This document shows, piece after piece, positions 1 through 64,000 of a stretch of DNA of 64,000 nucleotides (position 1 is the first letter of the stretch; the number at the start of each line of letters is the position of its first letter). The translations under genes and the position numbers were made by a program. The stretch is from an uncultured Alphaproteobacteria bacterium (GTDB lineage: Bacteria; Pseudomonadota; Alphaproteobacteria; HIMB59; GCA-002718135), in the NCBI GenBank assembly GCA_902560725.1, contig CACEMR010000002.1, positions 66,706-130,705 of the forward strand, in the 5' to 3' direction. Under the pieces are notes generated by a model. That model saw nothing but the letters and a program-made list of their open reading frames with translations, did not search any database and had not been told where the DNA came from.

Positions 1-1
1 C

Positions 2-934
2 TCTCATAGACAACCTTTTTTAATTAATCCCTTTTTAGAATTATTCACAGAAGAGACAGGTATTAAAACAAATGTAGTTTATTCAAAAAAAGGCCTTGCA
101 CAAAGATTGAAAGCTGAAGGTGAAAACAGTCCTGCAGATGTTATACTTACAGTTGATATTGGAAGATTGTATGTATACGATGATCTTGATTTACTTGCAT
201 CATTAGACTCAAAAAAATTAATTAATAATATTCCTGATTATCTTAGAAGTCCTGATAATACTTGGTTTGGCCTTTCTAAAAGAGCTCGGATTATTGTTGT
301 TCATGATAAAAAAGTTGCTGAAGGTGAAATAACAAGAATTGAAGATTTGGCAGACCCGAAGTGGAAAGGTAAAATCTGTTCAAGGCCAGGAAGCCACGTT
401 TATAATCGCGGGATAATGGCGTCGGTAATTGCCGCAATTGGAGAACAAGAAGCTGAAAATTGGGCAAAGGGAATGGTAGCAAATTTTGCTAAAAGACCCC
501 AAGGTAATGATAGAGCTCAAGTTAAAGCAATTCATGAAGGTGAATGTGAAGTGGCCTTGATAAATAATTATTATTTTGGAAAATTAAAATTTTCAGAAGA
601 TCCTGAACAAAGAAAATGGGCAGAAAGTGTGCGTTTAGTTTTTCCTAATCAAAATGAAGGAGATAGAGGAGCTCATGTAAATATTTCTGGAGGCGGTGTT
701 GCTAAATTTTCAAAAAATAAGAATGAGGCTCAAAAATTACTTGAGTTTTTAACAAGTGAAAAAGCTCAAAAACTCTATGGAGAAATAAATTTTGAGTATC
801 CAGCTAACCTTAAAATTGAGCCTGGAGACGAACTACGAAGTTGGGGTAGTTTTCGTGAAGATACACTTCCAATAATTAAAATCGCTGAACTTGCTCCTGA
901 AGCACAAAAGATAATTGATCGTGTTGGTTGGTAG
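2..934 (+). CDS. fbpA: Fe(3+) ABC transporter periplasmic substrate-binding protein (FbpA/AfuA family), 5'-truncated by window edge
   Basis: The frame of ORF 107..934 stays open back to nt 2 (SHRQPFLINPFLELFTEETGIKTNVVYSKKGLAQR, no stop), so the TTG at 107 is internal. LKAEGENSPADVILTVD and the NNYYFG di-tyrosine are typical of ferric-binding proteins. The cognate permease follows. Confidence 0.85.
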   Translation, partial: SHRQPFLINPFLELFTEETGIKTNVVYSKKGLAQRLKAEGENSPADVILTVDIGRLYVYDDLDLLASLDSKKLINNIPDYLRSPDNTWFGLSKRARIIVVHDKKVAEGEITRIEDLADPKWKGKICSRPGSHVYNRGIMASVIAAIGEQEAENWAKGMVANFAKRPQGNDRAQVKAIHEGECEVALINNYYFGKLKFSEDPEQRKWAESVRLVFPNQNEGDRGAHVNISGGGVAKFSKNKNEAQKLLEFLTSEKAQKLYGEINFEYPANLKIEPGDELRSWGSFREDTLPIIKIAELAPEAQKIIDRVGW

Positions 935-945
935 TTTATAAATAA

Positions 946-2559
946 GTGAATTTGTACAATTGGCATAGTTCTTCTGCTTTAGCAACCTTACTAGCTTTAT
1001 TTATAATTAGCCCAATTGTTGCAATTTTTTACTCTGCATTTTTAGGAGATACAAGTCTTTGGCCACATCTATTCTCAACTGTATTACCAAGATATGTTTC
1101 TAATACTATTGTCCTGATGATTGGTGTTGGGATACTTAGTATTATTTTTGGTGTATCCTCAGCATGGGTCGTGACTAGATACAATTTTTTTGGTAAAAAA
1201 TTTTTTGAGTGGTCTCTGTTATTACCTGCTGCAGTTCCAGCTTATATCATTGCTTATACTTATACAGACTTTTTAGAATATGCAGGACCATTTCAAAAGT
1301 TTTTAAGAGAGACGTTTAATTGGAATAGTGCCAATGATTATTGGTTTCCAGAAATTAGATCAATGGGAGGAGCTATTTTAGTTATGTCATGTGTTCTTTA
1401 TCCTTACATATATATGATGACTAGAGCATCTTTTTTAACAGTGCCTTTATCCTTTTATCAAACAAGTTTGATTTATGGACGAAGCAGTTTTTTTTCTGTT
1501 GCTCTTCCTCTTGCTAGACCTGGTATATTTGCTGGATTAGCTCTTGTATTAATGGAGACAATTTCTGATTTTGGTACGGTCGATTATTTTGCCTTAGAGA
1601 CCCTAACTCTTGGTGTATTTAACGTGTGGTTAGGCATGAATAGTCTCTCAGGAGCTGCACAAATTTCTTCAGTATTATTTATTTTTGTTGTGTTCCTTTT
1701 AACAATTGAATATTTAGCAAGACGTAGACAAAGATATTTTGAAAAGAGTAGTGGTCAAAATATGTTGGAGTCAGAAGCAATTTCATTTTCAGGAAAGCTC
1801 CTTTGTTTTTTTATTTGTTTGCTACCTATAACTCTTGGTTTTTTCATACCAGTTATTATTCTTCTTAATTTTGTATTAAATGGTTTTTCTATAATTAATT
1901 TTAGTGATGTTTTTTTTGCTGCTTCAACAAGCATTTCTCTTGCCTTAGGAGGAGCTATAACAGTTATGTTAGTTTCCGTTATTTTAATAATTGTATCAAA
2001 TTATAAATCAAACTCATTTCAAAAAGGATTAATATTTATAGCTTCATGTGGTTATGCTTTACCAGGCACAATACTTGCAGTGGGAATTGTTATTTTCTTT
2101 GGATGGTTAAATAAAATGATTAATTTTGAAGTTAGCTATGTCGCTGGTGGATTTTTGGTTTTAATATTTGCTTACACAACAAGATTTTTAGCAGTAGGCA
2201 ATGCAGCACTTCGATCTGGTATTTTAAAAGTACACCCAAATGCTGTTGATGCATCCCAAACAATGGGTAAAGGGTTTTTTAACACAATTCGTGTAATTGT
2301 TTTGCCATTAATTTATACAAATATATTAATTGGAGGAATACTTGTATTTGTTGATATACTTAAAGAACTTCCAATAACACTTTTACTTAGACCGTTTAAT
2401 TTTGAGACTTTGGCAACATATGTCTATCAATATGCTTCAGATGAACTCCTTCAAGAGTCATCATTTGCTGCTTTAATAATTATTCTTGTTGGTCTTGGAC
2501 CCGTAATATTTTTAAATTCTACTCTACAAAAAGTTTCTCAAAAAAAAGAGAGTAATTAA
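946..2559 (+). CDS. fbpB: Fe(3+) ABC transporter permease, two fused transmembrane repeats (FbpB/AfuB type)
   Basis: 537-aa polytopic membrane ORF with a GTG start 12 nt after the fbpA stop. The duplicated permease architecture is typical of iron(III)/thiamine-type importers. Confidence 0.85.
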   Translation: MNLYNWHSSSALATLLALFIISPIVAIFYSAFLGDTSLWPHLFSTVLPRYVSNTIVLMIGVGILSIIFGVSSAWVVTRYNFFGKKFFEWSLLLPAAVPAYIIAYTYTDFLEYAGPFQKFLRETFNWNSANDYWFPEIRSMGGAILVMSCVLYPYIYMMTRASFLTVPLSFYQTSLIYGRSSFFSVALPLARPGIFAGLALVLMETISDFGTVDYFALETLTLGVFNVWLGMNSLSGAAQISSVLFIFVVFLLTIEYLARRRQRYFEKSSGQNMLESEAISFSGKLLCFFICLLPITLGFFIPVIILLNFVLNGFSIINFSDVFFAASTSISLALGGAITVMLVSVILIIVSNYKSNSFQKGLIFIASCGYALPGTILAVGIVIFFGWLNKMINFEVSYVAGGFLVLIFAYTTRFLAVGNAALRSGILKVHPNAVDASQTMGKGFFNTIRVIVLPLIYTNILIGGILVFVDILKELPITLLLRPFNFETLATYVYQYASDELLQESSFAALIIILVGLGPVIFLNSTLQKVSQKKESN

Positions 2560-3602
2560 TTTTTAAAAATAAAAGTTTGAGATTGATCAATCTCAATTTC
2601 TACTGCTGATGATTGTTGAGGATTAAATTCTGGAGGCATATGACTATGCACATGAACAACCTCATTATCATCGTTGAGAACAGAAAGATGAATAAAGCTA
2701 AATGACCCCATTAATTTTGAAGCCATAACAGTTCCTTTAATTCCATTAACAGGAGTTGGTTGTTGTTTTAATTTTATACCTTGAGGTCTAACATGTACCT
2801 CAACATTTTTATTTTCTAGCTCATTTGGAGCTTTAATTTTTCCAACAGGTGTTTCAACATAAGAGTTACTAACCACACCTCGAAATCTATTTGTTTCACC
2901 AAAAAATTCAGTAACATATGAGTTTTTAGGATTTTTATAAAGTTCTGCAGGACTACCAGATTGAATAATATAACCTGAAGTATCCATTATGTTTATTTGA
3001 TTAGAAATAAACATAGCTTCAAAAGGATCGTGTGTAACAATAATAACCGAAATATTTGACTTTTGTAATAAATGTAATGTTTCATCTCTAATTTCTTCTC
3101 GTAAATTCAAATCGAGACTAGAAAAAGGTTCATCTAACAAAAGTAAATCTGGTTGAGAAATAATTGATCTGGCCAACGCTACTCTTTGTTGTTCTCCACC
3201 ACTTAATTCATGAGGAAATTTATTTAATGAATTTGGTAGTTTTATTAAATCTATAATATCTTCAATTTTATAATCTGAATTTTTATAGTTAATTGGATAC
3301 TCTAAATTTTGTTTAACAGTTAAATGAGGAAACAAAGCATAGTCCTGAAACAAAAAACCAATTTTTCTTTTTTCAGTTGGCAAATGTTTTTTTGTGCTGC
3401 TGACCGTTTCATCATTGATTATAATTTTTCCAGACTGTACTTTTTCTAATCCTGCAATAAGTTTTAATAAAGTAGTTTTACCACTTCCAGAGGGTCCTAG
3501 GATGCATGAGATAGTATCTTTTTTTAAATTAAAATTAATACTGTTTAAAATTTTTTTATTATTTATAGAATAACTCAAATCTTGAACTTCAACAGCTAAC
3601 AT
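2556..3602 (-). CDS. fbpC: ABC transporter ATP-binding protein (FbpC/PotA-like, with C-terminal TOBE-like domain)
   Basis: Walker A GPSGSGKTT, signature LSGGEQQRVALAR, Walker B LLLLDEPFSSLD, H-loop VTHD. Convergent with fbpB (4-nt overlap). Confidence 0.85.
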   Translation of the reverse strand: MLAVEVQDLSYSINNKKILNSINFNLKKDTISCILGPSGSGKTTLLKLIAGLEKVQSGKIIINDETVSSTKKHLPTEKRKIGFLFQDYALFPHLTVKQNLEYPINYKNSDYKIEDIIDLIKLPNSLNKFPHELSGGEQQRVALARSIISQPDLLLLDEPFSSLDLNLREEIRDETLHLLQKSNISVIIVTHDPFEAMFISNQINIMDTSGYIIQSGSPAELYKNPKNSYVTEFFGETNRFRGVVSNSYVETPVGKIKAPNELENKNVEVHVRPQGIKLKQQPTPVNGIKGTVMASKLMGSFSFIHLSVLNDDNEVVHVHSHMPPEFNPQQSSAVEIEIDQSQTFIFKN

Positions 3603-3624
3603 ATAATCCCTAATATACTAAATA

Positions 3625-4542
3625 TTATACACGGGGAAATTTATCTTTGATTTCATTTTCCCATTCTAAGAATTTATTTGACCTGTTCTCTGGATTTGGA
3701 TGTGAGCTCATAAACTCCGGGACACTTTTTTTTTGTTCAAGCATCATTCTACCCCAAAGTTTTGAAGGTTCATTAATATCAAAACCACTTAAATTCATAA
3801 AGGCCATTCCAAGATAGTCCGCCTCACTTTCCATATTCCTACTAAATGGAAGAAAGATTCCATATTTTACAACTGAGTTATAAACATTACCTCCAACATT
3901 ACCAATACGAAAAGATTTATTAAGTAATTGTGAATAACGACTATTTGATATTCCTATTGTAGCCATTTGTATCATTGATGATTGTGTAAGTTTCTCAACT
4001 GTATGTCTTGCAAATGCGTGTGCTATTTCATGACCCATAACAGCAGCTATTCCGTCATCATTTTTACAAATAGGAAGTATTCCAGTGTAAAAAGCAATTT
4101 TGCCACCAGGCATACACCATGCATTTTTTTGTTCAGATTCTATTAGGGCAAATTGCCATTTAAAATCTTCAATTGGATTTTTTTGATTATTATTTTGGTA
4201 ATATTTATTAATTGAGGAATATATTTCTGTTCCTATTTCTTTTATTTTTTTAGACTCAGCAGTATTATCAACTAAAATCTTGTCATTTTTTGCTTGAGAA
4301 ATAAATTTATTATAAACTTTATCAATTTCTTGATTAAGAGACTTTTCATTTGCGTAAACTTTTGGAATTGGAATTCCAGCAACACTTCCTTGAAAAATAA
4401 CTATAGGTAAATTACTATCATATAAATTTAGTTGATTTCTATTTGTTAATGGAACTTGCGCGCAAGAAGGTAAAATTACAGAGCCACATATTGAGCAAGT
4501 GGCTGATACAATAAACTTTCTTCTGTTTACTCTTGTTTGCAT
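3625..4542 (-). CDS. M48-family Zn metallopeptidase, predicted lipoprotein
   Basis: HEIAHAFARH (HExxH) plus the downstream ESEADYLG motif. The N-terminus NRRKFIVSA...LPSC looks like a signal peptide with a lipobox Cys. Confidence 0.8.
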   Translation of the reverse strand: MQTRVNRRKFIVSATCSICGSVILPSCAQVPLTNRNQLNLYDSNLPIVIFQGSVAGIPIPKVYANEKSLNQEIDKVYNKFISQAKNDKILVDNTAESKKIKEIGTEIYSSINKYYQNNNQKNPIEDFKWQFALIESEQKNAWCMPGGKIAFYTGILPICKNDDGIAAVMGHEIAHAFARHTVEKLTQSSMIQMATIGISNSRYSQLLNKSFRIGNVGGNVYNSVVKYGIFLPFSRNMESEADYLGMAFMNLSGFDINEPSKLWGRMMLEQKKSVPEFMSSHPNPENRSNKFLEWENEIKDKFPRV

Positions 4543-4571
4543 ATAATTATTATATAGTAATTTAAAATTAT

Positions 4572-5552
4572 ATGAATATTTTTAACAATGTAAAAAAAGC
4601 AGAAATTCATGTTCATCTTGAAGCAACAATAACACCATCAATTTGTAAAAAATTTGCCGATAGAAATAATCATGAAATACCCGATGAATTTTATGGTTCC
4701 AAGTATGCCTATGAATGGGACGACTTTTACGATTTTCTAAAAAAATATGACATTGTAACTTCGGTGATTCATACACCTGAAGATTATTATGAATTAACTT
4801 ATGAATACTTAAAAGAATGCGCTTCTAATAATGTTATTTATATGGAAGCAATGATTTCCTCAACACATGCTAAGAACAAAGGCATGACTTATCATTCATT
4901 TATTGAAGGTGTTTATGAAGCTTCAAAGAAAGCCGAAGAAGATTTTGGGATAGTAGCTCGTTACATTATGAATGGTATTAGACATTTAGGACCAGAGTCA
5001 GTACAAAATACTGCAGAGGAAGTTCTAAAAAATCCACATCCTTGTTTAGTCGGTTTTGGTTTGGCTGGTGACGAACTTCATTTTCCTCCAAATTTATTTG
5101 TTAAAACATTTGATATGTTAAAAGAGGCAAACTTTCCCATTACTGTTCATGCTGGTGAATGGGATGGGCCAGAAAATATTCGTAATGCAATTAATTTACT
5201 TCATCCAACCAGATTAGGTCATGGTGTTCGATCAATTGAAGATCCTGAATTAGTAAAAGAAATTATTGATAAAGATATTATTTTAGAAACATGTCCAACA
5301 AGTAACATTGCAACAAAAATCTATGAGGATTATGAAAGTCACCCTGTTAAAACTTTATTCAATCAGGGTGTAAAGGTGACAGTCAATTCTGATGACCCAC
5401 CTTTTTTTAATGCAACTATTCAAGGAGAATATAAAGTTATGGAAGATCTTGGTCTTAATGAAAAAGAACTTACCTCACTTACTCATAATGCAATTAAATA
5501 TTCTTTTTGTGATGAAGAAAATAAGAGTAAATTATTATCTAAATTAGACTAG
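4572..5552 (+). CDS. add: Adenosine deaminase
   Basis: N-terminal metal motif EIHVHLEAT, VHAGEWDG, and the C-terminal NSDDPPFF signature of the adenosine/AMP deaminase family. Confidence 0.9.
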   Translation: MNIFNNVKKAEIHVHLEATITPSICKKFADRNNHEIPDEFYGSKYAYEWDDFYDFLKKYDIVTSVIHTPEDYYELTYEYLKECASNNVIYMEAMISSTHAKNKGMTYHSFIEGVYEASKKAEEDFGIVARYIMNGIRHLGPESVQNTAEEVLKNPHPCLVGFGLAGDELHFPPNLFVKTFDMLKEANFPITVHAGEWDGPENIRNAINLLHPTRLGHGVRSIEDPELVKEIIDKDIILETCPTSNIATKIYEDYESHPVKTLFNQGVKVTVNSDDPPFFNATIQGEYKVMEDLGLNEKELTSLTHNAIKYSFCDEENKSKLLSKLD

Positions 5553-6513
5553 ATAATTTTACTAAAGGTCTAGCACCATAATGAGATATAATTTCAGCAG
5601 CAGCGATTGATGCATAATTACCACATTCTTCCATACTTTTATTTTTTGAATATCCATATAGAAAACCAGCTGCAAATAAATCACCTGCACCAGTAGTATC
5701 AACAACTTTTTCAACTTTTTGCGCGCTAATTTCTGTAATAACACCATTTGATACAACTACAGATCCACTACTTCCTTTAGTTATAGCTGCTGTAATATTT
5801 AATGACTTTGCATATTCTAAACCCTCTTCAAAACTTGAAGTTTGAGCCATAGATTTAATTTCATCTTCGTTGGCAAAAAGAATATCAACATCATTATTTA
5901 TTAATTCTTGAAAAGAATCGCGATGACGATCGACACAAAATAAATCTGAGAGTGTGAAAGCAATTTTTTGATTATCTGCTTTACAAATATCAACCATTTT
6001 TTTCATAGCTTTTTTTGCATTTTCGTTGTCCCATAAATATCCTTCTAAATATGCAATCTTATGATTTTTAATATCATCCTCTTTAATATCTTCTGGTCCA
6101 ATCAATGTTCCAGCACCTAAAAAAGTACACATTGTTCGAGTTCCATCTTCTTCTACAAAGATAGTGCAACAACCTGTAGAGATATCAGGAGATGTGAAAC
6201 CTAAAGGAAATTTCAATCCTTCTCTCATCATATCTTTTTGAAGATAAACGCCTATTTCATCATTTTTAATTTTACCAATAAAACTTCCATTTCCACCAAA
6301 AGAAGTAATACCAAACATAGAATTTCCTAAGGATCCACCACCTGCCATTTCTTTTATCGAATAACTTTCATGCAGATTATTTTTTAAACTTTCATCAATA
6401 AGATTCATAGAATCTCTATTAATGTCATGCTTTTCGATTTCACTTTGATTAGATGGAATGATGGCGTCAACCATCGCATTTCCTATTCCTACAACATCTA
6501 ATTTTTCACTCAT
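5539..6513 (-). CDS. PfkB-family carbohydrate/nucleoside kinase, probable adenosine kinase
   Basis: PfkB signatures (GGGSLGNS region; DTTGAGDLFAAGFLYG). Convergent with add, overlapping by 14 nt. Confidence 0.7.
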   Translation of the reverse strand: MSEKLDVVGIGNAMVDAIIPSNQSEIEKHDINRDSMNLIDESLKNNLHESYSIKEMAGGGSLGNSMFGITSFGGNGSFIGKIKNDEIGVYLQKDMMREGLKFPLGFTSPDISTGCCTIFVEEDGTRTMCTFLGAGTLIGPEDIKEDDIKNHKIAYLEGYLWDNENAKKAMKKMVDICKADNQKIAFTLSDLFCVDRHRDSFQELINNDVDILFANEDEIKSMAQTSSFEEGLEYAKSLNITAAITKGSSGSVVVSNGVITEISAQKVEKVVDTTGAGDLFAAGFLYGYSKNKSMEECGNYASIAAAEIISHYGARPLVKLSSLI

Positions 6514-7394
6514 TTTTGTTTAATTATTATTGGTACTAATTGCACTATAATGACTCCAACAAATATTGCAAGACATCCAAGTATCTTTTGTGTGTCTAAA
6601 ACCTGATTCAATAATATCCATCCAGCAATGGCAGCAAAAACTGACTCCATTGATAAAATAATAGCAGCTGGCGCAGGATTGGCTTTATGCTGAGCAATAA
6701 TTTGCAGCGTATATCCAATTCCTGCTGAAAAGATTCCTGTATATAAAATTTCAAACCATTCGATTTGCATATTTGACAATTTTGGATCTTCCCAAGTAAA
6801 AGCTAATATCGTTGATAAAAGAAAAACTATAAAATATTGAATACTTCCAAAAAGGAACGGACTGTTCAATTCCTTTATAAAAATATCAATACAAATAATG
6901 TGTAATGCAAAAAATAAAGCTGCAATAAATAAAAGTGAATCTGATTGTTGAATTTCAATCGATTGATTAGATGATAATAAATAGGATCCGTATAAGCAAA
7001 GCAATATAGCAACCCAAATTATCCAGTGAACTTGTTTCTTAATTATAAACCTTGAAATAATTCCAACAAAAGGAACATAAAGTGTGCTCAAGAAAGCAGC
7101 ATTAGATATTAGTGATTTTTGTAAAGCATATTGTTGTAATCCCATACCACCAAATAGAAAAAACCCTGTAGCAATACATAAATAAATTTTTTTTCTATCG
7201 TTTAATATTTTAGAAACATTTCCCCTTTCTAAATAAAGCGCAAAGGGAATGACTGTAAGAAAAGCAAAAAAGAATCTTCCAAAGCTAAAGGTAAAAGGTC
7301 CAATAGCACCCATGCCTGTTGTTTGACTAACAAATGCTGTTCCCCAAATTAAGGATGCAATTAGCATGAGAATATTTGCTCTAGTATGGCTCAT
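6510..7394 (-). CDS. DMT-superfamily (EamA-like) membrane transporter
   Basis: 294-aa protein with about 10 TM segments and two EamA-type repeats. Its stop overlaps the kinase start by 4 nt. Confidence 0.75.
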   Translation of the reverse strand: MSHTRANILMLIASLIWGTAFVSQTTGMGAIGPFTFSFGRFFFAFLTVIPFALYLERGNVSKILNDRKKIYLCIATGFFLFGGMGLQQYALQKSLISNAAFLSTLYVPFVGIISRFIIKKQVHWIIWVAILLCLYGSYLLSSNQSIEIQQSDSLLFIAALFFALHIICIDIFIKELNSPFLFGSIQYFIVFLLSTILAFTWEDPKLSNMQIEWFEILYTGIFSAGIGYTLQIIAQHKANPAPAAIILSMESVFAAIAGWILLNQVLDTQKILGCLAIFVGVIIVQLVPIIIKQK

Positions 7395-7412
7395 TATGAA
7401 TAAGTAAATTTT

Positions 7413-9203
7413 TTATTTTTTGTCTTTATTAATCCACCAAGATTCAATTACAATTCCATAAAGTGGTATTTTATCTGGGTATTCAAAAAAATCCCAATAC
7501 GCAATTCTATCTTTATTGCTATGATATAATGGAATTACATAATGACCCCATAACAGAACTCTATCAAGAGCATGAATGGCTGTTAATAATTCAATTCGAT
7601 CATTAGCACTGATAAGTTTTTCGATTAAAGCATCAATAACTGGACTATTAATTCCAGAATAATTTCTACTACCGTCTTTTTTTCCAACTTCAGATCCCCA
7701 ATAAAATTGTTGCTCATTACCAGGGCTAAGACTTACTCCCCAATAGCGCTTTATCATATCAAAATCGTAATTAAGTAAGCGTGCTTGATATTGTGATGAA
7801 TCAACAGTTCTAACATCCATAGTTATGCCAAGTTTTTTCAAGTTACTCTGAAATGCTAATGCTATTTTTTCATCTGATGGACTAACAATTAAAAATTCAA
7901 ACTTAAATTCTTCCCCATTTTTTATTAGTTTACCGTTTTCAATAAACCATCCTTCTTTTTCTAAAATTTCTTTTGCCATCAAAAGATTTTTTCTATCATT
8001 TCCACTTCCATCTGTTTTAGGTGGTGAAAATGTTTCTGAAAATACTTCAGCTGGCAATTGATTTTTCCAAGGGTTTAATAATTCTAATTCTTTATCAGAA
8101 GGCAAGCCAGATGAAGCTAAAGGTGAGTTATCAAAATAGCTATCAGTTCTAACGTAAGCATTCTGATATATTGTTTTATTTATCCATTCATGATCATAAG
8201 CATAACTGAGAGCAAGACGAACATTTCTATTTTTAAATAAGTCACGTCGTGTATTTAAAACCAGACCATTCATTCCTACAGGTCTATCGTTGTTCATTTC
8301 TTTTAATACTACCTCGCCAGTATCAACAGCATTGAAACCATATTCTGTAAGCCAACGTTTTACATTATATTCTCTTCTAAAGTCGTATTCACCAACTTTA
8401 AAAGCTTCCACTAAAACATTAGAGTCCTTATAATAATCATAAATAATTGTATCAAAATTATAAAGCCCTTTATTAACAGGCAAATCTTTAGCCCAATAAT
8501 CTTCAACTCGTTTGTATTTAATTTGACGTCCTGGATCGAGGCTATCAATAGTATAAGGCCCACTGCCAAGGGGGATATCCAAGAACGTTTTGGTAACATC
8601 TAAGTTTTCATAAAATTTTTTTGGAATGATTGGTAAAAATCCAGCTACTATTAATGGGAGTTCTTTATCTTCATTATTAATAAAATTCATTTTAATACCA
8701 TTGTTACCAATTAATTCTGTTGTAATTACTTTTCCGTAAGTTTTTTTCTGATTAGGTGTTCCTTTGGTTTGAAATGTTTCAAGGCTAAATAAAACGTCTT
8801 CCCGAGTAATTTGTGAACCATCGTGAAAAGTTGCATTTGGATTTAAATAAAATGTAATTGAGGATCTATCATCTGGCATTTCAACGAATTCAGCTATTAA
8901 ACCGTACAAGGAAAAAGCTTCATCCCAGACACGTCTCATTAATGTATCATTGATATAACCTAAACCAGCTGCCTTAGACCCTTTGAAGGCTACTCTATTT
9001 AAATTATCAAATGAACCATAAGATCCAAATTTAACTTCACCACCTTTTGGCGCATTAGGATTGACATAATCTAAATGTCTAAAACTGCTTTCATATTTTG
9101 GCTCACCATGCATGGCAATACCATGTACTTTATTAGCGTGACTATAATTTTGAAAAGATAATAAAACAAATAAAGCCGCTATATTGAAAAGCATTCTTTT
9201 CAT
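7413..9203 (-). CDS. ABC transporter substrate-binding protein, family 5 (peptide/opine; YejA-like), orphan
   Basis: 596 aa with a signal peptide (MKRMLFNIAALFVLLSFQNYSHA). Family-5 SBP features are present (GGEVKFGSYGSFDNLN, TFHDGSQITREDV). No adjacent permease or ATPase genes. Confidence 0.8.
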   Translation of the reverse strand: MKRMLFNIAALFVLLSFQNYSHANKVHGIAMHGEPKYESSFRHLDYVNPNAPKGGEVKFGSYGSFDNLNRVAFKGSKAAGLGYINDTLMRRVWDEAFSLYGLIAEFVEMPDDRSSITFYLNPNATFHDGSQITREDVLFSLETFQTKGTPNQKKTYGKVITTELIGNNGIKMNFINNEDKELPLIVAGFLPIIPKKFYENLDVTKTFLDIPLGSGPYTIDSLDPGRQIKYKRVEDYWAKDLPVNKGLYNFDTIIYDYYKDSNVLVEAFKVGEYDFRREYNVKRWLTEYGFNAVDTGEVVLKEMNNDRPVGMNGLVLNTRRDLFKNRNVRLALSYAYDHEWINKTIYQNAYVRTDSYFDNSPLASSGLPSDKELELLNPWKNQLPAEVFSETFSPPKTDGSGNDRKNLLMAKEILEKEGWFIENGKLIKNGEEFKFEFLIVSPSDEKIALAFQSNLKKLGITMDVRTVDSSQYQARLLNYDFDMIKRYWGVSLSPGNEQQFYWGSEVGKKDGSRNYSGINSPVIDALIEKLISANDRIELLTAIHALDRVLLWGHYVIPLYHSNKDRIAYWDFFEYPDKIPLYGIVIESWWINKDKK

Positions 9204-9289
9204 TTTTATATCCTAACAATTTATTTGGATTTGATAAAGCTGTTCTTCATCAATCTTCAAATTTATAAATATTACTATATATTAGAATT

Positions 9290-10207
9290 ATGAAAATATT
9301 AGGATCAGAGATTACCCCATACTCAACCTATTTAAATAGACGCAAATTTATTAAAGGTACATTTGCAACCGCACTAGCAACGACTATCTCCTCAAATGTA
9401 TTTGCTAACCATCAGGCTAGTCCTGATATTTATAATAAATTTTTAGGAGAAAATGATACAATAAACTCCTATGAAGAAATAACGACCTATAATAATTTTT
9501 ATGAATTTGGGACTCATAAAAAACATCCATCTTTAAATTCTGGAAATTTTAATCCAAATCCATGGTCAATAAAGTTAGAGGGATTAATTAACAATCCTCA
9601 AACTATCGATCTAGAAAAATTATTATCTAAAGTTACTGTAGAGGATAGAGTTTATAGGCTTAGATGTGTGGAAGCATGGTCTATGGTTATTCCTTGGCAA
9701 GGTTTTCAATTATCTGAATTAATTAAAATTGCCGATCCTATAAGTTCAGCAAAGTACATCCAATTCGTTACAGTTTTAAGACCAGAAGAAATGCCTGGCC
9801 AACAAAAGAGAACAATTATTTGGCCTTACAGAGAAGGTTTAAGAATGGATGAAGCTATGAACTCCTTAACTATTCTTGCAACAGGATTATATGGACACAA
9901 AATGCCAAATCAAAATGGAGCACCTATCAGACTTGTTGTTCCTTGGAAATATGGTTTTAAATCAATTAAATCAATTGTAGCGATACGATTCTTAAATGAA
10001 CAACCAGAAACTTCTTGGGAAACTCTTGCTCCTTGGGAGTATGGTTTTTATGCAAATGTTAACCCAAGCGTTGATCATCCTCGTTGGAGTCAATCAACTG
10101 AAAGACGAATAGGTGAATTTAAAAGAAGAGAGACTCTTATGTTTAACGGCTATGAAGAAGAAGTTGCACATCTTTACAAAGATTTAGATATGACAAAATT
10201 TTACTAG
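9290..10207 (+). CDS. msrP: Protein-methionine-sulfoxide reductase catalytic subunit MsrP (YedY, molybdopterin enzyme)
   Basis: Twin-arginine signal NRRKFIKG. YNNFYEFG, RLRCVEAWSMVIPW and NGAPIRLVVPWKYGFKSIK are hallmark YedY segments. msrQ lies immediately downstream. Confidence 0.9.
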   Translation: MKILGSEITPYSTYLNRRKFIKGTFATALATTISSNVFANHQASPDIYNKFLGENDTINSYEEITTYNNFYEFGTHKKHPSLNSGNFNPNPWSIKLEGLINNPQTIDLEKLLSKVTVEDRVYRLRCVEAWSMVIPWQGFQLSELIKIADPISSAKYIQFVTVLRPEEMPGQQKRTIIWPYREGLRMDEAMNSLTILATGLYGHKMPNQNGAPIRLVVPWKYGFKSIKSIVAIRFLNEQPETSWETLAPWEYGFYANVNPSVDHPRWSQSTERRIGEFKRRETLMFNGYEEEVAHLYKDLDMTKFY

Positions 10208-10816
10208 TTGATGTTTTCAACAAAAAATTTTAATCGAAGCAAACCTTATATTTTCCTTTTACTTTTATTTCCCAGTCTTCTCTGGATAATACAGTTTATA
10301 ACAGGAAATTTAGGTGTTAATCCCATTGAAAGAATAATGGACGAGTTTGGTTTGATGGCTCTACGATTAATTATATTAACTTTAGCGATTACTACATTAG
10401 CAAATATTAAAAAATTAAAATCTATTGTTTTATTTAGACGGATGATAGGATTATTTGCGTTTTATTATGTTACTCTTCATTTTTCAACTTACATATTTTT
10501 AGATCATTTTCTTGATATAAATTTTATAATTAAAGATATAGTTAAGCGACCATTTATTACATTTGGTTTTATTAGTTTCCTTTGTCTTATCCCATTGGCA
10601 TTAACTTCAACAAATCAAATGATAAAAAGATTAGGCTTTAAAGTATGGAAAAAAATTCATTATCTAATTTACCCAGCAGTTATATTATCAAGTTTTCATT
10701 TTTATATGTTGGTTCGTGCGGATAAAACCGAGCCAATGATATACATGGGTATAATTGTGTTATTGCTCTTACAAAGAATAGCAAAAAAACTTAATCTTCT
10801 TCAGCTGAATCAATAA
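10208..10816 (+). CDS. msrQ: Protein-methionine-sulfoxide reductase heme-binding membrane subunit MsrQ (YedZ)
   Basis: 202-aa, 6-TM ferric-reductase-like protein directly after msrP. The track start is TTG at 10208; the ATG at 10211 is the more likely start. Confidence 0.85.
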   Translation: MMFSTKNFNRSKPYIFLLLLFPSLLWIIQFITGNLGVNPIERIMDEFGLMALRLIILTLAITTLANIKKLKSIVLFRRMIGLFAFYYVTLHFSTYIFLDHFLDINFIIKDIVKRPFITFGFISFLCLIPLALTSTNQMIKRLGFKVWKKIHYLIYPAVILSSFHFYMLVRADKTEPMIYMGIIVLLLLQRIAKKLNLLQLNQ

Positions 10817-12029
10817 CAGGATTCATTTCCATACCAGCAGCACTTATATTACGTGGTAAAGGTATATATTGAGATTCTAAATCACGCGGCTTAACTCTTC
10901 TTGTCATACGATACAATCCAAATAAACCCAAAGTTCCATGGACTAAAAATAAATATATAAAAAAGCCATTAGGGCCAACTAATGTCATTGAGCTTGATAC
11001 TAAAATAGGTCCAAGAATTGAGCCAATACCTATTAAAATATTAAAAGTTGATGATGCTGAAATAATTTCATTAGATTCCAAAAAATCATTTACGTGAGCT
11101 ACGGCTACAGAAAACATTGGAAGAGACATGGCAGAAAATATTCCAGAGAGAATTATAAATAAAATAAAAGATAGATAGGAAGATATTACAATAAAAATAC
11201 TTAATCCAGCTGCTATAAAAGTAATTGCTATTAATATAATTCTTCTATCTATTTTGTCTGAAACATATCCTATTGGCCATTGAGCTAAAGCACCAAAGGA
11301 AGAAATACTTACCATAAAAACCGAAATTTCAAAAAGAGTAAATCCTTTTGAAGAAACATAGACTGCTCCAAACCCAAATAACGCACTATGTGCAAGACCT
11401 ATCATTAACGCACTTACAAAGCCCAAAGGAGATAAAATATAAAATTCTTTTAAAGTAAAATATTTTGTATCACTTATAGTTGGTTGCTCAGTATTTGATA
11501 ATAATATTGGTAGTAGTGAAAATGAAAGCAAAATTGAAACTAAAATAAATAAATCAACTTTTGCAGGATCACTTAAATTTAATAAAAATTGACCTAAACC
11601 TACAAAAACAAAAGTGATAATCATATATATAGACAGTAATTTTCCTCTAGTTTCATTAGTTGCTTTGTTGTTTAACCAACTTTCCATAATCACATATATT
11701 CCTGACAAACTTATTCCAGTTATAATCCTAATAAAAAACCATGAGTAGGGATGTAAAAAAACTGAATGTAACAAAATAGCAATTGATGCTAAAGAAGCTA
11801 AAGCAGCAAAAACTCGAATATGACCAACTCTTTGCAAAAAGATTGGTATTGTTAATGCCCCGCTTAGATAACCTATATAATAACCTGCAATAATTAAACC
11901 TGCTGATATAAATGTAAACTCTTCTATGACAGAACGAACACCTATTAATGTTCCCTGTAGTCCATGACCAAGACTAATTAATGCAAAGCCAAAGAAAAGC
12001 GCCCAAGTCTTTTGTAGTATCGTAAACAT
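10791..12029 (-). CDS. MFS transporter
   Basis: 412-aa, 12-TM protein with an MFS-like loop (VSDKIDRRIIL). Its 3' end overlaps msrQ convergently by 26 nt. Confidence 0.75.
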   Translation of the reverse strand: MFTILQKTWALFFGFALISLGHGLQGTLIGVRSVIEEFTFISAGLIIAGYYIGYLSGALTIPIFLQRVGHIRVFAALASLASIAILLHSVFLHPYSWFFIRIITGISLSGIYVIMESWLNNKATNETRGKLLSIYMIITFVFVGLGQFLLNLSDPAKVDLFILVSILLSFSLLPILLSNTEQPTISDTKYFTLKEFYILSPLGFVSALMIGLAHSALFGFGAVYVSSKGFTLFEISVFMVSISSFGALAQWPIGYVSDKIDRRIILIAITFIAAGLSIFIVISSYLSFILFIILSGIFSAMSLPMFSVAVAHVNDFLESNEIISASSTFNILIGIGSILGPILVSSSMTLVGPNGFFIYLFLVHGTLGLFGLYRMTRRVKPRDLESQYIPLPRNISAAGMEMNPVIDSAEED

Positions 12030-12050
12030 TTATTATTTTTTGATTAATTA

Positions 12051-12413
12051 TTAATATTCTTCTTCGCCGTCTTCTTTTGGTTTAATACCAGCATCAACAG
12101 CAGGATCAATATCTGATTCGTCTTCTAATAATACAGTATCATCCTCTAAATTATCTTCATTGTTATCTAAATCTGAGTCTAAGCTCTCAATATCAAGTTC
12201 ATCATCTTTTTCTTTTGGCTTGGGTGGGATAGGATTTGTGAGAGGAGCAGCGTTAGTACTACCTGGCTTTCTTCCACGTCTTGGTCTTGTCATCGTAGTA
12301 ACTTCAATTAATTTACCACACTCAGGACACTCGAGCTCCGTTCTTCCTAAGTCGTAGTATTGTTTACTACACATCGGACAAATTCTTTTTTGACCCCAAG
12401 ACTCCTTATACAT
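12051..12413 (-). CDS. TIGR02300-family (FYDLN_acid) zinc-ribbon protein with acidic tail
   Basis: N-terminal GQKRICPMCSKQYYDLGR...CPECG zinc ribbon, followed by a P/K-rich linker and a D/E-rich C-terminus. This matches the conserved alphaproteobacterial family. Confidence 0.8.
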   Translation of the reverse strand: MYKESWGQKRICPMCSKQYYDLGRTELECPECGKLIEVTTMTRPRRGRKPGSTNAAPLTNPIPPKPKEKDDELDIESLDSDLDNNEDNLEDDTVLLEDESDIDPAVDAGIKPKEDGEEEY

Positions 12414-12414
12414 A

Positions 12415-12573
12415 TTACTCTTCTTTTCTTATAAAAATTTTCCCACAATAACCACAAATAATTTTGTCCTCATTATTGAAGGTATAATAAACTGCGGGAT
12501 GTCCTAAACCATCTTCACCCCCATCGCAACAAATAGTTTCAATATTTGCCTCTACATGTTCAATATCAGACAT
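12415..12573 (-). CDS. 52-aa zf-CHCC zinc-finger protein, NDUFS6 (complex I 13-kDa subunit) C-terminal-domain homologue; absent from the ORF track
   Basis: My own translation: MSDIEHVEANIETICCDGGEDGLGHPAVYYTFNNEDKIICGYCGKIFIRKEE. The CDGG..LGHP.VY...CGYCG..F core matches the zf-CHCC/NDUFS6 motif. 159 nt; its stop lies 1 nt from the next gene's ATG. Confidence 0.75.
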   Translation of the reverse strand: MSDIEHVEANIETICCDGGEDGLGHPAVYYTFNNEDKIICGYCGKIFIRKEE

Positions 12574-12631
12574 ATTAATGGACCTATAGAAAATTTAAGA
12601 TTTGATGTCCAATAATATTTTAGGTCTATCT

Positions 12632-13474
12632 TTATAATTGAAAATATAACAGTGATATTCCAACAACAACAAATACTGAAGGTACCAATCTTTTTGAGGC
12701 TGTATGCTCTTTAAGAATTATCATACCAATTAAGGTTGCAAATATTATACTGCTCTCACGTAAAGATGAAACATACGCTATTGGTAAATATTGCATACAC
12801 CAAACTACTATTCCATATGCTAACGGAGCTAATATTCCGAATAAAACGCCTGTAAAAATAAGATTTTTATTAATCACTCTTATTCCATTGTTTCTAAATA
12901 AAAATGAAACAACTAATGCTGGAGTTCCATTTAATAAAAGCATCCAATATAAAAAGGTATATGGGTTCGGAGAATTTCTAACACCAATGCCATCTACTAG
13001 AGTATATGTTGTTATCATAATAGCTGTTAAAAAACCCAATCCAAAAGCAGTATAATTAAACTTCAATTTATCTGAATATGATATTAAAAACAGTCCGAAG
13101 CAAACAATTAGTATTGCAATAAAACCAATTAAAGAAATTTTATCTGATAAATAAATTACACTTATTAATGCTAGCAATAAAGATGAGGATCCTCTCGCTA
13201 TTGGATATATGAATGATAAATCACCATATTGATATGAGTAAACAACAAGCAATCTATACAAACCATGTAGGAAAGCAGAAAGAATAATTAAAATCCAAAT
13301 ATAAGTTGTTGGAAAAGGAACACTTAATACAAGTGGAGTAAAAATTATTATTTCAAAAATAGATGTTACTCCTAATATTCCCAGAGGGTTTTTATTGTTC
13401 TTTAGAATGCTATGACAGACTGCGTGTGAAAGAGCAGCAATTAATATAAGCAAAAATAAAAGATAGTCAGGCAT
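12632..13474 (-). CDS. DMT/EamA-like membrane protein (10 TM), last gene of the ABC importer operon
   Basis: 280-aa hydrophobic ORF, 21 nt downstream of the second permease on the same strand. Confidence 0.65.
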   Translation of the reverse strand: MPDYLLFLLILIAALSHAVCHSILKNNKNPLGILGVTSIFEIIIFTPLVLSVPFPTTYIWILIILSAFLHGLYRLLVVYSYQYGDLSFIYPIARGSSSLLLALISVIYLSDKISLIGFIAILIVCFGLFLISYSDKLKFNYTAFGLGFLTAIMITTYTLVDGIGVRNSPNPYTFLYWMLLLNGTPALVVSFLFRNNGIRVINKNLIFTGVLFGILAPLAYGIVVWCMQYLPIAYVSSLRESSIIFATLIGMIILKEHTASKRLVPSVFVVVGISLLYFQL

Positions 13475-13495
13475 CAGAAAAAACTAATTATAGTT

Positions 13496-14389
13496 TTATT
13501 TCATCCCTGTCAGAGTAATTCCTTCAATAAATCTTTTTTGTGCAATTATGAAAGCTACAATTAAAGGAACTGTAACAGTTACAATTGATGCCATCATTGG
13601 TCCAAATTCATCACTATCTATACCCCCCCTAAATTCTCTAATACCAAGTGGCGGAGTAAATAGATCTCTATTCCCAGTGATAACCATTCGCGGCCAGAAG
13701 TAATCATTCCAGTGTGCAACAACTGAAAATATTGCAAATGCCAATAATGCGGGTATTGCTGTCGGGAGCATCACTTTCCATACTATAGAATATTCTCCCA
13801 TACCATCCATCCTGGCGGCGTCAATTAATTCATCTGGAACTGTCATAAAGAATTGCCGCATGAGAAAAATTCCAAATACAGATATTGTCCAGGGAAGTAT
13901 CAAGGCGGAATAGGTATCAACCAGTCCGGCCTGGGCCAGCATTATATAAAGAGGCAGCGCAATCCCGTGCACAGGTATTAGTAAACAAAATAATACCATT
14001 GAAAATACAAATTCCCGTCCATAAAACCGAAGTTTGGCAAGAGCATAGGCACAAGGTAGAGCAACAAGAACTTGAATAATAAAAATAGAAAAAGTTACTA
14101 TTACTCCATTCATTAAGTATCTTGGAATAGGAGCTTTTTCAAAAGCAAACCAGTAATTATAAATGTAAGGCTTTGTTGTGCATGTTTCTTCAGAATAACC
14201 AGTTTTTACACAAACTGGAAATGTTTGAACTTCCTGTGCACCAATTAAACCGCCAGAAATTGATTGAATTTCTTGTTGAGATTTAAGTGACATTGAAACC
14301 ATCATATAAAATGGAAGTAACACAAGAATTGCACCAACGATTAAAATGCCATGTTTCCAGCTTTCACCAATATATTCTTTAGTTTGCAT
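13496..14389 (-). CDS. ABC importer permease (CUT1/MalG-UgpE type)
   Basis: Binding-protein-dependent permease EAA loop (DELIDAARMDGMGEYSIVWKVMLP), 6 TM. Its start overlaps the upstream permease stop. Confidence 0.85.
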   Translation of the reverse strand: MQTKEYIGESWKHGILIVGAILVLLPFYMMVSMSLKSQQEIQSISGGLIGAQEVQTFPVCVKTGYSEETCTTKPYIYNYWFAFEKAPIPRYLMNGVIVTFSIFIIQVLVALPCAYALAKLRFYGREFVFSMVLFCLLIPVHGIALPLYIMLAQAGLVDTYSALILPWTISVFGIFLMRQFFMTVPDELIDAARMDGMGEYSIVWKVMLPTAIPALLAFAIFSVVAHWNDYFWPRMVITGNRDLFTPPLGIREFRGGIDSDEFGPMMASIVTVTVPLIVAFIIAQKRFIEGITLTGMK

Positions 14390-15345
14390 TAATAATGTAC
14401 CCTCCTTTCAATCACATATCTCTGGAAGAAGGTTAATATTAATATGAAAGCAATAAACACTACAGTAATAGCCGCTCCAATACTTGTTAAGTTTTGTTGA
14501 ATAGCTTTTTCAAATATTGCATACATCATAACATACGTGGTTTTAGATGGACCACCTTTAGTAAGTATTTCAATTGTATCAAAAACTTGAAATGTTCTAA
14601 TTGTTGTAATTGTTACAACAAATAAAGTTGTAGGACCAAGCATTGGCCATGTTACAAGTTTAAATTGTTCCCATGTAGATTTAGCACCATCCATTTCTGC
14701 TGCATGATATAATTCTCTAGGGATACCTGTTAGCCCTGCTAAATATAAAACCATATTAAAACCAAATGCTTGCCAAATTCCTATAAAACAAATTGTCCAA
14801 ATCGCTGTATTTTTTTGCTTTAGCCAATATGGAAAATCCATATTATTTGCACAAGCCACATGATACCAACTTTGCTGTGAGTCCACCCATGGCAACCAAT
14901 GTAAACCTAAAATAAATTCTCTTACACCACCACAACCATTAGCTAAAAAACTATTAACGATACCTAGTGTTGGATGGAGAGTGAATTCCCACGCAATTGC
15001 CATAGCAAGAAGAGTCGCCATAACAGGCAGAAAGAAAATTGTTTTATAAATATCAGCTCCAAATCTAAGAGAATTTAGGAGCATTGCAGCACATAAACCA
15101 AGTACAACTGAAATAGGAACCACAACGATTACATAGGTTGCTGTAGCCCAAATCATTTTTACATAAGTTTTTCTATTGAACATTTTGTCATAGTTTTCTA
15201 ATCCGACCCATCCAATAGATTTATTCCCTAAATTATAATCGGTAAAAGAAATTCCACCTGCGAGAAACAATGGAAAAATTAATATAATAATCATCAGTAT
15301 TATTGCAGGTGCAATAAACCAAATATGTGCTTTAGAATTATGCAT
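14389..15345 (-). CDS. ABC importer permease (CUT1/MalF-UgpA type)
   Basis: EAA loop (ELYHAAEMDGAKSTWEQFKLVTWPML) and a large Cys/Trp-rich periplasmic loop. Overlaps the ATPase gene stop by 8 nt. Confidence 0.85.
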   Translation of the reverse strand: MHNSKAHIWFIAPAIILMIIILIFPLFLAGGISFTDYNLGNKSIGWVGLENYDKMFNRKTYVKMIWATATYVIVVVPISVVLGLCAAMLLNSLRFGADIYKTIFFLPVMATLLAMAIAWEFTLHPTLGIVNSFLANGCGGVREFILGLHWLPWVDSQQSWYHVACANNMDFPYWLKQKNTAIWTICFIGIWQAFGFNMVLYLAGLTGIPRELYHAAEMDGAKSTWEQFKLVTWPMLGPTTLFVVTITTIRTFQVFDTIEILTKGGPSKTTYVMMYAIFEKAIQQNLTSIGAAITVVFIAFILILTFFQRYVIERRVHY

Positions 15346-16471
15346 TATTAAATTGAACTCTCTTACCTTCTTTATTAAATAACAAAGCTTTATCAGAAGC
15401 TCTTTTAATATTTACTTTTGAGCCATTAGAAATTTCGTTTGTAAATTGTGGTATACCTCTTACAATAATTCTATTCATTCCATCTTCAGTATTTACATGA
15501 AAGAAAATATCTGATCCTAAATTTTCTCTATACGCAACTGTTGCACTAAAAGTATTTTCATCACTTTGATTGGTAATTTCTAAATGTTCAGGTCTAATAC
15601 CAATACTTAATTCTAAATTTGTTTCTGAGGATTTTCTTTTTAAGTTTAGATTTAGTATACTTACTGTTCCACTTGAATCTGATGAACCATTAAAAATATT
15701 AATTTTAGGACTACCAACGAATTGAGCTACACTTAAAGAGGCAGGATTATCGTATACTTCTTGAGGGGTATCTAATTGTAATAAATTTCCATCAATCATA
15801 ACAGCCATTCGAGATGACATAGTTAACGCCTCTGCTTGATCATGAGTAACGTATACAAAAGTAGTTTTAAGAGAATTATGAAGCTCTGATAATTCGGAGC
15901 GCATATGTACTCTTAATGCTGCATCCAAATTTGATAATGGTTCATCCATCAAAAAAGCAACAGGCTCTCTAACCATTGCACGACCAAGAGCTACTCTTTG
16001 TCTTTGACCTCCAGATAACTGACCTGGTTTTCTATCTAGTAGTTCAGAGATTTTAAGTGTTTCTGATGTTTTGTTTACTAATTGATTTATAGATTCAGTT
16101 TTATTTTTTTTATTTGGAGAAAAATTTCCAATCAAAGGAAGTCTTTCAAATGAATTATAATCTCGAAGTCTTAATGGCGTTTCTAAGTTTCTTCTTACTG
16201 TCAGATGAGGATAGAGAGCATAAGATTGGAAAACCATTGCTAAGTCTCGTTCACTTGCCCTAATTTTATTTACAACTTTATCATCAATTAAAACATCACC
16301 AGAAGTTTGTTGCTCAAGACCAGCTATGATCCGAAGTAAAGTAGATTTACCACAACCAGAAGGTCCAACTAAAGTCAAAAATTCTCCATCTTTTATATCT
16401 ACATTAAGATTTTTTAATACCTGAGTTGATCCAAAAGATTTTGAAATATTTTTAAGTGATATGGTGCCCAC
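15338..16471 (-). CDS. ABC importer ATP-binding protein (MalK/UgpC type with C-terminal regulatory domain)
   Basis: GPSGCGKST, LSGGQRQRVALGRA, FLMDEPLSNLD, VTHDQ. GTG start with GGAGG 7 nt upstream. Compared with MalK as I recall it, it carries an extra ~18-aa segment before the signature motif. Confidence 0.85.
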   Translation of the reverse strand: MGTISLKNISKSFGSTQVLKNLNVDIKDGEFLTLVGPSGCGKSTLLRIIAGLEQQTSGDVLIDDKVVNKIRASERDLAMVFQSYALYPHLTVRRNLETPLRLRDYNSFERLPLIGNFSPNKKNKTESINQLVNKTSETLKISELLDRKPGQLSGGQRQRVALGRAMVREPVAFLMDEPLSNLDAALRVHMRSELSELHNSLKTTFVYVTHDQAEALTMSSRMAVMIDGNLLQLDTPQEVYDNPASLSVAQFVGSPKINIFNGSSDSSGTVSILNLNLKRKSSETNLELSIGIRPEHLEITNQSDENTFSATVAYRENLGSDIFFHVNTEDGMNRIIVRGIPQFTNEISNGSKVNIKRASDKALLFNKEGKRVQFNNA

Positions 16472-16648
16472 TCAATTCCTCCCCATTATGTTTATTCTTT
16501 TTATAAAATATTATAATATTTGAGAATATTTTAAATCTAAATATTGCACTTTTATTTCAATTTTATGAACATATTTTCAAATTATTATTGAGTTTAGAGA
16601 ACATATAACTATAAATTTGTTTATTTATTTATATATTAATTAAGAATT

Positions 16649-17890
16649 GTGACCGAAAACCTAGAAATTAACAAAAGAGAGTACCCAAGTAAATTTGCAA
16701 AGACTGCCATAGTCATTTGTCTTGATGGCAGTCAAAAAGAGTATCTCGAAGAGGCATCAAAACTAAATCTTACACCTAATATTGATGCATTAATTTCTAA
16801 TGGAGAGAGTTTACTTGTTCATAGTGCTATACCAAGTTTTACAAATCCAAATAATATATCAATTGTAACAGGGCAACCTAGTTCTGTTCATGGAATATGT
16901 GGTAATTTCTTTTACACTCCTGAAACAGGGGAAGAAGTAATGATGAATGATCCAAAATATATGCGTGCACCAACAATATTTGAAAAATTTTATAATTCTG
17001 GATCAAAGATTGCTCTTGTTACGGCGAAAGATAAACTCAGAACTCTTTTGGGCAACGGTTTAGGATTTGATGATAATCGAGCAATATGTTTTTCAGCCGA
17101 AAAATCTGATCAGGCAACAAAAGAACATAATGGCATTGATAATGTTAATGACTGGTTAGGAATGCCCGTACCGGAAGTATACTCTCAGGGCCTTTCTGAA
17201 TTTGTTATGGCAGCTGGAGTGAAACTACTTGAGGAATTTAAACCAAATATAATGTACTTATCTACAACAGATTATATTCAACATAAGTATGCACCAGGAA
17301 ATGAAGTGGCTAATAAGTTTTATTCTATGTTTGATAAATATATCGGTCTTTTAAACAAGGGCGATGTATCAATAATTATTACAGCTGATCACGGTATGAA
17401 ACCAAAATCAAAAGATGATGGTTCACCTAATGCAATTTTTTTACAAGATTATCTTGATAAAAAATTTGAACCAAATGTAGCAAAAGTTATTTTACCAATA
17501 ACAGATCCTTACGTTGTTCATCACGGATCATTAGGTTCATTTGCAACAATTTATCTTGAAGATAAAACCAAAGTTAATGACGTTATAGAATCAATTAAAG
17601 AAATTAAAGATATAGAGGTAGTGTTAACCAAAGACGAAGGTTGCAATACATACAATCTACCACCTGATCGCATGGGCGATATAATATGTATGTCCTCAGA
17701 ATTTATGACCATTGGATCATCGGAAGATAAACATAATCTTTCTGGATTAAATGAACCTTTACGTTCTCATGGTGGTTTGCATGAGAGAGAAGTGCCTTTT
17801 ATATCAAATCTAAAAATACAAAATTACAATAATGAAAAACAGTTATATAATTATGATGCATTCTACTATGCAATTAATGGAGCCCTGTAA
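16649..17890 (+). CDS. phnA: Phosphonoacetate hydrolase (alkaline-phosphatase superfamily)
   Basis: [13 protein letters not shown]...[29 protein letters not shown] and ...ITADHGM match the PhnA family closely. GTG start. The TAATG stop/start overlap couples it to the downstream aldehyde dehydrogenase. Confidence 0.85.
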
Positions 17891-19329
17891 TGGAAAAGAA
17901 AATGATTAATGAAGCTATGCGAATTGCTGGCAAAAAAGTAACTTTTGAAAAAACAATTGATGTTGAGTATCCTTTTACAGGCGAAGTCATTGGTACGGTT
18001 CCTGCAGGAAATGCTGAACATGCAAGACAAGCTCTTGAAATAGCTGCAAACTATCAACCAAAGCTTACACGATACGAAAGACAAAAAATTCTTCAAACAG
18101 CTGCTGAGGTACTTGTAAAAAGAAAAGAAGAAATTTCTGATATCATTACTTTAGAGCTTGGGATTTCAAAACAAGACTCATTATATGAAGTAGGTAGAGC
18201 ATTTGATGTTTTTTCTTTAACCGCCCAACTTTGTATTCATGATGACGGAGAAATTTTTTCTTGTGATTTAACTCCTCATGGAAAAGCGAGAAAAATATTT
18301 ACAATAAGAGAACCATTAACAGCAATTTCTGCAATTACTCCTTTTAATCATCCTTTAAACATGGTGGCGCATAAAATTGCTCCTTCCATTGCAACGAATA
18401 ATTGTACTGTTTGTAAACAGACAGAATTAACTCCATTAACAGCAATGGTTCTTGCTGATGTTTTATATGAAGCTGGTTTACCTCCTGAAATGTTTTCTGT
18501 TGTTACAGGATGGCCACAAGATATTGGTTCAGAAATGATAAAGAATTCAAATATTGACCTTATTACTTTTACGGGAAGTGTCGGTGTTGGAAAACTAATT
18601 GCTGAACAAGCAGGATACAAAAGAACTGTTCTTGAACTTGGCGGAAATGACCCTCTAATTGTTTTAAATGATTTAGATTCAGATGATTTAAAGAAAGCTG
18701 TTGAATTAGCCGTAACTGGTGCAACAAAAAATTCAGGACAACGCTGTACTGCAGTTAAAAGAATACTTGTACAAGAAAAAATTGCTGATCAGTTTGTTGA
18801 AATGGCTTTGGAAAGAGCTAAAAAAATTAAATTTGGAGATCCGATGAGCATGGAAACTGATTTAGGTACCGTTGTTAATGCTCAAGCAGCTGAACTATTT
18901 GATAAAAGAGTTTCTATGGCAGAAGCAGATGGTGCGAAAATTTTATATCATCCTGGAAGAAAAGGTGCGTTATTGCCTCCAATAGTAATTGATAATGTTG
19001 ATCCTAAAAGTGAATTAGTATTGGAAGAGACTTTTGGGCCTGTCATTCCAATTATACGCGTTCCCAATGATGATGAATCTGTCATCAAGATCTCAAATTC
19101 AACTGCTTTTGGATTATCTTCAGGTGTGTGCACTAATAATTTTATGAGAGCAAAAAAATATATTCAAAACTTAAATGTTGGAACTGTCAATATTTGGGAA
19201 GTACCTGGTTACAGAATTGAAATGTCTCCTTTTGGGGGAATTAAAGACTCGGGACTGGGATACAAAGAGGGTGTTATTGAAGCGATGAAGAGTTTTACTA
19301 ATGTTAAAACCTTTTCTTTACCTTGGTAA
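17890..19329 (+). CDS. phnY: Aldehyde dehydrogenase, probable phosphonoacetaldehyde dehydrogenase (PhnY of the PhnW-PhnY-PhnA route; not the PhnY* dioxygenase)
   Basis: ALDH catalytic Glu (LELGGNDP) and Cys (GQRCTAVKR). Translationally coupled to phnA. The substrate assignment comes from context. Confidence 0.75.
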
Positions 19330-19397
19330 AAACCTAGATTTTCTCTACACTATTAAAATTGCTGTGGAAAAGAATTACTAATTATTAGTGATATTTG

Positions 19398-19415
19398 TGT
19401 AATAAATTTGTAACG
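19398..19415 (+). promoter_or_regulatory. Candidate Pho-box-like direct repeat TGTAATA-aatt-TGTAACG (11-bp period) upstream of the SBP gene
   Basis: Two TGTAA-type heptamers separated by 4 nt. A perfect TATAAT at 19443-19448 has no recognisable -35, and GGGAGG lies 5 nt before the ATG. Chance occurrence is plausible in AT-rich DNA. Confidence 0.2.
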
Positions 19416-19473
19416 ATTTTATTTTTACATGTTAGATTAAACTATAATTTATATTCATAATCGGGAGGATTAA

Positions 19474-20727
19474 ATGAGAAAATTAATTACAGGATTAGCA
19501 GCCGTATTAGCGTTTGGTTTCTATGGTTCTGTTAATTCAGCGAAGTCTATTGAAATAGAAGTAGCTTATCCTTACTCAGGTTTATTTGATGTAACTTATC
19601 AAGCTATTATGCCAGAGTTTGAGAAAGCACATCCAGATATTCAAGTTAAATTTAGAGCAACTTATGAAAACTATGAAGATGCAACTGCTACAGTTTTAAG
19701 AGAAGCAACTTCTGGGAATCTACCAGATGTTACAATGCAAGGTCTTAACAGACAAGCTCCTCTAGTAGATAAAGGTATTGCAAAATCTTTAGAACCATTC
19801 ATTGCAAAAGAAGCTGATTTTGAAAAAGATGGTTATCATTCTGCAATGTTAAGTCTTTCAACATTTGGAGGAGAAGTTTATGGTTTACCATTCTCTGTAT
19901 CAACTCCTGTTGGATACTATAACATGGATTTATTAGCTGCAGCGGGTATAGACAGCATTCCAACTAACTGGGATGAAGTTATTGATGCTTGTGGAAAATT
20001 AGAAGCAGCTGGAAGTGGCACTTTATATTTTGGTTGGAATATTACAGGTAACTGGTTCCACCAAGCTTTAATGCACACACAAAATGTTAAAATTGTTGAA
20101 GATGGAAAAGTTAACTTAGGCGGAGACGCTGGTTTAAAAACTTTACAACAAATGCATGACATTATGAGTGGTTGTAATATGCCTAACTATTCAATTGCTG
20201 ATGGTCAAGCTGCATTTAATGCAGGTACTATTGGTATGATGTTCTGGTCAACTTCAAGCTTAGGTTCAGTAAATGCTGCAAAAGCAGATTTCGTACTTAA
20301 GACAGCTCCATTCCCTGGAATGGCAGGTGTAAATAATGGAACTCCAGCAAGATTACCAGCAGGTGGAAATGCAGCAATGTTAACTTCTACTTCTGATGAT
20401 CCAGCAAGAGTTGATGCGGCTTGGACATTCTTGAAGTTTATTACTTCTGGTATTGGCGCAGCATTAGTTGCGGAGACAACTGGTTATGTTCCACCAAACA
20501 AAGCAGCTAACGATTTATTAGGTGATTTCTATAGTGCAAATCCAAATAAACTTACTGCGGTTGAACAGCTTCCACTCTTAGCAGATTGGTTCGCATATCC
20601 TGGTGAAAACGGACTAGCAATCACTCAAGTAATTTATGATTACACTGAGGAAATTGCTACAGGTAGTGCTGATGATATGGGCGATCTTCAAGAAGAGATG
20701 ATGGAAGAAATAAACGATCTTCTGTAA
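19474..20727 (+). CDS. ABC transporter substrate-binding protein, family 1; probable 2-aminoethylphosphonate/phosphonate-binding protein by context
   Basis: Signal peptide MRKLITGLAAVLAFGFYGSVNSA. 417-aa family-1 SBP with a strong SD. Lies between phnY and the cognate CUT1 permease/ATPase genes, which are transcribed divergently. Confidence 0.75.
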   Translation: MRKLITGLAAVLAFGFYGSVNSAKSIEIEVAYPYSGLFDVTYQAIMPEFEKAHPDIQVKFRATYENYEDATATVLREATSGNLPDVTMQGLNRQAPLVDKGIAKSLEPFIAKEADFEKDGYHSAMLSLSTFGGEVYGLPFSVSTPVGYYNMDLLAAAGIDSIPTNWDEVIDACGKLEAAGSGTLYFGWNITGNWFHQALMHTQNVKIVEDGKVNLGGDAGLKTLQQMHDIMSGCNMPNYSIADGQAAFNAGTIGMMFWSTSSLGSVNAAKADFVLKTAPFPGMAGVNNGTPARLPAGGNAAMLTSTSDDPARVDAAWTFLKFITSGIGAALVAETTGYVPPNKAANDLLGDFYSANPNKLTAVEQLPLLADWFAYPGENGLAITQVIYDYTEEIATGSADDMGDLQEEMMEEINDLL

Positions 20728-20758
20728 ATTAAGATCATTTTATTATTAACTTTTCATG

Positions 20759-20790
20759 ACAGCGGCTTTATAAAAGCCGCTGTTTTTGTT
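20759..20790 (+). terminator. Rho-independent terminator after the SBP gene
   Basis: acagcggcttt-ata-aaagccgctgt forms an 11-bp GC-rich stem, followed by gtttttgtt. It sits 32 nt after the SBP stop and about 20 nt before the next gene's SD. Confidence 0.7.
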
Positions 20791-20812
20791 TAAAAATATT
20801 AACGGAGGAACA

Positions 20813-21892
20813 ATGCCACTTATAACAACCACAATAGGTGCTTATCCAAAACCTAAAAATACACCAATTAATGATTGGTTTTTAGGTACAAAATCAGAAG
20901 AAGAAAGAAAAGCATCTAAAGGACTATTAGCAAATTGGTCACCAGGTGCTTACGAAAAAGCATTAAAGGATGCTGGTGATAATGTAGAAAATTTATTTTT
21001 AGAAGCAATTAAAGAAGTTATACTTGATCAAGTAAGTGCTGGTATTGATGTTCCAACGGATGGTGAAGTAAGAAGAGAAAGTTATGTTTTCCACCAATGT
21101 CGTTTTTTAAATAATATAAGTTTTGAAGAAGTAACTCACAAATCAGTGAGACAAGGAGCTTTTGAAGCGAATGTTCCAACAATAATCGGTCCAGTATCAA
21201 GTAAAGAAATACGCATGCCATTTGATTGGAAAAGCGCTCAACAATTCACCAAAAATCCAGTTAAGATTACATTACCCGGTCCGATGACAATAACTGACTC
21301 TATTGCAAATAACTACTATGACGATCTTAAAAAACTTGGTTTTGATTTAGCGTTAGCTCTAAATAAAGAAATAAAAGCATTAGTTGATGCTGGATGTAAA
21401 TATATTCAAATTGATGAACCAGTTTTTGCAAGAAAACCAGAAGAAGCAAATATATACGGCATGGAAAACTTAGAAAGAATGATGCATGGAATTCCTAAAG
21501 ATGTCCAAAGGGAATGTCATATTTGTTGTGGTTATCCGAACTCTCTTGACTCAACAGGATATAAAAAAGCAGACTTAGACGCATACGATAGAATTGCTAC
21601 ATTAGTTGATGACTCTACTATTGACGCTGTATCTCTGGAAGATTCTCACAGACATAATGATTTAAATCTTTTAGAAAAATTTAAAAAAACAAAAGTTATT
21701 TTTGGATTTATTGATATTGCTAAAAGTAGAATGGAATCTGTAGAAGAAGTTAGAACTAGAATGAAAGATTCTTTAGAACATATTGATGAGCATCGTTTGA
21801 TTGCTGCTCCAGATTGTGGTTTAGGTTTTTTTACAAGAGAACAGGCAATTGAAAAAATGAAAATTTTATCAAAAGCAGCAAAATCAATTTAA
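20813..21892 (+). CDS. MetE C-terminal-domain-like (Meth_synt_2) Zn-dependent alkyl/methyltransferase, substrate unknown
   Basis: All four MetE-type Zn ligand positions are present: CHICCGYP (His/Cys), LEDSH (Glu), APDCGLGF (Cys). Only the catalytic barrel is present (about 360 aa). I prefer the ATG at 20813 (GGAGG 4 nt upstream) over the track's TTG at 20786. Confidence 0.75.
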   Translation: MPLITTTIGAYPKPKNTPINDWFLGTKSEEERKASKGLLANWSPGAYEKALKDAGDNVENLFLEAIKEVILDQVSAGIDVPTDGEVRRESYVFHQCRFLNNISFEEVTHKSVRQGAFEANVPTIIGPVSSKEIRMPFDWKSAQQFTKNPVKITLPGPMTITDSIANNYYDDLKKLGFDLALALNKEIKALVDAGCKYIQIDEPVFARKPEEANIYGMENLERMMHGIPKDVQRECHICCGYPNSLDSTGYKKADLDAYDRIATLVDDSTIDAVSLEDSHRHNDLNLLEKFKKTKVIFGFIDIAKSRMESVEEVRTRMKDSLEHIDEHRLIAAPDCGLGFFTREQAIEKMKILSKAAKSI

Positions 21893-21896
21893 AATA

Positions 21897-23009
21897 ATGT
21901 GGAATTACTATAATCCCGTAGAAATCATCTTTGGTAAAAATAGATTTCAGGAAGTACATAATGCACTTAAAGATAAAAGTTATATAATCATCACGCATCC
22001 AGAAGAAATTTTTAAAAAATATAGTGATGAATTAAGCTTATCTTCTCATCCACCTTTATCCATAATGACGGATGTTCAGCCTAATCCGGATTATAAAGAT
22101 ATATTAGAACTTCAAAAAAAATTTTCTTCTATTAAAAAAAATGTTGATTATATATTAGCAATTGGTGGAGGCTCTGTTACTGATACAGCAAAAGCTATTG
22201 CTGCATTTAAAGAAAATCAAGAATATCTAACAGATTTTGTAAGAAATAAAAAAAGTCCAAAGGTTGAAAATCCTATAAAAATTATTGCCATACCAACAAC
22301 TTCTGGAACATCAAGTGAGCTTACTTGTTGGGCTACAATTTGGGATAAAGAAAAAAATAATAAACTCTCTTTGGCTCATAAAACACTTTATGCAGAAAAA
22401 GCAATTATTGACCCATCAATTATGGTTGATAAACCGCTTGGTCTTACAATATCTACCGGTCTAGATGCATTATCTCATTCTATGGAGAGTATATGGAATA
22501 TTAATGCTAATCCAGTGTCAGCTTCTCATGCAATTCAAGCTTCAAAATTGGTTTTAGAGAATTTACCACTTTTATCAAAAGATCTTACTAATGTTGAATT
22601 ACGTTCGAACATTGCTCGCGCCTGTGTTCATGCAGGTCTGGCATTTTCAAACACGAAAACAGCTATTGCGCACAACCTATCTTATCCTATTACACTTAAT
22701 TACGGCATCCAACATGGTATTGCATGTTCTTTTACTCTTCCTATTGTTACAAGAAGCATGATTGGTATTAATCAAGTTGCTGAGGAAAGATTACAATTAA
22801 TTTTTAATGATAATTTAGAAAATGCATCAATAAAATTAAGCGAATTCATGCGTTCTCTAGAGGTTCCTTTAAACTTAAATGAAATAAAAGTTCCTGTTCA
22901 AGAATGGAATAATATAGTAGATGATGCTTTTTTAGGAGAGCGAGGTAAAAACTTTATTGGTAATAAAGAGTCTTTTACTAAATCAGCTCAACTTATGGGT
23001 TTATATTAA
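21897..23009 (+). CDS. Group III iron-containing alcohol dehydrogenase; candidate phosphonoacetaldehyde reductase / 2-hydroxyethylphosphonate dehydrogenase (PhpC/FomC-like) by context
   Basis: Fe-ADH motifs GGGSVTDTAKA, LDALSHSMES, AIAHNLSYP, GIQHGIAC. The N-terminus WNYYNPVEIIFG resembles phosphonate-pathway ADHs. Lies 4 nt after the MetE-like gene. Confidence 0.75.
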   Translation: MWNYYNPVEIIFGKNRFQEVHNALKDKSYIIITHPEEIFKKYSDELSLSSHPPLSIMTDVQPNPDYKDILELQKKFSSIKKNVDYILAIGGGSVTDTAKAIAAFKENQEYLTDFVRNKKSPKVENPIKIIAIPTTSGTSSELTCWATIWDKEKNNKLSLAHKTLYAEKAIIDPSIMVDKPLGLTISTGLDALSHSMESIWNINANPVSASHAIQASKLVLENLPLLSKDLTNVELRSNIARACVHAGLAFSNTKTAIAHNLSYPITLNYGIQHGIACSFTLPIVTRSMIGINQVAEERLQLIFNDNLENASIKLSEFMRSLEVPLNLNEIKVPVQEWNNIVDDAFLGERGKNFIGNKESFTKSAQLMGLY

Positions 23010-23011
23010 AT

Positions 23012-24118
23012 ATGAAAAAAAATTTTAGATTTTACGATAATAGACAAAAATATTTATTATTTGTAACGACAACAAATGAAAAAAATCAAATTGCTGATGC
23101 TATTCGTCCTCATATTAATAAAATTAAACCTCAAAAACCTGGAATAAAAATATTTGATGCTGGTATGGGTGATGGATCATTATTGATGAATGTCATGCGC
23201 CAATGTCATTCTAAAAATCCTACTATTCCTTTGTTAGTTGCAACAAAAGAGATTAGTATTGAAGATGTAAGATTAGGTTTAGAAAAACTACCTGATAGAT
23301 TTGTGGAACATAAAAATACCGTTTTTGTAATTTCAAATTTACATTATGCGGAAGCTGCTAATTTAAAATCAAAAAATGAAAAGAAACAAAAAAAAATTAA
23401 TTGGAATGTTATAAAACTAAAAGGGAATACTTCGATTGAATTTGCCCAACAATTAAGAAAACAAAATGAATTTTTAGAAAAAAAATGGAACATAGAAATT
23501 AATAAAAAATCAGGTAATCATACTTATAAAGAACCATCGGTAATTGTGATTTATCGAGAGGATCAAGAGTTTAATGTAAACGAGCTAATTCCAACAAAAA
23601 ATAATTCTGCAAACAGATTTGATCTTATAATTGCATCGCAACCGTACAGATCAAGAATTTCAGCTGAAAAAAAAGCAAAATATGTAATTGAGCCCATGAT
23701 TAAAGCTCTGAAGTCAAAAGGAAAATTACTAACAATTCATGCATCAGGAAAAGATCCAGCAAATGAAATTATTCGAAAAATTTGGCCAAAAGAAAACCCT
23801 TTTCCTTCACTCGGCAATAGTATCATTTCATATCTAAAGAAAAACTTAGATAAAGAATTGTTAGATAATTTATCTTTTGGAGAAAAAAGAAATATTAAAT
23901 GTAAACTTCGTGCACTTCCAACAGAAATAAGTGGTGGGATAGCTACTTCTTTAATATTTTCTGCTTGGAATGCATCTATATATGTAAATCAAATGGATGA
24001 TGATAAAGTAATGAAAGTCGAAAAAACAAAAAATTATGAAAAGACTGTTCAAAAAGTAGTTGCAAAAAACAAAGGTCTTTATTTTAATAATGAAATTTTT
24101 GTTATAGAAAAGAAATAA
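23012..24118 (+). CDS. Uncharacterised 368-aa protein with class-I SAM-methyltransferase-like Rossmann motifs
   Basis: Motif I IFDAGMGDGSLL, an acidic beta-2 end (LVATKE), an FDLIIASQPY segment resembling the (D/N/S)PP(Y/F) amino-methyltransferase motif, and a large K/N-rich insertion. I do not recognise the family. Confidence 0.45.
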   Translation: MKKNFRFYDNRQKYLLFVTTTNEKNQIADAIRPHINKIKPQKPGIKIFDAGMGDGSLLMNVMRQCHSKNPTIPLLVATKEISIEDVRLGLEKLPDRFVEHKNTVFVISNLHYAEAANLKSKNEKKQKKINWNVIKLKGNTSIEFAQQLRKQNEFLEKKWNIEINKKSGNHTYKEPSVIVIYREDQEFNVNELIPTKNNSANRFDLIIASQPYRSRISAEKKAKYVIEPMIKALKSKGKLLTIHASGKDPANEIIRKIWPKENPFPSLGNSIISYLKKNLDKELLDNLSFGEKRNIKCKLRALPTEISGGIATSLIFSAWNASIYVNQMDDDKVMKVEKTKNYEKTVQKVVAKNKGLYFNNEIFVIEKK

Positions 24119-24127
24119 TTTTATTTT

Positions 24128-24922
24128 TTATTCAATCCAATTTACTTCAGTTTTTAAAAAATCTTCAGTATGAATAATTGTTGTATCTGATCGGATAATT
24201 GCAACATTATAATTTGTATCTGTATTTGCTGTTCCCAGTCTGTATTGATTTGAAAAATTTGATATCAATGGAAACCACGTACTTCTTGGAGATGAAAAAG
24301 TTATATTACAATACGAACCGGAGCTTGTTATATGCTGATGTCCAAAAAAAATATGTTTAATATTTTTTTTACTACTTAATAAAATTTTTTTAAATTCTTC
24401 TTTTTGTTGAAGACCAATCTCATCAGTTTCTTCTTTCACCAAAGCTAGAGGATTGTGATGCATAAAAATATAAATATCCTTATCATAAGATGTTTGATTT
24501 AAAGTTTTGTTGAGCCAAGCCTGTCTATCCTCACAATAATAACCTTTATCTTCATCATCTAAATTTGTATCTATAAAAATAAAACGTTTATTTTCTAAAT
24601 CTTTAAAATATTGAACAAAACCATTTTCATCTTCTTGTATTGAAGGAAAGTTTTTTTTAAATTCTTCACGGTTATCATGATTTCCAATTATAAGTTTTGG
24701 ATCTAATTGTTCAGGTAAATTTGCGTCTTGAATTATTTTTATAAATAATTGATATGACTCTTTATCTCCTAGATCTGTGATATCACCTGTTATGACAAAT
24801 AGATCAGCATCACTATGATTTTTTAAAATGTGATCTAATGCTTTTTTAAACCTACTTACTGGATCAATACCATGAATTTTATCTGTATAAATATGTGGAT
24901 CAGATAAATGAATAATTTTCAT
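24128..24922 (-). CDS. Calcineurin-like metallophosphoesterase (CpdA/GpdQ-type phosphodiesterase)
   Basis: All five motifs are present: LSDPH, GDITDLG, GNHDN, FMHHNP, GHQH. Last gene of the phnW operon. Confidence 0.8.
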   Translation of the reverse strand: MKIIHLSDPHIYTDKIHGIDPVSRFKKALDHILKNHSDADLFVITGDITDLGDKESYQLFIKIIQDANLPEQLDPKLIIGNHDNREEFKKNFPSIQEDENGFVQYFKDLENKRFIFIDTNLDDEDKGYYCEDRQAWLNKTLNQTSYDKDIYIFMHHNPLALVKEETDEIGLQQKEEFKKILLSSKKNIKHIFFGHQHITSSGSYCNITFSSPRSTWFPLISNFSNQYRLGTANTDTNYNVAIIRSDTTIIHTEDFLKTEVNWIE

Positions 24923-24945
24923 AATTTAAATTAAGTTAATTTTAA

Positions 24946-25578
24946 TTAAATTTCTGTTTTAAAATAAATATATTTATTAAACTCTTCTTTTAAATCAATA
25001 CTAACTCGGGCATGAACTTTTCCCTGTTTTCCTTGAAAAGATTGCTTTTCAGATACAGGGAAGACGCCCTCATGCCATATATTGGGATGAATATAGAGAC
25101 CTTTAGAGCCATCACAATAAAACGCTTTAAAGTGTTCTGGTTCTATATCATCTGTTGGTAATGCTAACGGACAAATGAAAGGTTTTTTTTCTTCAGGATA
25201 AAAAAGCTGTCCACCATCTGGGTGATAATTAGCATGCCATAAATAAATTTTATCTGGAGTTTGATAATTTTCTTTTTGTAAATCATTATCAGGATTAGTT
25301 GAATATCCAAGAATATATTTTCCATCAACTTCGTAATCACTCTTATGTTGAACAGCATTATTTTGTCCATAAAGAGTATCACCTTGCCACCAAGTATCAA
25401 AGGAGCCTTCTGTTGTTCCTCCTTCATTTCCTGTTCCTTCTTCTATATCTCTCCAACCTTGTTTTGGCCAAGTAACAATTTCAATTTCACTTTTTTCATA
25501 CGTATCAATTAAGTAACCGTATCCCTTAAGATTTTCATCAGTAGCTTGAATTAGTGGAATTTCAATTTCTTGTGTCAT
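24946..25578 (-). CDS. Ureidoglycolate-lyase (AllA) family cupin-like protein with ~50-aa insertion, function unknown
   Basis: YHPDGGQLFYP matches RHPLGTQAFIP, and GLYIHPNIWHEGVF matches GVNYHRNVWHHPLF of E. coli AllA as I recall it. The N-terminal ...LKGYGYLI is also AllA-like. Lies 6 nt downstream of phnW. Confidence 0.6.
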   Translation of the reverse strand: MTQEIEIPLIQATDENLKGYGYLIDTYEKSEIEIVTWPKQGWRDIEEGTGNEGGTTEGSFDTWWQGDTLYGQNNAVQHKSDYEVDGKYILGYSTNPDNDLQKENYQTPDKIYLWHANYHPDGGQLFYPEEKKPFICPLALPTDDIEPEHFKAFYCDGSKGLYIHPNIWHEGVFPVSEKQSFQGKQGKVHARVSIDLKEEFNKYIYFKTEI

Positions 25579-25584
25579 TTACAA

Positions 25585-26682
25585 TTAATTAATTTTTAAA
25601 CCTAGTTCTTGAATTACTTCTTGAACAGCTTTTATTGTATCGTGCATATCATTTTCATTTAAATTACCAATACAACCTATACGAAATGTTTCAGCAACAG
25701 TTAGTTTGCCAGGATAAATTAAGAAATCTTTTTCACTAAGTGCATTATAGAATTTTTCAAAATTAAAACTTGAATCACCCGGTTGCTTAAAAGTTATAAT
25801 AATTGGTGCTTGTAAATTATCAGGAAGTAATTGTTCAAAACCTAATTCTTTCATACCGGTACATATTATTTCACAATTACTTTTATATCTTTGATGTCTT
25901 CCCTGAACCCCGCCTTCATTTTCATGTTCTTTAATAGCTTGATTGAAAGCTGCTAATACATGCGTTGGAGGTGTAAAGCGCCATTGTTTATTTTTTTCCA
26001 TTGCTTGCCATTGATCATACAAATCCAAACTGAGTGAATGACTATTTCCTTTTGCATTTTGAATAACATTATTTTTTACTAAAATAAAACCAACACCTGG
26101 AACACCTTCTAAGCATTTATTAGATGACGCAGCTACCGCATCAAAACTAATTTTTTTTGCACTAAGAGGTAGCGCCCCAAAGGCACTCATAGCATCGATA
26201 AATAAAGATAGTTTTTTTGATTCAACTAATTTTGCAATTTCTTCAATAGGATTTAAAATACCAGATGTTGTTTCACAATAGACAGTGAAAACATGTGTTA
26301 ATTCATTATTATCAATTAGCTCTTCAATTTTAGTTAAATCATGTACTTCATGTTCTGCAACTTCATACTCTATAAAATCTCTATTTAAGTACGTGCACAT
26401 TTTTTTCATACGTTGTCCGTATGCACCATTTATTAAAATCAGTATCTTTGAGTCTTTTGATGTAAGTGAACTAACCATAGATTCAACAGCAAAAGTTCCA
26501 CTTCCTTGCATTGGAACACATTGATAATTATCTTCACCCTCAATTAATTTAACTAGTGACTCTCTTATAGATGAATTGAGATCAATAAATTTCTTATCTC
26601 TTGATCCCCAATCATGTAACATAGCTTCTTTTGTGGACATTGAGGTCGTAAGAGGACCTGGAGTTAATAATTTTTTATCCAT
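25585..26682 (-). CDS. phnW: 2-aminoethylphosphonate:pyruvate aminotransferase
   Basis: MDKKLLTPGPLTTS..., SSNKCLEGVPG (PLP lysine), SLSLDLYDQW, WRFTPPTH and FRIGCIGN track PhnW end to end. I prefer the ATG at 26682 (AGAGGA upstream) over the track start at 26724. Confidence 0.9.
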   Translation of the reverse strand: MDKKLLTPGPLTTSMSTKEAMLHDWGSRDKKFIDLNSSIRESLVKLIEGEDNYQCVPMQGSGTFAVESMVSSLTSKDSKILILINGAYGQRMKKMCTYLNRDFIEYEVAEHEVHDLTKIEELIDNNELTHVFTVYCETTSGILNPIEEIAKLVESKKLSLFIDAMSAFGALPLSAKKISFDAVAASSNKCLEGVPGVGFILVKNNVIQNAKGNSHSLSLDLYDQWQAMEKNKQWRFTPPTHVLAAFNQAIKEHENEGGVQGRHQRYKSNCEIICTGMKELGFEQLLPDNLQAPIIITFKQPGDSSFNFEKFYNALSEKDFLIYPGKLTVAETFRIGCIGNLNENDMHDTIKAVQEVIQELGLKIN

Positions 26683-26779
26683 TAAACTTATTATCCTCTT
26701 AAATATTATTATAAAATTGATCAATCGTATAAAACTTAGAATTGAAATTATTTTCTAATAAGTTAATTATTATCTAAGA

Positions 26780-27349
26780 ATGGAAGAAAATATTGTAGAT
26801 TATTTGCTGGATCTTTTGAAGACTAAAGGAGCGGATATTCAATATGGCAATGAAGATGTCACTCAATTAGAACACGCTCTTCAATGTGCTGAATTAGCTG
26901 AACAACATAAATTGCCTGGTCCAACAATTGCAGCGGCCTTACTTCACGATGTGGGACATCTTGTATATGAAGACGGCGATCCTATTCATGAAGGGAAGGA
27001 TGGTCATCATGAAAACTTAGGTGCTGATTTTTTAAAAAAATATTTTGGAGAAGAAGTTATCTTACCTATCAGAGCGCACGTTGCTTCAAAAAGATACCTA
27101 TCCAGTGTTGAAGATGGGTATTATAACAGTTTATCAGAGGCATCTAAAATATCACTCAAAGTTCAAGGCGGACCATTTACCAAAGAAGAAGCAGAAGAAT
27201 TTATAAACAAACCATTTATGGATGAAGCCGTGGAACTGAGAAGATTTGATGATATGGCTAAAATTCTTGATAAAAAAACACCAGATGTTGAACATTTTCG
27301 ACCTTATTTAGAAGATGCAAGAAAATCCTTTCTCGCTAACAAGTCCTAA
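26780..27349 (+). CDS. phnZ: HD-domain protein of the phosphonate-degradation type (PhnZ/TmpB-like mixed-valent diiron oxygenase)
   Basis: 189 aa with an extended ligand pattern: H32 (QLEHALQCA), H56-D57 (LLHDVGH), H76/H77 (DGHHE), H100 (IRAHVASKRYL), D157/D158 (RRFDD). The Y22-x2-E25 lid matches PhnZ spacing as I recall it. Confidence 0.7.
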   Translation: MEENIVDYLLDLLKTKGADIQYGNEDVTQLEHALQCAELAEQHKLPGPTIAAALLHDVGHLVYEDGDPIHEGKDGHHENLGADFLKKYFGEEVILPIRAHVASKRYLSSVEDGYYNSLSEASKISLKVQGGPFTKEEAEEFINKPFMDEAVELRRFDDMAKILDKKTPDVEHFRPYLEDARKSFLANKS

Positions 27350-27874
27350 ATGCAATTTAGTGAATACGATTTCATAGACTCGAAATCTTTTGCTGGAAAA
27401 ATAATCTTAACTTCATTTCCAGGATTAAATGAAAATGGAATATTTGATGTAAGTCATTTTAATAATGAACTTAATCTTTTTAAAAATAATAACTGCAGCT
27501 CCATCACATCGTTTGTTGAAGATAATGAATTTGAAAAATTATGTGATAAAACTTTATTTGTAAAAAATATTTATGACCACAAGTTGCATTGGTATCATCT
27601 ACCAATTTACGACATGGGAGCACCTGATAAAGATTTTAAATACAAATGGGAAACAACAAAGGTACTCCTTAAAAATGAATTAATAGATGGAAAAAATATT
27701 GTTTTACATTGTCGTGGTGGTAAAGGACGAGCAGGAACAATAGCTGCAATTTTACTTCTAGAATTTAATTATCCTAAACAAGAAGCAATTGATTTAGTTC
27801 GATCAAGGCGAAAAGGAGCTATTGAATCAAAGATACAAGAAGACTTTATTTTTGCTTACCGGGCAGTAAATTAA
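27350..27874 (+). CDS. Cysteine-based (CX5R) dual-specificity/KAP-like phosphatase
   Basis: Active-site loop VLHCRGGKGRAGT (HCX5R). The general-acid candidate is PIYDMGAPD. Its ATG directly abuts the TAA of the PhnZ-like gene. Confidence 0.7.
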   Translation: MQFSEYDFIDSKSFAGKIILTSFPGLNENGIFDVSHFNNELNLFKNNNCSSITSFVEDNEFEKLCDKTLFVKNIYDHKLHWYHLPIYDMGAPDKDFKYKWETTKVLLKNELIDGKNIVLHCRGGKGRAGTIAAILLLEFNYPKQEAIDLVRSRRKGAIESKIQEDFIFAYRAVN

Positions 27875-28923
27875 AACGAAACAGTTAAATTAAAAATATT
27901 TTCTAAAACAAATAAAATAATCAATGATATTAGAGCTGCAATTATAGGCAGCGTAACCCATCCCATTGATATTCTTCCCGCAATAGACCATTGCACTTCT
28001 TTTCCTCCTTTTAGGAGCCCAATTCCAATAACACCTCCAACAACAGCTTGCGAACTGGAAACAGGAACAAGAGGAATAGAGGGAAGATTAATAGATTGAA
28101 GAAAAGCACTAATACCCTGAGAGGCAAATAAAAATAAAACGATCGAATGAGAAATAACAACAATAAAAGCTGCTACAGGAGACATCTTTAATAAATCATT
28201 TCCAACAGTATACATGACTCTCTTAGAGTAAGTGAATACACCTACTGCTATGGCTAAACCTCCAAGTAAAAACAATTGTTCTTTCGAGGAAAAAATAAAT
28301 ACGTTGGATATATTAATATCAGTAAATGGGGAAATAGGAACAAAGACACCCATAACATTGGCAATGTTATTTGCACCCAAACTATATGCTCCAAATGCAC
28401 CAGCAAGTAGCAAGGCTGTTCTTGTATATGCATCAAGTCGTAAAATATGTAATTTTCTATTTAGAATAACTCTTTTTGTAAAAGTAAATAAACCCATTGC
28501 GATTATACCTGCAATGATTGGGCAAATTATCCATGTTGCTAAAATTGTCATTAGAACCTGGATGTTTGTTGACGATCCTGTATATAAATTCCAACCAACT
28601 ATAGCTCCAACAATAGCTTGCGTTGTAGAAACTGGCAGTCCAACTTTGGTCATTAAGTAAACAGAAACCCCTGCTGCAACGCAGGCAGCAAAAGCACCAG
28701 GTAATGCATTTATTGCTCCAAGCTTCCCAAGTGTTTCTGTTGTTCCAGCACCACTTATGATTGCTCCAAGTATTACAAATATACTACACACTATGGCAGC
28801 ACTTGTGAAACTTACCATTCGTGTTCCAACCGCAGTACCAAACACATTAGCAGCATCATTTGCTCCAAGAGACCAGCCTAAAAATAAACCACCAAATAAA
28901 AAAATTAATATTGTAATTTCCAT
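27871..28923 (-). CDS. pit: Inorganic phosphate transporter, PiT family
   Basis: Duplicated PHO4 signatures GANDAANVFGTAVG / GLPVSTTQAIVGAIVG and GANNIANVMG / PVSSSQAVVGGVIG. Preceded by its DUF47 partner. Confidence 0.9.
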   Translation of the reverse strand: MEITILIFLFGGLFLGWSLGANDAANVFGTAVGTRMVSFTSAAIVCSIFVILGAIISGAGTTETLGKLGAINALPGAFAACVAAGVSVYLMTKVGLPVSTTQAIVGAIVGWNLYTGSSTNIQVLMTILATWIICPIIAGIIAMGLFTFTKRVILNRKLHILRLDAYTRTALLLAGAFGAYSLGANNIANVMGVFVPISPFTDINISNVFIFSSKEQLFLLGGLAIAVGVFTYSKRVMYTVGNDLLKMSPVAAFIVVISHSIVLFLFASQGISAFLQSINLPSIPLVPVSSSQAVVGGVIGIGLLKGGKEVQWSIAGRISMGWVTLPIIAALISLIILFVLENIFNLTVSF

Positions 28924-28930
28924 TTAAAAA

Positions 28931-29593
28931 TTAAACTGAACGTTTAATAGCGTAGATTTGTACCTCATCAGCAATATCTTCTGCTTGATCACAAATACGA
29001 TCAATTTTTTCAACAAAATATCGAAGATGCATTTTTTGATCTAAATTTAGCTCTGAGTCAAATATTTTTCTAGCAAGAGAGCTAAATTTAATATCTGATT
29101 CTTTTTCATAAAAAGTAACTTTGTGTGCATTATCTCTTACTGATTTAATATCACGAAAAAATGAACGAACAGTTAAACATAATGACTCAACACAATTCAC
29201 AACAGTTTCAGTTAAATCAACCAAGTCCTCGTGAAACTCTTTTGGAAAATTAGGTTTTTGAATAGAGAAGTGATAACAATTACCCTGATACATTCCAATT
29301 AATTCATCCAGATGTTCTAAAACGCGCAATACATCACTTCTAGCATCAGGAATTAATGTTTCCTCATATAATGTGTGCTCAACATCTTTGGTAATTTTAT
29401 CTGCCTTACTTTCCATTTCTTTTACTTTCTCAACCATCTCTTCAAATTTTCCATTTGCCGAATGATTAAGATAAGTGGGAACGATAGACTTAAATACCAA
29501 ACCAACTTCAGAGACAATATCAACAAATTCGTCTATTTCTCTCTCTAGTTTTTTGGTTTCTCCAAACAATGATGTGCTCTTTAATCCAAACAT
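28931..29593 (-). CDS. DUF47/TIGR00153 PhoU-like Pit accessory protein
   Basis: 220-aa helical protein (ESKADKITKDVEHTLYEETLIPDARSDVLRVLEHLDELI), 7 nt upstream of pit. This is the usual DUF47-PiT pairing. Confidence 0.8.
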   Translation of the reverse strand: MFGLKSTSLFGETKKLEREIDEFVDIVSEVGLVFKSIVPTYLNHSANGKFEEMVEKVKEMESKADKITKDVEHTLYEETLIPDARSDVLRVLEHLDELIGMYQGNCYHFSIQKPNFPKEFHEDLVDLTETVVNCVESLCLTVRSFFRDIKSVRDNAHKVTFYEKESDIKFSSLARKIFDSELNLDQKMHLRYFVEKIDRICDQAEDIADEVQIYAIKRSV

Positions 29594-29631
29594 TGGGCGC
29601 TTATAGAACTTTTATAAAAAAAATAAAGAAA

Positions 29632-29649
29632 TGTTAAATTTTTGTTAAA
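29632..29649 (+). promoter_or_regulatory. Candidate Pho-box-like perfect direct repeat TGTTAAA-tttt-TGTTAAA (11-bp period)
   Basis: Lies in the 123-nt divergent spacer between the DUF47-pit operon and the 75-aa membrane gene. TAATAT starts 7 nt after the repeat on the + strand. Confidence 0.25.
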
Positions 29650-29716
29650 ATTTGATTAATATCTTTATGCTTAAGAAAGGTATATTAGACATAATTTAGA
29701 GAAATTAGGAGTATTT

Positions 29717-29944
29717 ATGACAGATACGTCAATTAATAGAATAAAGTGGTTTAGCACGGTTTTAATCTTGTCAGGAATTTTACTGACTAACTTAAATGCA
29801 TATCCTTATAATATAGTTATTCATGGAACAGGTGCAATTGGTTGGTCAGTAGTTGGATATATGACAAGAGATAAAGCTTTATTAACAAACTTTGGATTAC
29901 AATTACCGCTTTTTCTATTTGGCTATGTTTATTTATTTGTTTAA
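29717..29944 (+). CDS. Small (75-aa) integral membrane protein, unknown function
   Basis: Two or three hydrophobic helices. AGGAG lies 7 nt upstream of the ATG. I do not recognise the family. Confidence 0.5.
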   Translation: MTDTSINRIKWFSTVLILSGILLTNLNAYPYNIVIHGTGAIGWSVVGYMTRDKALLTNFGLQLPLFLFGYVYLFV

Positions 29945-29958
29945 TTTTTTTAAATTAA

Positions 29959-30981
29959 TCAAGTAATTAAGCTTCCACTATGCGCATCGATTTGTGATTC
30001 TAGAAATTCAGAAGCACAATCTTCCCATGTTAACTTTAAGGCAAAATTCCGACAATCTTCTCTTCTAACTTTTAACGCTTTTTCAACTGACTTATTTAAA
30101 TTTTCGTCAAGAGTATTTAATTTTGGATCTATCAAAATATCTTTTGGGCCAGTAACTGGAAATGCTGCAATTGGCGTACCACATGCCAGAGATTCAAGTA
30201 TAACATTTCCTAAGGTGTCGGTTTTAGAAGGAAATACAAATACATCTGCATCTGCATAGTATTGAGCTAGTTCTTCTCCTTTTTTTAATCCAACAAAATT
30301 TACTCGAGGATATTTGTTACTATATTTTTCTAGCTCAGGACCGTCACCGACAACAGTTTTTTTAAAGCTTCCCTCAAGTTTTAAAAAAGCTTCAATATTT
30401 TTTTCAATTGCGACTCTACCAATATATGTAAGCTGTATTTCTTTATTTGATCTATTTCTTTTATTTGAATTAAATAATTTTGTATCAACACCCCTCTTCC
30501 ACACTTTTAAATTTTTAAAATTATATTTCTCCAATTCTTTAATCATAGAATTTGATGGAACTAGTACATTGACAGACTTATCATGTAATCTTCTTAATAA
30601 TGAGTACGTGAAGGTTTTTGGGATATAGGCTCTTTGTTTAACATAATCAGGAAAACGAGTGTGAAAGGAAGAAGTGTATTTTAAGTTATTTTTAATACAA
30701 TATTTCCTTCCAGCAAAACCAACAGGACCTTCGGTAATTATATGAACAATATCAGGTTTATAATCTTTAAAAAACTTATCAGTAATTTTTTTAGTGTTAT
30801 AGGATATTTTGATTTCTTTATACCAAGGATAACTAAAGTTACTGAACATTTCTGGATGAAGGATTTTTATTTGAAATCCTTTTTTTTCTAAAATAGGTAT
30901 AATGCTTTGGAATGTGGTAACAACACCATTAACTTGTGGAACCCAGGCATCACTTATTAAAGCGATTTTTTTACGCTGCAT
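29959..30981 (-). CDS. agt: GT4-family glycosyltransferase, probable diacylglycerol glycosyl/glucuronosyltransferase (Agt-like) of the P-stress lipid-remodelling pair
   Basis: N-terminus KIALISDAWVPQVNGVV and the C-terminal ADVFVFPSKTDTLGNVILESLACGTP (GT4 E-x7-E region). Overlaps the plcP stop by 11 nt. Confidence 0.75.
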   Translation of the reverse strand: MQRKKIALISDAWVPQVNGVVTTFQSIIPILEKKGFQIKILHPEMFSNFSYPWYKEIKISYNTKKITDKFFKDYKPDIVHIITEGPVGFAGRKYCIKNNLKYTSSFHTRFPDYVKQRAYIPKTFTYSLLRRLHDKSVNVLVPSNSMIKELEKYNFKNLKVWKRGVDTKLFNSNKRNRSNKEIQLTYIGRVAIEKNIEAFLKLEGSFKKTVVGDGPELEKYSNKYPRVNFVGLKKGEELAQYYADADVFVFPSKTDTLGNVILESLACGTPIAAFPVTGPKDILIDPKLNTLDENLNKSVEKALKVRREDCRNFALKLTWEDCASEFLESQIDAHSGSLIT

Positions 30982-31783
30982 CCTCTTTTAATTTTTTCTT
31001 CTCTTCAAAAGAAATTAATTTTAATTTTTCTCTTTCTTCAGGCCAATTTAAAATTGATAGATTCCCAACATCATCTTCAACTAATGCTGTACAACTTTCA
31101 ATCCAATCACCATCATTACAATATAGAACACCATTTAACTCTTTTATTTCTGGTCGGTGAATGTGACCACAAATAACAACATCAGCATTTTCTCTTCTTG
31201 CCCGGTCAGATACAGCAAATTCAAAGTTACTAATAAAATTAGTTGCATGTTTGGTTTTCTTTTTCAAATATTGAGAGAGAGACCAGTAAGACAAACCCAT
31301 CTTTCTTCGAACAAAATTAAATACATTATTTAATTTTAATAAATATTCATAAAGGGCCGACCCAACTTTAGCTAACCATCTCGCATTTATAATCACAGCA
31401 TCAAACTCATCTCCGTGCGTAATAAGAACTTTTCTTCCATCAGCTAATTGATGCCTATCTTCATTTTTTATTGAAATTTCTCCAAAAGAAAAATTTGTAA
31501 AATCTTTTAATACTTCATCATGATTTCCTGGGATAAGCACTACCTTAGTTCCATTTTTAGCTTTCTTTAAAACTTTTTGAACCACGTCATTATGTTCTTG
31601 AGGCCAATACATTTTCTTACGCATGCGCCATCCATCAACAATGTCGCCAACTAAGAATAAATATTCTGAATCTGTTTCTTCTAAGAATTCTAAAAGCATG
31701 GAGCTTTTACATCCACTTGTCCCAAGATGTGTGTCTGATATCCAGATTGTACGATAATATTTTTTGTTAGTTACAAACTTCAT
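30971..31783 (-). CDS. plcP: LpxH-like metallophosphoesterase, probable phospholipase C PlcP (phospholipid to diacylglycerol under P limitation)
   Basis: Motifs WISDTHLG, VGDIVDGW, PGNHDE, THGDEFD, GHIHRP. Pairing with a downstream GT4 gene is the arrangement described for plcP-agt in marine alphaproteobacteria. Confidence 0.75.
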   Translation of the reverse strand: MKFVTNKKYYRTIWISDTHLGTSGCKSSMLLEFLEETDSEYLFLVGDIVDGWRMRKKMYWPQEHNDVVQKVLKKAKNGTKVVLIPGNHDEVLKDFTNFSFGEISIKNEDRHQLADGRKVLITHGDEFDAVIINARWLAKVGSALYEYLLKLNNVFNFVRRKMGLSYWSLSQYLKKKTKHATNFISNFEFAVSDRARRENADVVICGHIHRPEIKELNGVLYCNDGDWIESCTALVEDDVGNLSILNWPEEREKLKLISFEEKKKLKEDAA

Positions 31784-31878
31784 TTAAATTTACAAGAGCG
31801 TCTATATACACAAAACAGACATTTTATAATATAATTTATTTGCATATCTGCGTAATGTAATAGATTAACAATATATAT

Positions 31879-32376
31879 ATGGCACAAAAACTTTGGTTCA
31901 AAAAAAAATCTCCCCTTCACGGTTCCGGTTTATTTGCCAAAAATGACATCAAAAAAGGCTCAAAAGTTATTCAATATATAGGGGATAAAGTCACAAAAAA
32001 AGAGGGCGACAAAAGAGCTGACAGACAAATTCGAAAAGCCAAAAAAGATAAAAATAACGGAATGGTCTATGTTTTTGAACTAAACAAGCGATACGACATT
32101 GACGGTGATGTTGATTATAATTTTGCAAAATTTATTAATCACTCATGTAATCCTAATTGTGAAGTAGACATCATAGATAATGAAATTTGGATTTCTTCTA
32201 TTAAACGAATAAAAAAAGGAGACGAACTTTTCTATAACTACGGTTATCCTTTTGATACTGATTTTGTGGATCACATTTGTAAGTGTGGTTCTAGAAATTG
32301 TGTCGGTTATATTCTAAGTGATAATGATTGGCCTAAATTAAAAAAAGAACTCAAAAAGAAAAAAGGTAAACTTTAA
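31879..32376 (+). CDS. SET-domain protein (putative lysine methyltransferase) with post-SET Cys cluster
   Basis: GSGLFA, NHSCNPNC, ELFYNYGY and the post-SET CKCGSRNCVGY; a K-rich tail. Confidence 0.8.
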   Translation: MAQKLWFKKKSPLHGSGLFAKNDIKKGSKVIQYIGDKVTKKEGDKRADRQIRKAKKDKNNGMVYVFELNKRYDIDGDVDYNFAKFINHSCNPNCEVDIIDNEIWISSIKRIKKGDELFYNYGYPFDTDFVDHICKCGSRNCVGYILSDNDWPKLKKELKKKKGKL

Positions 32377-33332
32377 AAACCGTTTGGTATCAAAACATAA
32401 TGAATTGATAAAACAATTCCAACAGATACTGTTAATCCAAAAATCATTTTTAGAAAATCTTTTCCAATTAAAGGAAAGACATAACGAAGTTTGTAATCTT
32501 TGTTCATTGTAGAAATCGCAAGTTCTCTTCCACATAATAAACCAACAAAGACCCATGTAGTTGACATTGGAATATCATTGTATTGCTTAAAGTAGAGTAG
32601 AATGATTGCATAAACAAAATCTATTATAGTGGCTGAACGAGTATAACGTGTTCCAGTTTTTGAATAGACAACTCTTTGAATACGTCCACCTCTGTCCCAA
32701 AAGATATAAAATAATAGAACACTTAATAAAGCAATTATTGCTATTAATAGATTGAATGGAAGTTCACGAGGAAGAAAAACAGCTATGTTCGCAATATCAT
32801 GACTTAACCAAGTGTACCAAAGAAAACCAGTTGTACACCATTGAGCTATTACCCATGGTCTTTTGTGTTTATCTTGAACTTTGTCAAATTTTTCGTTTAT
32901 AAAATAGCTTACACCAATCCAAACCATATACGCTATCATTGCTGCTAATCCGTATCCAATTACAGATTTCATCAGAACTTTTTCTAATACGACTGTTGAT
33001 GCAAAAGCAGACAAAACTAAAAAAGTAGTAGATACTGGAATTCCACCTCTTGTAAGAAGTACTAAAATTAATGGAGCACCAGCGTGGTACCACTGAATAG
33101 TTTGATATGGAATTTTATTTAAACGTCCAAAAGTAATATCACCATCGTTAATGGTCCATCCATATATAAGAGTAAATGCTAGTACAGCAGAGCCAGCAGT
33201 AGCTAACCAGTACCATTTAAAACGTTGGTTTGAAGCTATAAATGTTCCAAGAGTTTGAACAGAGTCATTGGCAATAACAGAATATGCCGCAAGCCCAAAA
33301 CCTATAACTGTATAAATTAAGGTTAATTCCAT
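32373..33332 (-). CDS. Divergent PiT-superfamily (PHO4-like) membrane carrier, substrate uncertain
   Basis: Degenerate copies of both PiT signature pairs: IANDSVQTLGTFIAS / GIPVSTTFLVLSAF and SHDIANIAVF / DIPMSTTWVFVGLLCG. No DUF47 partner. Confidence 0.55.
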   Translation of the reverse strand: MELTLIYTVIGFGLAAYSVIANDSVQTLGTFIASNQRFKWYWLATAGSAVLAFTLIYGWTINDGDITFGRLNKIPYQTIQWYHAGAPLILVLLTRGGIPVSTTFLVLSAFASTVVLEKVLMKSVIGYGLAAMIAYMVWIGVSYFINEKFDKVQDKHKRPWVIAQWCTTGFLWYTWLSHDIANIAVFLPRELPFNLLIAIIALLSVLLFYIFWDRGGRIQRVVYSKTGTRYTRSATIIDFVYAIILLYFKQYNDIPMSTTWVFVGLLCGRELAISTMNKDYKLRYVFPLIGKDFLKMIFGLTVSVGIVLSIHYVLIPNGF

Positions 33333-33516
33333 TTTTGAACCTTATAGTTTTTAGAATTAGATTCGAAAGATAATTGTTTTGATATGAAAATAAAATAATA
33401 CTTCTGTAACAAATCTTTAAAATAAGAACCGTAAGATCTGCAGTTTATAGCTTTGGGCATAATTAAGCCCTAAAATTCACTTATACAAATCACTTACCAA
33501 ACTATAAAACTATCTT

Positions 33517-35064
33517 ATGAAGAGTCTTTTTAGATCATTCTTTACTGTAAGCTTCTATACATTTTTAAGTCGGGTATTAGGTTTTATCCGCGATATATTA
33601 ATAGCAAGATATCTTGGATCGACAGTAATTGCTGACGCATTCTTCGTAGCATTTCGTATTCCTAATTTTTTTCGGCGTGTCCTCGCAGAAGGAGCATACA
33701 GTGCTGCATTAATCCCTGTTTTCTCTGGTGTTGTTCTCAATCCAAAAGATGACCGCGAAGCATCAGACTTTGTCGAGAACACTACCTCAATGCTACTATT
33801 TGCTACGGTAGTTTTAACGATCCTTTTTTTCTTTGGCATGCCGTATATCATTCAAGTATTAGCCCCTGGTTTTACCGATAATAAAGAAGCGTATGAATTA
33901 GCCGTCCATTTTGGAAAAATTATATTCCCCTATCTTATCTTTATTTCTCTTGCTGCTCACTTTGCTTCTATTAATAATGTGCATGAACGATTTGCAGCCG
34001 GTGCTTTTGCTCCAGCAATACTTAACATTAGCTTTATACTTTCCTTATTTATCTTAACTCCATTATTACCAAGTGCAGGACACGCATTATCGTACGGAGT
34101 GCTTATTGGAGGTGTTTTACAATTTTTATATTTATATCGATCTGTTCTAAAATTTTATCGACCTCGTCTTCGTCTTCCTGTTTTAAATGAAAAGCTGAAA
34201 AAATTTTTTACATTATTTTTACCAGGTCTTGTTGGTTCGGGAGTTATACAATTAAATATTGTTGTTGGAACTATCATTGCATCTTTCCTACCAGTGGGTG
34301 CTATCAGTCATATATATTATGCTGATCGTCTTAATCAGTTGCCACTTGCTATTTTTGGTATCGCATTAGGTATTGTTCTATTACCGAGTTTATCAAAAGC
34401 TATTAAAAGTTCTAATCAAGAAACAATTCATAATATTCAAAACAGATCTATAGAATTTTCTTTATTAATTTCTTTACCATCAGCAATTGGATTATTTATT
34501 TTAGCCGAACCGATAATTTATATTTTATTTGAGCGCGGTGCATTTTTACAAGAGGATACTTTTTATACCGCTAGAGTTCTTGGATACTTTGCTTTAGGTT
34601 TACCAGCGTATATAATTATTAAAGTTCTTGTTTCTTGTTTTTTTGCAAGAGAAGATACAAAAACACCACTTTATATTTCCATTGTAAGTGTCATTAGTAA
34701 TATTGTGCTCTCCTTATTATTGATTGAGTCAATGCGTGAAATGGGTATAGCTTTAGCCACCGCTATAAGCGCTTGGGTCAATGCTTTATTACTTTATGTT
34801 ATGTTGTCTCTAAGAAATAACATCAAATTTGACAGTCAATTAATAAGTAATTCTATAAAGATTCTAATAAGCTCCATAGTGCTCGTTTTAGGGATATACG
34901 GCTTAAAAGTAATCATCTTTGAGGATTTTATTAGTAATTCAATTCTTCTAAATTCTTTATTTTTACTTCTAACAATCTTTTTGACTATAATTATTTATCT
35001 TGGCTTAGTAATTATGTTAAAAGTTGTGACCATTAATGAACTAAGACAATATTTAAAAAAATAA
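33517..35064 (+). CDS. murJ: Lipid II flippase MurJ (MviN)
   Basis: N-terminus [36 protein letters not shown]; 14-TM MOP-family protein. Confidence 0.9.
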
Positions 35065-35065
35065 A

Positions 35066-36073
35066 ATGGAAAAACCAACTAAAAGAATTCTATCAGGTGT
35101 TCAGCCCTCTGGCGATTTACATTTAGGAAATTATCTTGGAGCTATAAAAAATTTTGTATCACTCCAAAAAGAATATGAATGTTTCTTTTGTGTAGTTGAC
35201 CTACACGCCATAACAGTATGGCAAGATCCAAAAGTGTTAGCAGATAAAACACGAGAAGTTACAGCTGCATTTATAGCCTCAGGTATTGATCCCAAAAAAA
35301 ATAATATTTTTGTTCAATCTCAAGTTCCTCAACACGCACAACTTGCTTGGTTATTTAACTGTGTTGCACGAATGGGCTGGTTAAACCGTATGACACAATT
35401 TAAAGATAAAGCAGGTAAAAATAGCGAGAATGTTTCTGTTGGTTTATTTTCTTACCCAACACTAATGGCTGCAGATATTTTAATATATTTAGCAACACAT
35501 GTACCTGTTGGTGATGATCAAAAACAACATTTGGAATTAACAAGAGACATTGCTCAAAAATTTAATAATGATTTTGAAACAGATCTATTTCCAATTCCAG
35601 AACCCTTAATTTTTGGTGAAGCAACAAGAGTAATGAGTTTAAGAGATGGTTCAAAAAAAATGAGTAAATCAGATCCATCAGATTATTCTCGAATTATGCT
35701 AACTGATACAGCTGATAATATTATCCAAAAAATTAAAAAAGCAAAAACTGATCCTCAGCCACTGCCTGACAATACAAAAGATTTAAACTCCCGACCTGAG
35801 GCAGAAAATCTAATATCTATATTTGCTTCTTTGAATGATAATTCGATTGAAGCAGTAATTTCTGAATATGCAGGAAAAGAATTTTCACTGTTTAAAAAAG
35901 ATTTAGCTGATTTAGCAGTGTCGAAATTAGAGCCTATAACCTCTGAAATGAATAAATTAATGAGCGATATTTCATATATCGATTCTGTTCTAAACGACGG
36001 AAAAGTTAATGCTATTAATGTTGCAGAACCAGTTTTGGCGAAAACAAAAGAAATTATTGGATTTTTATCCTAA
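35066..36073 (+). CDS. trpS: Tryptophan--tRNA ligase
   Basis: Class I signatures: [11 protein letters not shown] (HIGH-type) and KMSKSDP. Confidence 0.95.
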
Positions 36074-36147
36074 TAATTCCCCAAATTTTTAATTTTTTTT
36101 ATTAAAATTCATACGAAAGACATATTAATAACTATATATAGATCGAT

Positions 36148-36711
36148 ATGTTTATACAAACTGAACAAACACCCAATCCCCAAACATTAAAGTTTTTACC
36201 CGGTAAGGTTGTAATGGATGGTGGAACGGCTTTTTTTCAGAATAATAATGAAACATCAAATTCCCCATTTGCAAAAAGATTATTTGAAGTTGAGGGAGTA
36301 GAAGGTGTTTTTTTTGGCAGTGATTTTATAACAATCACAAAAAATCAATCACTTGATTGGCAAGTTATGAAGCCATTAATATTAGGATCCATAATGGATC
36401 ATTATAACTCAGGTCAAGAAACAATTATTAAAGACCAAAATAATGAAAATACGTCTCTTGCCAAAGATGAAAATGATTCAGACATAGTTAAGCAAATAAA
36501 AGAGTTACTTGATACAAGAGTTCGACCAGCGGTAGCAATGGATGGTGGAGATATTATTTATGATAGCTTCAAAGACGGAGTTGTATACCTTCAAATGCAG
36601 GGAGCGTGTTCAGGCTGTCCAAGTTCAACTGCAACTTTAAAAATGGGAATTGAAAATATGTTAAAACATTATGTTCCTGAAGTTCAAGAAGTAAGACCCA
36701 TAGATGCATAA
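36148..36711 (+). CDS. NifU/Nfu-type Fe-S cluster scaffold protein (Nfu_N + NifU C-terminal domain)
   Basis: MFIQTEQTPNPQTLKFLPG (Nfu_N domain) and the GACSGCPSS motif. Confidence 0.85.
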   Translation: MFIQTEQTPNPQTLKFLPGKVVMDGGTAFFQNNNETSNSPFAKRLFEVEGVEGVFFGSDFITITKNQSLDWQVMKPLILGSIMDHYNSGQETIIKDQNNENTSLAKDENDSDIVKQIKELLDTRVRPAVAMDGGDIIYDSFKDGVVYLQMQGACSGCPSSTATLKMGIENMLKHYVPEVQEVRPIDA

Positions 36712-37660
36712 ATTATTAAATTTTATTTGCTTACCTTTTTTTATCGCGGGCCTAATTTTTTTAAGTAACGGGTTACTTGGTTATAACTCTTACGAAATAT
36801 ACATTGAATCAAATACAAAAACTTCTAGTCAAATTAATAATTTATATTCAGAAAAAGAAATAACCTTGAAAGGTCCACCCGTTTCTGAAGTTCTAAGTGA
36901 TAAAATTTTCGTAAAAATAAGAAATAAACCAATTAACCCTATATTGATTTCAAATATTAAAATCAAAAACAATACTTTCGAAAATACATATCTTTCTGAT
37001 ACAGATTTTGATTATCTTAATTCTAATAAAAAAGAATTTGTTAAAGCTGTTCTCCCTATTATCATTAATGAAAATCAAAAGATTATTGTTACCAGAGAAT
37101 TTTTAAATGATTTAAAGATAAAATTACAAACCTTTAAAACTATCAATAACAATGAAATATCAAAACTTAATAAAATAGCTAAAAAATTTAATATTAAATA
37201 CTCAAATAAACATAAGCTCGATCTTATTGAAGAAATTTTAGCTAATGTTGATATAATACCTAATTCAATCGCTTTAGCTCAAGCTGCTATAGAAAGTGGT
37301 TGGGGTAAGTCTCGATTTGCGAAAGAGTATAATGCTCTTTTTGGAGAATATACATATGATCAAAATAAAGGTGTTGTCCCTCTTGAAAGAGAGCACGGTG
37401 ATAAACATCTCATAAAGTCATTTACCTCTTATAATAATAGTGTTTCATCTTATTTCAAAAATATTAACTCGCATAATGCTTATAAAGAGTTCAGAGATGT
37501 AAGAAATATAATGAGATCTAAAAATAATTTTTCAAATATTAGTTTGTTGTTGAATAAACTTAATTCATATGCCGAGGATAATAACTATGTTAGTAATTTA
37601 CATTTAGTTATTGAAAAAAATAATTTTAATAAATTTGACTCAAAAATTATTTCTTACTAA
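36704..37660 (+). CDS. Glucosaminidase-domain (Bax/FlgJ-like) peptidoglycan hydrolase
   Basis: N-terminal TM anchor. AQAAIESGWGKSRFAKEYNALFG is the N-acetylglucosaminidase family signature. Confidence 0.75.
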   Translation: MHKLLNFICLPFFIAGLIFLSNGLLGYNSYEIYIESNTKTSSQINNLYSEKEITLKGPPVSEVLSDKIFVKIRNKPINPILISNIKIKNNTFENTYLSDTDFDYLNSNKKEFVKAVLPIIINENQKIIVTREFLNDLKIKLQTFKTINNNEISKLNKIAKKFNIKYSNKHKLDLIEEILANVDIIPNSIALAQAAIESGWGKSRFAKEYNALFGEYTYDQNKGVVPLEREHGDKHLIKSFTSYNNSVSSYFKNINSHNAYKEFRDVRNIMRSKNNFSNISLLLNKLNSYAEDNNYVSNLHLVIEKNNFNKFDSKIISY

Positions 37661-37662
37661 TT

Positions 37663-38694
37663 TTAATAATAAAATTGGTGGCCAAACCACCTCCAGTTTC
37701 CTTGTGAGTCTTTTGCAGTACAGTTAATTCTAGATCTTCCCTTTGACAATTCTCTTTTTAATCTTATTTCAACTCTTTCATTAAATTTAAATATCTCTTT
37801 TTCAACTTGACCCTTCATGTCGAATATAAAACAATTTAAAGAAGTTGATAACCGTTCGTCTAATAGTGAGAAACCAATAAAAGGTGGATTTTCTTTTATC
37901 GTGGGACTTGTTGGAATAAAATCGTATACACCAAGACCTTTAGAAGATGCAGCAAATTTAACTCTATCTATTTCCCCATATTTTTCATTCAATGAAAAAC
38001 GAGGTAAATAATACATATTAGAAGTCTCATTGATTATTCCAGAGTGTTGGCCAAATGCCACTTTAAATTTGTAATTTTTAATTAAATTAATTATTTCATT
38101 ACTTGTTTCACCATATGGGTAAGCAAATAAAGATGGAATTTCTCCTAACTCTTTAAGAAAAATTTTATTTGATATTTCAATTTCTTTTTTTACTTCATCT
38201 ATTGATAAATCTGGCATGTGTGCATGTGTATGAGAATGTGCTCCTATAGTAACACCCTCTTCTTTAAGCTTTCTTATTTCATCCCAGTTCAAATAATTTT
38301 TATTATTATTTACAATTGTTCCCGTTGTAACAAATAGAGTTACAGGAATATTATTTTTTTTAAATAGCGGCCAAGCTACTTCAAAAAAAGATTCATCAGC
38401 ATCATCAATACTTATGCCTATTGTATTTTCAGGAAGATTAGCATCATTAATAATTGCATCAACTATAAAATTTAAAGGTAATATATTATATTTATCTTTC
38501 GTTAGTTCTGTAATGTGATTTTCTAGCTGGTTTATAGTAACACTAGTAGAGGGATATTTTGATACTCCAAACTTATGATACATGAAAACAGTAGCAGAAT
38601 TCTTTATATTTGCTGCATGAGAATAAGATAAAAACATTAAAATTAAAAAAATTGATTTTAATATTTGAAAGAAAATATATTTAAATAAACTCAT
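37663..38694 (-). CDS. Polysaccharide deacetylase (NodB-homology) family protein, secreted
   Basis: Signal peptide; SIDDADESF and GAHSHTHAH metal/catalytic motifs. Confidence 0.75.
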   Translation of the reverse strand: MSLFKYIFFQILKSIFLILMFLSYSHAANIKNSATVFMYHKFGVSKYPSTSVTINQLENHITELTKDKYNILPLNFIVDAIINDANLPENTIGISIDDADESFFEVAWPLFKKNNIPVTLFVTTGTIVNNNKNYLNWDEIRKLKEEGVTIGAHSHTHAHMPDLSIDEVKKEIEISNKIFLKELGEIPSLFAYPYGETSNEIINLIKNYKFKVAFGQHSGIINETSNMYYLPRFSLNEKYGEIDRVKFAASSKGLGVYDFIPTSPTIKENPPFIGFSLLDERLSTSLNCFIFDMKGQVEKEIFKFNERVEIRLKRELSKGRSRINCTAKDSQGNWRWFGHQFYY

Positions 38695-39309
38695 ATGCTT
38701 TTATTTTTAGATGTAATATCACCAATACCAGAATTTTTACTAATTGAAGACAACAAAGTAATACTTCAGAGAAAAATAATTAATAAAGAGTCAGATAAAT
38801 TAAGTGATAATATTTTTGAAATTTATATGCAAATCAATAATCACTATAATTTAGACCAAAAACTAAAAAAAATTTCAATTACTATTGGACCAGGTTCATA
38901 TACCAGTTTGAGAGTAGGAGCATCATTTGTGGCGGGTTTAACCATATCTAAAAAATTGTTATTTTACTCTTTTTCAATAGATGATATTTTTAAATTTGAA
39001 TTGAATAATCAAAATAATAATAATGCTGGAATATATATTAATTCTGCAAACAACCAGAATTTCATGTGTATTTTAGATAATAACAATAAAATTCATTATT
39101 ATAAATTAGAAGATGACAATTTTGTATTACCTGAAAATATAAATACAATTTTATATAATGAAAAAAAACTAGATTTATCTGATAAAAATATAGAACAATT
39201 TAAATTTAGTTTTGCTGAAAATTTATTTCAAAATTATAAAAGATTAGATTTTTCTCTGAATCAAATAGTCAAACCGATATACATATCAAATAATAAAATA
39301 CTAAATTGA
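38695..39309 (+). CDS. tsaB: tRNA t6A biosynthesis protein TsaB (YeaZ)
   Basis: GPGSYTSLRVG motif, followed by rimI as in many bacteria. Highly N/K-rich and divergent. Confidence 0.7.
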   Translation: MLLFLDVISPIPEFLLIEDNKVILQRKIINKESDKLSDNIFEIYMQINNHYNLDQKLKKISITIGPGSYTSLRVGASFVAGLTISKKLLFYSFSIDDIFKFELNNQNNNNAGIYINSANNQNFMCILDNNNKIHYYKLEDDNFVLPENINTILYNEKKLDLSDKNIEQFKFSFAENLFQNYKRLDFSLNQIVKPIYISNNKILN

Positions 39310-39779
39310 ATAATATAAAAAAACTTAATTTTGATGATTTAAAATTATTAAATATATTTATTTCACAAGAAGAACAGTTTAATAATTTTTTTAACCTAGG
39401 ATGGAATTTTCAAAATATTGAAAATCATTTCAAAAAAGAAAATAATTTATCATTTGGATATTTTTATAAAAATATTTTATGTGGTATTTTAATTGGAGAA
39501 ACAATCCCAAATAACAATAATCTCGACTTAGAAATTCATATAATGTTTATTTCTTCAAGTTTTAGGAGAAAAAATTTTGGGTCAAATATTTTAAATCATA
39601 TACAAACTAATAAAAATTTAACAAATATTTCACAAATATACCTTGAGGTCGCAGAGAATAACTTAAAAGCAATTAAATTTTATGAAAAAAACAACTTTGT
39701 TTTTTTTAAAATAAGGCCTAATTATTATAATGATAAAACCAATATTATTAACGCAAGATGTTATTTAAAACAAATCTAA
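39306..39779 (+). CDS. rimI: GNAT acetyltransferase, probable ribosomal-protein-alanine acetyltransferase RimI
   Basis: GNAT acetyl-CoA motif region (FRRKNFGSNIL). TTG start overlaps the tsaB stop. Position downstream of tsaB. Confidence 0.6.
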   Translation: MNNIKKLNFDDLKLLNIFISQEEQFNNFFNLGWNFQNIENHFKKENNLSFGYFYKNILCGILIGETIPNNNNLDLEIHIMFISSSFRRKNFGSNILNHIQTNKNLTNISQIYLEVAENNLKAIKFYEKNNFVFFKIRPNYYNDKTNIINARCYLKQI

Positions 39780-39782
39780 ATT

Positions 39783-41084
39783 ATGACAGATAAATTTTTA
39801 TTTATTAAATCATATGGATGCCAAATGAATGTCTATGATAGCGATCGAATGAAAGATCTTTTCATAAATAAAGGCTATAAAATTACAAACGATATTTCAA
39901 AAGCAAATTTAACAATTTTAAATACATGCCATATCCGAGAAAAGGCTGTACAAAAAGTTTACTCTGATATTGGGAGAATAAAAAAATTAAAAAACGACAA
40001 AAAAAATATGAAGTTAGTTGTTGCAGGATGTGTAGCTCAAGCAGAGGGTATTGAAATTAAGAAAAGAGCCCCTACGGTTGATTTTGTTGTTGGTCCACAA
40101 TCTTATCATAAATTACCTGATATGATTAATAAGATTGAAGAGCCTTTGAATAGTGATTTTTTACAAAATGAGAAATTTAAAAATCTAATTTATAATTCTT
40201 CAAAAATTTCCTCAGAATTTATATCTATACAAGAAGGATGTGATAAGTTTTGTTCTTTTTGTGTTGTTCCTTATACAAGAGGTCCAGAATTTTCCCGTCC
40301 AATTGATGATATAATTAATGAAACAAAAAAATATTTATCGAATGGTGTAAAAGAAATAATTTTATTAGGTCAAAATGTGAATGCCTACCATGGAAATTCA
40401 ACTGATGGTAAATCGCGTGATTTATCATACCTTATAAATACAATTGCCGAAATAGATGAGGTTAAAAGAATTAGATACATGACTTCTCACCCAATCGATA
40501 TGACAGACTCACTAATTAAAGTACATGCATCGAATCCAAAACTAATGCCTTTTTTACATTTACCAATTCAATCTGGATCCGATTCAATATTAAAAAAAAT
40601 GAATAGGAAACATACTGTAAGTGATTATCTTAAAATTGTAGATAAAATTAGAACGATTAGACCAGACATTGCTATCTCCTCTGATTTCATAGTAGGGTTT
40701 CCGGATGAAACAGATGAAGATTTTGAAAAAACAATGAAATTTATTGAAAAAGTAAATTTTGTTATAGCTTATTCATTTACATACAGCCCTAGACCAGGGA
40801 CTCCAGCACAGCACAAAGATAATATTGATCAATCTATTAAAAAGGCCAGGTTATCTGCTTTGCAATCATTACTAACTGAACAACAACTTAATTATAATAA
40901 ATCATTCATCAATAAGGATATGGAAGTATTATTTGAAAAGGAAGGAAGATATAAAAATCAATTTATTGGAAGAACGATATATAATCAAAGCACTTTTATA
41001 GAATCAAATGAAAAAATTTTAAATAAAATTTTGAAAGTTAAAATAACAAATTCAACAAATTTTGCATTAGAATGTCAGATTTAA
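39783..41084 (+). CDS. miaB: tRNA-2-methylthio-N6-dimethylallyladenosine synthase
   Basis: UPF0004 Cys (YGCQMNVYDS), the radical-SAM motif CDKFCSFC, and a TRAM C-terminus. Confidence 0.9.
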   Translation: MTDKFLFIKSYGCQMNVYDSDRMKDLFINKGYKITNDISKANLTILNTCHIREKAVQKVYSDIGRIKKLKNDKKNMKLVVAGCVAQAEGIEIKKRAPTVDFVVGPQSYHKLPDMINKIEEPLNSDFLQNEKFKNLIYNSSKISSEFISIQEGCDKFCSFCVVPYTRGPEFSRPIDDIINETKKYLSNGVKEIILLGQNVNAYHGNSTDGKSRDLSYLINTIAEIDEVKRIRYMTSHPIDMTDSLIKVHASNPKLMPFLHLPIQSGSDSILKKMNRKHTVSDYLKIVDKIRTIRPDIAISSDFIVGFPDETDEDFEKTMKFIEKVNFVIAYSFTYSPRPGTPAQHKDNIDQSIKKARLSALQSLLTEQQLNYNKSFINKDMEVLFEKEGRYKNQFIGRTIYNQSTFIESNEKILNKILKVKITNSTNFALECQI

Positions 41085-42034
41085 TAAATAAGGTTGATAA
41101 TTTAGAAATAGAGCTTGATGATAATACAATTTTGAGTAATTTATTTGGTGTAAATGACTCTAATTTACAAATTATTGAAAAAATAAATGATGTAAGTATA
41201 CAATATCGTGGTAATAAAATTAAAATATCTGGAAATAAAAAGTCGATTTTTGAGACGAAGAAAACTATTTTAGACTTATTCAAAGAAGCTAAAAAAGGTG
41301 CTGAAATAGATGAAGATAAAATAAGGGATAGTAAAAGTTTAATTACAATGAATATTAAAGAAGAAAAACAAATGGATCTTTTTATTCAAACTAAAAAAAG
41401 GAAAATTGTCCCAAGAACAGAAAATCAAAATATATATTTTAAACTCCTAAATTCAAAGAACATTGTTTTTGCTGTAGGCCCTGCTGGTACCGGAAAAACA
41501 TACATTGCGGTAGCAAAAGCAGTATCAGCACTCCAAGAAGGAAGGGTAAATAAAATAATTTTATCAAGACCAGCTGTAGAAGCTGGAGAAAAGCTAGGCT
41601 TTCTTCCAGGCGATCTAAAAGAAAAAGTAGATCCTTTCTTAAGACCAATTTATGATGCTTTATATTCCATGCTTCCATTCGAACAGGTAGAAAAGAAAAT
41701 ATTAAATAATACAATTGAAATAGCGCCTATAGCTTTTATGCGAGGAAGAACACTTGAGGATTGCTTTATCATTCTTGATGAAGCGCAAAACACAACAAGA
41801 ACTCAAATGAAAATGTTTTTAACTAGGTTGGGTAAAAATAGCCAAATGGTGGTTGTAGGTGATGTAACACAAATTGATTTAGTTAGTGAGAAAGAGTCTG
41901 GTTTAATGGATGCTTTAAAAAAATTAAAAAAAATAAATGATATCGGTTTTATAGAATTAGTCGAAAAAGACGTTGTAAGACATGACTTAGTAAAAAAAAT
42001 TATCAATGCATATGACAAAGACAGTAAAAGTTGA
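41072..42034 (+). CDS. ybeZ: PhoH-like ATPase (YbeZ)
   Basis: Walker A GPAGTGKTY and ILDEAQN. Lies in the conserved miaB-phoH-ybeY-corC-lnt operon context. Confidence 0.9.
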   Translation: MSDLINKVDNLEIELDDNTILSNLFGVNDSNLQIIEKINDVSIQYRGNKIKISGNKKSIFETKKTILDLFKEAKKGAEIDEDKIRDSKSLITMNIKEEKQMDLFIQTKKRKIVPRTENQNIYFKLLNSKNIVFAVGPAGTGKTYIAVAKAVSALQEGRVNKIILSRPAVEAGEKLGFLPGDLKEKVDPFLRPIYDALYSMLPFEQVEKKILNNTIEIAPIAFMRGRTLEDCFIILDEAQNTTRTQMKMFLTRLGKNSQMVVVGDVTQIDLVSEKESGLMDALKKLKKINDIGFIELVEKDVVRHDLVKKIINAYDKDSKS

Positions 42035-42485
42035 TTTTTTTTGTGACTCTAAAAAATGGCCAAGAAGAGTACCAAAAATAAAAAAAATTACTAAAAAAAC
42101 TATACAAAATATGCAAAGTTACTTCAAAAAAAATTGCTTATTTAGTATAAATTTAATCCTATCTGAAAAAAAAAGGATAACTAAATTAAATAAAAAATAC
42201 AAAAATAAATTCAAAGACACTGATGTATTAACTTTTGTTTCAAATATTTCAAATAAAAAACTTGGAAAAACTCTGTATTGTGATATCTTTTTCTCAATCG
42301 ATACTATAGAAAAATTTATTAAAAAAAATAATGTAAATATATATAATCATTTCAATCATTTACTAGTTCATAGTGTTCTACATATAAATGGATATAAACA
42401 TAATAACCTTAAACAATTTAAAAAAATGAAAGAAGAAGAAATTAAAATTTTAAAAGAGATTGGTGTAAATAACCCATATTTATAA
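42006..42485 (+). CDS. ybeY: rRNA maturation endoribonuclease YbeY
   Basis: Zn motif HSVLHINGYKH (HxxxHxxGxxH). The start overlaps the 3' end of phoH by 29 nt; an ATG at 42012 is an alternative. Confidence 0.85.
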   Translation: MHMTKTVKVDFFCDSKKWPRRVPKIKKITKKTIQNMQSYFKKNCLFSINLILSEKKRITKLNKKYKNKFKDTDVLTFVSNISNKKLGKTLYCDIFFSIDTIEKFIKKNNVNIYNHFNHLLVHSVLHINGYKHNNLKQFKKMKEEEIKILKEIGVNNPYL

Positions 42486-42487
42486 CC

Positions 42488-43333
42488 ATGAACAATAACA
42501 CAGATAAATCATATAATTGGAAGAATTGGATTATAAAAAAATTATTATCCAATGACTCTACTAAAGAAGATATATTAAATTTTATTGCAAATGAAACTAA
42601 TGACAAAAGGTTAACTGATTACGATGAAAATAATGAAAAAAATCTAATAAAAAATATTTTACAGCTAAATGAGAAAAGTGTTGAAGATTTAATGGTTCCT
42701 AGAAGTGAAATTATTGCTGTTGATCATTCCCAAACTTATTCTGATATATTGGAATTAATAAAAGAGGAAAGCCACTCTAGAATGCCAGTTTATAAAACTA
42801 ATATTGATAATGTAGTTGGTTTTTTTCATATTAAAGACTTTATAAAGACACCTAAAACAAATTTTAATATAGATAGTATATTGCGAGAAGCTTTATTTGT
42901 TGCTCCTAAATCACCTATTTTAGACTTACTAAAAAGAATGCGTTCTTCCAGAATACATATTGGACTTGTCGTTGACGGTGTTGGAGGTGTTGATGGTTTG
43001 GTAACTATTGAGGATTTAGTTGAAGAAATTGTTGGAGATATAGAGGATGAGCACGATGCAGAGGATGTTGACGAATTGATTTTTAATAAAACAAAAAGTT
43101 CAATTACAGTTAATGCTAGTTACAGAATAGATGATCTTGAAAAATATTTTAATATAAAAATTTCAATACCTCAAGATGATGAAATATTTACAGTTGGTGG
43201 ACTTGTTTACTCTAAAATAAATAGAATACCTAAAAATAATGAAATTATTAAGATAGAAAATGATTTAACTATTAAAATAATTAAATCAAATAATAGAAAA
43301 ATTGAAACCGTTGAAATAAAAAGAAATAATTGA
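42488..43333 (+). CDS. corC: CBS-pair/CorC_HlyC domain protein (CorC/YbeX)
   Basis: Tandem CBS domains and the transporter-associated C-terminal domain (TIEDLVEEIVGDIEDEHD). Confidence 0.85.
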   Translation: MNNNTDKSYNWKNWIIKKLLSNDSTKEDILNFIANETNDKRLTDYDENNEKNLIKNILQLNEKSVEDLMVPRSEIIAVDHSQTYSDILELIKEESHSRMPVYKTNIDNVVGFFHIKDFIKTPKTNFNIDSILREALFVAPKSPILDLLKRMRSSRIHIGLVVDGVGGVDGLVTIEDLVEEIVGDIEDEHDAEDVDELIFNKTKSSITVNASYRIDDLEKYFNIKISIPQDDEIFTVGGLVYSKINRIPKNNEIIKIENDLTIKIIKSNNRKIETVEIKRNN

Positions 43334-44778
43334 ATATTTTAATTTTTTTAATACTTGGTTTTCTCACTTCTATATTATTTCCTCCATATTTTTTTTTACC
43401 ATTAGGTTTTATTATTTTCCCTTTTTTATGTTTGATTATAGAGAAAAATTTAAAAAAATTAAATAATACGCAATCAATTTTATATAGTTTTTCTTTTGCA
43501 TTTGCTTTTTTTATTAGTTTACTTTTTTGGTTAAAAAACCCATTTTTTGTATTTGAAGAAACAAAAAATTTTTTTTTAATTTCAGTATTTCTAATAATTC
43601 TATTATCTTTAATTTTTAGTGTAATTTTTTTTATTTTTTTGCGTTTCAATAAATTTATACCTACTTTATTTCTAGTACCTATTATATTTATTAGTTTTGA
43701 ATTTATTATTTCAATTATTTTATATGGATTTCCTTGGATAAGTTTTTCACTGATAATTTCAAGTAATGATTATTTAATTCTACTTCCTAAATATTTTGGC
43801 ACTTTGTTAACTAGCTATTTACTTTTACAAGCATATTGCTTACCTTATATTTTCCTTCAAAAGAAAATTAATTACTACGAATTAAGAAATTTTTTAATTA
43901 TTCTAATACCTCCTATAATCATATTAATCTTTTCAAATATTTTATTTAATCAAAATGATAAGGATTATACAAAAAAAATTGATATTGAGATTTTTCAATT
44001 AAACTTCAAAAATAATATTAAAGTTAACTCTTCTGAAAGATTAGATACAATTATAGATTATGTAAAAAATAGTAGTTCAGAACTTTTAATTTTTGCAGAA
44101 AATAATTATCCTTTTTTGATTAAAGATGTTAGATTTAATAAAATTCAGAATTTTATCAAAGAAGGGCAAACTGTAATAATTGGAGGATCAAGATTAGAAA
44201 CAAACAAATACTATAATACATTACTCAATATTTCTTCTTCTAAAATTTCATATTTTGATAAAAAAATATTAGTTCCATTTGGAGAATTTTTGCCTTTTAG
44301 AAATTTTTTAAGTTTTTTAGATATAATATCTGGTCCAGAAGATTTTTCTTCGGGTGTTCAAGATAGAATAATTAATATCAATAAAAAATTAAATTATATA
44401 CCGGTGATATGTTATGAAATTATTTTTTATTGGAAAATAATAAACAATAAAAATATAAATAGTGATTTTATAGTAAATATAACTAATGATACTTGGTTTG
44501 GAAAATATTTAGGACCCTATCAACACTTTTATTTTTCTAAACTTAGAGCCTCTGAATTTAATAAACCAATTATAAGAGTATCTAATAATGGTATATCTGG
44601 AATAATCAATTCAGACGGTAAGATAATATCTTTTATAGAATTAAATAAAAGCAGATCAATTAGACTCAATATTAATTTTAAAGATAATAATAAATATTAT
44701 AAAATGCATTATTACTTAAATATTTATTTTTTAATTATTTTGTTATTACTCGCTGTTCCTAATTTTAGAAATAAATGA
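43330..44778 (+). CDS. lnt: Apolipoprotein N-acyltransferase
   Basis: Multi-TM N-terminus plus a CN-hydrolase domain (ICYEIIF with catalytic Cys, NITNDTWFG). TTG start overlaps the corC stop. Confidence 0.8.
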   Translation: MNILIFLILGFLTSILFPPYFFLPLGFIIFPFLCLIIEKNLKKLNNTQSILYSFSFAFAFFISLLFWLKNPFFVFEETKNFFLISVFLIILLSLIFSVIFFIFLRFNKFIPTLFLVPIIFISFEFIISIILYGFPWISFSLIISSNDYLILLPKYFGTLLTSYLLLQAYCLPYIFLQKKINYYELRNFLIILIPPIIILIFSNILFNQNDKDYTKKIDIEIFQLNFKNNIKVNSSERLDTIIDYVKNSSSELLIFAENNYPFLIKDVRFNKIQNFIKEGQTVIIGGSRLETNKYYNTLLNISSSKISYFDKKILVPFGEFLPFRNFLSFLDIISGPEDFSSGVQDRIININKKLNYIPVICYEIIFYWKIINNKNINSDFIVNITNDTWFGKYLGPYQHFYFSKLRASEFNKPIIRVSNNGISGIINSDGKIISFIELNKSRSIRLNINFKDNNKYYKMHYYLNIYFLIILLLLAVPNFRNK

Positions 44779-45434
44779 CAACTAACAAATTTAAAAATAG
44801 ATTATTTGGTAGAACAAGGGGAAGAAGTAAAAAAAAGATAGATATTAAAAATTATCTCTCGAAGCTTGAAAAATATAAACTTCCAAAATTTGATAAAAAT
44901 ATAAATTATATTTTAGATATCGGTACTGGCTATGGAGAAACAAGTATTTATTTATCAAAGTATTTTCCAAATAGTATAATAATTTCTTGTGAAAAATATA
45001 TAGATGGTAACTTAAATCTTTTACAAAAAATAGATACTAATAGAATTAAAAATATATTCTTACATCCTGGTAATGTTCTTGAAATATTTGAGAACAATAT
45101 CAAGCAACAATACTTCGAGAAGGTTTGGATTTTTTTCCCTGATCCTTGGCCCAAAAAAAAACATTTTAAAAGAAGATTAATTAATGTTGATTTTTTGAAA
45201 ACAATATATCCATTCATTAAAAATCATGGACAAATATCTATCGTAACAGATTCAACTTCTTATTATCGATTTATTATTAAAACTATATTTAATTCCAAAA
45301 AACAATACATATGGAAAAATCAGCATACATCACATTTGAATTTTAAAGATTATTATAGCTTTGAGACAAAATATTATAAAAAGGCGATTATTTCTTCAAG
45401 AAAACCTTCCTTATTAATTTTAGAAAAAATATAG
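44775..45434 (+). CDS. trmB: tRNA (guanine-N7)-methyltransferase
   Basis: LDIGTGYGE SAM motif and IFFPDPWPKKKHFKRR, the TrmB hallmark. ATGA overlap with lnt. Confidence 0.9.
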   Translation: MTTNKFKNRLFGRTRGRSKKKIDIKNYLSKLEKYKLPKFDKNINYILDIGTGYGETSIYLSKYFPNSIIISCEKYIDGNLNLLQKIDTNRIKNIFLHPGNVLEIFENNIKQQYFEKVWIFFPDPWPKKKHFKRRLINVDFLKTIYPFIKNHGQISIVTDSTSYYRFIIKTIFNSKKQYIWKNQHTSHLNFKDYYSFETKYYKKAIISSRKPSLLILEKI

Positions 45435-45476
45435 GCTTGTATTTTTATTATTTTTTAATATAGGGAACCTAATAAT

Positions 45477-45502
45477 AAGGTGGGTTTTCCCACCTTTTTT
45501 TT
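45477..45502 (+). terminator. Intrinsic terminator hairpin / possible nusA leader attenuator
   Basis: aaggtggg-tttt-cccacctt (8-bp stem) followed by a T-run. It ends 6 nt before the nusA ATG. Confidence 0.65.
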
Positions 45503-45508
45503 ATAAAT

Positions 45509-47041
45509 ATGGCAAAGAAAAAATACAATGTAATTAGAGAAGAAATGCTGCAAGTTGCGTCTAATGTTGCTCAAGAAAAAAATATTGATCAAGAGGCAGT
45601 TTTTTCAGCGATGGAACAGGCTTTAGAAAAAGCTGCGAGAGTAAAATATGGTCAAGAAATTGATGTGAGAGTATCAATAAATAAAGAAACTGGAAATATA
45701 AAACTTAATTCATATTTAGAGGTAGTTGAGAAAATTGAAGAAGAATTTCAATCGAGACAAATATTAATTGATCAAGCAAAAAAAATTAATCCTTCTATTA
45801 ATATAGGTGAGTTTATAATTAGAGAACTCCCTCCAATTGAATTAGGAAGAGTTGCAGCACAAAATGCAAAAGGTGTAATTATACAAAAAGTTCGAGAAGC
45901 AGATAAATCTAATCAATACGAAGAATACAAAGATAAAGTTGGTGAAATTGCTGTAGGTATTGTTAAAAGAATTGAGTTTGGAAATTTAATTGTAGATCTT
46001 GGAAAAAGTGAAGCAATTATTAAAAGAGAAGAATTAATACCTAGAGAAACATTTAAAAATGGAGATAGGGTCAGAGCATACATTTATGAAGTCAAAAATG
46101 ATTTAAAAGGGTATCAAGTTTTTTTATCAAGAACCCATCCTAATTTTCTGTCAAAACTTTTTTTTCAAGAAGTACCAGAAATTTATGAAGGTGTTATAAC
46201 TGTAAAAAGTGTAGCCCGAGATCCAGGATCTAGAGCAAAAATAAGTGTATTTACCGAAGACTCAACAATTGATCCAGTAGGAGCCTGTGTAGGAATGAGA
46301 GGATCAAGAGTCCAAGCTGTTGTTAATGAACTACAGGGTGAAAAAATTGACATTGTTACATGGTCAGATAGTCAGGCAACTTTTCTAGCCAATGCTCTTG
46401 CGCCTGCTGAAGTGAGTAAAATTTTTCTTTATGAAGAAAAAAATAAAGTTGAAGTCGTAATACCTGATGACCAATTAAGTCTTGCTATTGGAAGGAAAGG
46501 ACAGAATGTTAAATTAGCTTCTAATTTAACAAGTTTGGAAATTGATATTCTTACTGAGGAAGAAGAGTCAGAAAGAAGACAACAAGAATTTAAAGAAAAA
46601 AGCTTACAACTTTCTGAATTACTTGATGTTGAAGATGTAATTGCACAACTTCTAGTAACTGATGGATATATATCAATTGAATCCATTGCTAATGAAACAT
46701 TAGAAAATATAGAAAAAATAGAAGGTTTCGATTCTGATCTAGCAAGTGAAATTGTTGAAAGAGCAAAAAACTACCTTAATGATCAAGAAGAAATTAATCA
46801 AAAAATAATAGATGAAAATATTAAAGATGAATCTCTAATAAAGCTAGAGGGGATGAACTCAGCTATTTTGGCTAAACTTGCAAAATCTAATATTCTAACT
46901 ATTAATGATTTTGCTGATTTAGCAACCTTTGAATTAATTGATAAAGAAGAAGGTATTTTAAAAGATTTAGAAATTGATGAAGAAAAAATAAATAAAATGA
47001 TAATGAAAGCTAGAGAAAATTGGTTTATTGAAAAAGATTAG
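45509..47041 (+). CDS. nusA: Transcription termination/antitermination factor NusA
   Basis: N-terminal domain, S1, two KH domains (VGACVGMRGSRVQ, LAIGRKGQNVKLAS) and a C-terminal acidic repeat region. Confidence 0.95.
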   Translation: MAKKKYNVIREEMLQVASNVAQEKNIDQEAVFSAMEQALEKAARVKYGQEIDVRVSINKETGNIKLNSYLEVVEKIEEEFQSRQILIDQAKKINPSINIGEFIIRELPPIELGRVAAQNAKGVIIQKVREADKSNQYEEYKDKVGEIAVGIVKRIEFGNLIVDLGKSEAIIKREELIPRETFKNGDRVRAYIYEVKNDLKGYQVFLSRTHPNFLSKLFFQEVPEIYEGVITVKSVARDPGSRAKISVFTEDSTIDPVGACVGMRGSRVQAVVNELQGEKIDIVTWSDSQATFLANALAPAEVSKIFLYEEKNKVEVVIPDDQLSLAIGRKGQNVKLASNLTSLEIDILTEEEESERRQQEFKEKSLQLSELLDVEDVIAQLLVTDGYISIESIANETLENIEKIEGFDSDLASEIVERAKNYLNDQEEINQKIIDENIKDESLIKLEGMNSAILAKLAKSNILTINDFADLATFELIDKEEGILKDLEIDEEKINKMIMKARENWFIEKD

Positions 47042-47050
47042 GTAAAAAAA

Positions 47051-49279
47051 TTGGATAAAGAAAAAGGAAATAAGAAAAAACCCCTTAAACTTTCTTCTTC
47101 AGGAAGACTTCAAATTAGAAAAAATCTTGGACCTTCTGGAGATAAAGTTGGATCAGCTGGTAATAAGAAAACGATTCAAATTGTTTTCAAAAATAAAAAT
47201 AATCAGCAAAAAAGCTCCTCTACAGCTCAATCAAACTTTAGAGGCTCTTCTAGCCTTAGAACACCAAGACCCTCTCTTAGTCCTTCAGCGCCTAATTTTA
47301 ATAATGTAAATAAAAATAAGAGTTTTGAAAATAAGAATAAAAAATCAACTGATTTAAAAAAGAACCAACAAAAAAAATCTACGTTAAAACCTATAGATAA
47401 CAAATTTGATGCAAAAAAAGTACTTGAACAAGAAGAACAAGAATTCGATAAATTTCCAAGTTTAGCAAAAATAAAAAGAGCAAGAGAAAAAGAAAAATTA
47501 AAATCATCTGAAAATGATGATGATAAAATTTCAAGAGAAGTTTCTATACCTGATATTATAACCGTACAGGATTTAGCTAATAGAATGGCTGAAAAGACTG
47601 CAGATGTTGTTAAAACTTTAATGAAGCTCGGTGTAATGGCTAATGCTACTCAATCACTTGAGTCAGATACTGCGCAATTAGTTGCTGAAGAACTAGGACA
47701 TAAAGTAACAGTTGTTAAAGATGACGATGTTTTGAGTGAAATTGAAGATTATGAAGATAAGGAAAAAGAATTAATAACAAGGCCACCAGTAGTTACTATC
47801 ATGGGACATGTTGATCATGGAAAAACAAGTCTCTTAGATGCTTTTAGGAAGACAAATGTTGTTTCTGGTGAAGCAGGTGGAATCACCCAACATATTGGAG
47901 CATATCAAATTTCTAAAAATAACAAAAAAATAACATTTATTGATACTCCAGGTCATGCTGCCTTTTCAAATATGAGAGCTAGGGGTTCACAAACAACCGA
48001 CATTATAGTTCTAGTTGTTGCAGCTGATGATGGAATTAAACCTCAAACTATTGAATCTATCGCTCATGCTAAATCTGCTAAAGTTCCAATAATTGTAGCT
48101 ATAAATAAAATTGATCTAGAAAGTTCTGACCCAGATAAAATAAGAAATGAATTATTAAATCAAGAAATAATTGTTGAAAAATTAAGTGGTGAAGTTTTAG
48201 ATATAGAAGTTTCAGCAATTAAAGGATTAAATCTTGATAAACTTGAAGAAGCAATTCATCTTCAAGCAGATTTATTAAATTTAAAAGCTAATCCAAAAAG
48301 ACCTGCAAGAGGAGTGATAATAGAGTCTAAGTTAGAAAAAGGGAGAGGGTCTGTTGCTACTGTATTAGTTCAAAAAGGCACTTTAAAAGTTAGTGATATT
48401 TTTATATCTGGAACTGAGTGGGGTAAAGTAAAAGCTCTTATTAATGATAAAGGTGAAAATTTAAATGAAGCGGGACCATCTGTTCCCGTTGAAGTTTTGG
48501 GATTTGACTCTAATCCATTAGCAGGAGATGATTTTGTAGTTGTAGATAATGAGTCAACAGCAAGAAAAATATCTGAATACAGATCTAGTAAACTGCAGAT
48601 TCAAAAAAATACTGTTGTAAAATCCAATGTGGAGGAAATGTTTGCTCAAATTAACAAGGGTGAAGCTACAAGTCTTCCTGTGGTTATTAAAACTGATGTA
48701 CAAGGATCTGCTGAGGCAATTGAGAACTCAATAACTAAATTATCTACTAATGAAGTTGAAGTTAATGTTATTTTCAAAGGAGTAGGAGCAATCACAGAAA
48801 GTGATGTAGCTCTAGCTGGTTCTAGCAAAGGATTTATTGTTGGTTTCAATGTAAGAGCACTTCCGCATGCAAGAGATATAGCAAAAAGAGATGGTGTTGA
48901 TATTAAATATTACTCAATAATTTATGAGCTTATTGACGATGTAAAAAATTTATTATCTGGATTATTGAAGCCTGATATATCTGAAAAGATTACAGGAAAT
49001 GTTGAAATAAGAGAAGTGTTTAACATTTCAAGAGTTGGAAATATTGCTGGCTGCATGGTTAAAGATGGATATATTTCAAGAAAATCCCAAATTAGAATAT
49101 TAAGAGACAATGTAGTAATCCACAAAGGACAGATTAGTAGTCTTAAAAGATTTAAAGAAGAGGTTTCTGAAGTAAAAACAGGCTTTGAATGTGGTGTAAT
49201 GATTGATAATTATAGTGATATTAAAGTTGGAGATATAATAGAAACTTTTGAAGAAATTTCTACAAGTAGAAAATTATAA
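47051..49279 (+). CDS. infB: Translation initiation factor IF-2
   Basis: G domain GHVDHGKTSLLD, DTPGH, NKID. TTG start 9 nt after the nusA stop. Confidence 0.95.
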   Translation: MDKEKGNKKKPLKLSSSGRLQIRKNLGPSGDKVGSAGNKKTIQIVFKNKNNQQKSSSTAQSNFRGSSSLRTPRPSLSPSAPNFNNVNKNKSFENKNKKSTDLKKNQQKKSTLKPIDNKFDAKKVLEQEEQEFDKFPSLAKIKRAREKEKLKSSENDDDKISREVSIPDIITVQDLANRMAEKTADVVKTLMKLGVMANATQSLESDTAQLVAEELGHKVTVVKDDDVLSEIEDYEDKEKELITRPPVVTIMGHVDHGKTSLLDAFRKTNVVSGEAGGITQHIGAYQISKNNKKITFIDTPGHAAFSNMRARGSQTTDIIVLVVAADDGIKPQTIESIAHAKSAKVPIIVAINKIDLESSDPDKIRNELLNQEIIVEKLSGEVLDIEVSAIKGLNLDKLEEAIHLQADLLNLKANPKRPARGVIIESKLEKGRGSVATVLVQKGTLKVSDIFISGTEWGKVKALINDKGENLNEAGPSVPVEVLGFDSNPLAGDDFVVVDNESTARKISEYRSSKLQIQKNTVVKSNVEEMFAQINKGEATSLPVVIKTDVQGSAEAIENSITKLSTNEVEVNVIFKGVGAITESDVALAGSSKGFIVGFNVRALPHARDIAKRDGVDIKYYSIIYELIDDVKNLLSGLLKPDISEKITGNVEIREVFNISRVGNIAGCMVKDGYISRKSQIRILRDNVVIHKGQISSLKRFKEEVSEVKTGFECGVMIDNYSDIKVGDIIETFEEISTSRKL

Positions 49280-49294
49280 TGTTTTTAAAATACA

Positions 49295-49660
49295 ATGGAA
49301 ACACAAAGGCAAATCAGGTTTGGTGAATTAATTAGATCACTAATAAGTGATTGTTTGTTAAAAGAAGACTTTTATACTGATAATATTAATCCAACTTCTA
49401 TAACAGTCTCTTTTGTTAGAATGTCTAAGGATTTAAAAATTGCTAACGTTTACTTCATGCCACTAGGAGGAAAAGACAAAGATCAAGTACTTCAAAATTT
49501 AATTGAAAAAAAATTTATTTTTCAAAAGTTTTTATCGAAAGCTAAACTGCAATCAAAATTTACACCTAAACTATCTTTTTTCTTGGATAATACTTTTGAT
49601 GAAGCTGAAAAAATAGAAAAACTTTTATTGAATAAAAATGTTATTAGAGACATTAAATAA
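49295..49660 (+). CDS. rbfA: Ribosome-binding factor A
   Basis: 121-aa KH-like protein in the canonical position between infB and truB. RQIRFGELIRSLIS has an RbfA-like N-terminus. Confidence 0.85.
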   Translation: METQRQIRFGELIRSLISDCLLKEDFYTDNINPTSITVSFVRMSKDLKIANVYFMPLGGKDKDQVLQNLIEKKFIFQKFLSKAKLQSKFTPKLSFFLDNTFDEAEKIEKLLLNKNVIRDIK

Positions 49661-50565
49661 TGAATGATATCCAAGGATGGATAAATCTATATAAGACTAA
49701 AAATATCACATCATTTAAAGCAATTAGAAAAGTAAAAAACATATTAAATATTAAAAAAATAGGTCATGCAGGTACATTAGATCCATTAGCACAAGGTGTT
49801 CTTCCAATTGCTATAGGCAAAGCTACAAAACTCATTCCTTATATAAATAAAGATTTAAAAAAATATATTTTTACTATTAAATGGGGATCTCAAACTTCAA
49901 CTGATGATAGTGAAGGACGAATATTGTTTGAATCTGGTAATTTACCAAATCCAAATGAAATAAATCAAAAGATTAAAAATTTTTTAGGCAATATTAAACA
50001 AACTCCACCCAAAGTATCAGCAGTTAAAGTCAACGGTCAGAGAGCTTATAAATTAACAAGACAAGATAAAGACTTTAAAATTCTTCCAAAAAATGTTTTT
50101 GTTCAAAACTTACAAGTTATTAATCATGATATAACTGAAACTTCTTTTAAAATAGAATGTGGCAAAGGTTTTTATATTAGAAGTCTTGCTCGAGATTTAG
50201 CTATAGATCTTAAAACTTTTGGTCACATAACATCATTAGAAAGAGTAAAAGTTGGTAAATTTGACAAAGAAACATCGATTTTGCTGGACGACCTTATAAA
50301 AATAGTTCAAAGGCACAAATTAATTAATTGTATCAAACCAACAATTTCTATGCTGGACGACATCTTGGCTTATGAAATTTTGGACCAAAAAGATCTCGAA
50401 GATCTTTCATTTGGAAGATCAATTAAAATTGATGAGATTAAATTAAAAAAATCTCAATCAAAGCCTTTAGATAAAAAATTAATTTTTTTATCAAATAAAG
50501 GAGACATAGTATCGATTGGCAAATTAATAGGTAATTTGTTTAAACCAGATAAAATTTTAATATAG
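49660..50565 (+). CDS. truB: tRNA pseudouridine-55 synthase
   Basis: Catalytic motif [15 protein letters not shown]. Confidence 0.9.
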
Positions 50566-50573
50566 GAGAAATG

Positions 50574-50843
50574 ATGTCGATAACAAAAGAAAATAAAAAA
50601 AATCTAATTAATGATTTTGCTAAAAATGAAAAAGATACTGGATCAACTAGCATTCAGATAGCAATTATTAGTGAAAGAATAAAAAATTTAACAGAGCATT
50701 TTAAATCTCATAACAAGGATAATCATTCCAAAAGGGGATTAGTAGCTTTAGTTAATAAAAGAAAAAAATTACTCAATTACTTATCAAAAAAAAATGAAGA
50801 TGAGTATCAAGAGCTAATTAAAAGATTAAATATTAGAGGTTAA
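50574..50843 (+). CDS. rpsO: 30S ribosomal protein S15
   Basis: [36 protein letters not shown] aligns with E. coli S15. The second ATG (50574) gives 89 aa and sits 5 nt from AGGAG; the track start is 50571. Confidence 0.95.
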
Positions 50844-50864
50844 AAAATAGGATAAATAGAAAAT

Positions 50865-52958
50865 ATGTTTGAAGTAAAAAAAGTTGAAATTGAATGGGCA
50901 GGAAGAGAACTTAAATTAGAAACAGGAAAAATTGCAAGACAAGCAGACGCAACAGTAATCGCTACTTATGGTGGCACAACTGTTATGGCAAATGTTGTAG
51001 CAGCAAAAGAAGCAAATCCAGATATGGATTTTTTCCCCTTAACAGTAAACTATCAAGAAAAATATTATTCAGTTGGTAAAATTCCAGGAGGTTTCTTTAA
51101 AAGAGAGGCTAGACCAACTGAAAAAGAAACATTAGTTTGTAGGCTTATCGATAGACCTGTTAGACCATTATTTCACAAAGATTTTAAAAATGAAACTCAG
51201 GTAACCTGTACTGTATTATCTCATGATCAAGAGAATGATTCAGATATAGTAGCAATGATAGCAGCAAGTGCAGCTTTAACATTATCTGGTTTACCTTTTT
51301 TAGGGCCTCTTGGTGCAATAAAAATAGGTTATATAGATGATGAGTTTATTATTAATCCAACAAAAGAAAATCTTTCTAATTCTAAGTTAGAGCTTGTAGT
51401 AGCTGGAACAAAAGAGGGTGTTCTTATGATAGAGTCAGAAGCTCATGAGCTCACAGAACAACAAATGTTAGATGCAGTTGTTTTAGGTCAAGATAGTTAC
51501 AAACCAGTAATTGAAGCAATTATTTCACTAGCTAAAAAAGCTGCAAAAGAGCCTTGGAAAATTAAAGAGAAAGATGAAGAATTAAAAAATCTTCCAAATA
51601 AAATTAATGAAGAATATGGCAATAAGTTTATTGAAGCCTATAAGATTACAGAAAAACAGAGCAGATCTGAAAAATTAAGTTTAATTAGATCAGAAATTAA
51701 TGAGAAATTTGCTTCAGAAACTATTTCATCGGTTTTATTATCTGATGCAATAAAAAATGTTGAAAAAGATATTGTTAGAGGTGAATTAATCAATACTGGA
51801 AATAGAATTGACGGTCGAGATACTAAAACTGTAAGACCAATTGTTTGTGAAACAGGAATATTAGAACGAACTCATGGTTCAGCTCTGTTTACAAGAGGTG
51901 AGACACAAGCAATAGTTGTTTCAACTCTTGGAACAGGTCAAGATGAGCAAAGAATTGATGCAATTGATGGAGAGTATACTGAAAACTTCATGCTTCATTA
52001 TAATTTTCCTCCATATTCAGTAGGAGAAGTAGGAAGAGTAGGATCAACAAGTAGAAGGGAAATTGGTCATGGTAAATTAGCATGGAGAGCTATTCATCCA
52101 ATGCTGCCTTCAAAAGAAAAGTTTCCATATACTTACAGAGTTGTTTCAGAAATTACTGAATCTAATGGCTCAAGTTCAATGGCTACAGTTTGTGGAACAT
52201 CAATGTCTTTGATGGATGCCGGAGTACCAATTGAAAGACCCGTAGCAGGAATTGCAATGGGATTAATTAAAGAAGAAGATAAGTATGTAATTTTATCTGA
52301 TATTTTAGGTGATGAAGACCACTTAGGAGATATGGATTTTAAAGTTGCAGGAACTTCTAAAGGAATTACTTCACTTCAAATGGATATTAAAATTACAAGC
52401 ATAACTGCTGAGATAATGAAAGAAGCATTATCTCAAGCTCAAGAAGGACGTTTTCATATCCTTGATGAAATGGCAAAAGCAATTGAAAAACCAAAACAAT
52501 CTATATCTCAATATGCTCCAACAATAACAAATCTACAAATTAATAAAGATAAAATAAGAGAAGTTATTGGCAAAGGAGGTGCAGTTATAAGAGAGATATC
52601 TGAGCAAACTGGTGCTAAAATTGAAATTAATGATGAAGGATTAGTCAGTATTGCAGCTGTTGATCAAAAGTCAGGCAGCGCTGCATTAGAGTGGATAAAA
52701 GGTATCGTTGAAGAACCTGAGATTGGCAAAATTTATGAAGGTAAAGTTATTAAAATAATGGATTTTGGTGCTTTTGTAAACTTTATGGGCTCAACAGATG
52801 GGCTTGTTCATATTAGTCAGTTAAAAAATGAAAGAGTAGAGAAAGTTGAAGATGTTGTTAAAGAGGGAGATATTGTTAATGTAAAAGTTTTAGATATCGA
52901 TTCAAGAGGCAAGATAAAACTTTCAATGAAAGCTGTTGACTCAGAAAAAAAAGATTAA
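50865..52958 (+). CDS. pnp: Polyribonucleotide nucleotidyltransferase (PNPase)
   Basis: Two RNase PH domains, KH and S1. [18 protein letters not shown] signature. Confidence 0.95.
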
Positions 52959-53694
52959 ATTACCAAAATTAATTGGACACAGAGGTGTAAAAAATCTGTG
53001 TCCAGAAAATACACTAGAATCAATCAATAAAGCTTTCGATCTAGGTTTAAGCTATATTGAAGTTGATGTTAAAGTTTCTAAAGACGAAATACCAATTTTG
53101 TTACATGATGATACATTAGATAGAACAACTAATGGTAATGGTTTAGTTGTAAATTTTAATTATGAAGATTTGATAAAATTAGATGCAGGAGGTTTTTTTT
53201 ATAACAAAAAAACAGATATTTTTATTCCAAAATTAGTAGATGTATTAAAATTATGTAAAATAAGAAATGGAAATATAAATATTGAATTAAAACCAAATAT
53301 GGGTTTTGAAAAAATAAATGTACGTAAAATTATTGAGCTAACAAAGGAGATTGAAGATGTTGAAATTTTCTATTCAACATTTGATATAAAATCTTTTATA
53401 GAAATCTCAAATTTTTTTATGAATTCAAACAGAAGTTTTCTTTTAGACTCCTTCGATGAATATAGTCTTGTGGATTTTATATCTATTTCTGAAAATTATA
53501 ATGCTAATATTTGTGGTTTAAATATTGAAACAATCTCAAAAGAAATTATAGAAAAAATAAAAGAAAAGAATCTTTTAGTTACAGTATTCTCAGAAAATAA
53601 CATAAGTTTGATTGATGCAAAAGAGTGTTTCAATATTGGTGTAGATAGTATTTTTATTGATGATCCATCAGAATTAGTTGATAATTATATTTGA
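52936..53694 (+). CDS. Glycerophosphodiester phosphodiesterase (GDPD family, UgpQ-like, cytoplasmic)
   Basis: [37 protein letters not shown]. The only usable in-frame start is the TTG at 52936, 23 nt inside pnp. Confidence 0.8.
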
Positions 53695-53785
53695 GCAATT
53701 CAATTGTGCTAATACAATTTTTCATTTGTTTTATTGTAAATTTAGTAAATTAAATAAAGTTTATCTAATACACTTTTCACTAATT

Positions 53786-54559
53786 CTAATTATTGTTTGG
53801 CATTCCAGTTATATTATATCCACAGTCAACATAATGCACTTCACCTGTCACAGCTGAAGATAAATCACTAATAAAATATAAAGCTGATTTACCAATTTCA
53901 TCTAGTTTAGCATTTCTTTTTAAAGCAGAATGTTTCTCAGTAAATTTAAAAACTTCCCTTGCATTATTTATAGCTGCACCTGCAATAGTTCTCATTGGAC
54001 CTGCAGAAATAGCATTAACACGTATATTATTTGCTCCTAAATCTACACTTAAATATTTTACACTTGTTTCCAATGCTGCTTTTGCAACACCCATCAAATT
54101 GTAATTGGGTATAACTTTGTTTGATCCATAAAAAGTAAGAGTAAGAATACTGCCACCATTATTCATTATTGGTTCAAATGCTTTTGCAAGACTTGTAAGT
54201 GAAAAACAGGATATATCTAAGCAATTAATAAAATTATCCTTGGTAGTATCAATATATCTCCCATTTAATTCAGTTTTATCTGCAAAAGCTACTGCATGAA
54301 TTATGAAGTCAATTGTGCCCCATTCTTCTTTTATTCGACTAACAGCATTGTTTATTGAATTTGAATTATTAAAATCACACTCAATAAGTATTTTTGAATT
54401 AATTTCCTCTGATAATGGTTTTACTCTTTTTAATAATATTTCATTTTGATAGCCAATAGCTATTTCAGCGTTATTTTTAGCCAATTCTTTCGATATTCCC
54501 CAAGCAATTGAATGATTATTAGCAATACCAAAAACCAAACCTTTTTTATTTTTAAGCAT
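53786..54559 (-). CDS. fabI: Enoyl-[acyl-carrier-protein] reductase (NADH)
   Basis: [12 protein letters not shown]; SDR fold with FabI-type Y-x6-K ([12 protein letters not shown]). Confidence 0.9.
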
Positions 54560-55769
54560 TATATTTTGAAAATATTAAAGTTGCATTTGTTCCGCCAAAT
54601 CCAAAACTATTAGACATAACATGTTCAATATTTGAATTTTCTACTGTTTCTAAAAGAATATTACAATTTTTTGCATTTTCATCTAACGTCTTAATATTAG
54701 CAGAACCACTAAGAAAATTATTTTTCATCATTAGTAAACAATATATGGCTTCATGAACTCCAGTTGCTCCCAGCGAATGACCAGTTAATGATTTTGTAGA
54801 ACTCATTTTAGGAATATCAGTTTTAAAAACATTTTTGATTGCTTCTAATTCTTTTAAATCACCTATTGGTGTACTAGTTCCATGAGTATTAATATAATCT
54901 ATATTTCCATTAATATTTTTTAAAGCTTGTTTCATACATCTTTCTGCACCTTCCCCTGAAGGTTGCACCATGTCATATCCATCAGAAGTAGCTCCATATC
55001 CTGTTAATTCAGCATATATTTTTGCTCCTCTTGCTTTGGCATGTTCCAGTTCTTCAAGAACAAGTGTTCCACCACCTCCTGCAATTACAAATCCATCTCT
55101 ATTAGTATCGTATGCTCTTGATGCTATTTCAGGAGTTTCATTATATTTAGAGGATAAAGCTCCCATTGCATCAAACAAAATAGATAAGGTCCAGTGAAGT
55201 TCTTCACCACCTCCAGCAAAAACAATATTTTGTTTTCCCATCTGAATAAGCTCGTAGGCATTACCTATACAATGTGAACTTGTAGAACATGCAGAGGTAA
55301 TTGAATAATTAACTCCTTTAATTTTAAATGGAGTTGCAAGTGTAGCAGAATTTGTACTGGACATTGCTCTTGGAACCATAAAAGGACCGACCTTCTTTGA
55401 ACCAGAACTTTTACCAGTTTCTGATGATTTAAATAAATTTTGGGTTGAAGGACCACCAGATCCAACAATTATTCCAGTCATTTCGTTTGATATATCAGTT
55501 TCCTCTAGAGAAGAATCTTTTATAGCATCCTTCATAGCAATGTAGTTATATGCCGCACCATCTCCCATAAACCTTAGCAATCTTCGATCAATTTTTTCAC
55601 TAATATCAATATTAGGTTTACCATGAACAAGACTTCTAAAAGAAAATTCTTCATATTCTTTGGCAAAAGTTATTCCAGATCTTAAATTTTTTAAACTATC
55701 AGTTACTTCATTTTGATTGTTGCCAATGCATGAAACAATACCAATTCCTGTAACTACAACTCTTTTCAT
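54552..55769 (-). CDS. fabB: 3-oxoacyl-ACP synthase I
   Basis: [10 protein letters not shown], active-site SACSTS, HGTSTP, GHSLGA. I prefer the ATG at 55769 (1 nt after the fabA stop) over the track start at 55799. Confidence 0.9.
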
Positions 55770-55770
55770 A

Positions 55771-56280
55771 TTATTGTTTATCTGGTGAAAATAAACCAAC
55801 TTTCATATCTTTAGCTTCATAGATTGTTTCACCATCAGCCTTAAGAATACCATCTCCAACTCCAAGAATTAATTTTCGCAATATGAGTCTTTTTAAAGAA
55901 ATGTGATAAGTGACTTTTTTAACAGTTTTCAGTACTTGTCCGGTAAACTTAACTTCACCAACACCTAAAGCTCTACCCTTACCTGGTTGTCCAAGCCAGC
56001 CAAGATAAAAACCTAATAATTGCCACATAGCATCTAAACCTAAACAACCTGGCATTACTGGATCATTTTTAAAGTGACATTCAAAAAACCATAGATCCTC
56101 TTTAATGTCTAATTCAGCAATAACCTCTCCTTTTGAAAAAAATCCACCATTTTCATTAATAGAAGTAATTCTATCAAACATTAACATTGGAGGAAGCGGA
56201 AGTTGTGCATTATCTTTTCCAAAAAGAACTCCTTTTGCACAATCAATTAATTCATCATAATTAAAGGAATTTTGTTTCAT
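55771..56280 (-). CDS. fabA: 3-hydroxydecanoyl-ACP dehydratase/isomerase
   Basis: [24 protein letters not shown] is the FabA active-site region. fabA-fabB-fabI order. Confidence 0.9.
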
Positions 56281-56325
56281 AATTTAGATTAAACTTTTTT
56301 TTAAGATTTTTCAATTAACTTAATT

Positions 56326-57072
56326 TTATTTTAAATCACATTCGTGTTTACTTTTCACAATAAAATTTTCAATATTTATTTTTTTTCCATCAGATACAGT
56401 CAATATATTCCTTTCATTACTTAAATTTAAAGAAAAATTTATTATTTTTTGTGCACTAATCAAACCAGCCAGTCCAGCAGATATTCCGGATATACCTACA
56501 GTTTCACATCTTGGTAAATCTACATCATTTTTATTCGGAAATATACAATTTAAACAAAGATGCTCCTTGTTATTTTTATTATCAAATAAAATTATTTGCA
56601 AATCATGACCTATCACTGATGCGTATAAAAAATTAATGGAATTTTTTAAACAATATTCATTTAAAAACTTGGATGTTTTCCAATCATCAGCTGCATCAAC
56701 TATTATCGAACATTTAGCCAGCGAATTTATATTATTAATATCAATATTATTATCTATAATATCAATATTACAATCAGAATTAATTAATTTTAATTTTTTT
56801 TTAGCAACATTTACTTTCTTTTTCCCTATATCGTTAACACCAAATAATATTTGTCTATTAAGATTATTTTTTTCAACGCTATCACCATCTACTAAAGTCA
56901 ATTTTTTAATTCCTGAGCTTACTAAATATTGACTTAGTGGACAACCAATACCACCAATACCAACTATGCCTATATTTATTTCACATAGTTTTTTTATATT
57001 TTCTTCAGAAAATTCTTTTAGAATAAATAATCGACTAAAAATTTCATACTCTTTTTCTGAATACTTATTCAT
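56326..57072 (-). CDS. ThiF/MoeB/HesA-family adenylyltransferase
   Basis: Nucleotide loop GIGGIGCP; DGDSVEKNNLNRQ; CxxC pair (CLNC). Which sulfur-carrier pathway it serves is unclear. Confidence 0.7.
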   Translation of the reverse strand: MNKYSEKEYEIFSRLFILKEFSEENIKKLCEINIGIVGIGGIGCPLSQYLVSSGIKKLTLVDGDSVEKNNLNRQILFGVNDIGKKKVNVAKKKLKLINSDCNIDIIDNNIDINNINSLAKCSIIVDAADDWKTSKFLNEYCLKNSINFLYASVIGHDLQIILFDNKNNKEHLCLNCIFPNKNDVDLPRCETVGISGISAGLAGLISAQKIINFSLNLSNERNILTVSDGKKINIENFIVKSKHECDLK

Positions 57073-58246
57073 CAGTCAATTGATAATTATATACGTATTT
57101 AATTATTTCTTTTGCGCAATTGACTTTTGTCATTTTTTTAAAATTCTTTATTTCATTATTTGTGATAATTGATATCTTGTTATAATCAGATCCAAATACT
57201 TTATTTTTTTTACTAACTTTATTATAAATTATCATATCACAATTTTTATTTATAAGCTTTTTTTTTGCATAAGAGATGCTTCCAGTTTCAGCTGCAAATC
57301 CTACTAATATTTTAGGTCTCTTATTTTTATTAATACTAATTTTTTCTAAAATATCGATATTTTGAACAAGATTTAGATTTAAAGATTTTTTCTTTTTAAA
57401 TTTTGTATTTAATATTATTTTATTTTTATAATCTGATACTGCAGCTGTAAAAAAACCAATATCTATATTAGAAATATTTTTTACCTTTTTATACATTTCT
57501 TTGGCGGATTTAATTTGAATAAATTTCACATTTGGAGGTGGGTCTAGATTTGTAGGTCCAGAAATTAAAATAACTTTTGCTCCATTAATTGCTAGTTGAG
57601 AAGCAATTTCATATCCTTGTTTTCCAGAAGATTGATTTGAAATATATCTTATTGGATCAATCATTTCTATAGTTGGCCCAGCCGTTACTAGGCATTTTTT
57701 ATTACGAAAAATATTATAACTTTCAAGATTTTGTTTTAATTTAATTAAAATTTTTTTTGTATCACTTATTCTGCCAAGTCCAAACTCACCACATTTTAAA
57801 TTTCCAATCTCAGGACCAATAAATTCGTGCCCTAGATTTTTTATAGTTGAAATATTTTTTTGATTAGATTTATTTGCCCACATTTGACTATTCATTGCTG
57901 GAGCAAATAAAATTTTTTTATCTGATGCCAAAAGTGTGTTTGATGCTAAATTATCTCCATACCCATTAGCAAATTTTGCTATTGAATTTGCTGATGCTGG
58001 ACATACAAAAATAAGATCATTATTTCTAGATAAATTAATATGAAGCATCTTTTCTTTTTTTTCTGAGCTATCTGTAAATATTCTATTTTTTGTAAATTTT
58101 TTAATATCTCGAATATTAATATATTTTTTAGCTTCATTAGTTAGAATACAACTTATTTGAATTTTTTCAGAATCAAGTGATTTAATAATTTCTTTACATT
58201 TTGTAGCTGCAATAGACCCTGTTATTATAAATAAAATTTTATTCAT
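57065..58246 (-). CDS. coaBC: Bifunctional phosphopantothenoylcysteine decarboxylase / phosphopantothenate-cysteine ligase
   Basis: Flavoprotein N-domain (ITGSIAATK, PAMN) and a DFP C-domain (TAGPT, SSGKQG). The ATG at 58246 overlaps the ubiE TGA; the track uses the TTG at 58249. Confidence 0.85.
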   Translation of the reverse strand: MNKILFIITGSIAATKCKEIIKSLDSEKIQISCILTNEAKKYINIRDIKKFTKNRIFTDSSEKKEKMLHINLSRNNDLIFVCPASANSIAKFANGYGDNLASNTLLASDKKILFAPAMNSQMWANKSNQKNISTIKNLGHEFIGPEIGNLKCGEFGLGRISDTKKILIKLKQNLESYNIFRNKKCLVTAGPTIEMIDPIRYISNQSSGKQGYEIASQLAINGAKVILISGPTNLDPPPNVKFIQIKSAKEMYKKVKNISNIDIGFFTAAVSDYKNKIILNTKFKKKKSLNLNLVQNIDILEKISINKNKRPKILVGFAAETGSISYAKKKLINKNCDMIIYNKVSKKNKVFGSDYNKISIITNNEIKNFKKMTKVNCAKEIIKYVYNYQLTDE

Positions 58247-58977
58247 CAAATTTTGTAACCAGTGTGTATTGCAACAATGCCATTAAATAAGTTAATAGAT
58301 TTTATATTTTCAAAACCAGATGAAATTAATATTTCTGTAAGCTCATCTTGAGTTGGAAATAAATCAATACTTTCACTTAGATACTTGTATGCATCTTTGT
58401 CTTTTGCAACTATATCTCCTAAAATAGGTAAAATTTTTGATTTGTAAGTTTTATACGAATTTGAAATCAATGATGATTTGGGATTGCTAAATTCTAAGCA
58501 ACAATATTTTCCACCAGGTTTAAGAACACGATAAGCTTCTTTTATTGATAATTTATATTCTGTTATATTTCTTAAACAAAAAGAAATTAAATATTTATCA
58601 AAAAAACTATTTTTAAAATTTAATTTTTCTGCATTTCCAATAATAAAACTTATATTTTTTTGTTTTCTTAACCTTTTTTTACTTTCATTTAGCATTTCTT
58701 TATTTAAATCAAGTAAATATAATTTAGCTAACAATTTTTTTTTAATTATTTCGTTTACTATATCTCCTGAACCCGAACCTACGTCTAAAATAACATCATT
58801 ATTTTTGATATCTATAATTTCAATAAATCTTTTTTTCCACAATCTATGCATTCCAAAACTCATTAAATCATTCATTTTGTCGTAATTAGAGGCAACACTT
58901 GAAAATACATTTTGTACAAGTTTTGTCTTTTGTTTTGAATTTACTTTTGTATAACCAAAATTATAATCTTTTTTCAT
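58246..58977 (-). CDS. ubiE: Ubiquinone/menaquinone biosynthesis C-methyltransferase
   Basis: VFSSVASNYDKMNDLMSFGMHRLWKK and the LDVGSGSGD SAM motif. Confidence 0.9.
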   Translation of the reverse strand: MKKDYNFGYTKVNSKQKTKLVQNVFSSVASNYDKMNDLMSFGMHRLWKKRFIEIIDIKNNDVILDVGSGSGDIVNEIIKKKLLAKLYLLDLNKEMLNESKKRLRKQKNISFIIGNAEKLNFKNSFFDKYLISFCLRNITEYKLSIKEAYRVLKPGGKYCCLEFSNPKSSLISNSYKTYKSKILPILGDIVAKDKDAYKYLSESIDLFPTQDELTEILISSGFENIKSINLFNGIVAIHTGYKI

Positions 58978-58978
58978 T

Positions 58979-59797
58979 ATGCCAGAACTACCTGAAGTTG
59001 AAACTACTGTAAAAGGTCTTGAAGTTATAAGAAAGGAAAAAATTAATAAAATTCAAATTCATACAAAAAAACTTCGTTTAAAAATACCTAATAATTTAAA
59101 ATATATATTATTAAATTCTAAAATATCCAATATTAGAAGAATTGCAAAATATATTCTTATAGACCTAGATAATAGTTATTCACTTGTAGTACATTTAGGC
59201 ATGTCAGGCAGGCTAAAAATCAATAAACAAAATTATATTAGAGTAAAGCATGACCATTTTATGATTTTTTTTAAAAATGAAAAAGTATTAGTATTTAATG
59301 ATCAAAGAAAATTTGGTTTTATAGATATAGTAAAAACAAACAATTTAGAAAAAAAACAATATATTTTTAATTTGGGAATAGATGCTCTGAGTAAAAAATT
59401 AGATTATCAATTTTTATATAATCGAATTTCAAAATCAGAAGTTCCTATTAAGCAAATATTATTAAATCAGAGAATTATTGCAGGTATAGGAAATATTTAT
59501 GCGTCCGAAATATTATTTGATTGTAACATATCTCCCTTAACACCCGGAAAAAATTTAAAAATTAGTCACATAATGAAACTAATTTTATCAATCCGTAGAA
59601 TTTTAAGAAAAGCTATTAAATTTGGGGGCTCTAGTATAAAAAATTATAAATCTGCTGATGGCACTTTAGGTAATTTTCAATCTAATTTCAAAGTATATGG
59701 CAGAGAGGGCAAAAAAATTGGTAAACATAAGGTCCAGAAGATTGTTCAATATGGTAGATCTACATTTTATTGTCCACAAATTCAAAATAATAAATAA
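58979..59797 (+). CDS. mutM: Formamidopyrimidine-DNA glycosylase (Fpg/MutM) with degenerate zinc finger
   Basis: MPELPEVE catalytic N-terminus and an H2TH region (IAGIGNIYASEILF). The C-terminal finger retains only 1 of the 4 canonical Cys. Confidence 0.85.
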   Translation: MPELPEVETTVKGLEVIRKEKINKIQIHTKKLRLKIPNNLKYILLNSKISNIRRIAKYILIDLDNSYSLVVHLGMSGRLKINKQNYIRVKHDHFMIFFKNEKVLVFNDQRKFGFIDIVKTNNLEKKQYIFNLGIDALSKKLDYQFLYNRISKSEVPIKQILLNQRIIAGIGNIYASEILFDCNISPLTPGKNLKISHIMKLILSIRRILRKAIKFGGSSIKNYKSADGTLGNFQSNFKVYGREGKKIGKHKVQKIVQYGRSTFYCPQIQNNK

Positions 59798-59814
59798 TTT
59801 AATAATTAATTCAA

Positions 59815-59842
59815 TTGACATAGTATTTTTTAAATTTATAGC
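59815..59842 (+). promoter_or_regulatory. Candidate sigma-70 promoter of rpsT (TTGACA-N16-TATAGC)
   Basis: Perfect -35 TTGACA at 59815-59820 and TATAGC at 59837-59842. The ATG of rpsT starts 7 nt after the -10, and no SD is visible. Confidence 0.35.
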
Positions 59843-59848
59843 ATCCAT

Positions 59849-60109
59849 ATGGCAAATCATGTTTCTGCAAAAAAAAGATCTAGACAAAATAAGGTTAGAA
59901 ATACTATTAATTCTCAATACCTATCAAAGTTTAGAACTGCTCTAAATAAATTCAAAGCTTCTGTTGAAGCAAAAAATGAGCAAGATATTCAAAAATCCTA
60001 TAGTGCTGTCAACTCAATAATGGCCAAAGCACTAAAAAAAGGTATCTTTAAAAAAGAAAACATATCCAGAAAGTTATCCTCTTTATCAAAACAAATTTCA
60101 AAAAAATAA
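59849..60109 (+). CDS. rpsT: 30S ribosomal protein S20
   Basis: MANHVSAKKRSRQNKVRN is a typical S20 N-terminus; 86 aa and basic. Confidence 0.95.
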   Translation: MANHVSAKKRSRQNKVRNTINSQYLSKFRTALNKFKASVEAKNEQDIQKSYSAVNSIMAKALKKGIFKKENISRKLSSLSKQISKK

Positions 60110-60256
60110 ATATTTTTTTATTTTTTTCACTTTTCTTCTTGCTAAAATTATCTAAAGGGTGTTCATATAAAATTATTAATTTGGTGATTTAATTTTACGA
60201 CGTTAGGTTTTTGTGCGTAAGATTATAAAATTCAAAAACCGTATTATTGGGGGACA

Positions 60257-61651
60257 ATGGATAATACATCAACTATTTTTGACGAAAGTAAATGGTCCTC
60301 CCTTAAAAAAGATTTAAAAAAAACTGTTGGTGATACTGCATATAATAATTGGATTAAACACTTAAACTATGTATCACTCCAAGATAACACAATCACTTTT
60401 TCTGTCCCTACAAAATTTTTAAGGGATTGGATTGTAAACAATTATTCTGACAAGATTAAGAATGAAGCAAAACAATATTTAAAATCTGTTGATGTAATTA
60501 AATTTGTAGTTAAACCTAATGGCGGAAGGATAGTGCCAGGGACTACTCGAACAATTAAAAGTACAGATAATCATTGGAAGTCTAGTCTTGATGTAAGATC
60601 TAATCAAACATCTAACTATCCCAATGAGTTTGGAGCACCTCTTGATCCTCGCTTTACATTTGATAATTTTGTAGTTGGCAAACCAAATGAATTAGCCTTT
60701 GCAGCCTCACAAAGAATCTCTGAAGCTGATAAAATTACTTTCAATCCTCTTTTTTTATGTGGAGGAGTCGGTTTAGGAAAAACACATTTAATGCATGCAA
60801 TTGGATGGAAGATTAAGGAACAACAACCAGAAAGAAAAGTTATTTATTTATCTGCTGAAAAATTTATGTATCAATTTGTAAGAGCATTACGTTATAAAGA
60901 CACATCTGCATTTAAGGAACAATTTAGATCAATAGATGTTCTTATGATTGACGATGTTCAATTTATAAGTGGAAAAGATAATACCCAAGAAGAATTTTTT
61001 CATACCTTCAACGCCCTAATTGAACAAAATAAACAAATTGTTATATCTGCTGATAAATCACCTTCAGATCTTGATGGTGTTCAAGAGAGACTTAAATCTA
61101 GATTGGGTTGTGGGTTAGTAGCTGATATACATCCAACTACCTATGAATTAAGACTAGGTATCCTAATTGAAAAAGCTCAAAAAAGAGGTGTTGAAATACC
61201 TCCTAAAGTTCTCGAATTTTTATCACATAGAATAATCTCAAATGTAAGAGAAATGGAGGGCGCATTAAATAGATTAGTTGCTCATGCAACTTTAGTTGGA
61301 ACATCTATAACAGTTGAAACTGCTCAACTTGTTCTTCAAGATTTACTTAAATCATCAAATAAAAAAATTACAATTGAGGAAATTCAAAAGAAAGTTGCAG
61401 AACACTTCAATATTAGAATTACAGATATGCATTCACCAAGAAGATCTAGATCTGTTGCAAGGCCTAGACAAATTGCTATGTATTTAGCAAAATCTATTAC
61501 TTCAAGATCTTTACCTGAAATTGGTAGGAAATTTGGGGGTAGAGATCATACAACTGTAATGCATGCAGTAAAGAAAATAGAAGAATTAAAACTATCTGAT
61601 ATAAATTTTAATGAAGATTTGGAATTACTTAAAAGACTTATAGATTCTTAA
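60257..61651 (+). CDS. dnaA: Chromosomal replication initiator protein DnaA
   Basis: AAA+ Walker A GGVGLGKTHL, box VII/sensor motifs, and the domain IV DNA-binding helix (GRDHTTVMHA). Confidence 0.95.
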   Translation: MDNTSTIFDESKWSSLKKDLKKTVGDTAYNNWIKHLNYVSLQDNTITFSVPTKFLRDWIVNNYSDKIKNEAKQYLKSVDVIKFVVKPNGGRIVPGTTRTIKSTDNHWKSSLDVRSNQTSNYPNEFGAPLDPRFTFDNFVVGKPNELAFAASQRISEADKITFNPLFLCGGVGLGKTHLMHAIGWKIKEQQPERKVIYLSAEKFMYQFVRALRYKDTSAFKEQFRSIDVLMIDDVQFISGKDNTQEEFFHTFNALIEQNKQIVISADKSPSDLDGVQERLKSRLGCGLVADIHPTTYELRLGILIEKAQKRGVEIPPKVLEFLSHRIISNVREMEGALNRLVAHATLVGTSITVETAQLVLQDLLKSSNKKITIEEIQKKVAEHFNIRITDMHSPRRSRSVARPRQIAMYLAKSITSRSLPEIGRKFGGRDHTTVMHAVKKIEELKLSDINFNEDLELLKRLIDS

Positions 61652-61676
61652 TTTAAATTATTTTATATCTAAACTT

Positions 61677-62792
61677 ATGAAATTTCAAATTTCAAAACAA
61701 AAGATATTTAGGACCTTATCACACCTACAGGGTATAGTTGATAAAAAAAATACATTACCAATTTTATCTAATATTATGCTTGAAGCTAAAGATAATTCAC
61801 TAATTCTTTCTTCTACCGATATGGACATATCAATTGTAGAAAAGTTAGATTGTAATGTTTTAGAAAATGGAGCTACGACAATTAATTCTCAGATAATATA
61901 TGATATAGTTAGAAAACTGGATGATAATAGTGAAGTAGAAGTAATATCAAATAATGGTAAGATATTAACATTAAGAGCTAGTGGATCTAGATTTTCATTA
62001 TCTTGTCTACCAAAAGAGGATTTTCCAATAATTGATCAGCAGACTGATGGAATAAATATAAAGTTAAATTCTCAAGTCTTATTTAAGCTTATAGATAAAA
62101 CTAAATTTGCCATATCAAATGAGGAAACAAGGTATTTTTTAAATGGATTATATTTTAATATATATAAAGAAAATGATAAATCTGAAGTTACATTAGTTGG
62201 AACAGATGGACATCGATTAGCTAAATCTAGTCACATCTTAGATCAAAATATTGAGCAAGTTACTGGTGTAATTATTCCTAAAAAAACTATTAATGAATTA
62301 TCCAAATTATTGTCTGATCTTGATCAAGAAATTGATATTACAATTAGTACAAATAAAATTATTTTTTATATTAATAATTTGGTTTTTATATCTAAATTAA
62401 TTGATGGAACATTTCCTGATTATAAAAGAGTAATTCCAATAGATAACCAAAATATTTTAGAGGTTGATAGAGAAAATCTTCTATCTGCTGTTGATAGAGT
62501 TAGTACTATAGCAAATGAAAAATCTCCTGTTATTAAATTGAAGTTATTAAAAGATATTATGAATCTAAACACAATCAATAATGATAATAGTACCGCAACT
62601 GAAGATTTAAAATTAAATTACGATGGTGATGACTTTGAAATCGGTTTCAATTCAAAGTATATTATGGATATTGTAAATAATTTAGAAGATGAAATTATTA
62701 CTTTAAAGTTTAAAGATGGATCATCACCTATAATAGCACAAGAAAAATCTAATTCAAATTTAGTATATGTTTTGATGCCAATGAGAGTTTAA
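61677..62792 (+). CDS. dnaN: DNA polymerase III beta sliding clamp
   Basis: 371-aa three-domain clamp (LPILSNIML, GTDGHRLA, PDYKRVIP) directly after dnaA. Confidence 0.95.
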   Translation: MKFQISKQKIFRTLSHLQGIVDKKNTLPILSNIMLEAKDNSLILSSTDMDISIVEKLDCNVLENGATTINSQIIYDIVRKLDDNSEVEVISNNGKILTLRASGSRFSLSCLPKEDFPIIDQQTDGINIKLNSQVLFKLIDKTKFAISNEETRYFLNGLYFNIYKENDKSEVTLVGTDGHRLAKSSHILDQNIEQVTGVIIPKKTINELSKLLSDLDQEIDITISTNKIIFYINNLVFISKLIDGTFPDYKRVIPIDNQNILEVDRENLLSAVDRVSTIANEKSPVIKLKLLKDIMNLNTINNDNSTATEDLKLNYDGDDFEIGFNSKYIMDIVNNLEDEIITLKFKDGSSPIIAQEKSNSNLVYVLMPMRV

Positions 62793-62799
62793 TAAAAGT

Positions 62800-63885
62800 T
62801 TGGTAAAAATAAATAATATTTCACTCATCAACTTTAGAAATTTTGAAAACAAAGAAATTTTATTTGATAAAAAAATAAATATTTTTTTTGGAGATAATGG
62901 TTCAGGAAAAACAAATATACTAGAAAGCATATCATTATTATCCAAGGGCAGAGGTATAAGAAACTCTAATCTTTCAAATTTGATAAAACAAAATAAAGAA
63001 AATTTTTTTATTAAAACATCATTAGAAATAAATAATGATTCATATAATGTTGAAGTATATTCAAAAAAAATAGATAATAAAATTAAGAAAATTACAAATG
63101 TTAACGATGATCATTCAAGGGAATCTTTAAATTTTTTAAATTCATCTTTATCAAATTTAATTTTCTTACCAGAAATGGAAAGACTTTTTCATTCATCTCC
63201 AACTTATAGGAGAAATTTTATTGATAGATTAATTTTTTCTGAAAATAATGAATATAACAAAATAATAAACAAATATAAAAAAAATTTACTTGAAAGGACT
63301 AAAATTCTTCAACAAAATGAAATAGATAGTAATTGGATTAATAGAATTGAAATTGAATTATCTCAAATTGGATTACAAATATATAAATTAAGAAATTTAA
63401 AGATAAATTCTTTAAATAGTCTTATTAGTAATTTAAATAAAACTAATAACTATCCATTTGATATTAATCTAAATCTTAAAGATGAATTTTATGAACCTGA
63501 TTTAACTCCTGAGAAATACAATAGCTTGTTATATAATTCTAGAGATTATGATAAAAAATTTGGTGGATCTAAAATAGGACCTCATAAGTCAGATTTTTTT
63601 GTTAATATTAATAATGAATATGATGCCTCACAACTATCAACAGGCCAACAAAAAACAGTTGTATTAATGGTAATTCTTGCTCAATGCCATAACTTAGTTA
63701 ATTTAAAAGAAATTAAACCAGTCTTATTATTTGATGAGATTTGCTCCCATCTAGACACGCATAACCGTAAGATATTATTAGATATGATAAATAACTTTGA
63801 CATACAATTTTTTCTAACAGGCACTGAAAGAACTTTATTTTCTTTTATATCAACAAATGTTCAATTTTATAATATAACAAATTAA
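62800..63885 (+). CDS. recF: DNA replication and repair protein RecF
   Basis: INFRNF..., Walker [10 protein letters not shown], signature LSTGQQK, Walker [15 protein letters not shown] start. Confidence 0.9.
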
Positions 63886-64000
63886 TGAATACTGAATATT
63901 CTTCTGACTCAATTAAAGTACTAAAAGGATTAGAAGCAGTCAGAAAAAGACCTGGAATGTACATAGGAGATACCGACGATGGATCAGGTCTTCATCAAAT
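63885..64000 (+). CDS. gyrB: DNA gyrase subunit B, 3'-truncated by window edge
   Basis: My translation is [38 protein letters not shown], the canonical GyrB N-terminus. TAATG overlap with the recF stop. Confidence 0.9.

Follow-up and report, generated by a model that had tools for sequence, protein, structure and literature searches.

PhnZ and TmpB, the closest described relatives of the HD-domain protein examined here, carry a YxxE lid (Y24/E27 in PhnZ, Y30/E33 in TmpB) that forms a substrate-gated loop, which a review describes for these two enzymes but not for MIOX; E27 of PhnZ is the amine-binding Glu (PMC8177086). Among 75 phnWAY clusters, 24 were reported to contain a PhnZ homologue without PhnY*, in no case alongside pbfA, and the role proposed for these homologues was direct use of environmental (R)-1-hydroxy-2-aminoethylphosphonate (Zangelmi 2021, PMC8154272). 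Of marine phnZ sequences, about 45% come from Pelagibacterales, and in 30–50% of cases the gene is accompanied by phnA or phnX (PMC9381506). Here we analysed a 64-kb stretch of DNA (the window) that is part of a phosphorus-acquisition (P-scavenging) island in a SAR11 (Pelagibacterales) genome with a GC content of 29%, in which a PhnZ-like gene is followed immediately by a cysteine phosphatase gene.

An HD-domain oxygenase candidate in a phnWAY-type island

The island genes considered below are as follows.

16649–17890, + strand: PhnA, phosphonoacetate hydrolase (TIGR02335, 467.1 bits against a cut-off of 407.6)
17890–19329, + strand: PhnY, phosphonoacetaldehyde dehydrogenase, not the PhnY* hydroxylase (TIGR03250, 791.8 bits against 635.7)
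21897–23009, + strand: phosphonate-associated Fe-alcohol dehydrogenase, PsrA/PhpC-like (TIGR03405, 364.7 bits against 423.7)
23012–24118: 368-aa ORF with no family match in profile scans
24128–24922, − strand: metallophosphoesterase, SpdA/CpdA-like phosphodiesterase (NF050112, 182 bits, below cut-off; PF00149)
24946–25578, − strand: AllA (ureidoglycolate lyase)-like cupin (PF04115, 2.4e-10; 1XSR, 6e-06)
25585–26724, − strand: PhnW, 2-aminoethylphosphonate-pyruvate transaminase (TIGR02326, 468.8 bits against 400.8; NF010006, 514 bits)
26725–26779: 55-bp intergenic region from which phnW (−) and the HD gene (+) diverge, the sole non-coding DNA 5' of the HD and phosphatase genes
26780–27349, + strand: HD-domain mixed-valent diiron oxygenase of the PhnZ/TmpB family, predicted, 189 aa (TIGR03276, 6NPA, 4MLM, ligand set)
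27350–27874, + strand: KAP/PRL/SsoPTP-like cysteine phosphatase, 174 aa (Pfam PTP-SAK, fold model, catalytic residues)
27871–28923, − strand: PiT-family phosphate transporter (PF01384, 3e-63)
28931–29593, − strand: PhoU_div/DUF47 partner of the PiT transporter (PF01865, 2.8e-23)

PhnW, PhnY and PhnA occur together, each above its curated cut-off, which makes this a phnWAY island; their presence had been overlooked in the first-pass annotation. Pfam scans of the window ORFs detected no class-III aminotransferase (PbfA-type) and no HAD (PhnX-type) family. The 55-bp region between phnW and the HD gene is presumed to be a shared promoter region. A scan of 26500–28100 placed a promoter-like match at 26742–26770 and detected no terminator-like site, either between the HD and phosphatase genes or elsewhere in that interval; promoter-like matches were no more numerous than in shuffles (10 against 8.2), and such a scan carries little information in DNA of 29% GC.

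The HD protein had been read at first as an extended-ligand oxygenase with a Y-x2-E lid, and alignment with PhnZ and TmpB bears this out. Its putative diiron ligands H32, H56, D57, H77, H100 and D157 coincide with those of both enzymes, and Y22-G-N-E25 aligns with their lids, E25 being the conserved counterpart of the PhnZ amine-binding Glu; ligands and lid do not vary among 55 distinct SAR11 orthologues. Further pocket residues (H60, K104, R105, S119, S122, Q129 and R154) are also invariant, and the pocket residues are identical in PhnZ/TmpB, with residue roles taken from the review PMC8177086. The protein matches the ‘phosphonate degradation HD-domain oxygenase’ model TIGR03276 at 1.8e-59 (200.2 bits, just under the cut-off of 214.6) and the structures of TmpB (6NPA, 1.5e-35) and PhnZ (4MLM, 1.4e-29) over residues 4–179, with a full-length identity of 39–41% to both enzymes. 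By these sequence criteria it is a PhnZ/TmpB-class diiron oxygenase, predicted to cleave the C–P bond of a 1-hydroxy-phosphonate. Its curated equivalog scores, 162 against 300 for TmpB (NF049941) and 156.6 against 300 for PhnZ1 (NF052439), suggest a family member to which no characterised specificity can be assigned. Because it scores under the TIGR03276, TmpB and PhnZ1 cut-offs, its substrate could differ from (R)-HAEP and be hydroxymethylphosphonate or another 1-hydroxyphosphonate. The gene is under purifying selection (dN/dS 0.03–0.04), and the sole exact match to the protein lies on a 1.7-kb TARA contig.

Pfam scans of the 64 window ORFs with 110 aa or more revealed no domain of the TauD, PhyH or other 2OG-oxygenase type, and tblastn of the window with TauD-type, PhyH-type and further 2OG/Fe(II)-oxygenase queries gave no match, in agreement with the original statement that the window holds no TauD/PhyH-like ORF. 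The concern that a hydroxylase might lie just outside it is addressed by about 80 related SAR11 loci: no Fe/2OG hydroxylase was found within approximately 10 kb of the gene pair, tblastn returning only chance-level hits (E above 1), with the Labrenzia TauD–HD and Rhodococcus PhyH–HD neighbourhoods as positive controls; a hydroxylase gene farther away in these genomes is conceivable. A PhnZ-like gene without PhnY* beside PhnW, PhnY and PhnA is an arrangement already documented and is not new. Direct use of environmental 1-hydroxy-phosphonates, one of three options raised initially, is the likeliest of them and corresponds to a role already proposed (PMC8154272).

Two rival readings concern this half of the locus. 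That the HD protein is an ordinary phosphohydrolase with no oxygenase activity is scarcely credible: HD-domain proteins are mostly hydrolases (PMC8177086) and the TIGR03276 score falls slightly short, but the full H...HD...H...H...D set is retained together with the YxxE lid, as is roughly 40% full-length identity to both crystal structures. It is also very unlikely that a nearby non-canonical hydroxylase, either the AllA-like cupin or the 368-aa ORF, installs the 1-hydroxyl and makes the island a complete oxidative AEP pathway. Conservation of the cupin in the island and the lack of a family match for the ORF would fit such a role; however, the cupin matches the ureidoglycolate lyase family only, in which we know of no oxygenases, and the ORF is missing from several HD loci. 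The cupin is instead a constant partner of PhnW, always adjoining it and joined with it in a single 581-aa product in one locus (L002), and four loci (L005, L006, L075 and L084) have the HD gene without it. With the cupin travelling with PhnW in this way, the early suggestion that it may serve as the hydroxylase finds no support.

The adjoining phosphatase and its junction with the HD gene

The second protein of the pair had been described as a CX5R, KAP-like phosphatase, a description with which its P-loop, D88, PTP-SAK match and KAP-like fold model agree. The P-loop VLHCRGGKGRAGT (HCRGGKGRAGT, or H120-C121-RGGKG-R127-AGT) contains C121 and R127, and 12 divergent relatives all share its H, C, G, G, G and R. 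The general-acid D88 (LPIxD) is likewise invariant, and C121, R127, D88 and Q163 are retained across the whole subfamily. The protein matches Pfam PTP-SAK at 3e-12 (47.2 bits; cut-off 27), and no curated NCBIfam model fits it (best 18 bits). Its structural model (pLDDT 90.8) has KAP/CDKN3 (1FPZ) as the nearest Foldseek neighbour (E 5.6e-10, TM 0.74–0.79), with PRL-1 and SsoPTP also matched. These features predict a catalytically intact, KAP-like cysteine phosphatase, which is probably cytoplasmic because it has no N-terminal hydrophobic stretch. The gene is under purifying selection (dN/dS 0.04–0.15), and an exact look-up of the protein gave no match. The Lys at Cys+4, reminiscent of a PTEN-like HCxxGKGR loop, was considered as a hint of a polyanionic substrate and rejected as a family trait, the importer-linked relatives having Leu at this position. 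Nor is the protein likely to be an arsenate reductase, since the general-acid Asp and the Gln are conserved and no arsenic genes are present.

The HD stop codon TAA abuts the phosphatase ATG at 27349/27350 with a 0-bp gap, and the two ORFs lie exactly as first annotated. The abutment thus stands, whereas the translational coupling claimed with it is something we only infer: the genome is 96% coding and its same-strand junctions have a median gap of 2.5 bp (24 of 44 with a gap of at most 5 bp), so a 0-bp junction is the norm and no special signal. The phosphatase gene directly follows the HD gene in 83 of 85 SAR11 loci, with a 0-bp gap in 67, and this is the island's most stable junction within SAR11, kept when PhnW and the cupin are lost or when Pit/PhoU_div is lost. 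Such stability would also fit a functional pair; all these loci are phylogenetically related and strongly syntenic. The PiT gene, convergent with the phosphatase gene and overlapping it by 4 bp in the window, is absent from six SAR11 loci that retain the pair, and anchoring of the phosphatase to Pit/PhoU_div was rejected on this ground. In L005 and L006 the phosphatase lies 4 kb from the HD gene, in the order HD / PhnS2 / PhnT2-PhnU2-phosphatase. A literature search found no cysteine phosphatase linked to phosphonate or HD loci.

Importer operons and the proposed origin of the pair

The adjacency is conserved within SAR11. In non-SAR11 marine bacteria, 35 of 36 informative mid-GC contigs have the phosphatase subfamily encoded last in a PhnS2-T2-U2 operon and lack an HD gene. 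The same order, EamA / PhnS2 / PhnT2-PhnU2-phosphatase, occurs in L092, L093–95 and L098, likewise without an HD gene, and the phosphatase start overlaps the permease stop by 4–16 bp in the loci where this was measured. The phosphatase therefore sits directly 3' of PhnU2 in all of these, the 35 metagenome contigs included, and in L005 and L006, and 3' of the HD gene in the window. Linkage to either partner recurs in lineages of 30–48% GC. A neighbour-joining tree (a distance tree, without support values) unites importer-linked and SAR11 phosphatases in a single clade, within which the L005 type branches at the base of SAR11.

Importers preceding the phosphatase pass the PhnS2, PhnT2 and PhnU2 equivalog cut-offs, and their binding protein is a divergent PhnS2 paralogue (402–414 bits; the second copy in L005 scores 507). 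Because its nearest solved relatives bind phosphate esters (hexose and heptose phosphates for AfuA, PLP for P5PA), this binding-protein clade is not restricted to phosphonates. A hexose-phosphate binder was rejected, as the AfuA sugar-binding residues H205 and D206 align with Gly and Arg. In L093-type loci the phosphatase gene has a convergent HAD neighbour, which is SerB and no phosphonatase. Importer-linked loci usually have no C–P enzyme nearby and could rely on such enzymes encoded elsewhere. The phosphatase-linked importer is absent from the window, whose only PhnS2/U2-like genes, at 107–3602, are distant matches of 38–65 bits. The phosphatase is a real, previously undescribed accessory of phosphonate-type uptake loci, and gene order points to an aminoethylphosphonate-type ABC importer, not the oxygenase, as its older partner; a full-text literature search found no conserved fourth (phosphatase) gene of AEP-type importer operons.

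The best explanation of the locus as a whole, to which we give a probability of about one half, is a PhnZ-type side branch plus an importer-derived phosphatase, with independent activities. Here the protein families, the conserved residues, the gene orders and purifying selection are observed, and the substrates, co-transcription and the direction of rearrangement are extrapolated. The HD enzyme would take an already 1-hydroxylated aminophosphonate from seawater, most likely (R)-1-hydroxy-2-aminoethylphosphonate, and convert it with O2 to phosphate and glycine, as a side branch to the PhnW–PhnY–PhnA route for 2-AEP in the same island; since the substrate would arrive hydroxylated, no PhnY*-type enzyme would be needed. 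Ancestrally, the phosphatase gene would have closed an ABC-importer operon of the PhnS2-T2-U2 (AEP) type. The importer would then have been lost, in most SAR11, from between the HD and phosphatase genes, so that the two abut and the phosphatase is, we infer, transcribed from the HD promoter. The importer–phosphatase order outside SAR11 and the HD–importer–phosphatase order in basal SAR11 make the abutment look like the result of such a loss. The phosphatase itself would most plausibly free phosphate from a small imported phosphomonoester, for example an aminoalkyl phosphate such as phosphoethanolamine, independently of the oxygenase. Its best fold matches are protein phosphatases (KAP, PRL) and not metabolic ones, which is a point against a small-metabolite role.

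More tentatively, the phosphatase and the divergent PhnS2-T2-U2 paralogue might together form an unrecognised uptake-and-hydrolysis system for phosphate esters such as aminoalkyl phosphates, widespread in marine Alphaproteobacteria, of which most SAR11 would keep only the phosphatase, expressed from the promoter of the PhnZ-like gene. In a bolder version, the phosphatase may be a PRL-like, phosphate-sensing brake on such importers.

Three other roles for the phosphatase were weighed. It is possible, though doubtful, that it is regulatory, a protein phosphatase or PRL-like pseudo-phosphatase tuning the ABC importer or phosphate signalling and releasing no nutrient phosphate. Its closest folds (KAP, PRL-1/2/3, SsoPTP, Tk-PTP) all act on or bind proteins, PRL structures have been determined in complex with Bateman domains from CNNM magnesium transporters, and the gene is always last in a transporter or P-scavenging operon; yet most SAR11 kept it after the adjacent importer was lost, no kinase or signalling gene was recognised adjoining it in the loci examined, and retention of the catalytic Cys, Arg, Asp and Gln speaks against a pure pseudo-enzyme. 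An obligate two-step phosphorus-release module, in which for instance a phosphorylated hydroxyphosphonate is dephosphorylated and then cleaved, or the reverse, had been the third option of the first-pass annotation and is now unlikely. The near-constant adjacency in SAR11, its survival of a changed left flank (PhnW–cupin or EamA–importer) and of Pit/PhoU_div absence, and purifying selection on both genes would favour it. However, the 0-bp junction is ordinary for this genome and the SAR11 loci are all related and syntenic, while outside SAR11 the phosphatase ends importer operons, always behind PhnU2, in 35 of 36 informative contigs without an HD gene, and in basal SAR11 the importer separates the two genes by 4 kb; moreover, the known PhnZ reaction yields Pi and glycine and leaves nothing to dephosphorylate (PMC8177086). 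Action on nucleotide-derived phosphates, such as ADP-ribose phosphates, with an incidental place in the phosphonate island, is more improbable again. In several lineages, members of the wider PTP-SAK family are fused to ADP-ribosylglycohydrolase or encoded next to it, but the SAR11 and importer-linked proteins group in a clade of their own and have no such gene nearby, and their linkage to the importer or HD gene recurs across the 30–48% GC range.

Significance and relation to described systems

No marine heterotroph is more abundant than SAR11. Figures published for the abundance of phnZ span under 1% to about 20% of cells, in part for want of known specificities for its subfamilies (PMC10574752), and a substrate assigned to the SAR11 HD group would make models of marine phosphonate turnover more precise. 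The conserved phosphatase in AEP-type importer operons is a separate, modest finding, and could indicate that these importers or their paralogues supply the cell with phosphate esters as well. If the ester-uptake reading is true, part of the 2-AEP/phosphonate transport recorded in ocean surveys is ester scavenging; should the phosphatase prove to be just a passenger, the locus would be one more example of a cluster type already known.

Relative to the AepXVW / PhnS2-T2-U2 transporters of 2-AEP (Murphy et al. 2021, PMC8316502), importers of the relatives pass the same equivalog cut-offs, but the phosphatase-linked binding protein is divergent and the system as described does not include a fourth gene for a phosphatase. 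The phosphatase shares with KAP/CDKN3, PRL and archaeal SsoPTP/Tk-PTP the fold (TM 0.69–0.79), the HCX5R P-loop, the general-acid Asp and a length of about 170 aa. Unlike them, it is bacterial and operon-linked to a nutrient importer or C–P oxygenase, with 20–30% identity only and no known protein substrate; at Cys+4 its SAR11 members carry Lys (HCxGGKGR), whereas relatives carry Leu. As in the phnWAY/phnWX clusters with PhnZ (Zangelmi et al. 2021, PMC8154272; TIGR03276), the HD gene stands beside PhnW, PhnY and PhnA with neither PhnY* nor PbfA; here, however, it diverges from phnW and is followed by a cysteine phosphatase, of which that survey makes no mention. Although it lacks the adjacent Fe/2OG hydroxylase of PhnZ and TmpB (PhnY*/TmpA) and scores under the TmpB, PhnZ1 and TIGR03276 cut-offs, the HD protein belongs to the same length class, is 39–41% identical to both enzymes, and has the same six iron ligands, YxxE lid and pocket residues.

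The oxygenase-phosphatase gene pair

The two genes of interest in the phosphorus island lie on the same strand, with the phosphatase ATG directly after the TAA stop of the oxygenase gene, and their boundaries match those of the first-pass annotation exactly:

26780-27349, same strand as the next gene, PhnZ/TmpB-type HD-domain oxygenase (HD; 189 aa)
27350-27874, same strand, KAP-like CX5R cysteine phosphatase (174 aa)

Both genes are real: they have hundreds of homologues, and dN/dS against six other SAR11 genomes is low (HD, 0.03-0.04; phosphatase, 0.04-0.15). The window (29% GC, 96% coding) has Pelagibacterales single-cell genomes as its nearest relatives and is therefore assigned to SAR11. 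It also carries dnaA, dnaN and recF at 60257-63885 (+), so that the presumed origin of replication is only ~30 kb away from the island.

Among NCBIfam models, TIGR03276 ('phosphonate degradation HD-domain oxygenase') matches the HD protein best, at 1.8e-59 and 200 bits against a cut-off of 214.6; the TmpB and PhnZ1 equivalog models also match, well under their cut-offs. Its alignments with the TmpB (6NPA, 1.5e-35) and PhnZ (4MLM, 1.4e-29) crystal structures run end to end, at 41% and 39% identity, respectively, while TmpB and PhnZ share 36%. Using published ligand and lid definitions (PMC8177086), we found all six iron ligands (H32, H56, D57, H77, H100 and D157), the YxxE lid (Y22/E25) and H60, K104, R105, S119, S122, Q129 and R154 to be invariant among 55 distinct SAR11 sequences and identical in PhnZ and TmpB, bearing out the extended ligand set and lid first read from the sequence. 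On sequence grounds, the protein thus belongs to the PhnZ class of oxygenases, in which it represents a separate subfamily. The lid Glu of PhnZ touches the substrate amino group (PMC8177086), and the SAR11 substrate is probably an amino-bearing 1-hydroxyphosphonate.

The phosphatase P-loop reads HCRGGKGRAGT, the general-acid Asp (D88) is invariant, a Gln-Glu close to the C-terminus is conserved, and the protein passes the Pfam PTP-SAK threshold. Its confidently predicted model (pLDDT 90.8) is closest to KAP/CDKN3 (TM 0.74-0.79), PRL-1, archaeal SsoPTP and Tk-PTP, so the earlier 'KAP/dual-specificity-like' label was apt. Lacking an N-terminal hydrophobic segment, it is probably cytoplasmic. Matches comprised only seven clusters (50% identity) at E below 1e-30 but 696 at E below 1e-10; the protein is a distinct subfamily inside a large family of bacterial proteins. 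Elsewhere in that family, the gene adjoins one for ADP-ribosylglycohydrolase or is fused to it, which explains why some SAR11 homologues bear the stray source annotation 'ADP-ribosyl-[dinitrogen reductase] hydrolase'; these relatives occur in higher-GC bacteria (loci L096, 6072-7582; L097; L149, L153, L157, L159 and L168; plasmid hits H37, H42 and H43).

A phnWAY island without a hydroxylase

The first-pass annotation had reported no TauD/PhyH-like ORF in the window. A Pfam scan found no TauD, PhyH or other 2OG-oxygenase domain among the 64 window ORFs of at least 110 aa, and tblastn gave no match in the window and, in related loci, nothing better than chance (E above 1), so this observation holds. 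One query was a TauD-type partner from Labrenzia; a Rhodococcus plasmid supplied the other two, a PhyH-type partner and an additional 2OG/Fe(II)-oxygenase. The TauD and PhyH partners each lie directly upstream of an HD gene in their own organism. What had been overlooked is that the same island encodes PhnW, PhnY and PhnA, phnW adjoining HD directly across a 55-bp intergenic region. PhnA, PhnY and the cupin beside PhnW are located as follows:

16649-17890, PhnA, score above the curated cut-off
17890-19329, PhnY (phosphonoacetaldehyde dehydrogenase), score above the curated cut-off
24946-25578 (-), AllA (ureidoglycolate lyase)-like cupin, directly downstream of PhnW

The suggestion that this cupin, the only candidate fold, supplies the missing hydroxylation is not supported: its family matches are to ureidoglycolate lyase only, it always accompanies PhnW, and several HD loci are without it. 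Practically all SAR11 loci have it directly 3' of PhnW, and in one (L002, 7595-9340) the two are fused, being called as one 581-aa product. This linkage suggests an undescribed accessory step of 2-aminoethylphosphonate (AEP) transamination.

Between PhnY and a metallophosphoesterase lies a variable cassette (19474-24118, +) with genes for a binding protein (UgpB-like), a MetE-like protein (Meth_synt_2) and an Fe-alcohol dehydrogenase of the phosphonate type, together with a 368-aa ORF that neither Pfam nor NCBIfam matches. A MetE-like gene also occurs near the PhyH-HD pair of the Rhodococcus plasmid NZ_CP034154. On a Variovorax plasmid (NZ_LR594669; L088, 5291-8537), a TIGR03276-type HD oxygenase, again without a hydroxylase partner, comes last after phnCDE and C-P lyase genes.

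Origin of the HD-phosphatase junction

Across 85 SAR11 loci, drawn from 80 species-level genomes plus metagenome contigs, HD and the phosphatase are adjacent in 83; 67 loci have a 0-bp gap, and in 82 the gap does not exceed 11 bp. The adjacency is thus conserved in other genomes. The junction persists when either flank differs: to its left, most loci carry PhnW-cupin and three (L075, L078 and L084) carry EamA with an AEP-type importer; to its right, Pit/PhoU_div, the downstream phosphate transporter pair, is missing in six loci that keep the junction. Such conservation would fit the proposal that the pair forms a two-step phosphate-releasing module. The adjacency carries less evidential weight, however, because same-strand gaps in the window have a median of 2.5 bp (at most 5 bp at 24 of 44 junctions), making a 0-bp gap ordinary, and because SAR11 genomes are all related and strongly syntenic. 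A second, unrelated instance of a phosphatase-like gene behind an HD oxygenase occurs on a Labrenzia plasmid (NZ_CP045345; L089, 6823-9406), where genes for a TmpA-like TauD protein, a TmpB-like HD protein and a PF01663 member of the alkaline phosphatase superfamily follow one another with 4-bp overlaps.

Evidence from distant relatives is decisive for the meaning of the pairing. Two SAR11 loci (L005 and L006), whose phosphatase is 59% identical, have the order EamA(-), HD(+), PhnS2(-), PhnT2(+), PhnU2(+), phosphatase(+), Pit(-), and each of the three importer genes exceeds its curated 'putative 2-AEP ABC transporter' cut-off. Non-SAR11 marine bacteria (37-48% GC) show EamA, PhnS2(-), PhnT2, PhnU2, phosphatase, the last being 32-43% identical to the window protein and overlapping the permease stop by 4-16 bp where measured; no HD gene or recognizable C-P enzyme was found within ~7 kb. 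In a metagenome scan seeded with distant phosphatases, PhnU2 directly preceded the phosphatase in 35 of 36 mid-GC contigs with enough upstream DNA, and none of the 80 loci that the scan recovered had an HD homologue. In a distance tree without support values, the SAR11 phosphatases grouped with the importer-linked ones in a single clade, and the L005 type was basal among those of SAR11.

The simplest reading is that the phosphatase was ancestrally the fourth gene of a PhnS2-T2-U2 importer operon. The SAR11 ancestor would have had HD just upstream of the importer, whose loss, consistent with genome streamlining, would have brought HD and phosphatase into abutment. With importer-linked phosphatases lacking HD, a dedicated two-step module is unlikely. 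L005 carries two paralogous importers side by side (557-4376 and 6001-9982), whose binding proteins score 507 and 402 bits against TIGR03261; the phosphatase follows the divergent copy only. At the window edge, a distant PhnS2/PhnU2-like ABC system with a convergent ATPase (107-3602) scores 38-65 bits to AEP-importer models.

Proposed roles and comparison with described clusters

Divergent promoters are presumably located in the phnW-HD intergenic region, although a pattern scan of 26500-28100 gave about as many promoter-like sites as shuffled sequence did (10 against 8.2) and no terminator. PhnW, PhnY and PhnA would take 2-AEP through to acetate and Pi, and the TIGR03405-like Fe-alcohol dehydrogenase may channel 2-hydroxyethylphosphonate into this route. 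HD would yield Pi and glycine from imported (R)-1-hydroxy-2-AEP or a closely similar 1-hydroxyphosphonate. The phosphatase, presumably transcribed together with HD, would free Pi from some phosphomonoester. Since the importer-phosphatase operon is often found by itself and C-P cleavage would not be expected of a Cys phosphatase, the importer paralogue preceding it plausibly carries a phosphate ester. Fitting this reading, the binding protein linked to the phosphatase reaches 402-414 bits against TIGR03261, compared with 507 for the second L005 copy; for both binding proteins, the closest relatives with solved structures are phosphate-ester binders (AfuA, hexose/heptose phosphates; P5PA, PLP); and the residues with which AfuA binds sugar are not conserved. 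A candidate substrate is phosphoethanolamine, which is the ester counterpart of 2-AEP. Elsewhere in the window, a GT4 glycosyltransferase and a metallophosphoesterase (29959-31783, -), inverted in many related loci, resemble the SAR11 PlcP/glycosyltransferase lipid-remodeling pair used under phosphate stress.

We found no description of the phosphatase at these loci within the searchable literature; it is a real, conserved and uncharacterized accessory of AEP-type uptake and catabolism loci. A PhnZ homologue in a phnWAY cluster without PhnY* is likewise real, but already known: such homologues occur in 24 of 75 phnWAY and 15 of 1,186 phnWX clusters, never with pbfA, and were proposed to handle (R)-1-hydroxy-2-AEP, which PhnW-PhnX cannot properly process (Zangelmi et al., PMC8154272). 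Pelagibacterales contribute 45% of marine phnZ sequences, and in 30-50% of cases phnZ is accompanied by phnA or phnX (Lockwood et al., PMC9381506). The first-pass observation is confirmed and its interpretation borne out in part. Direct use of environmental 1-hydroxyphosphonates, among the three options first raised, is the best supported and coincides with the published view, and the SAR11 HD gene is a new subfamily member within an already described cluster type.
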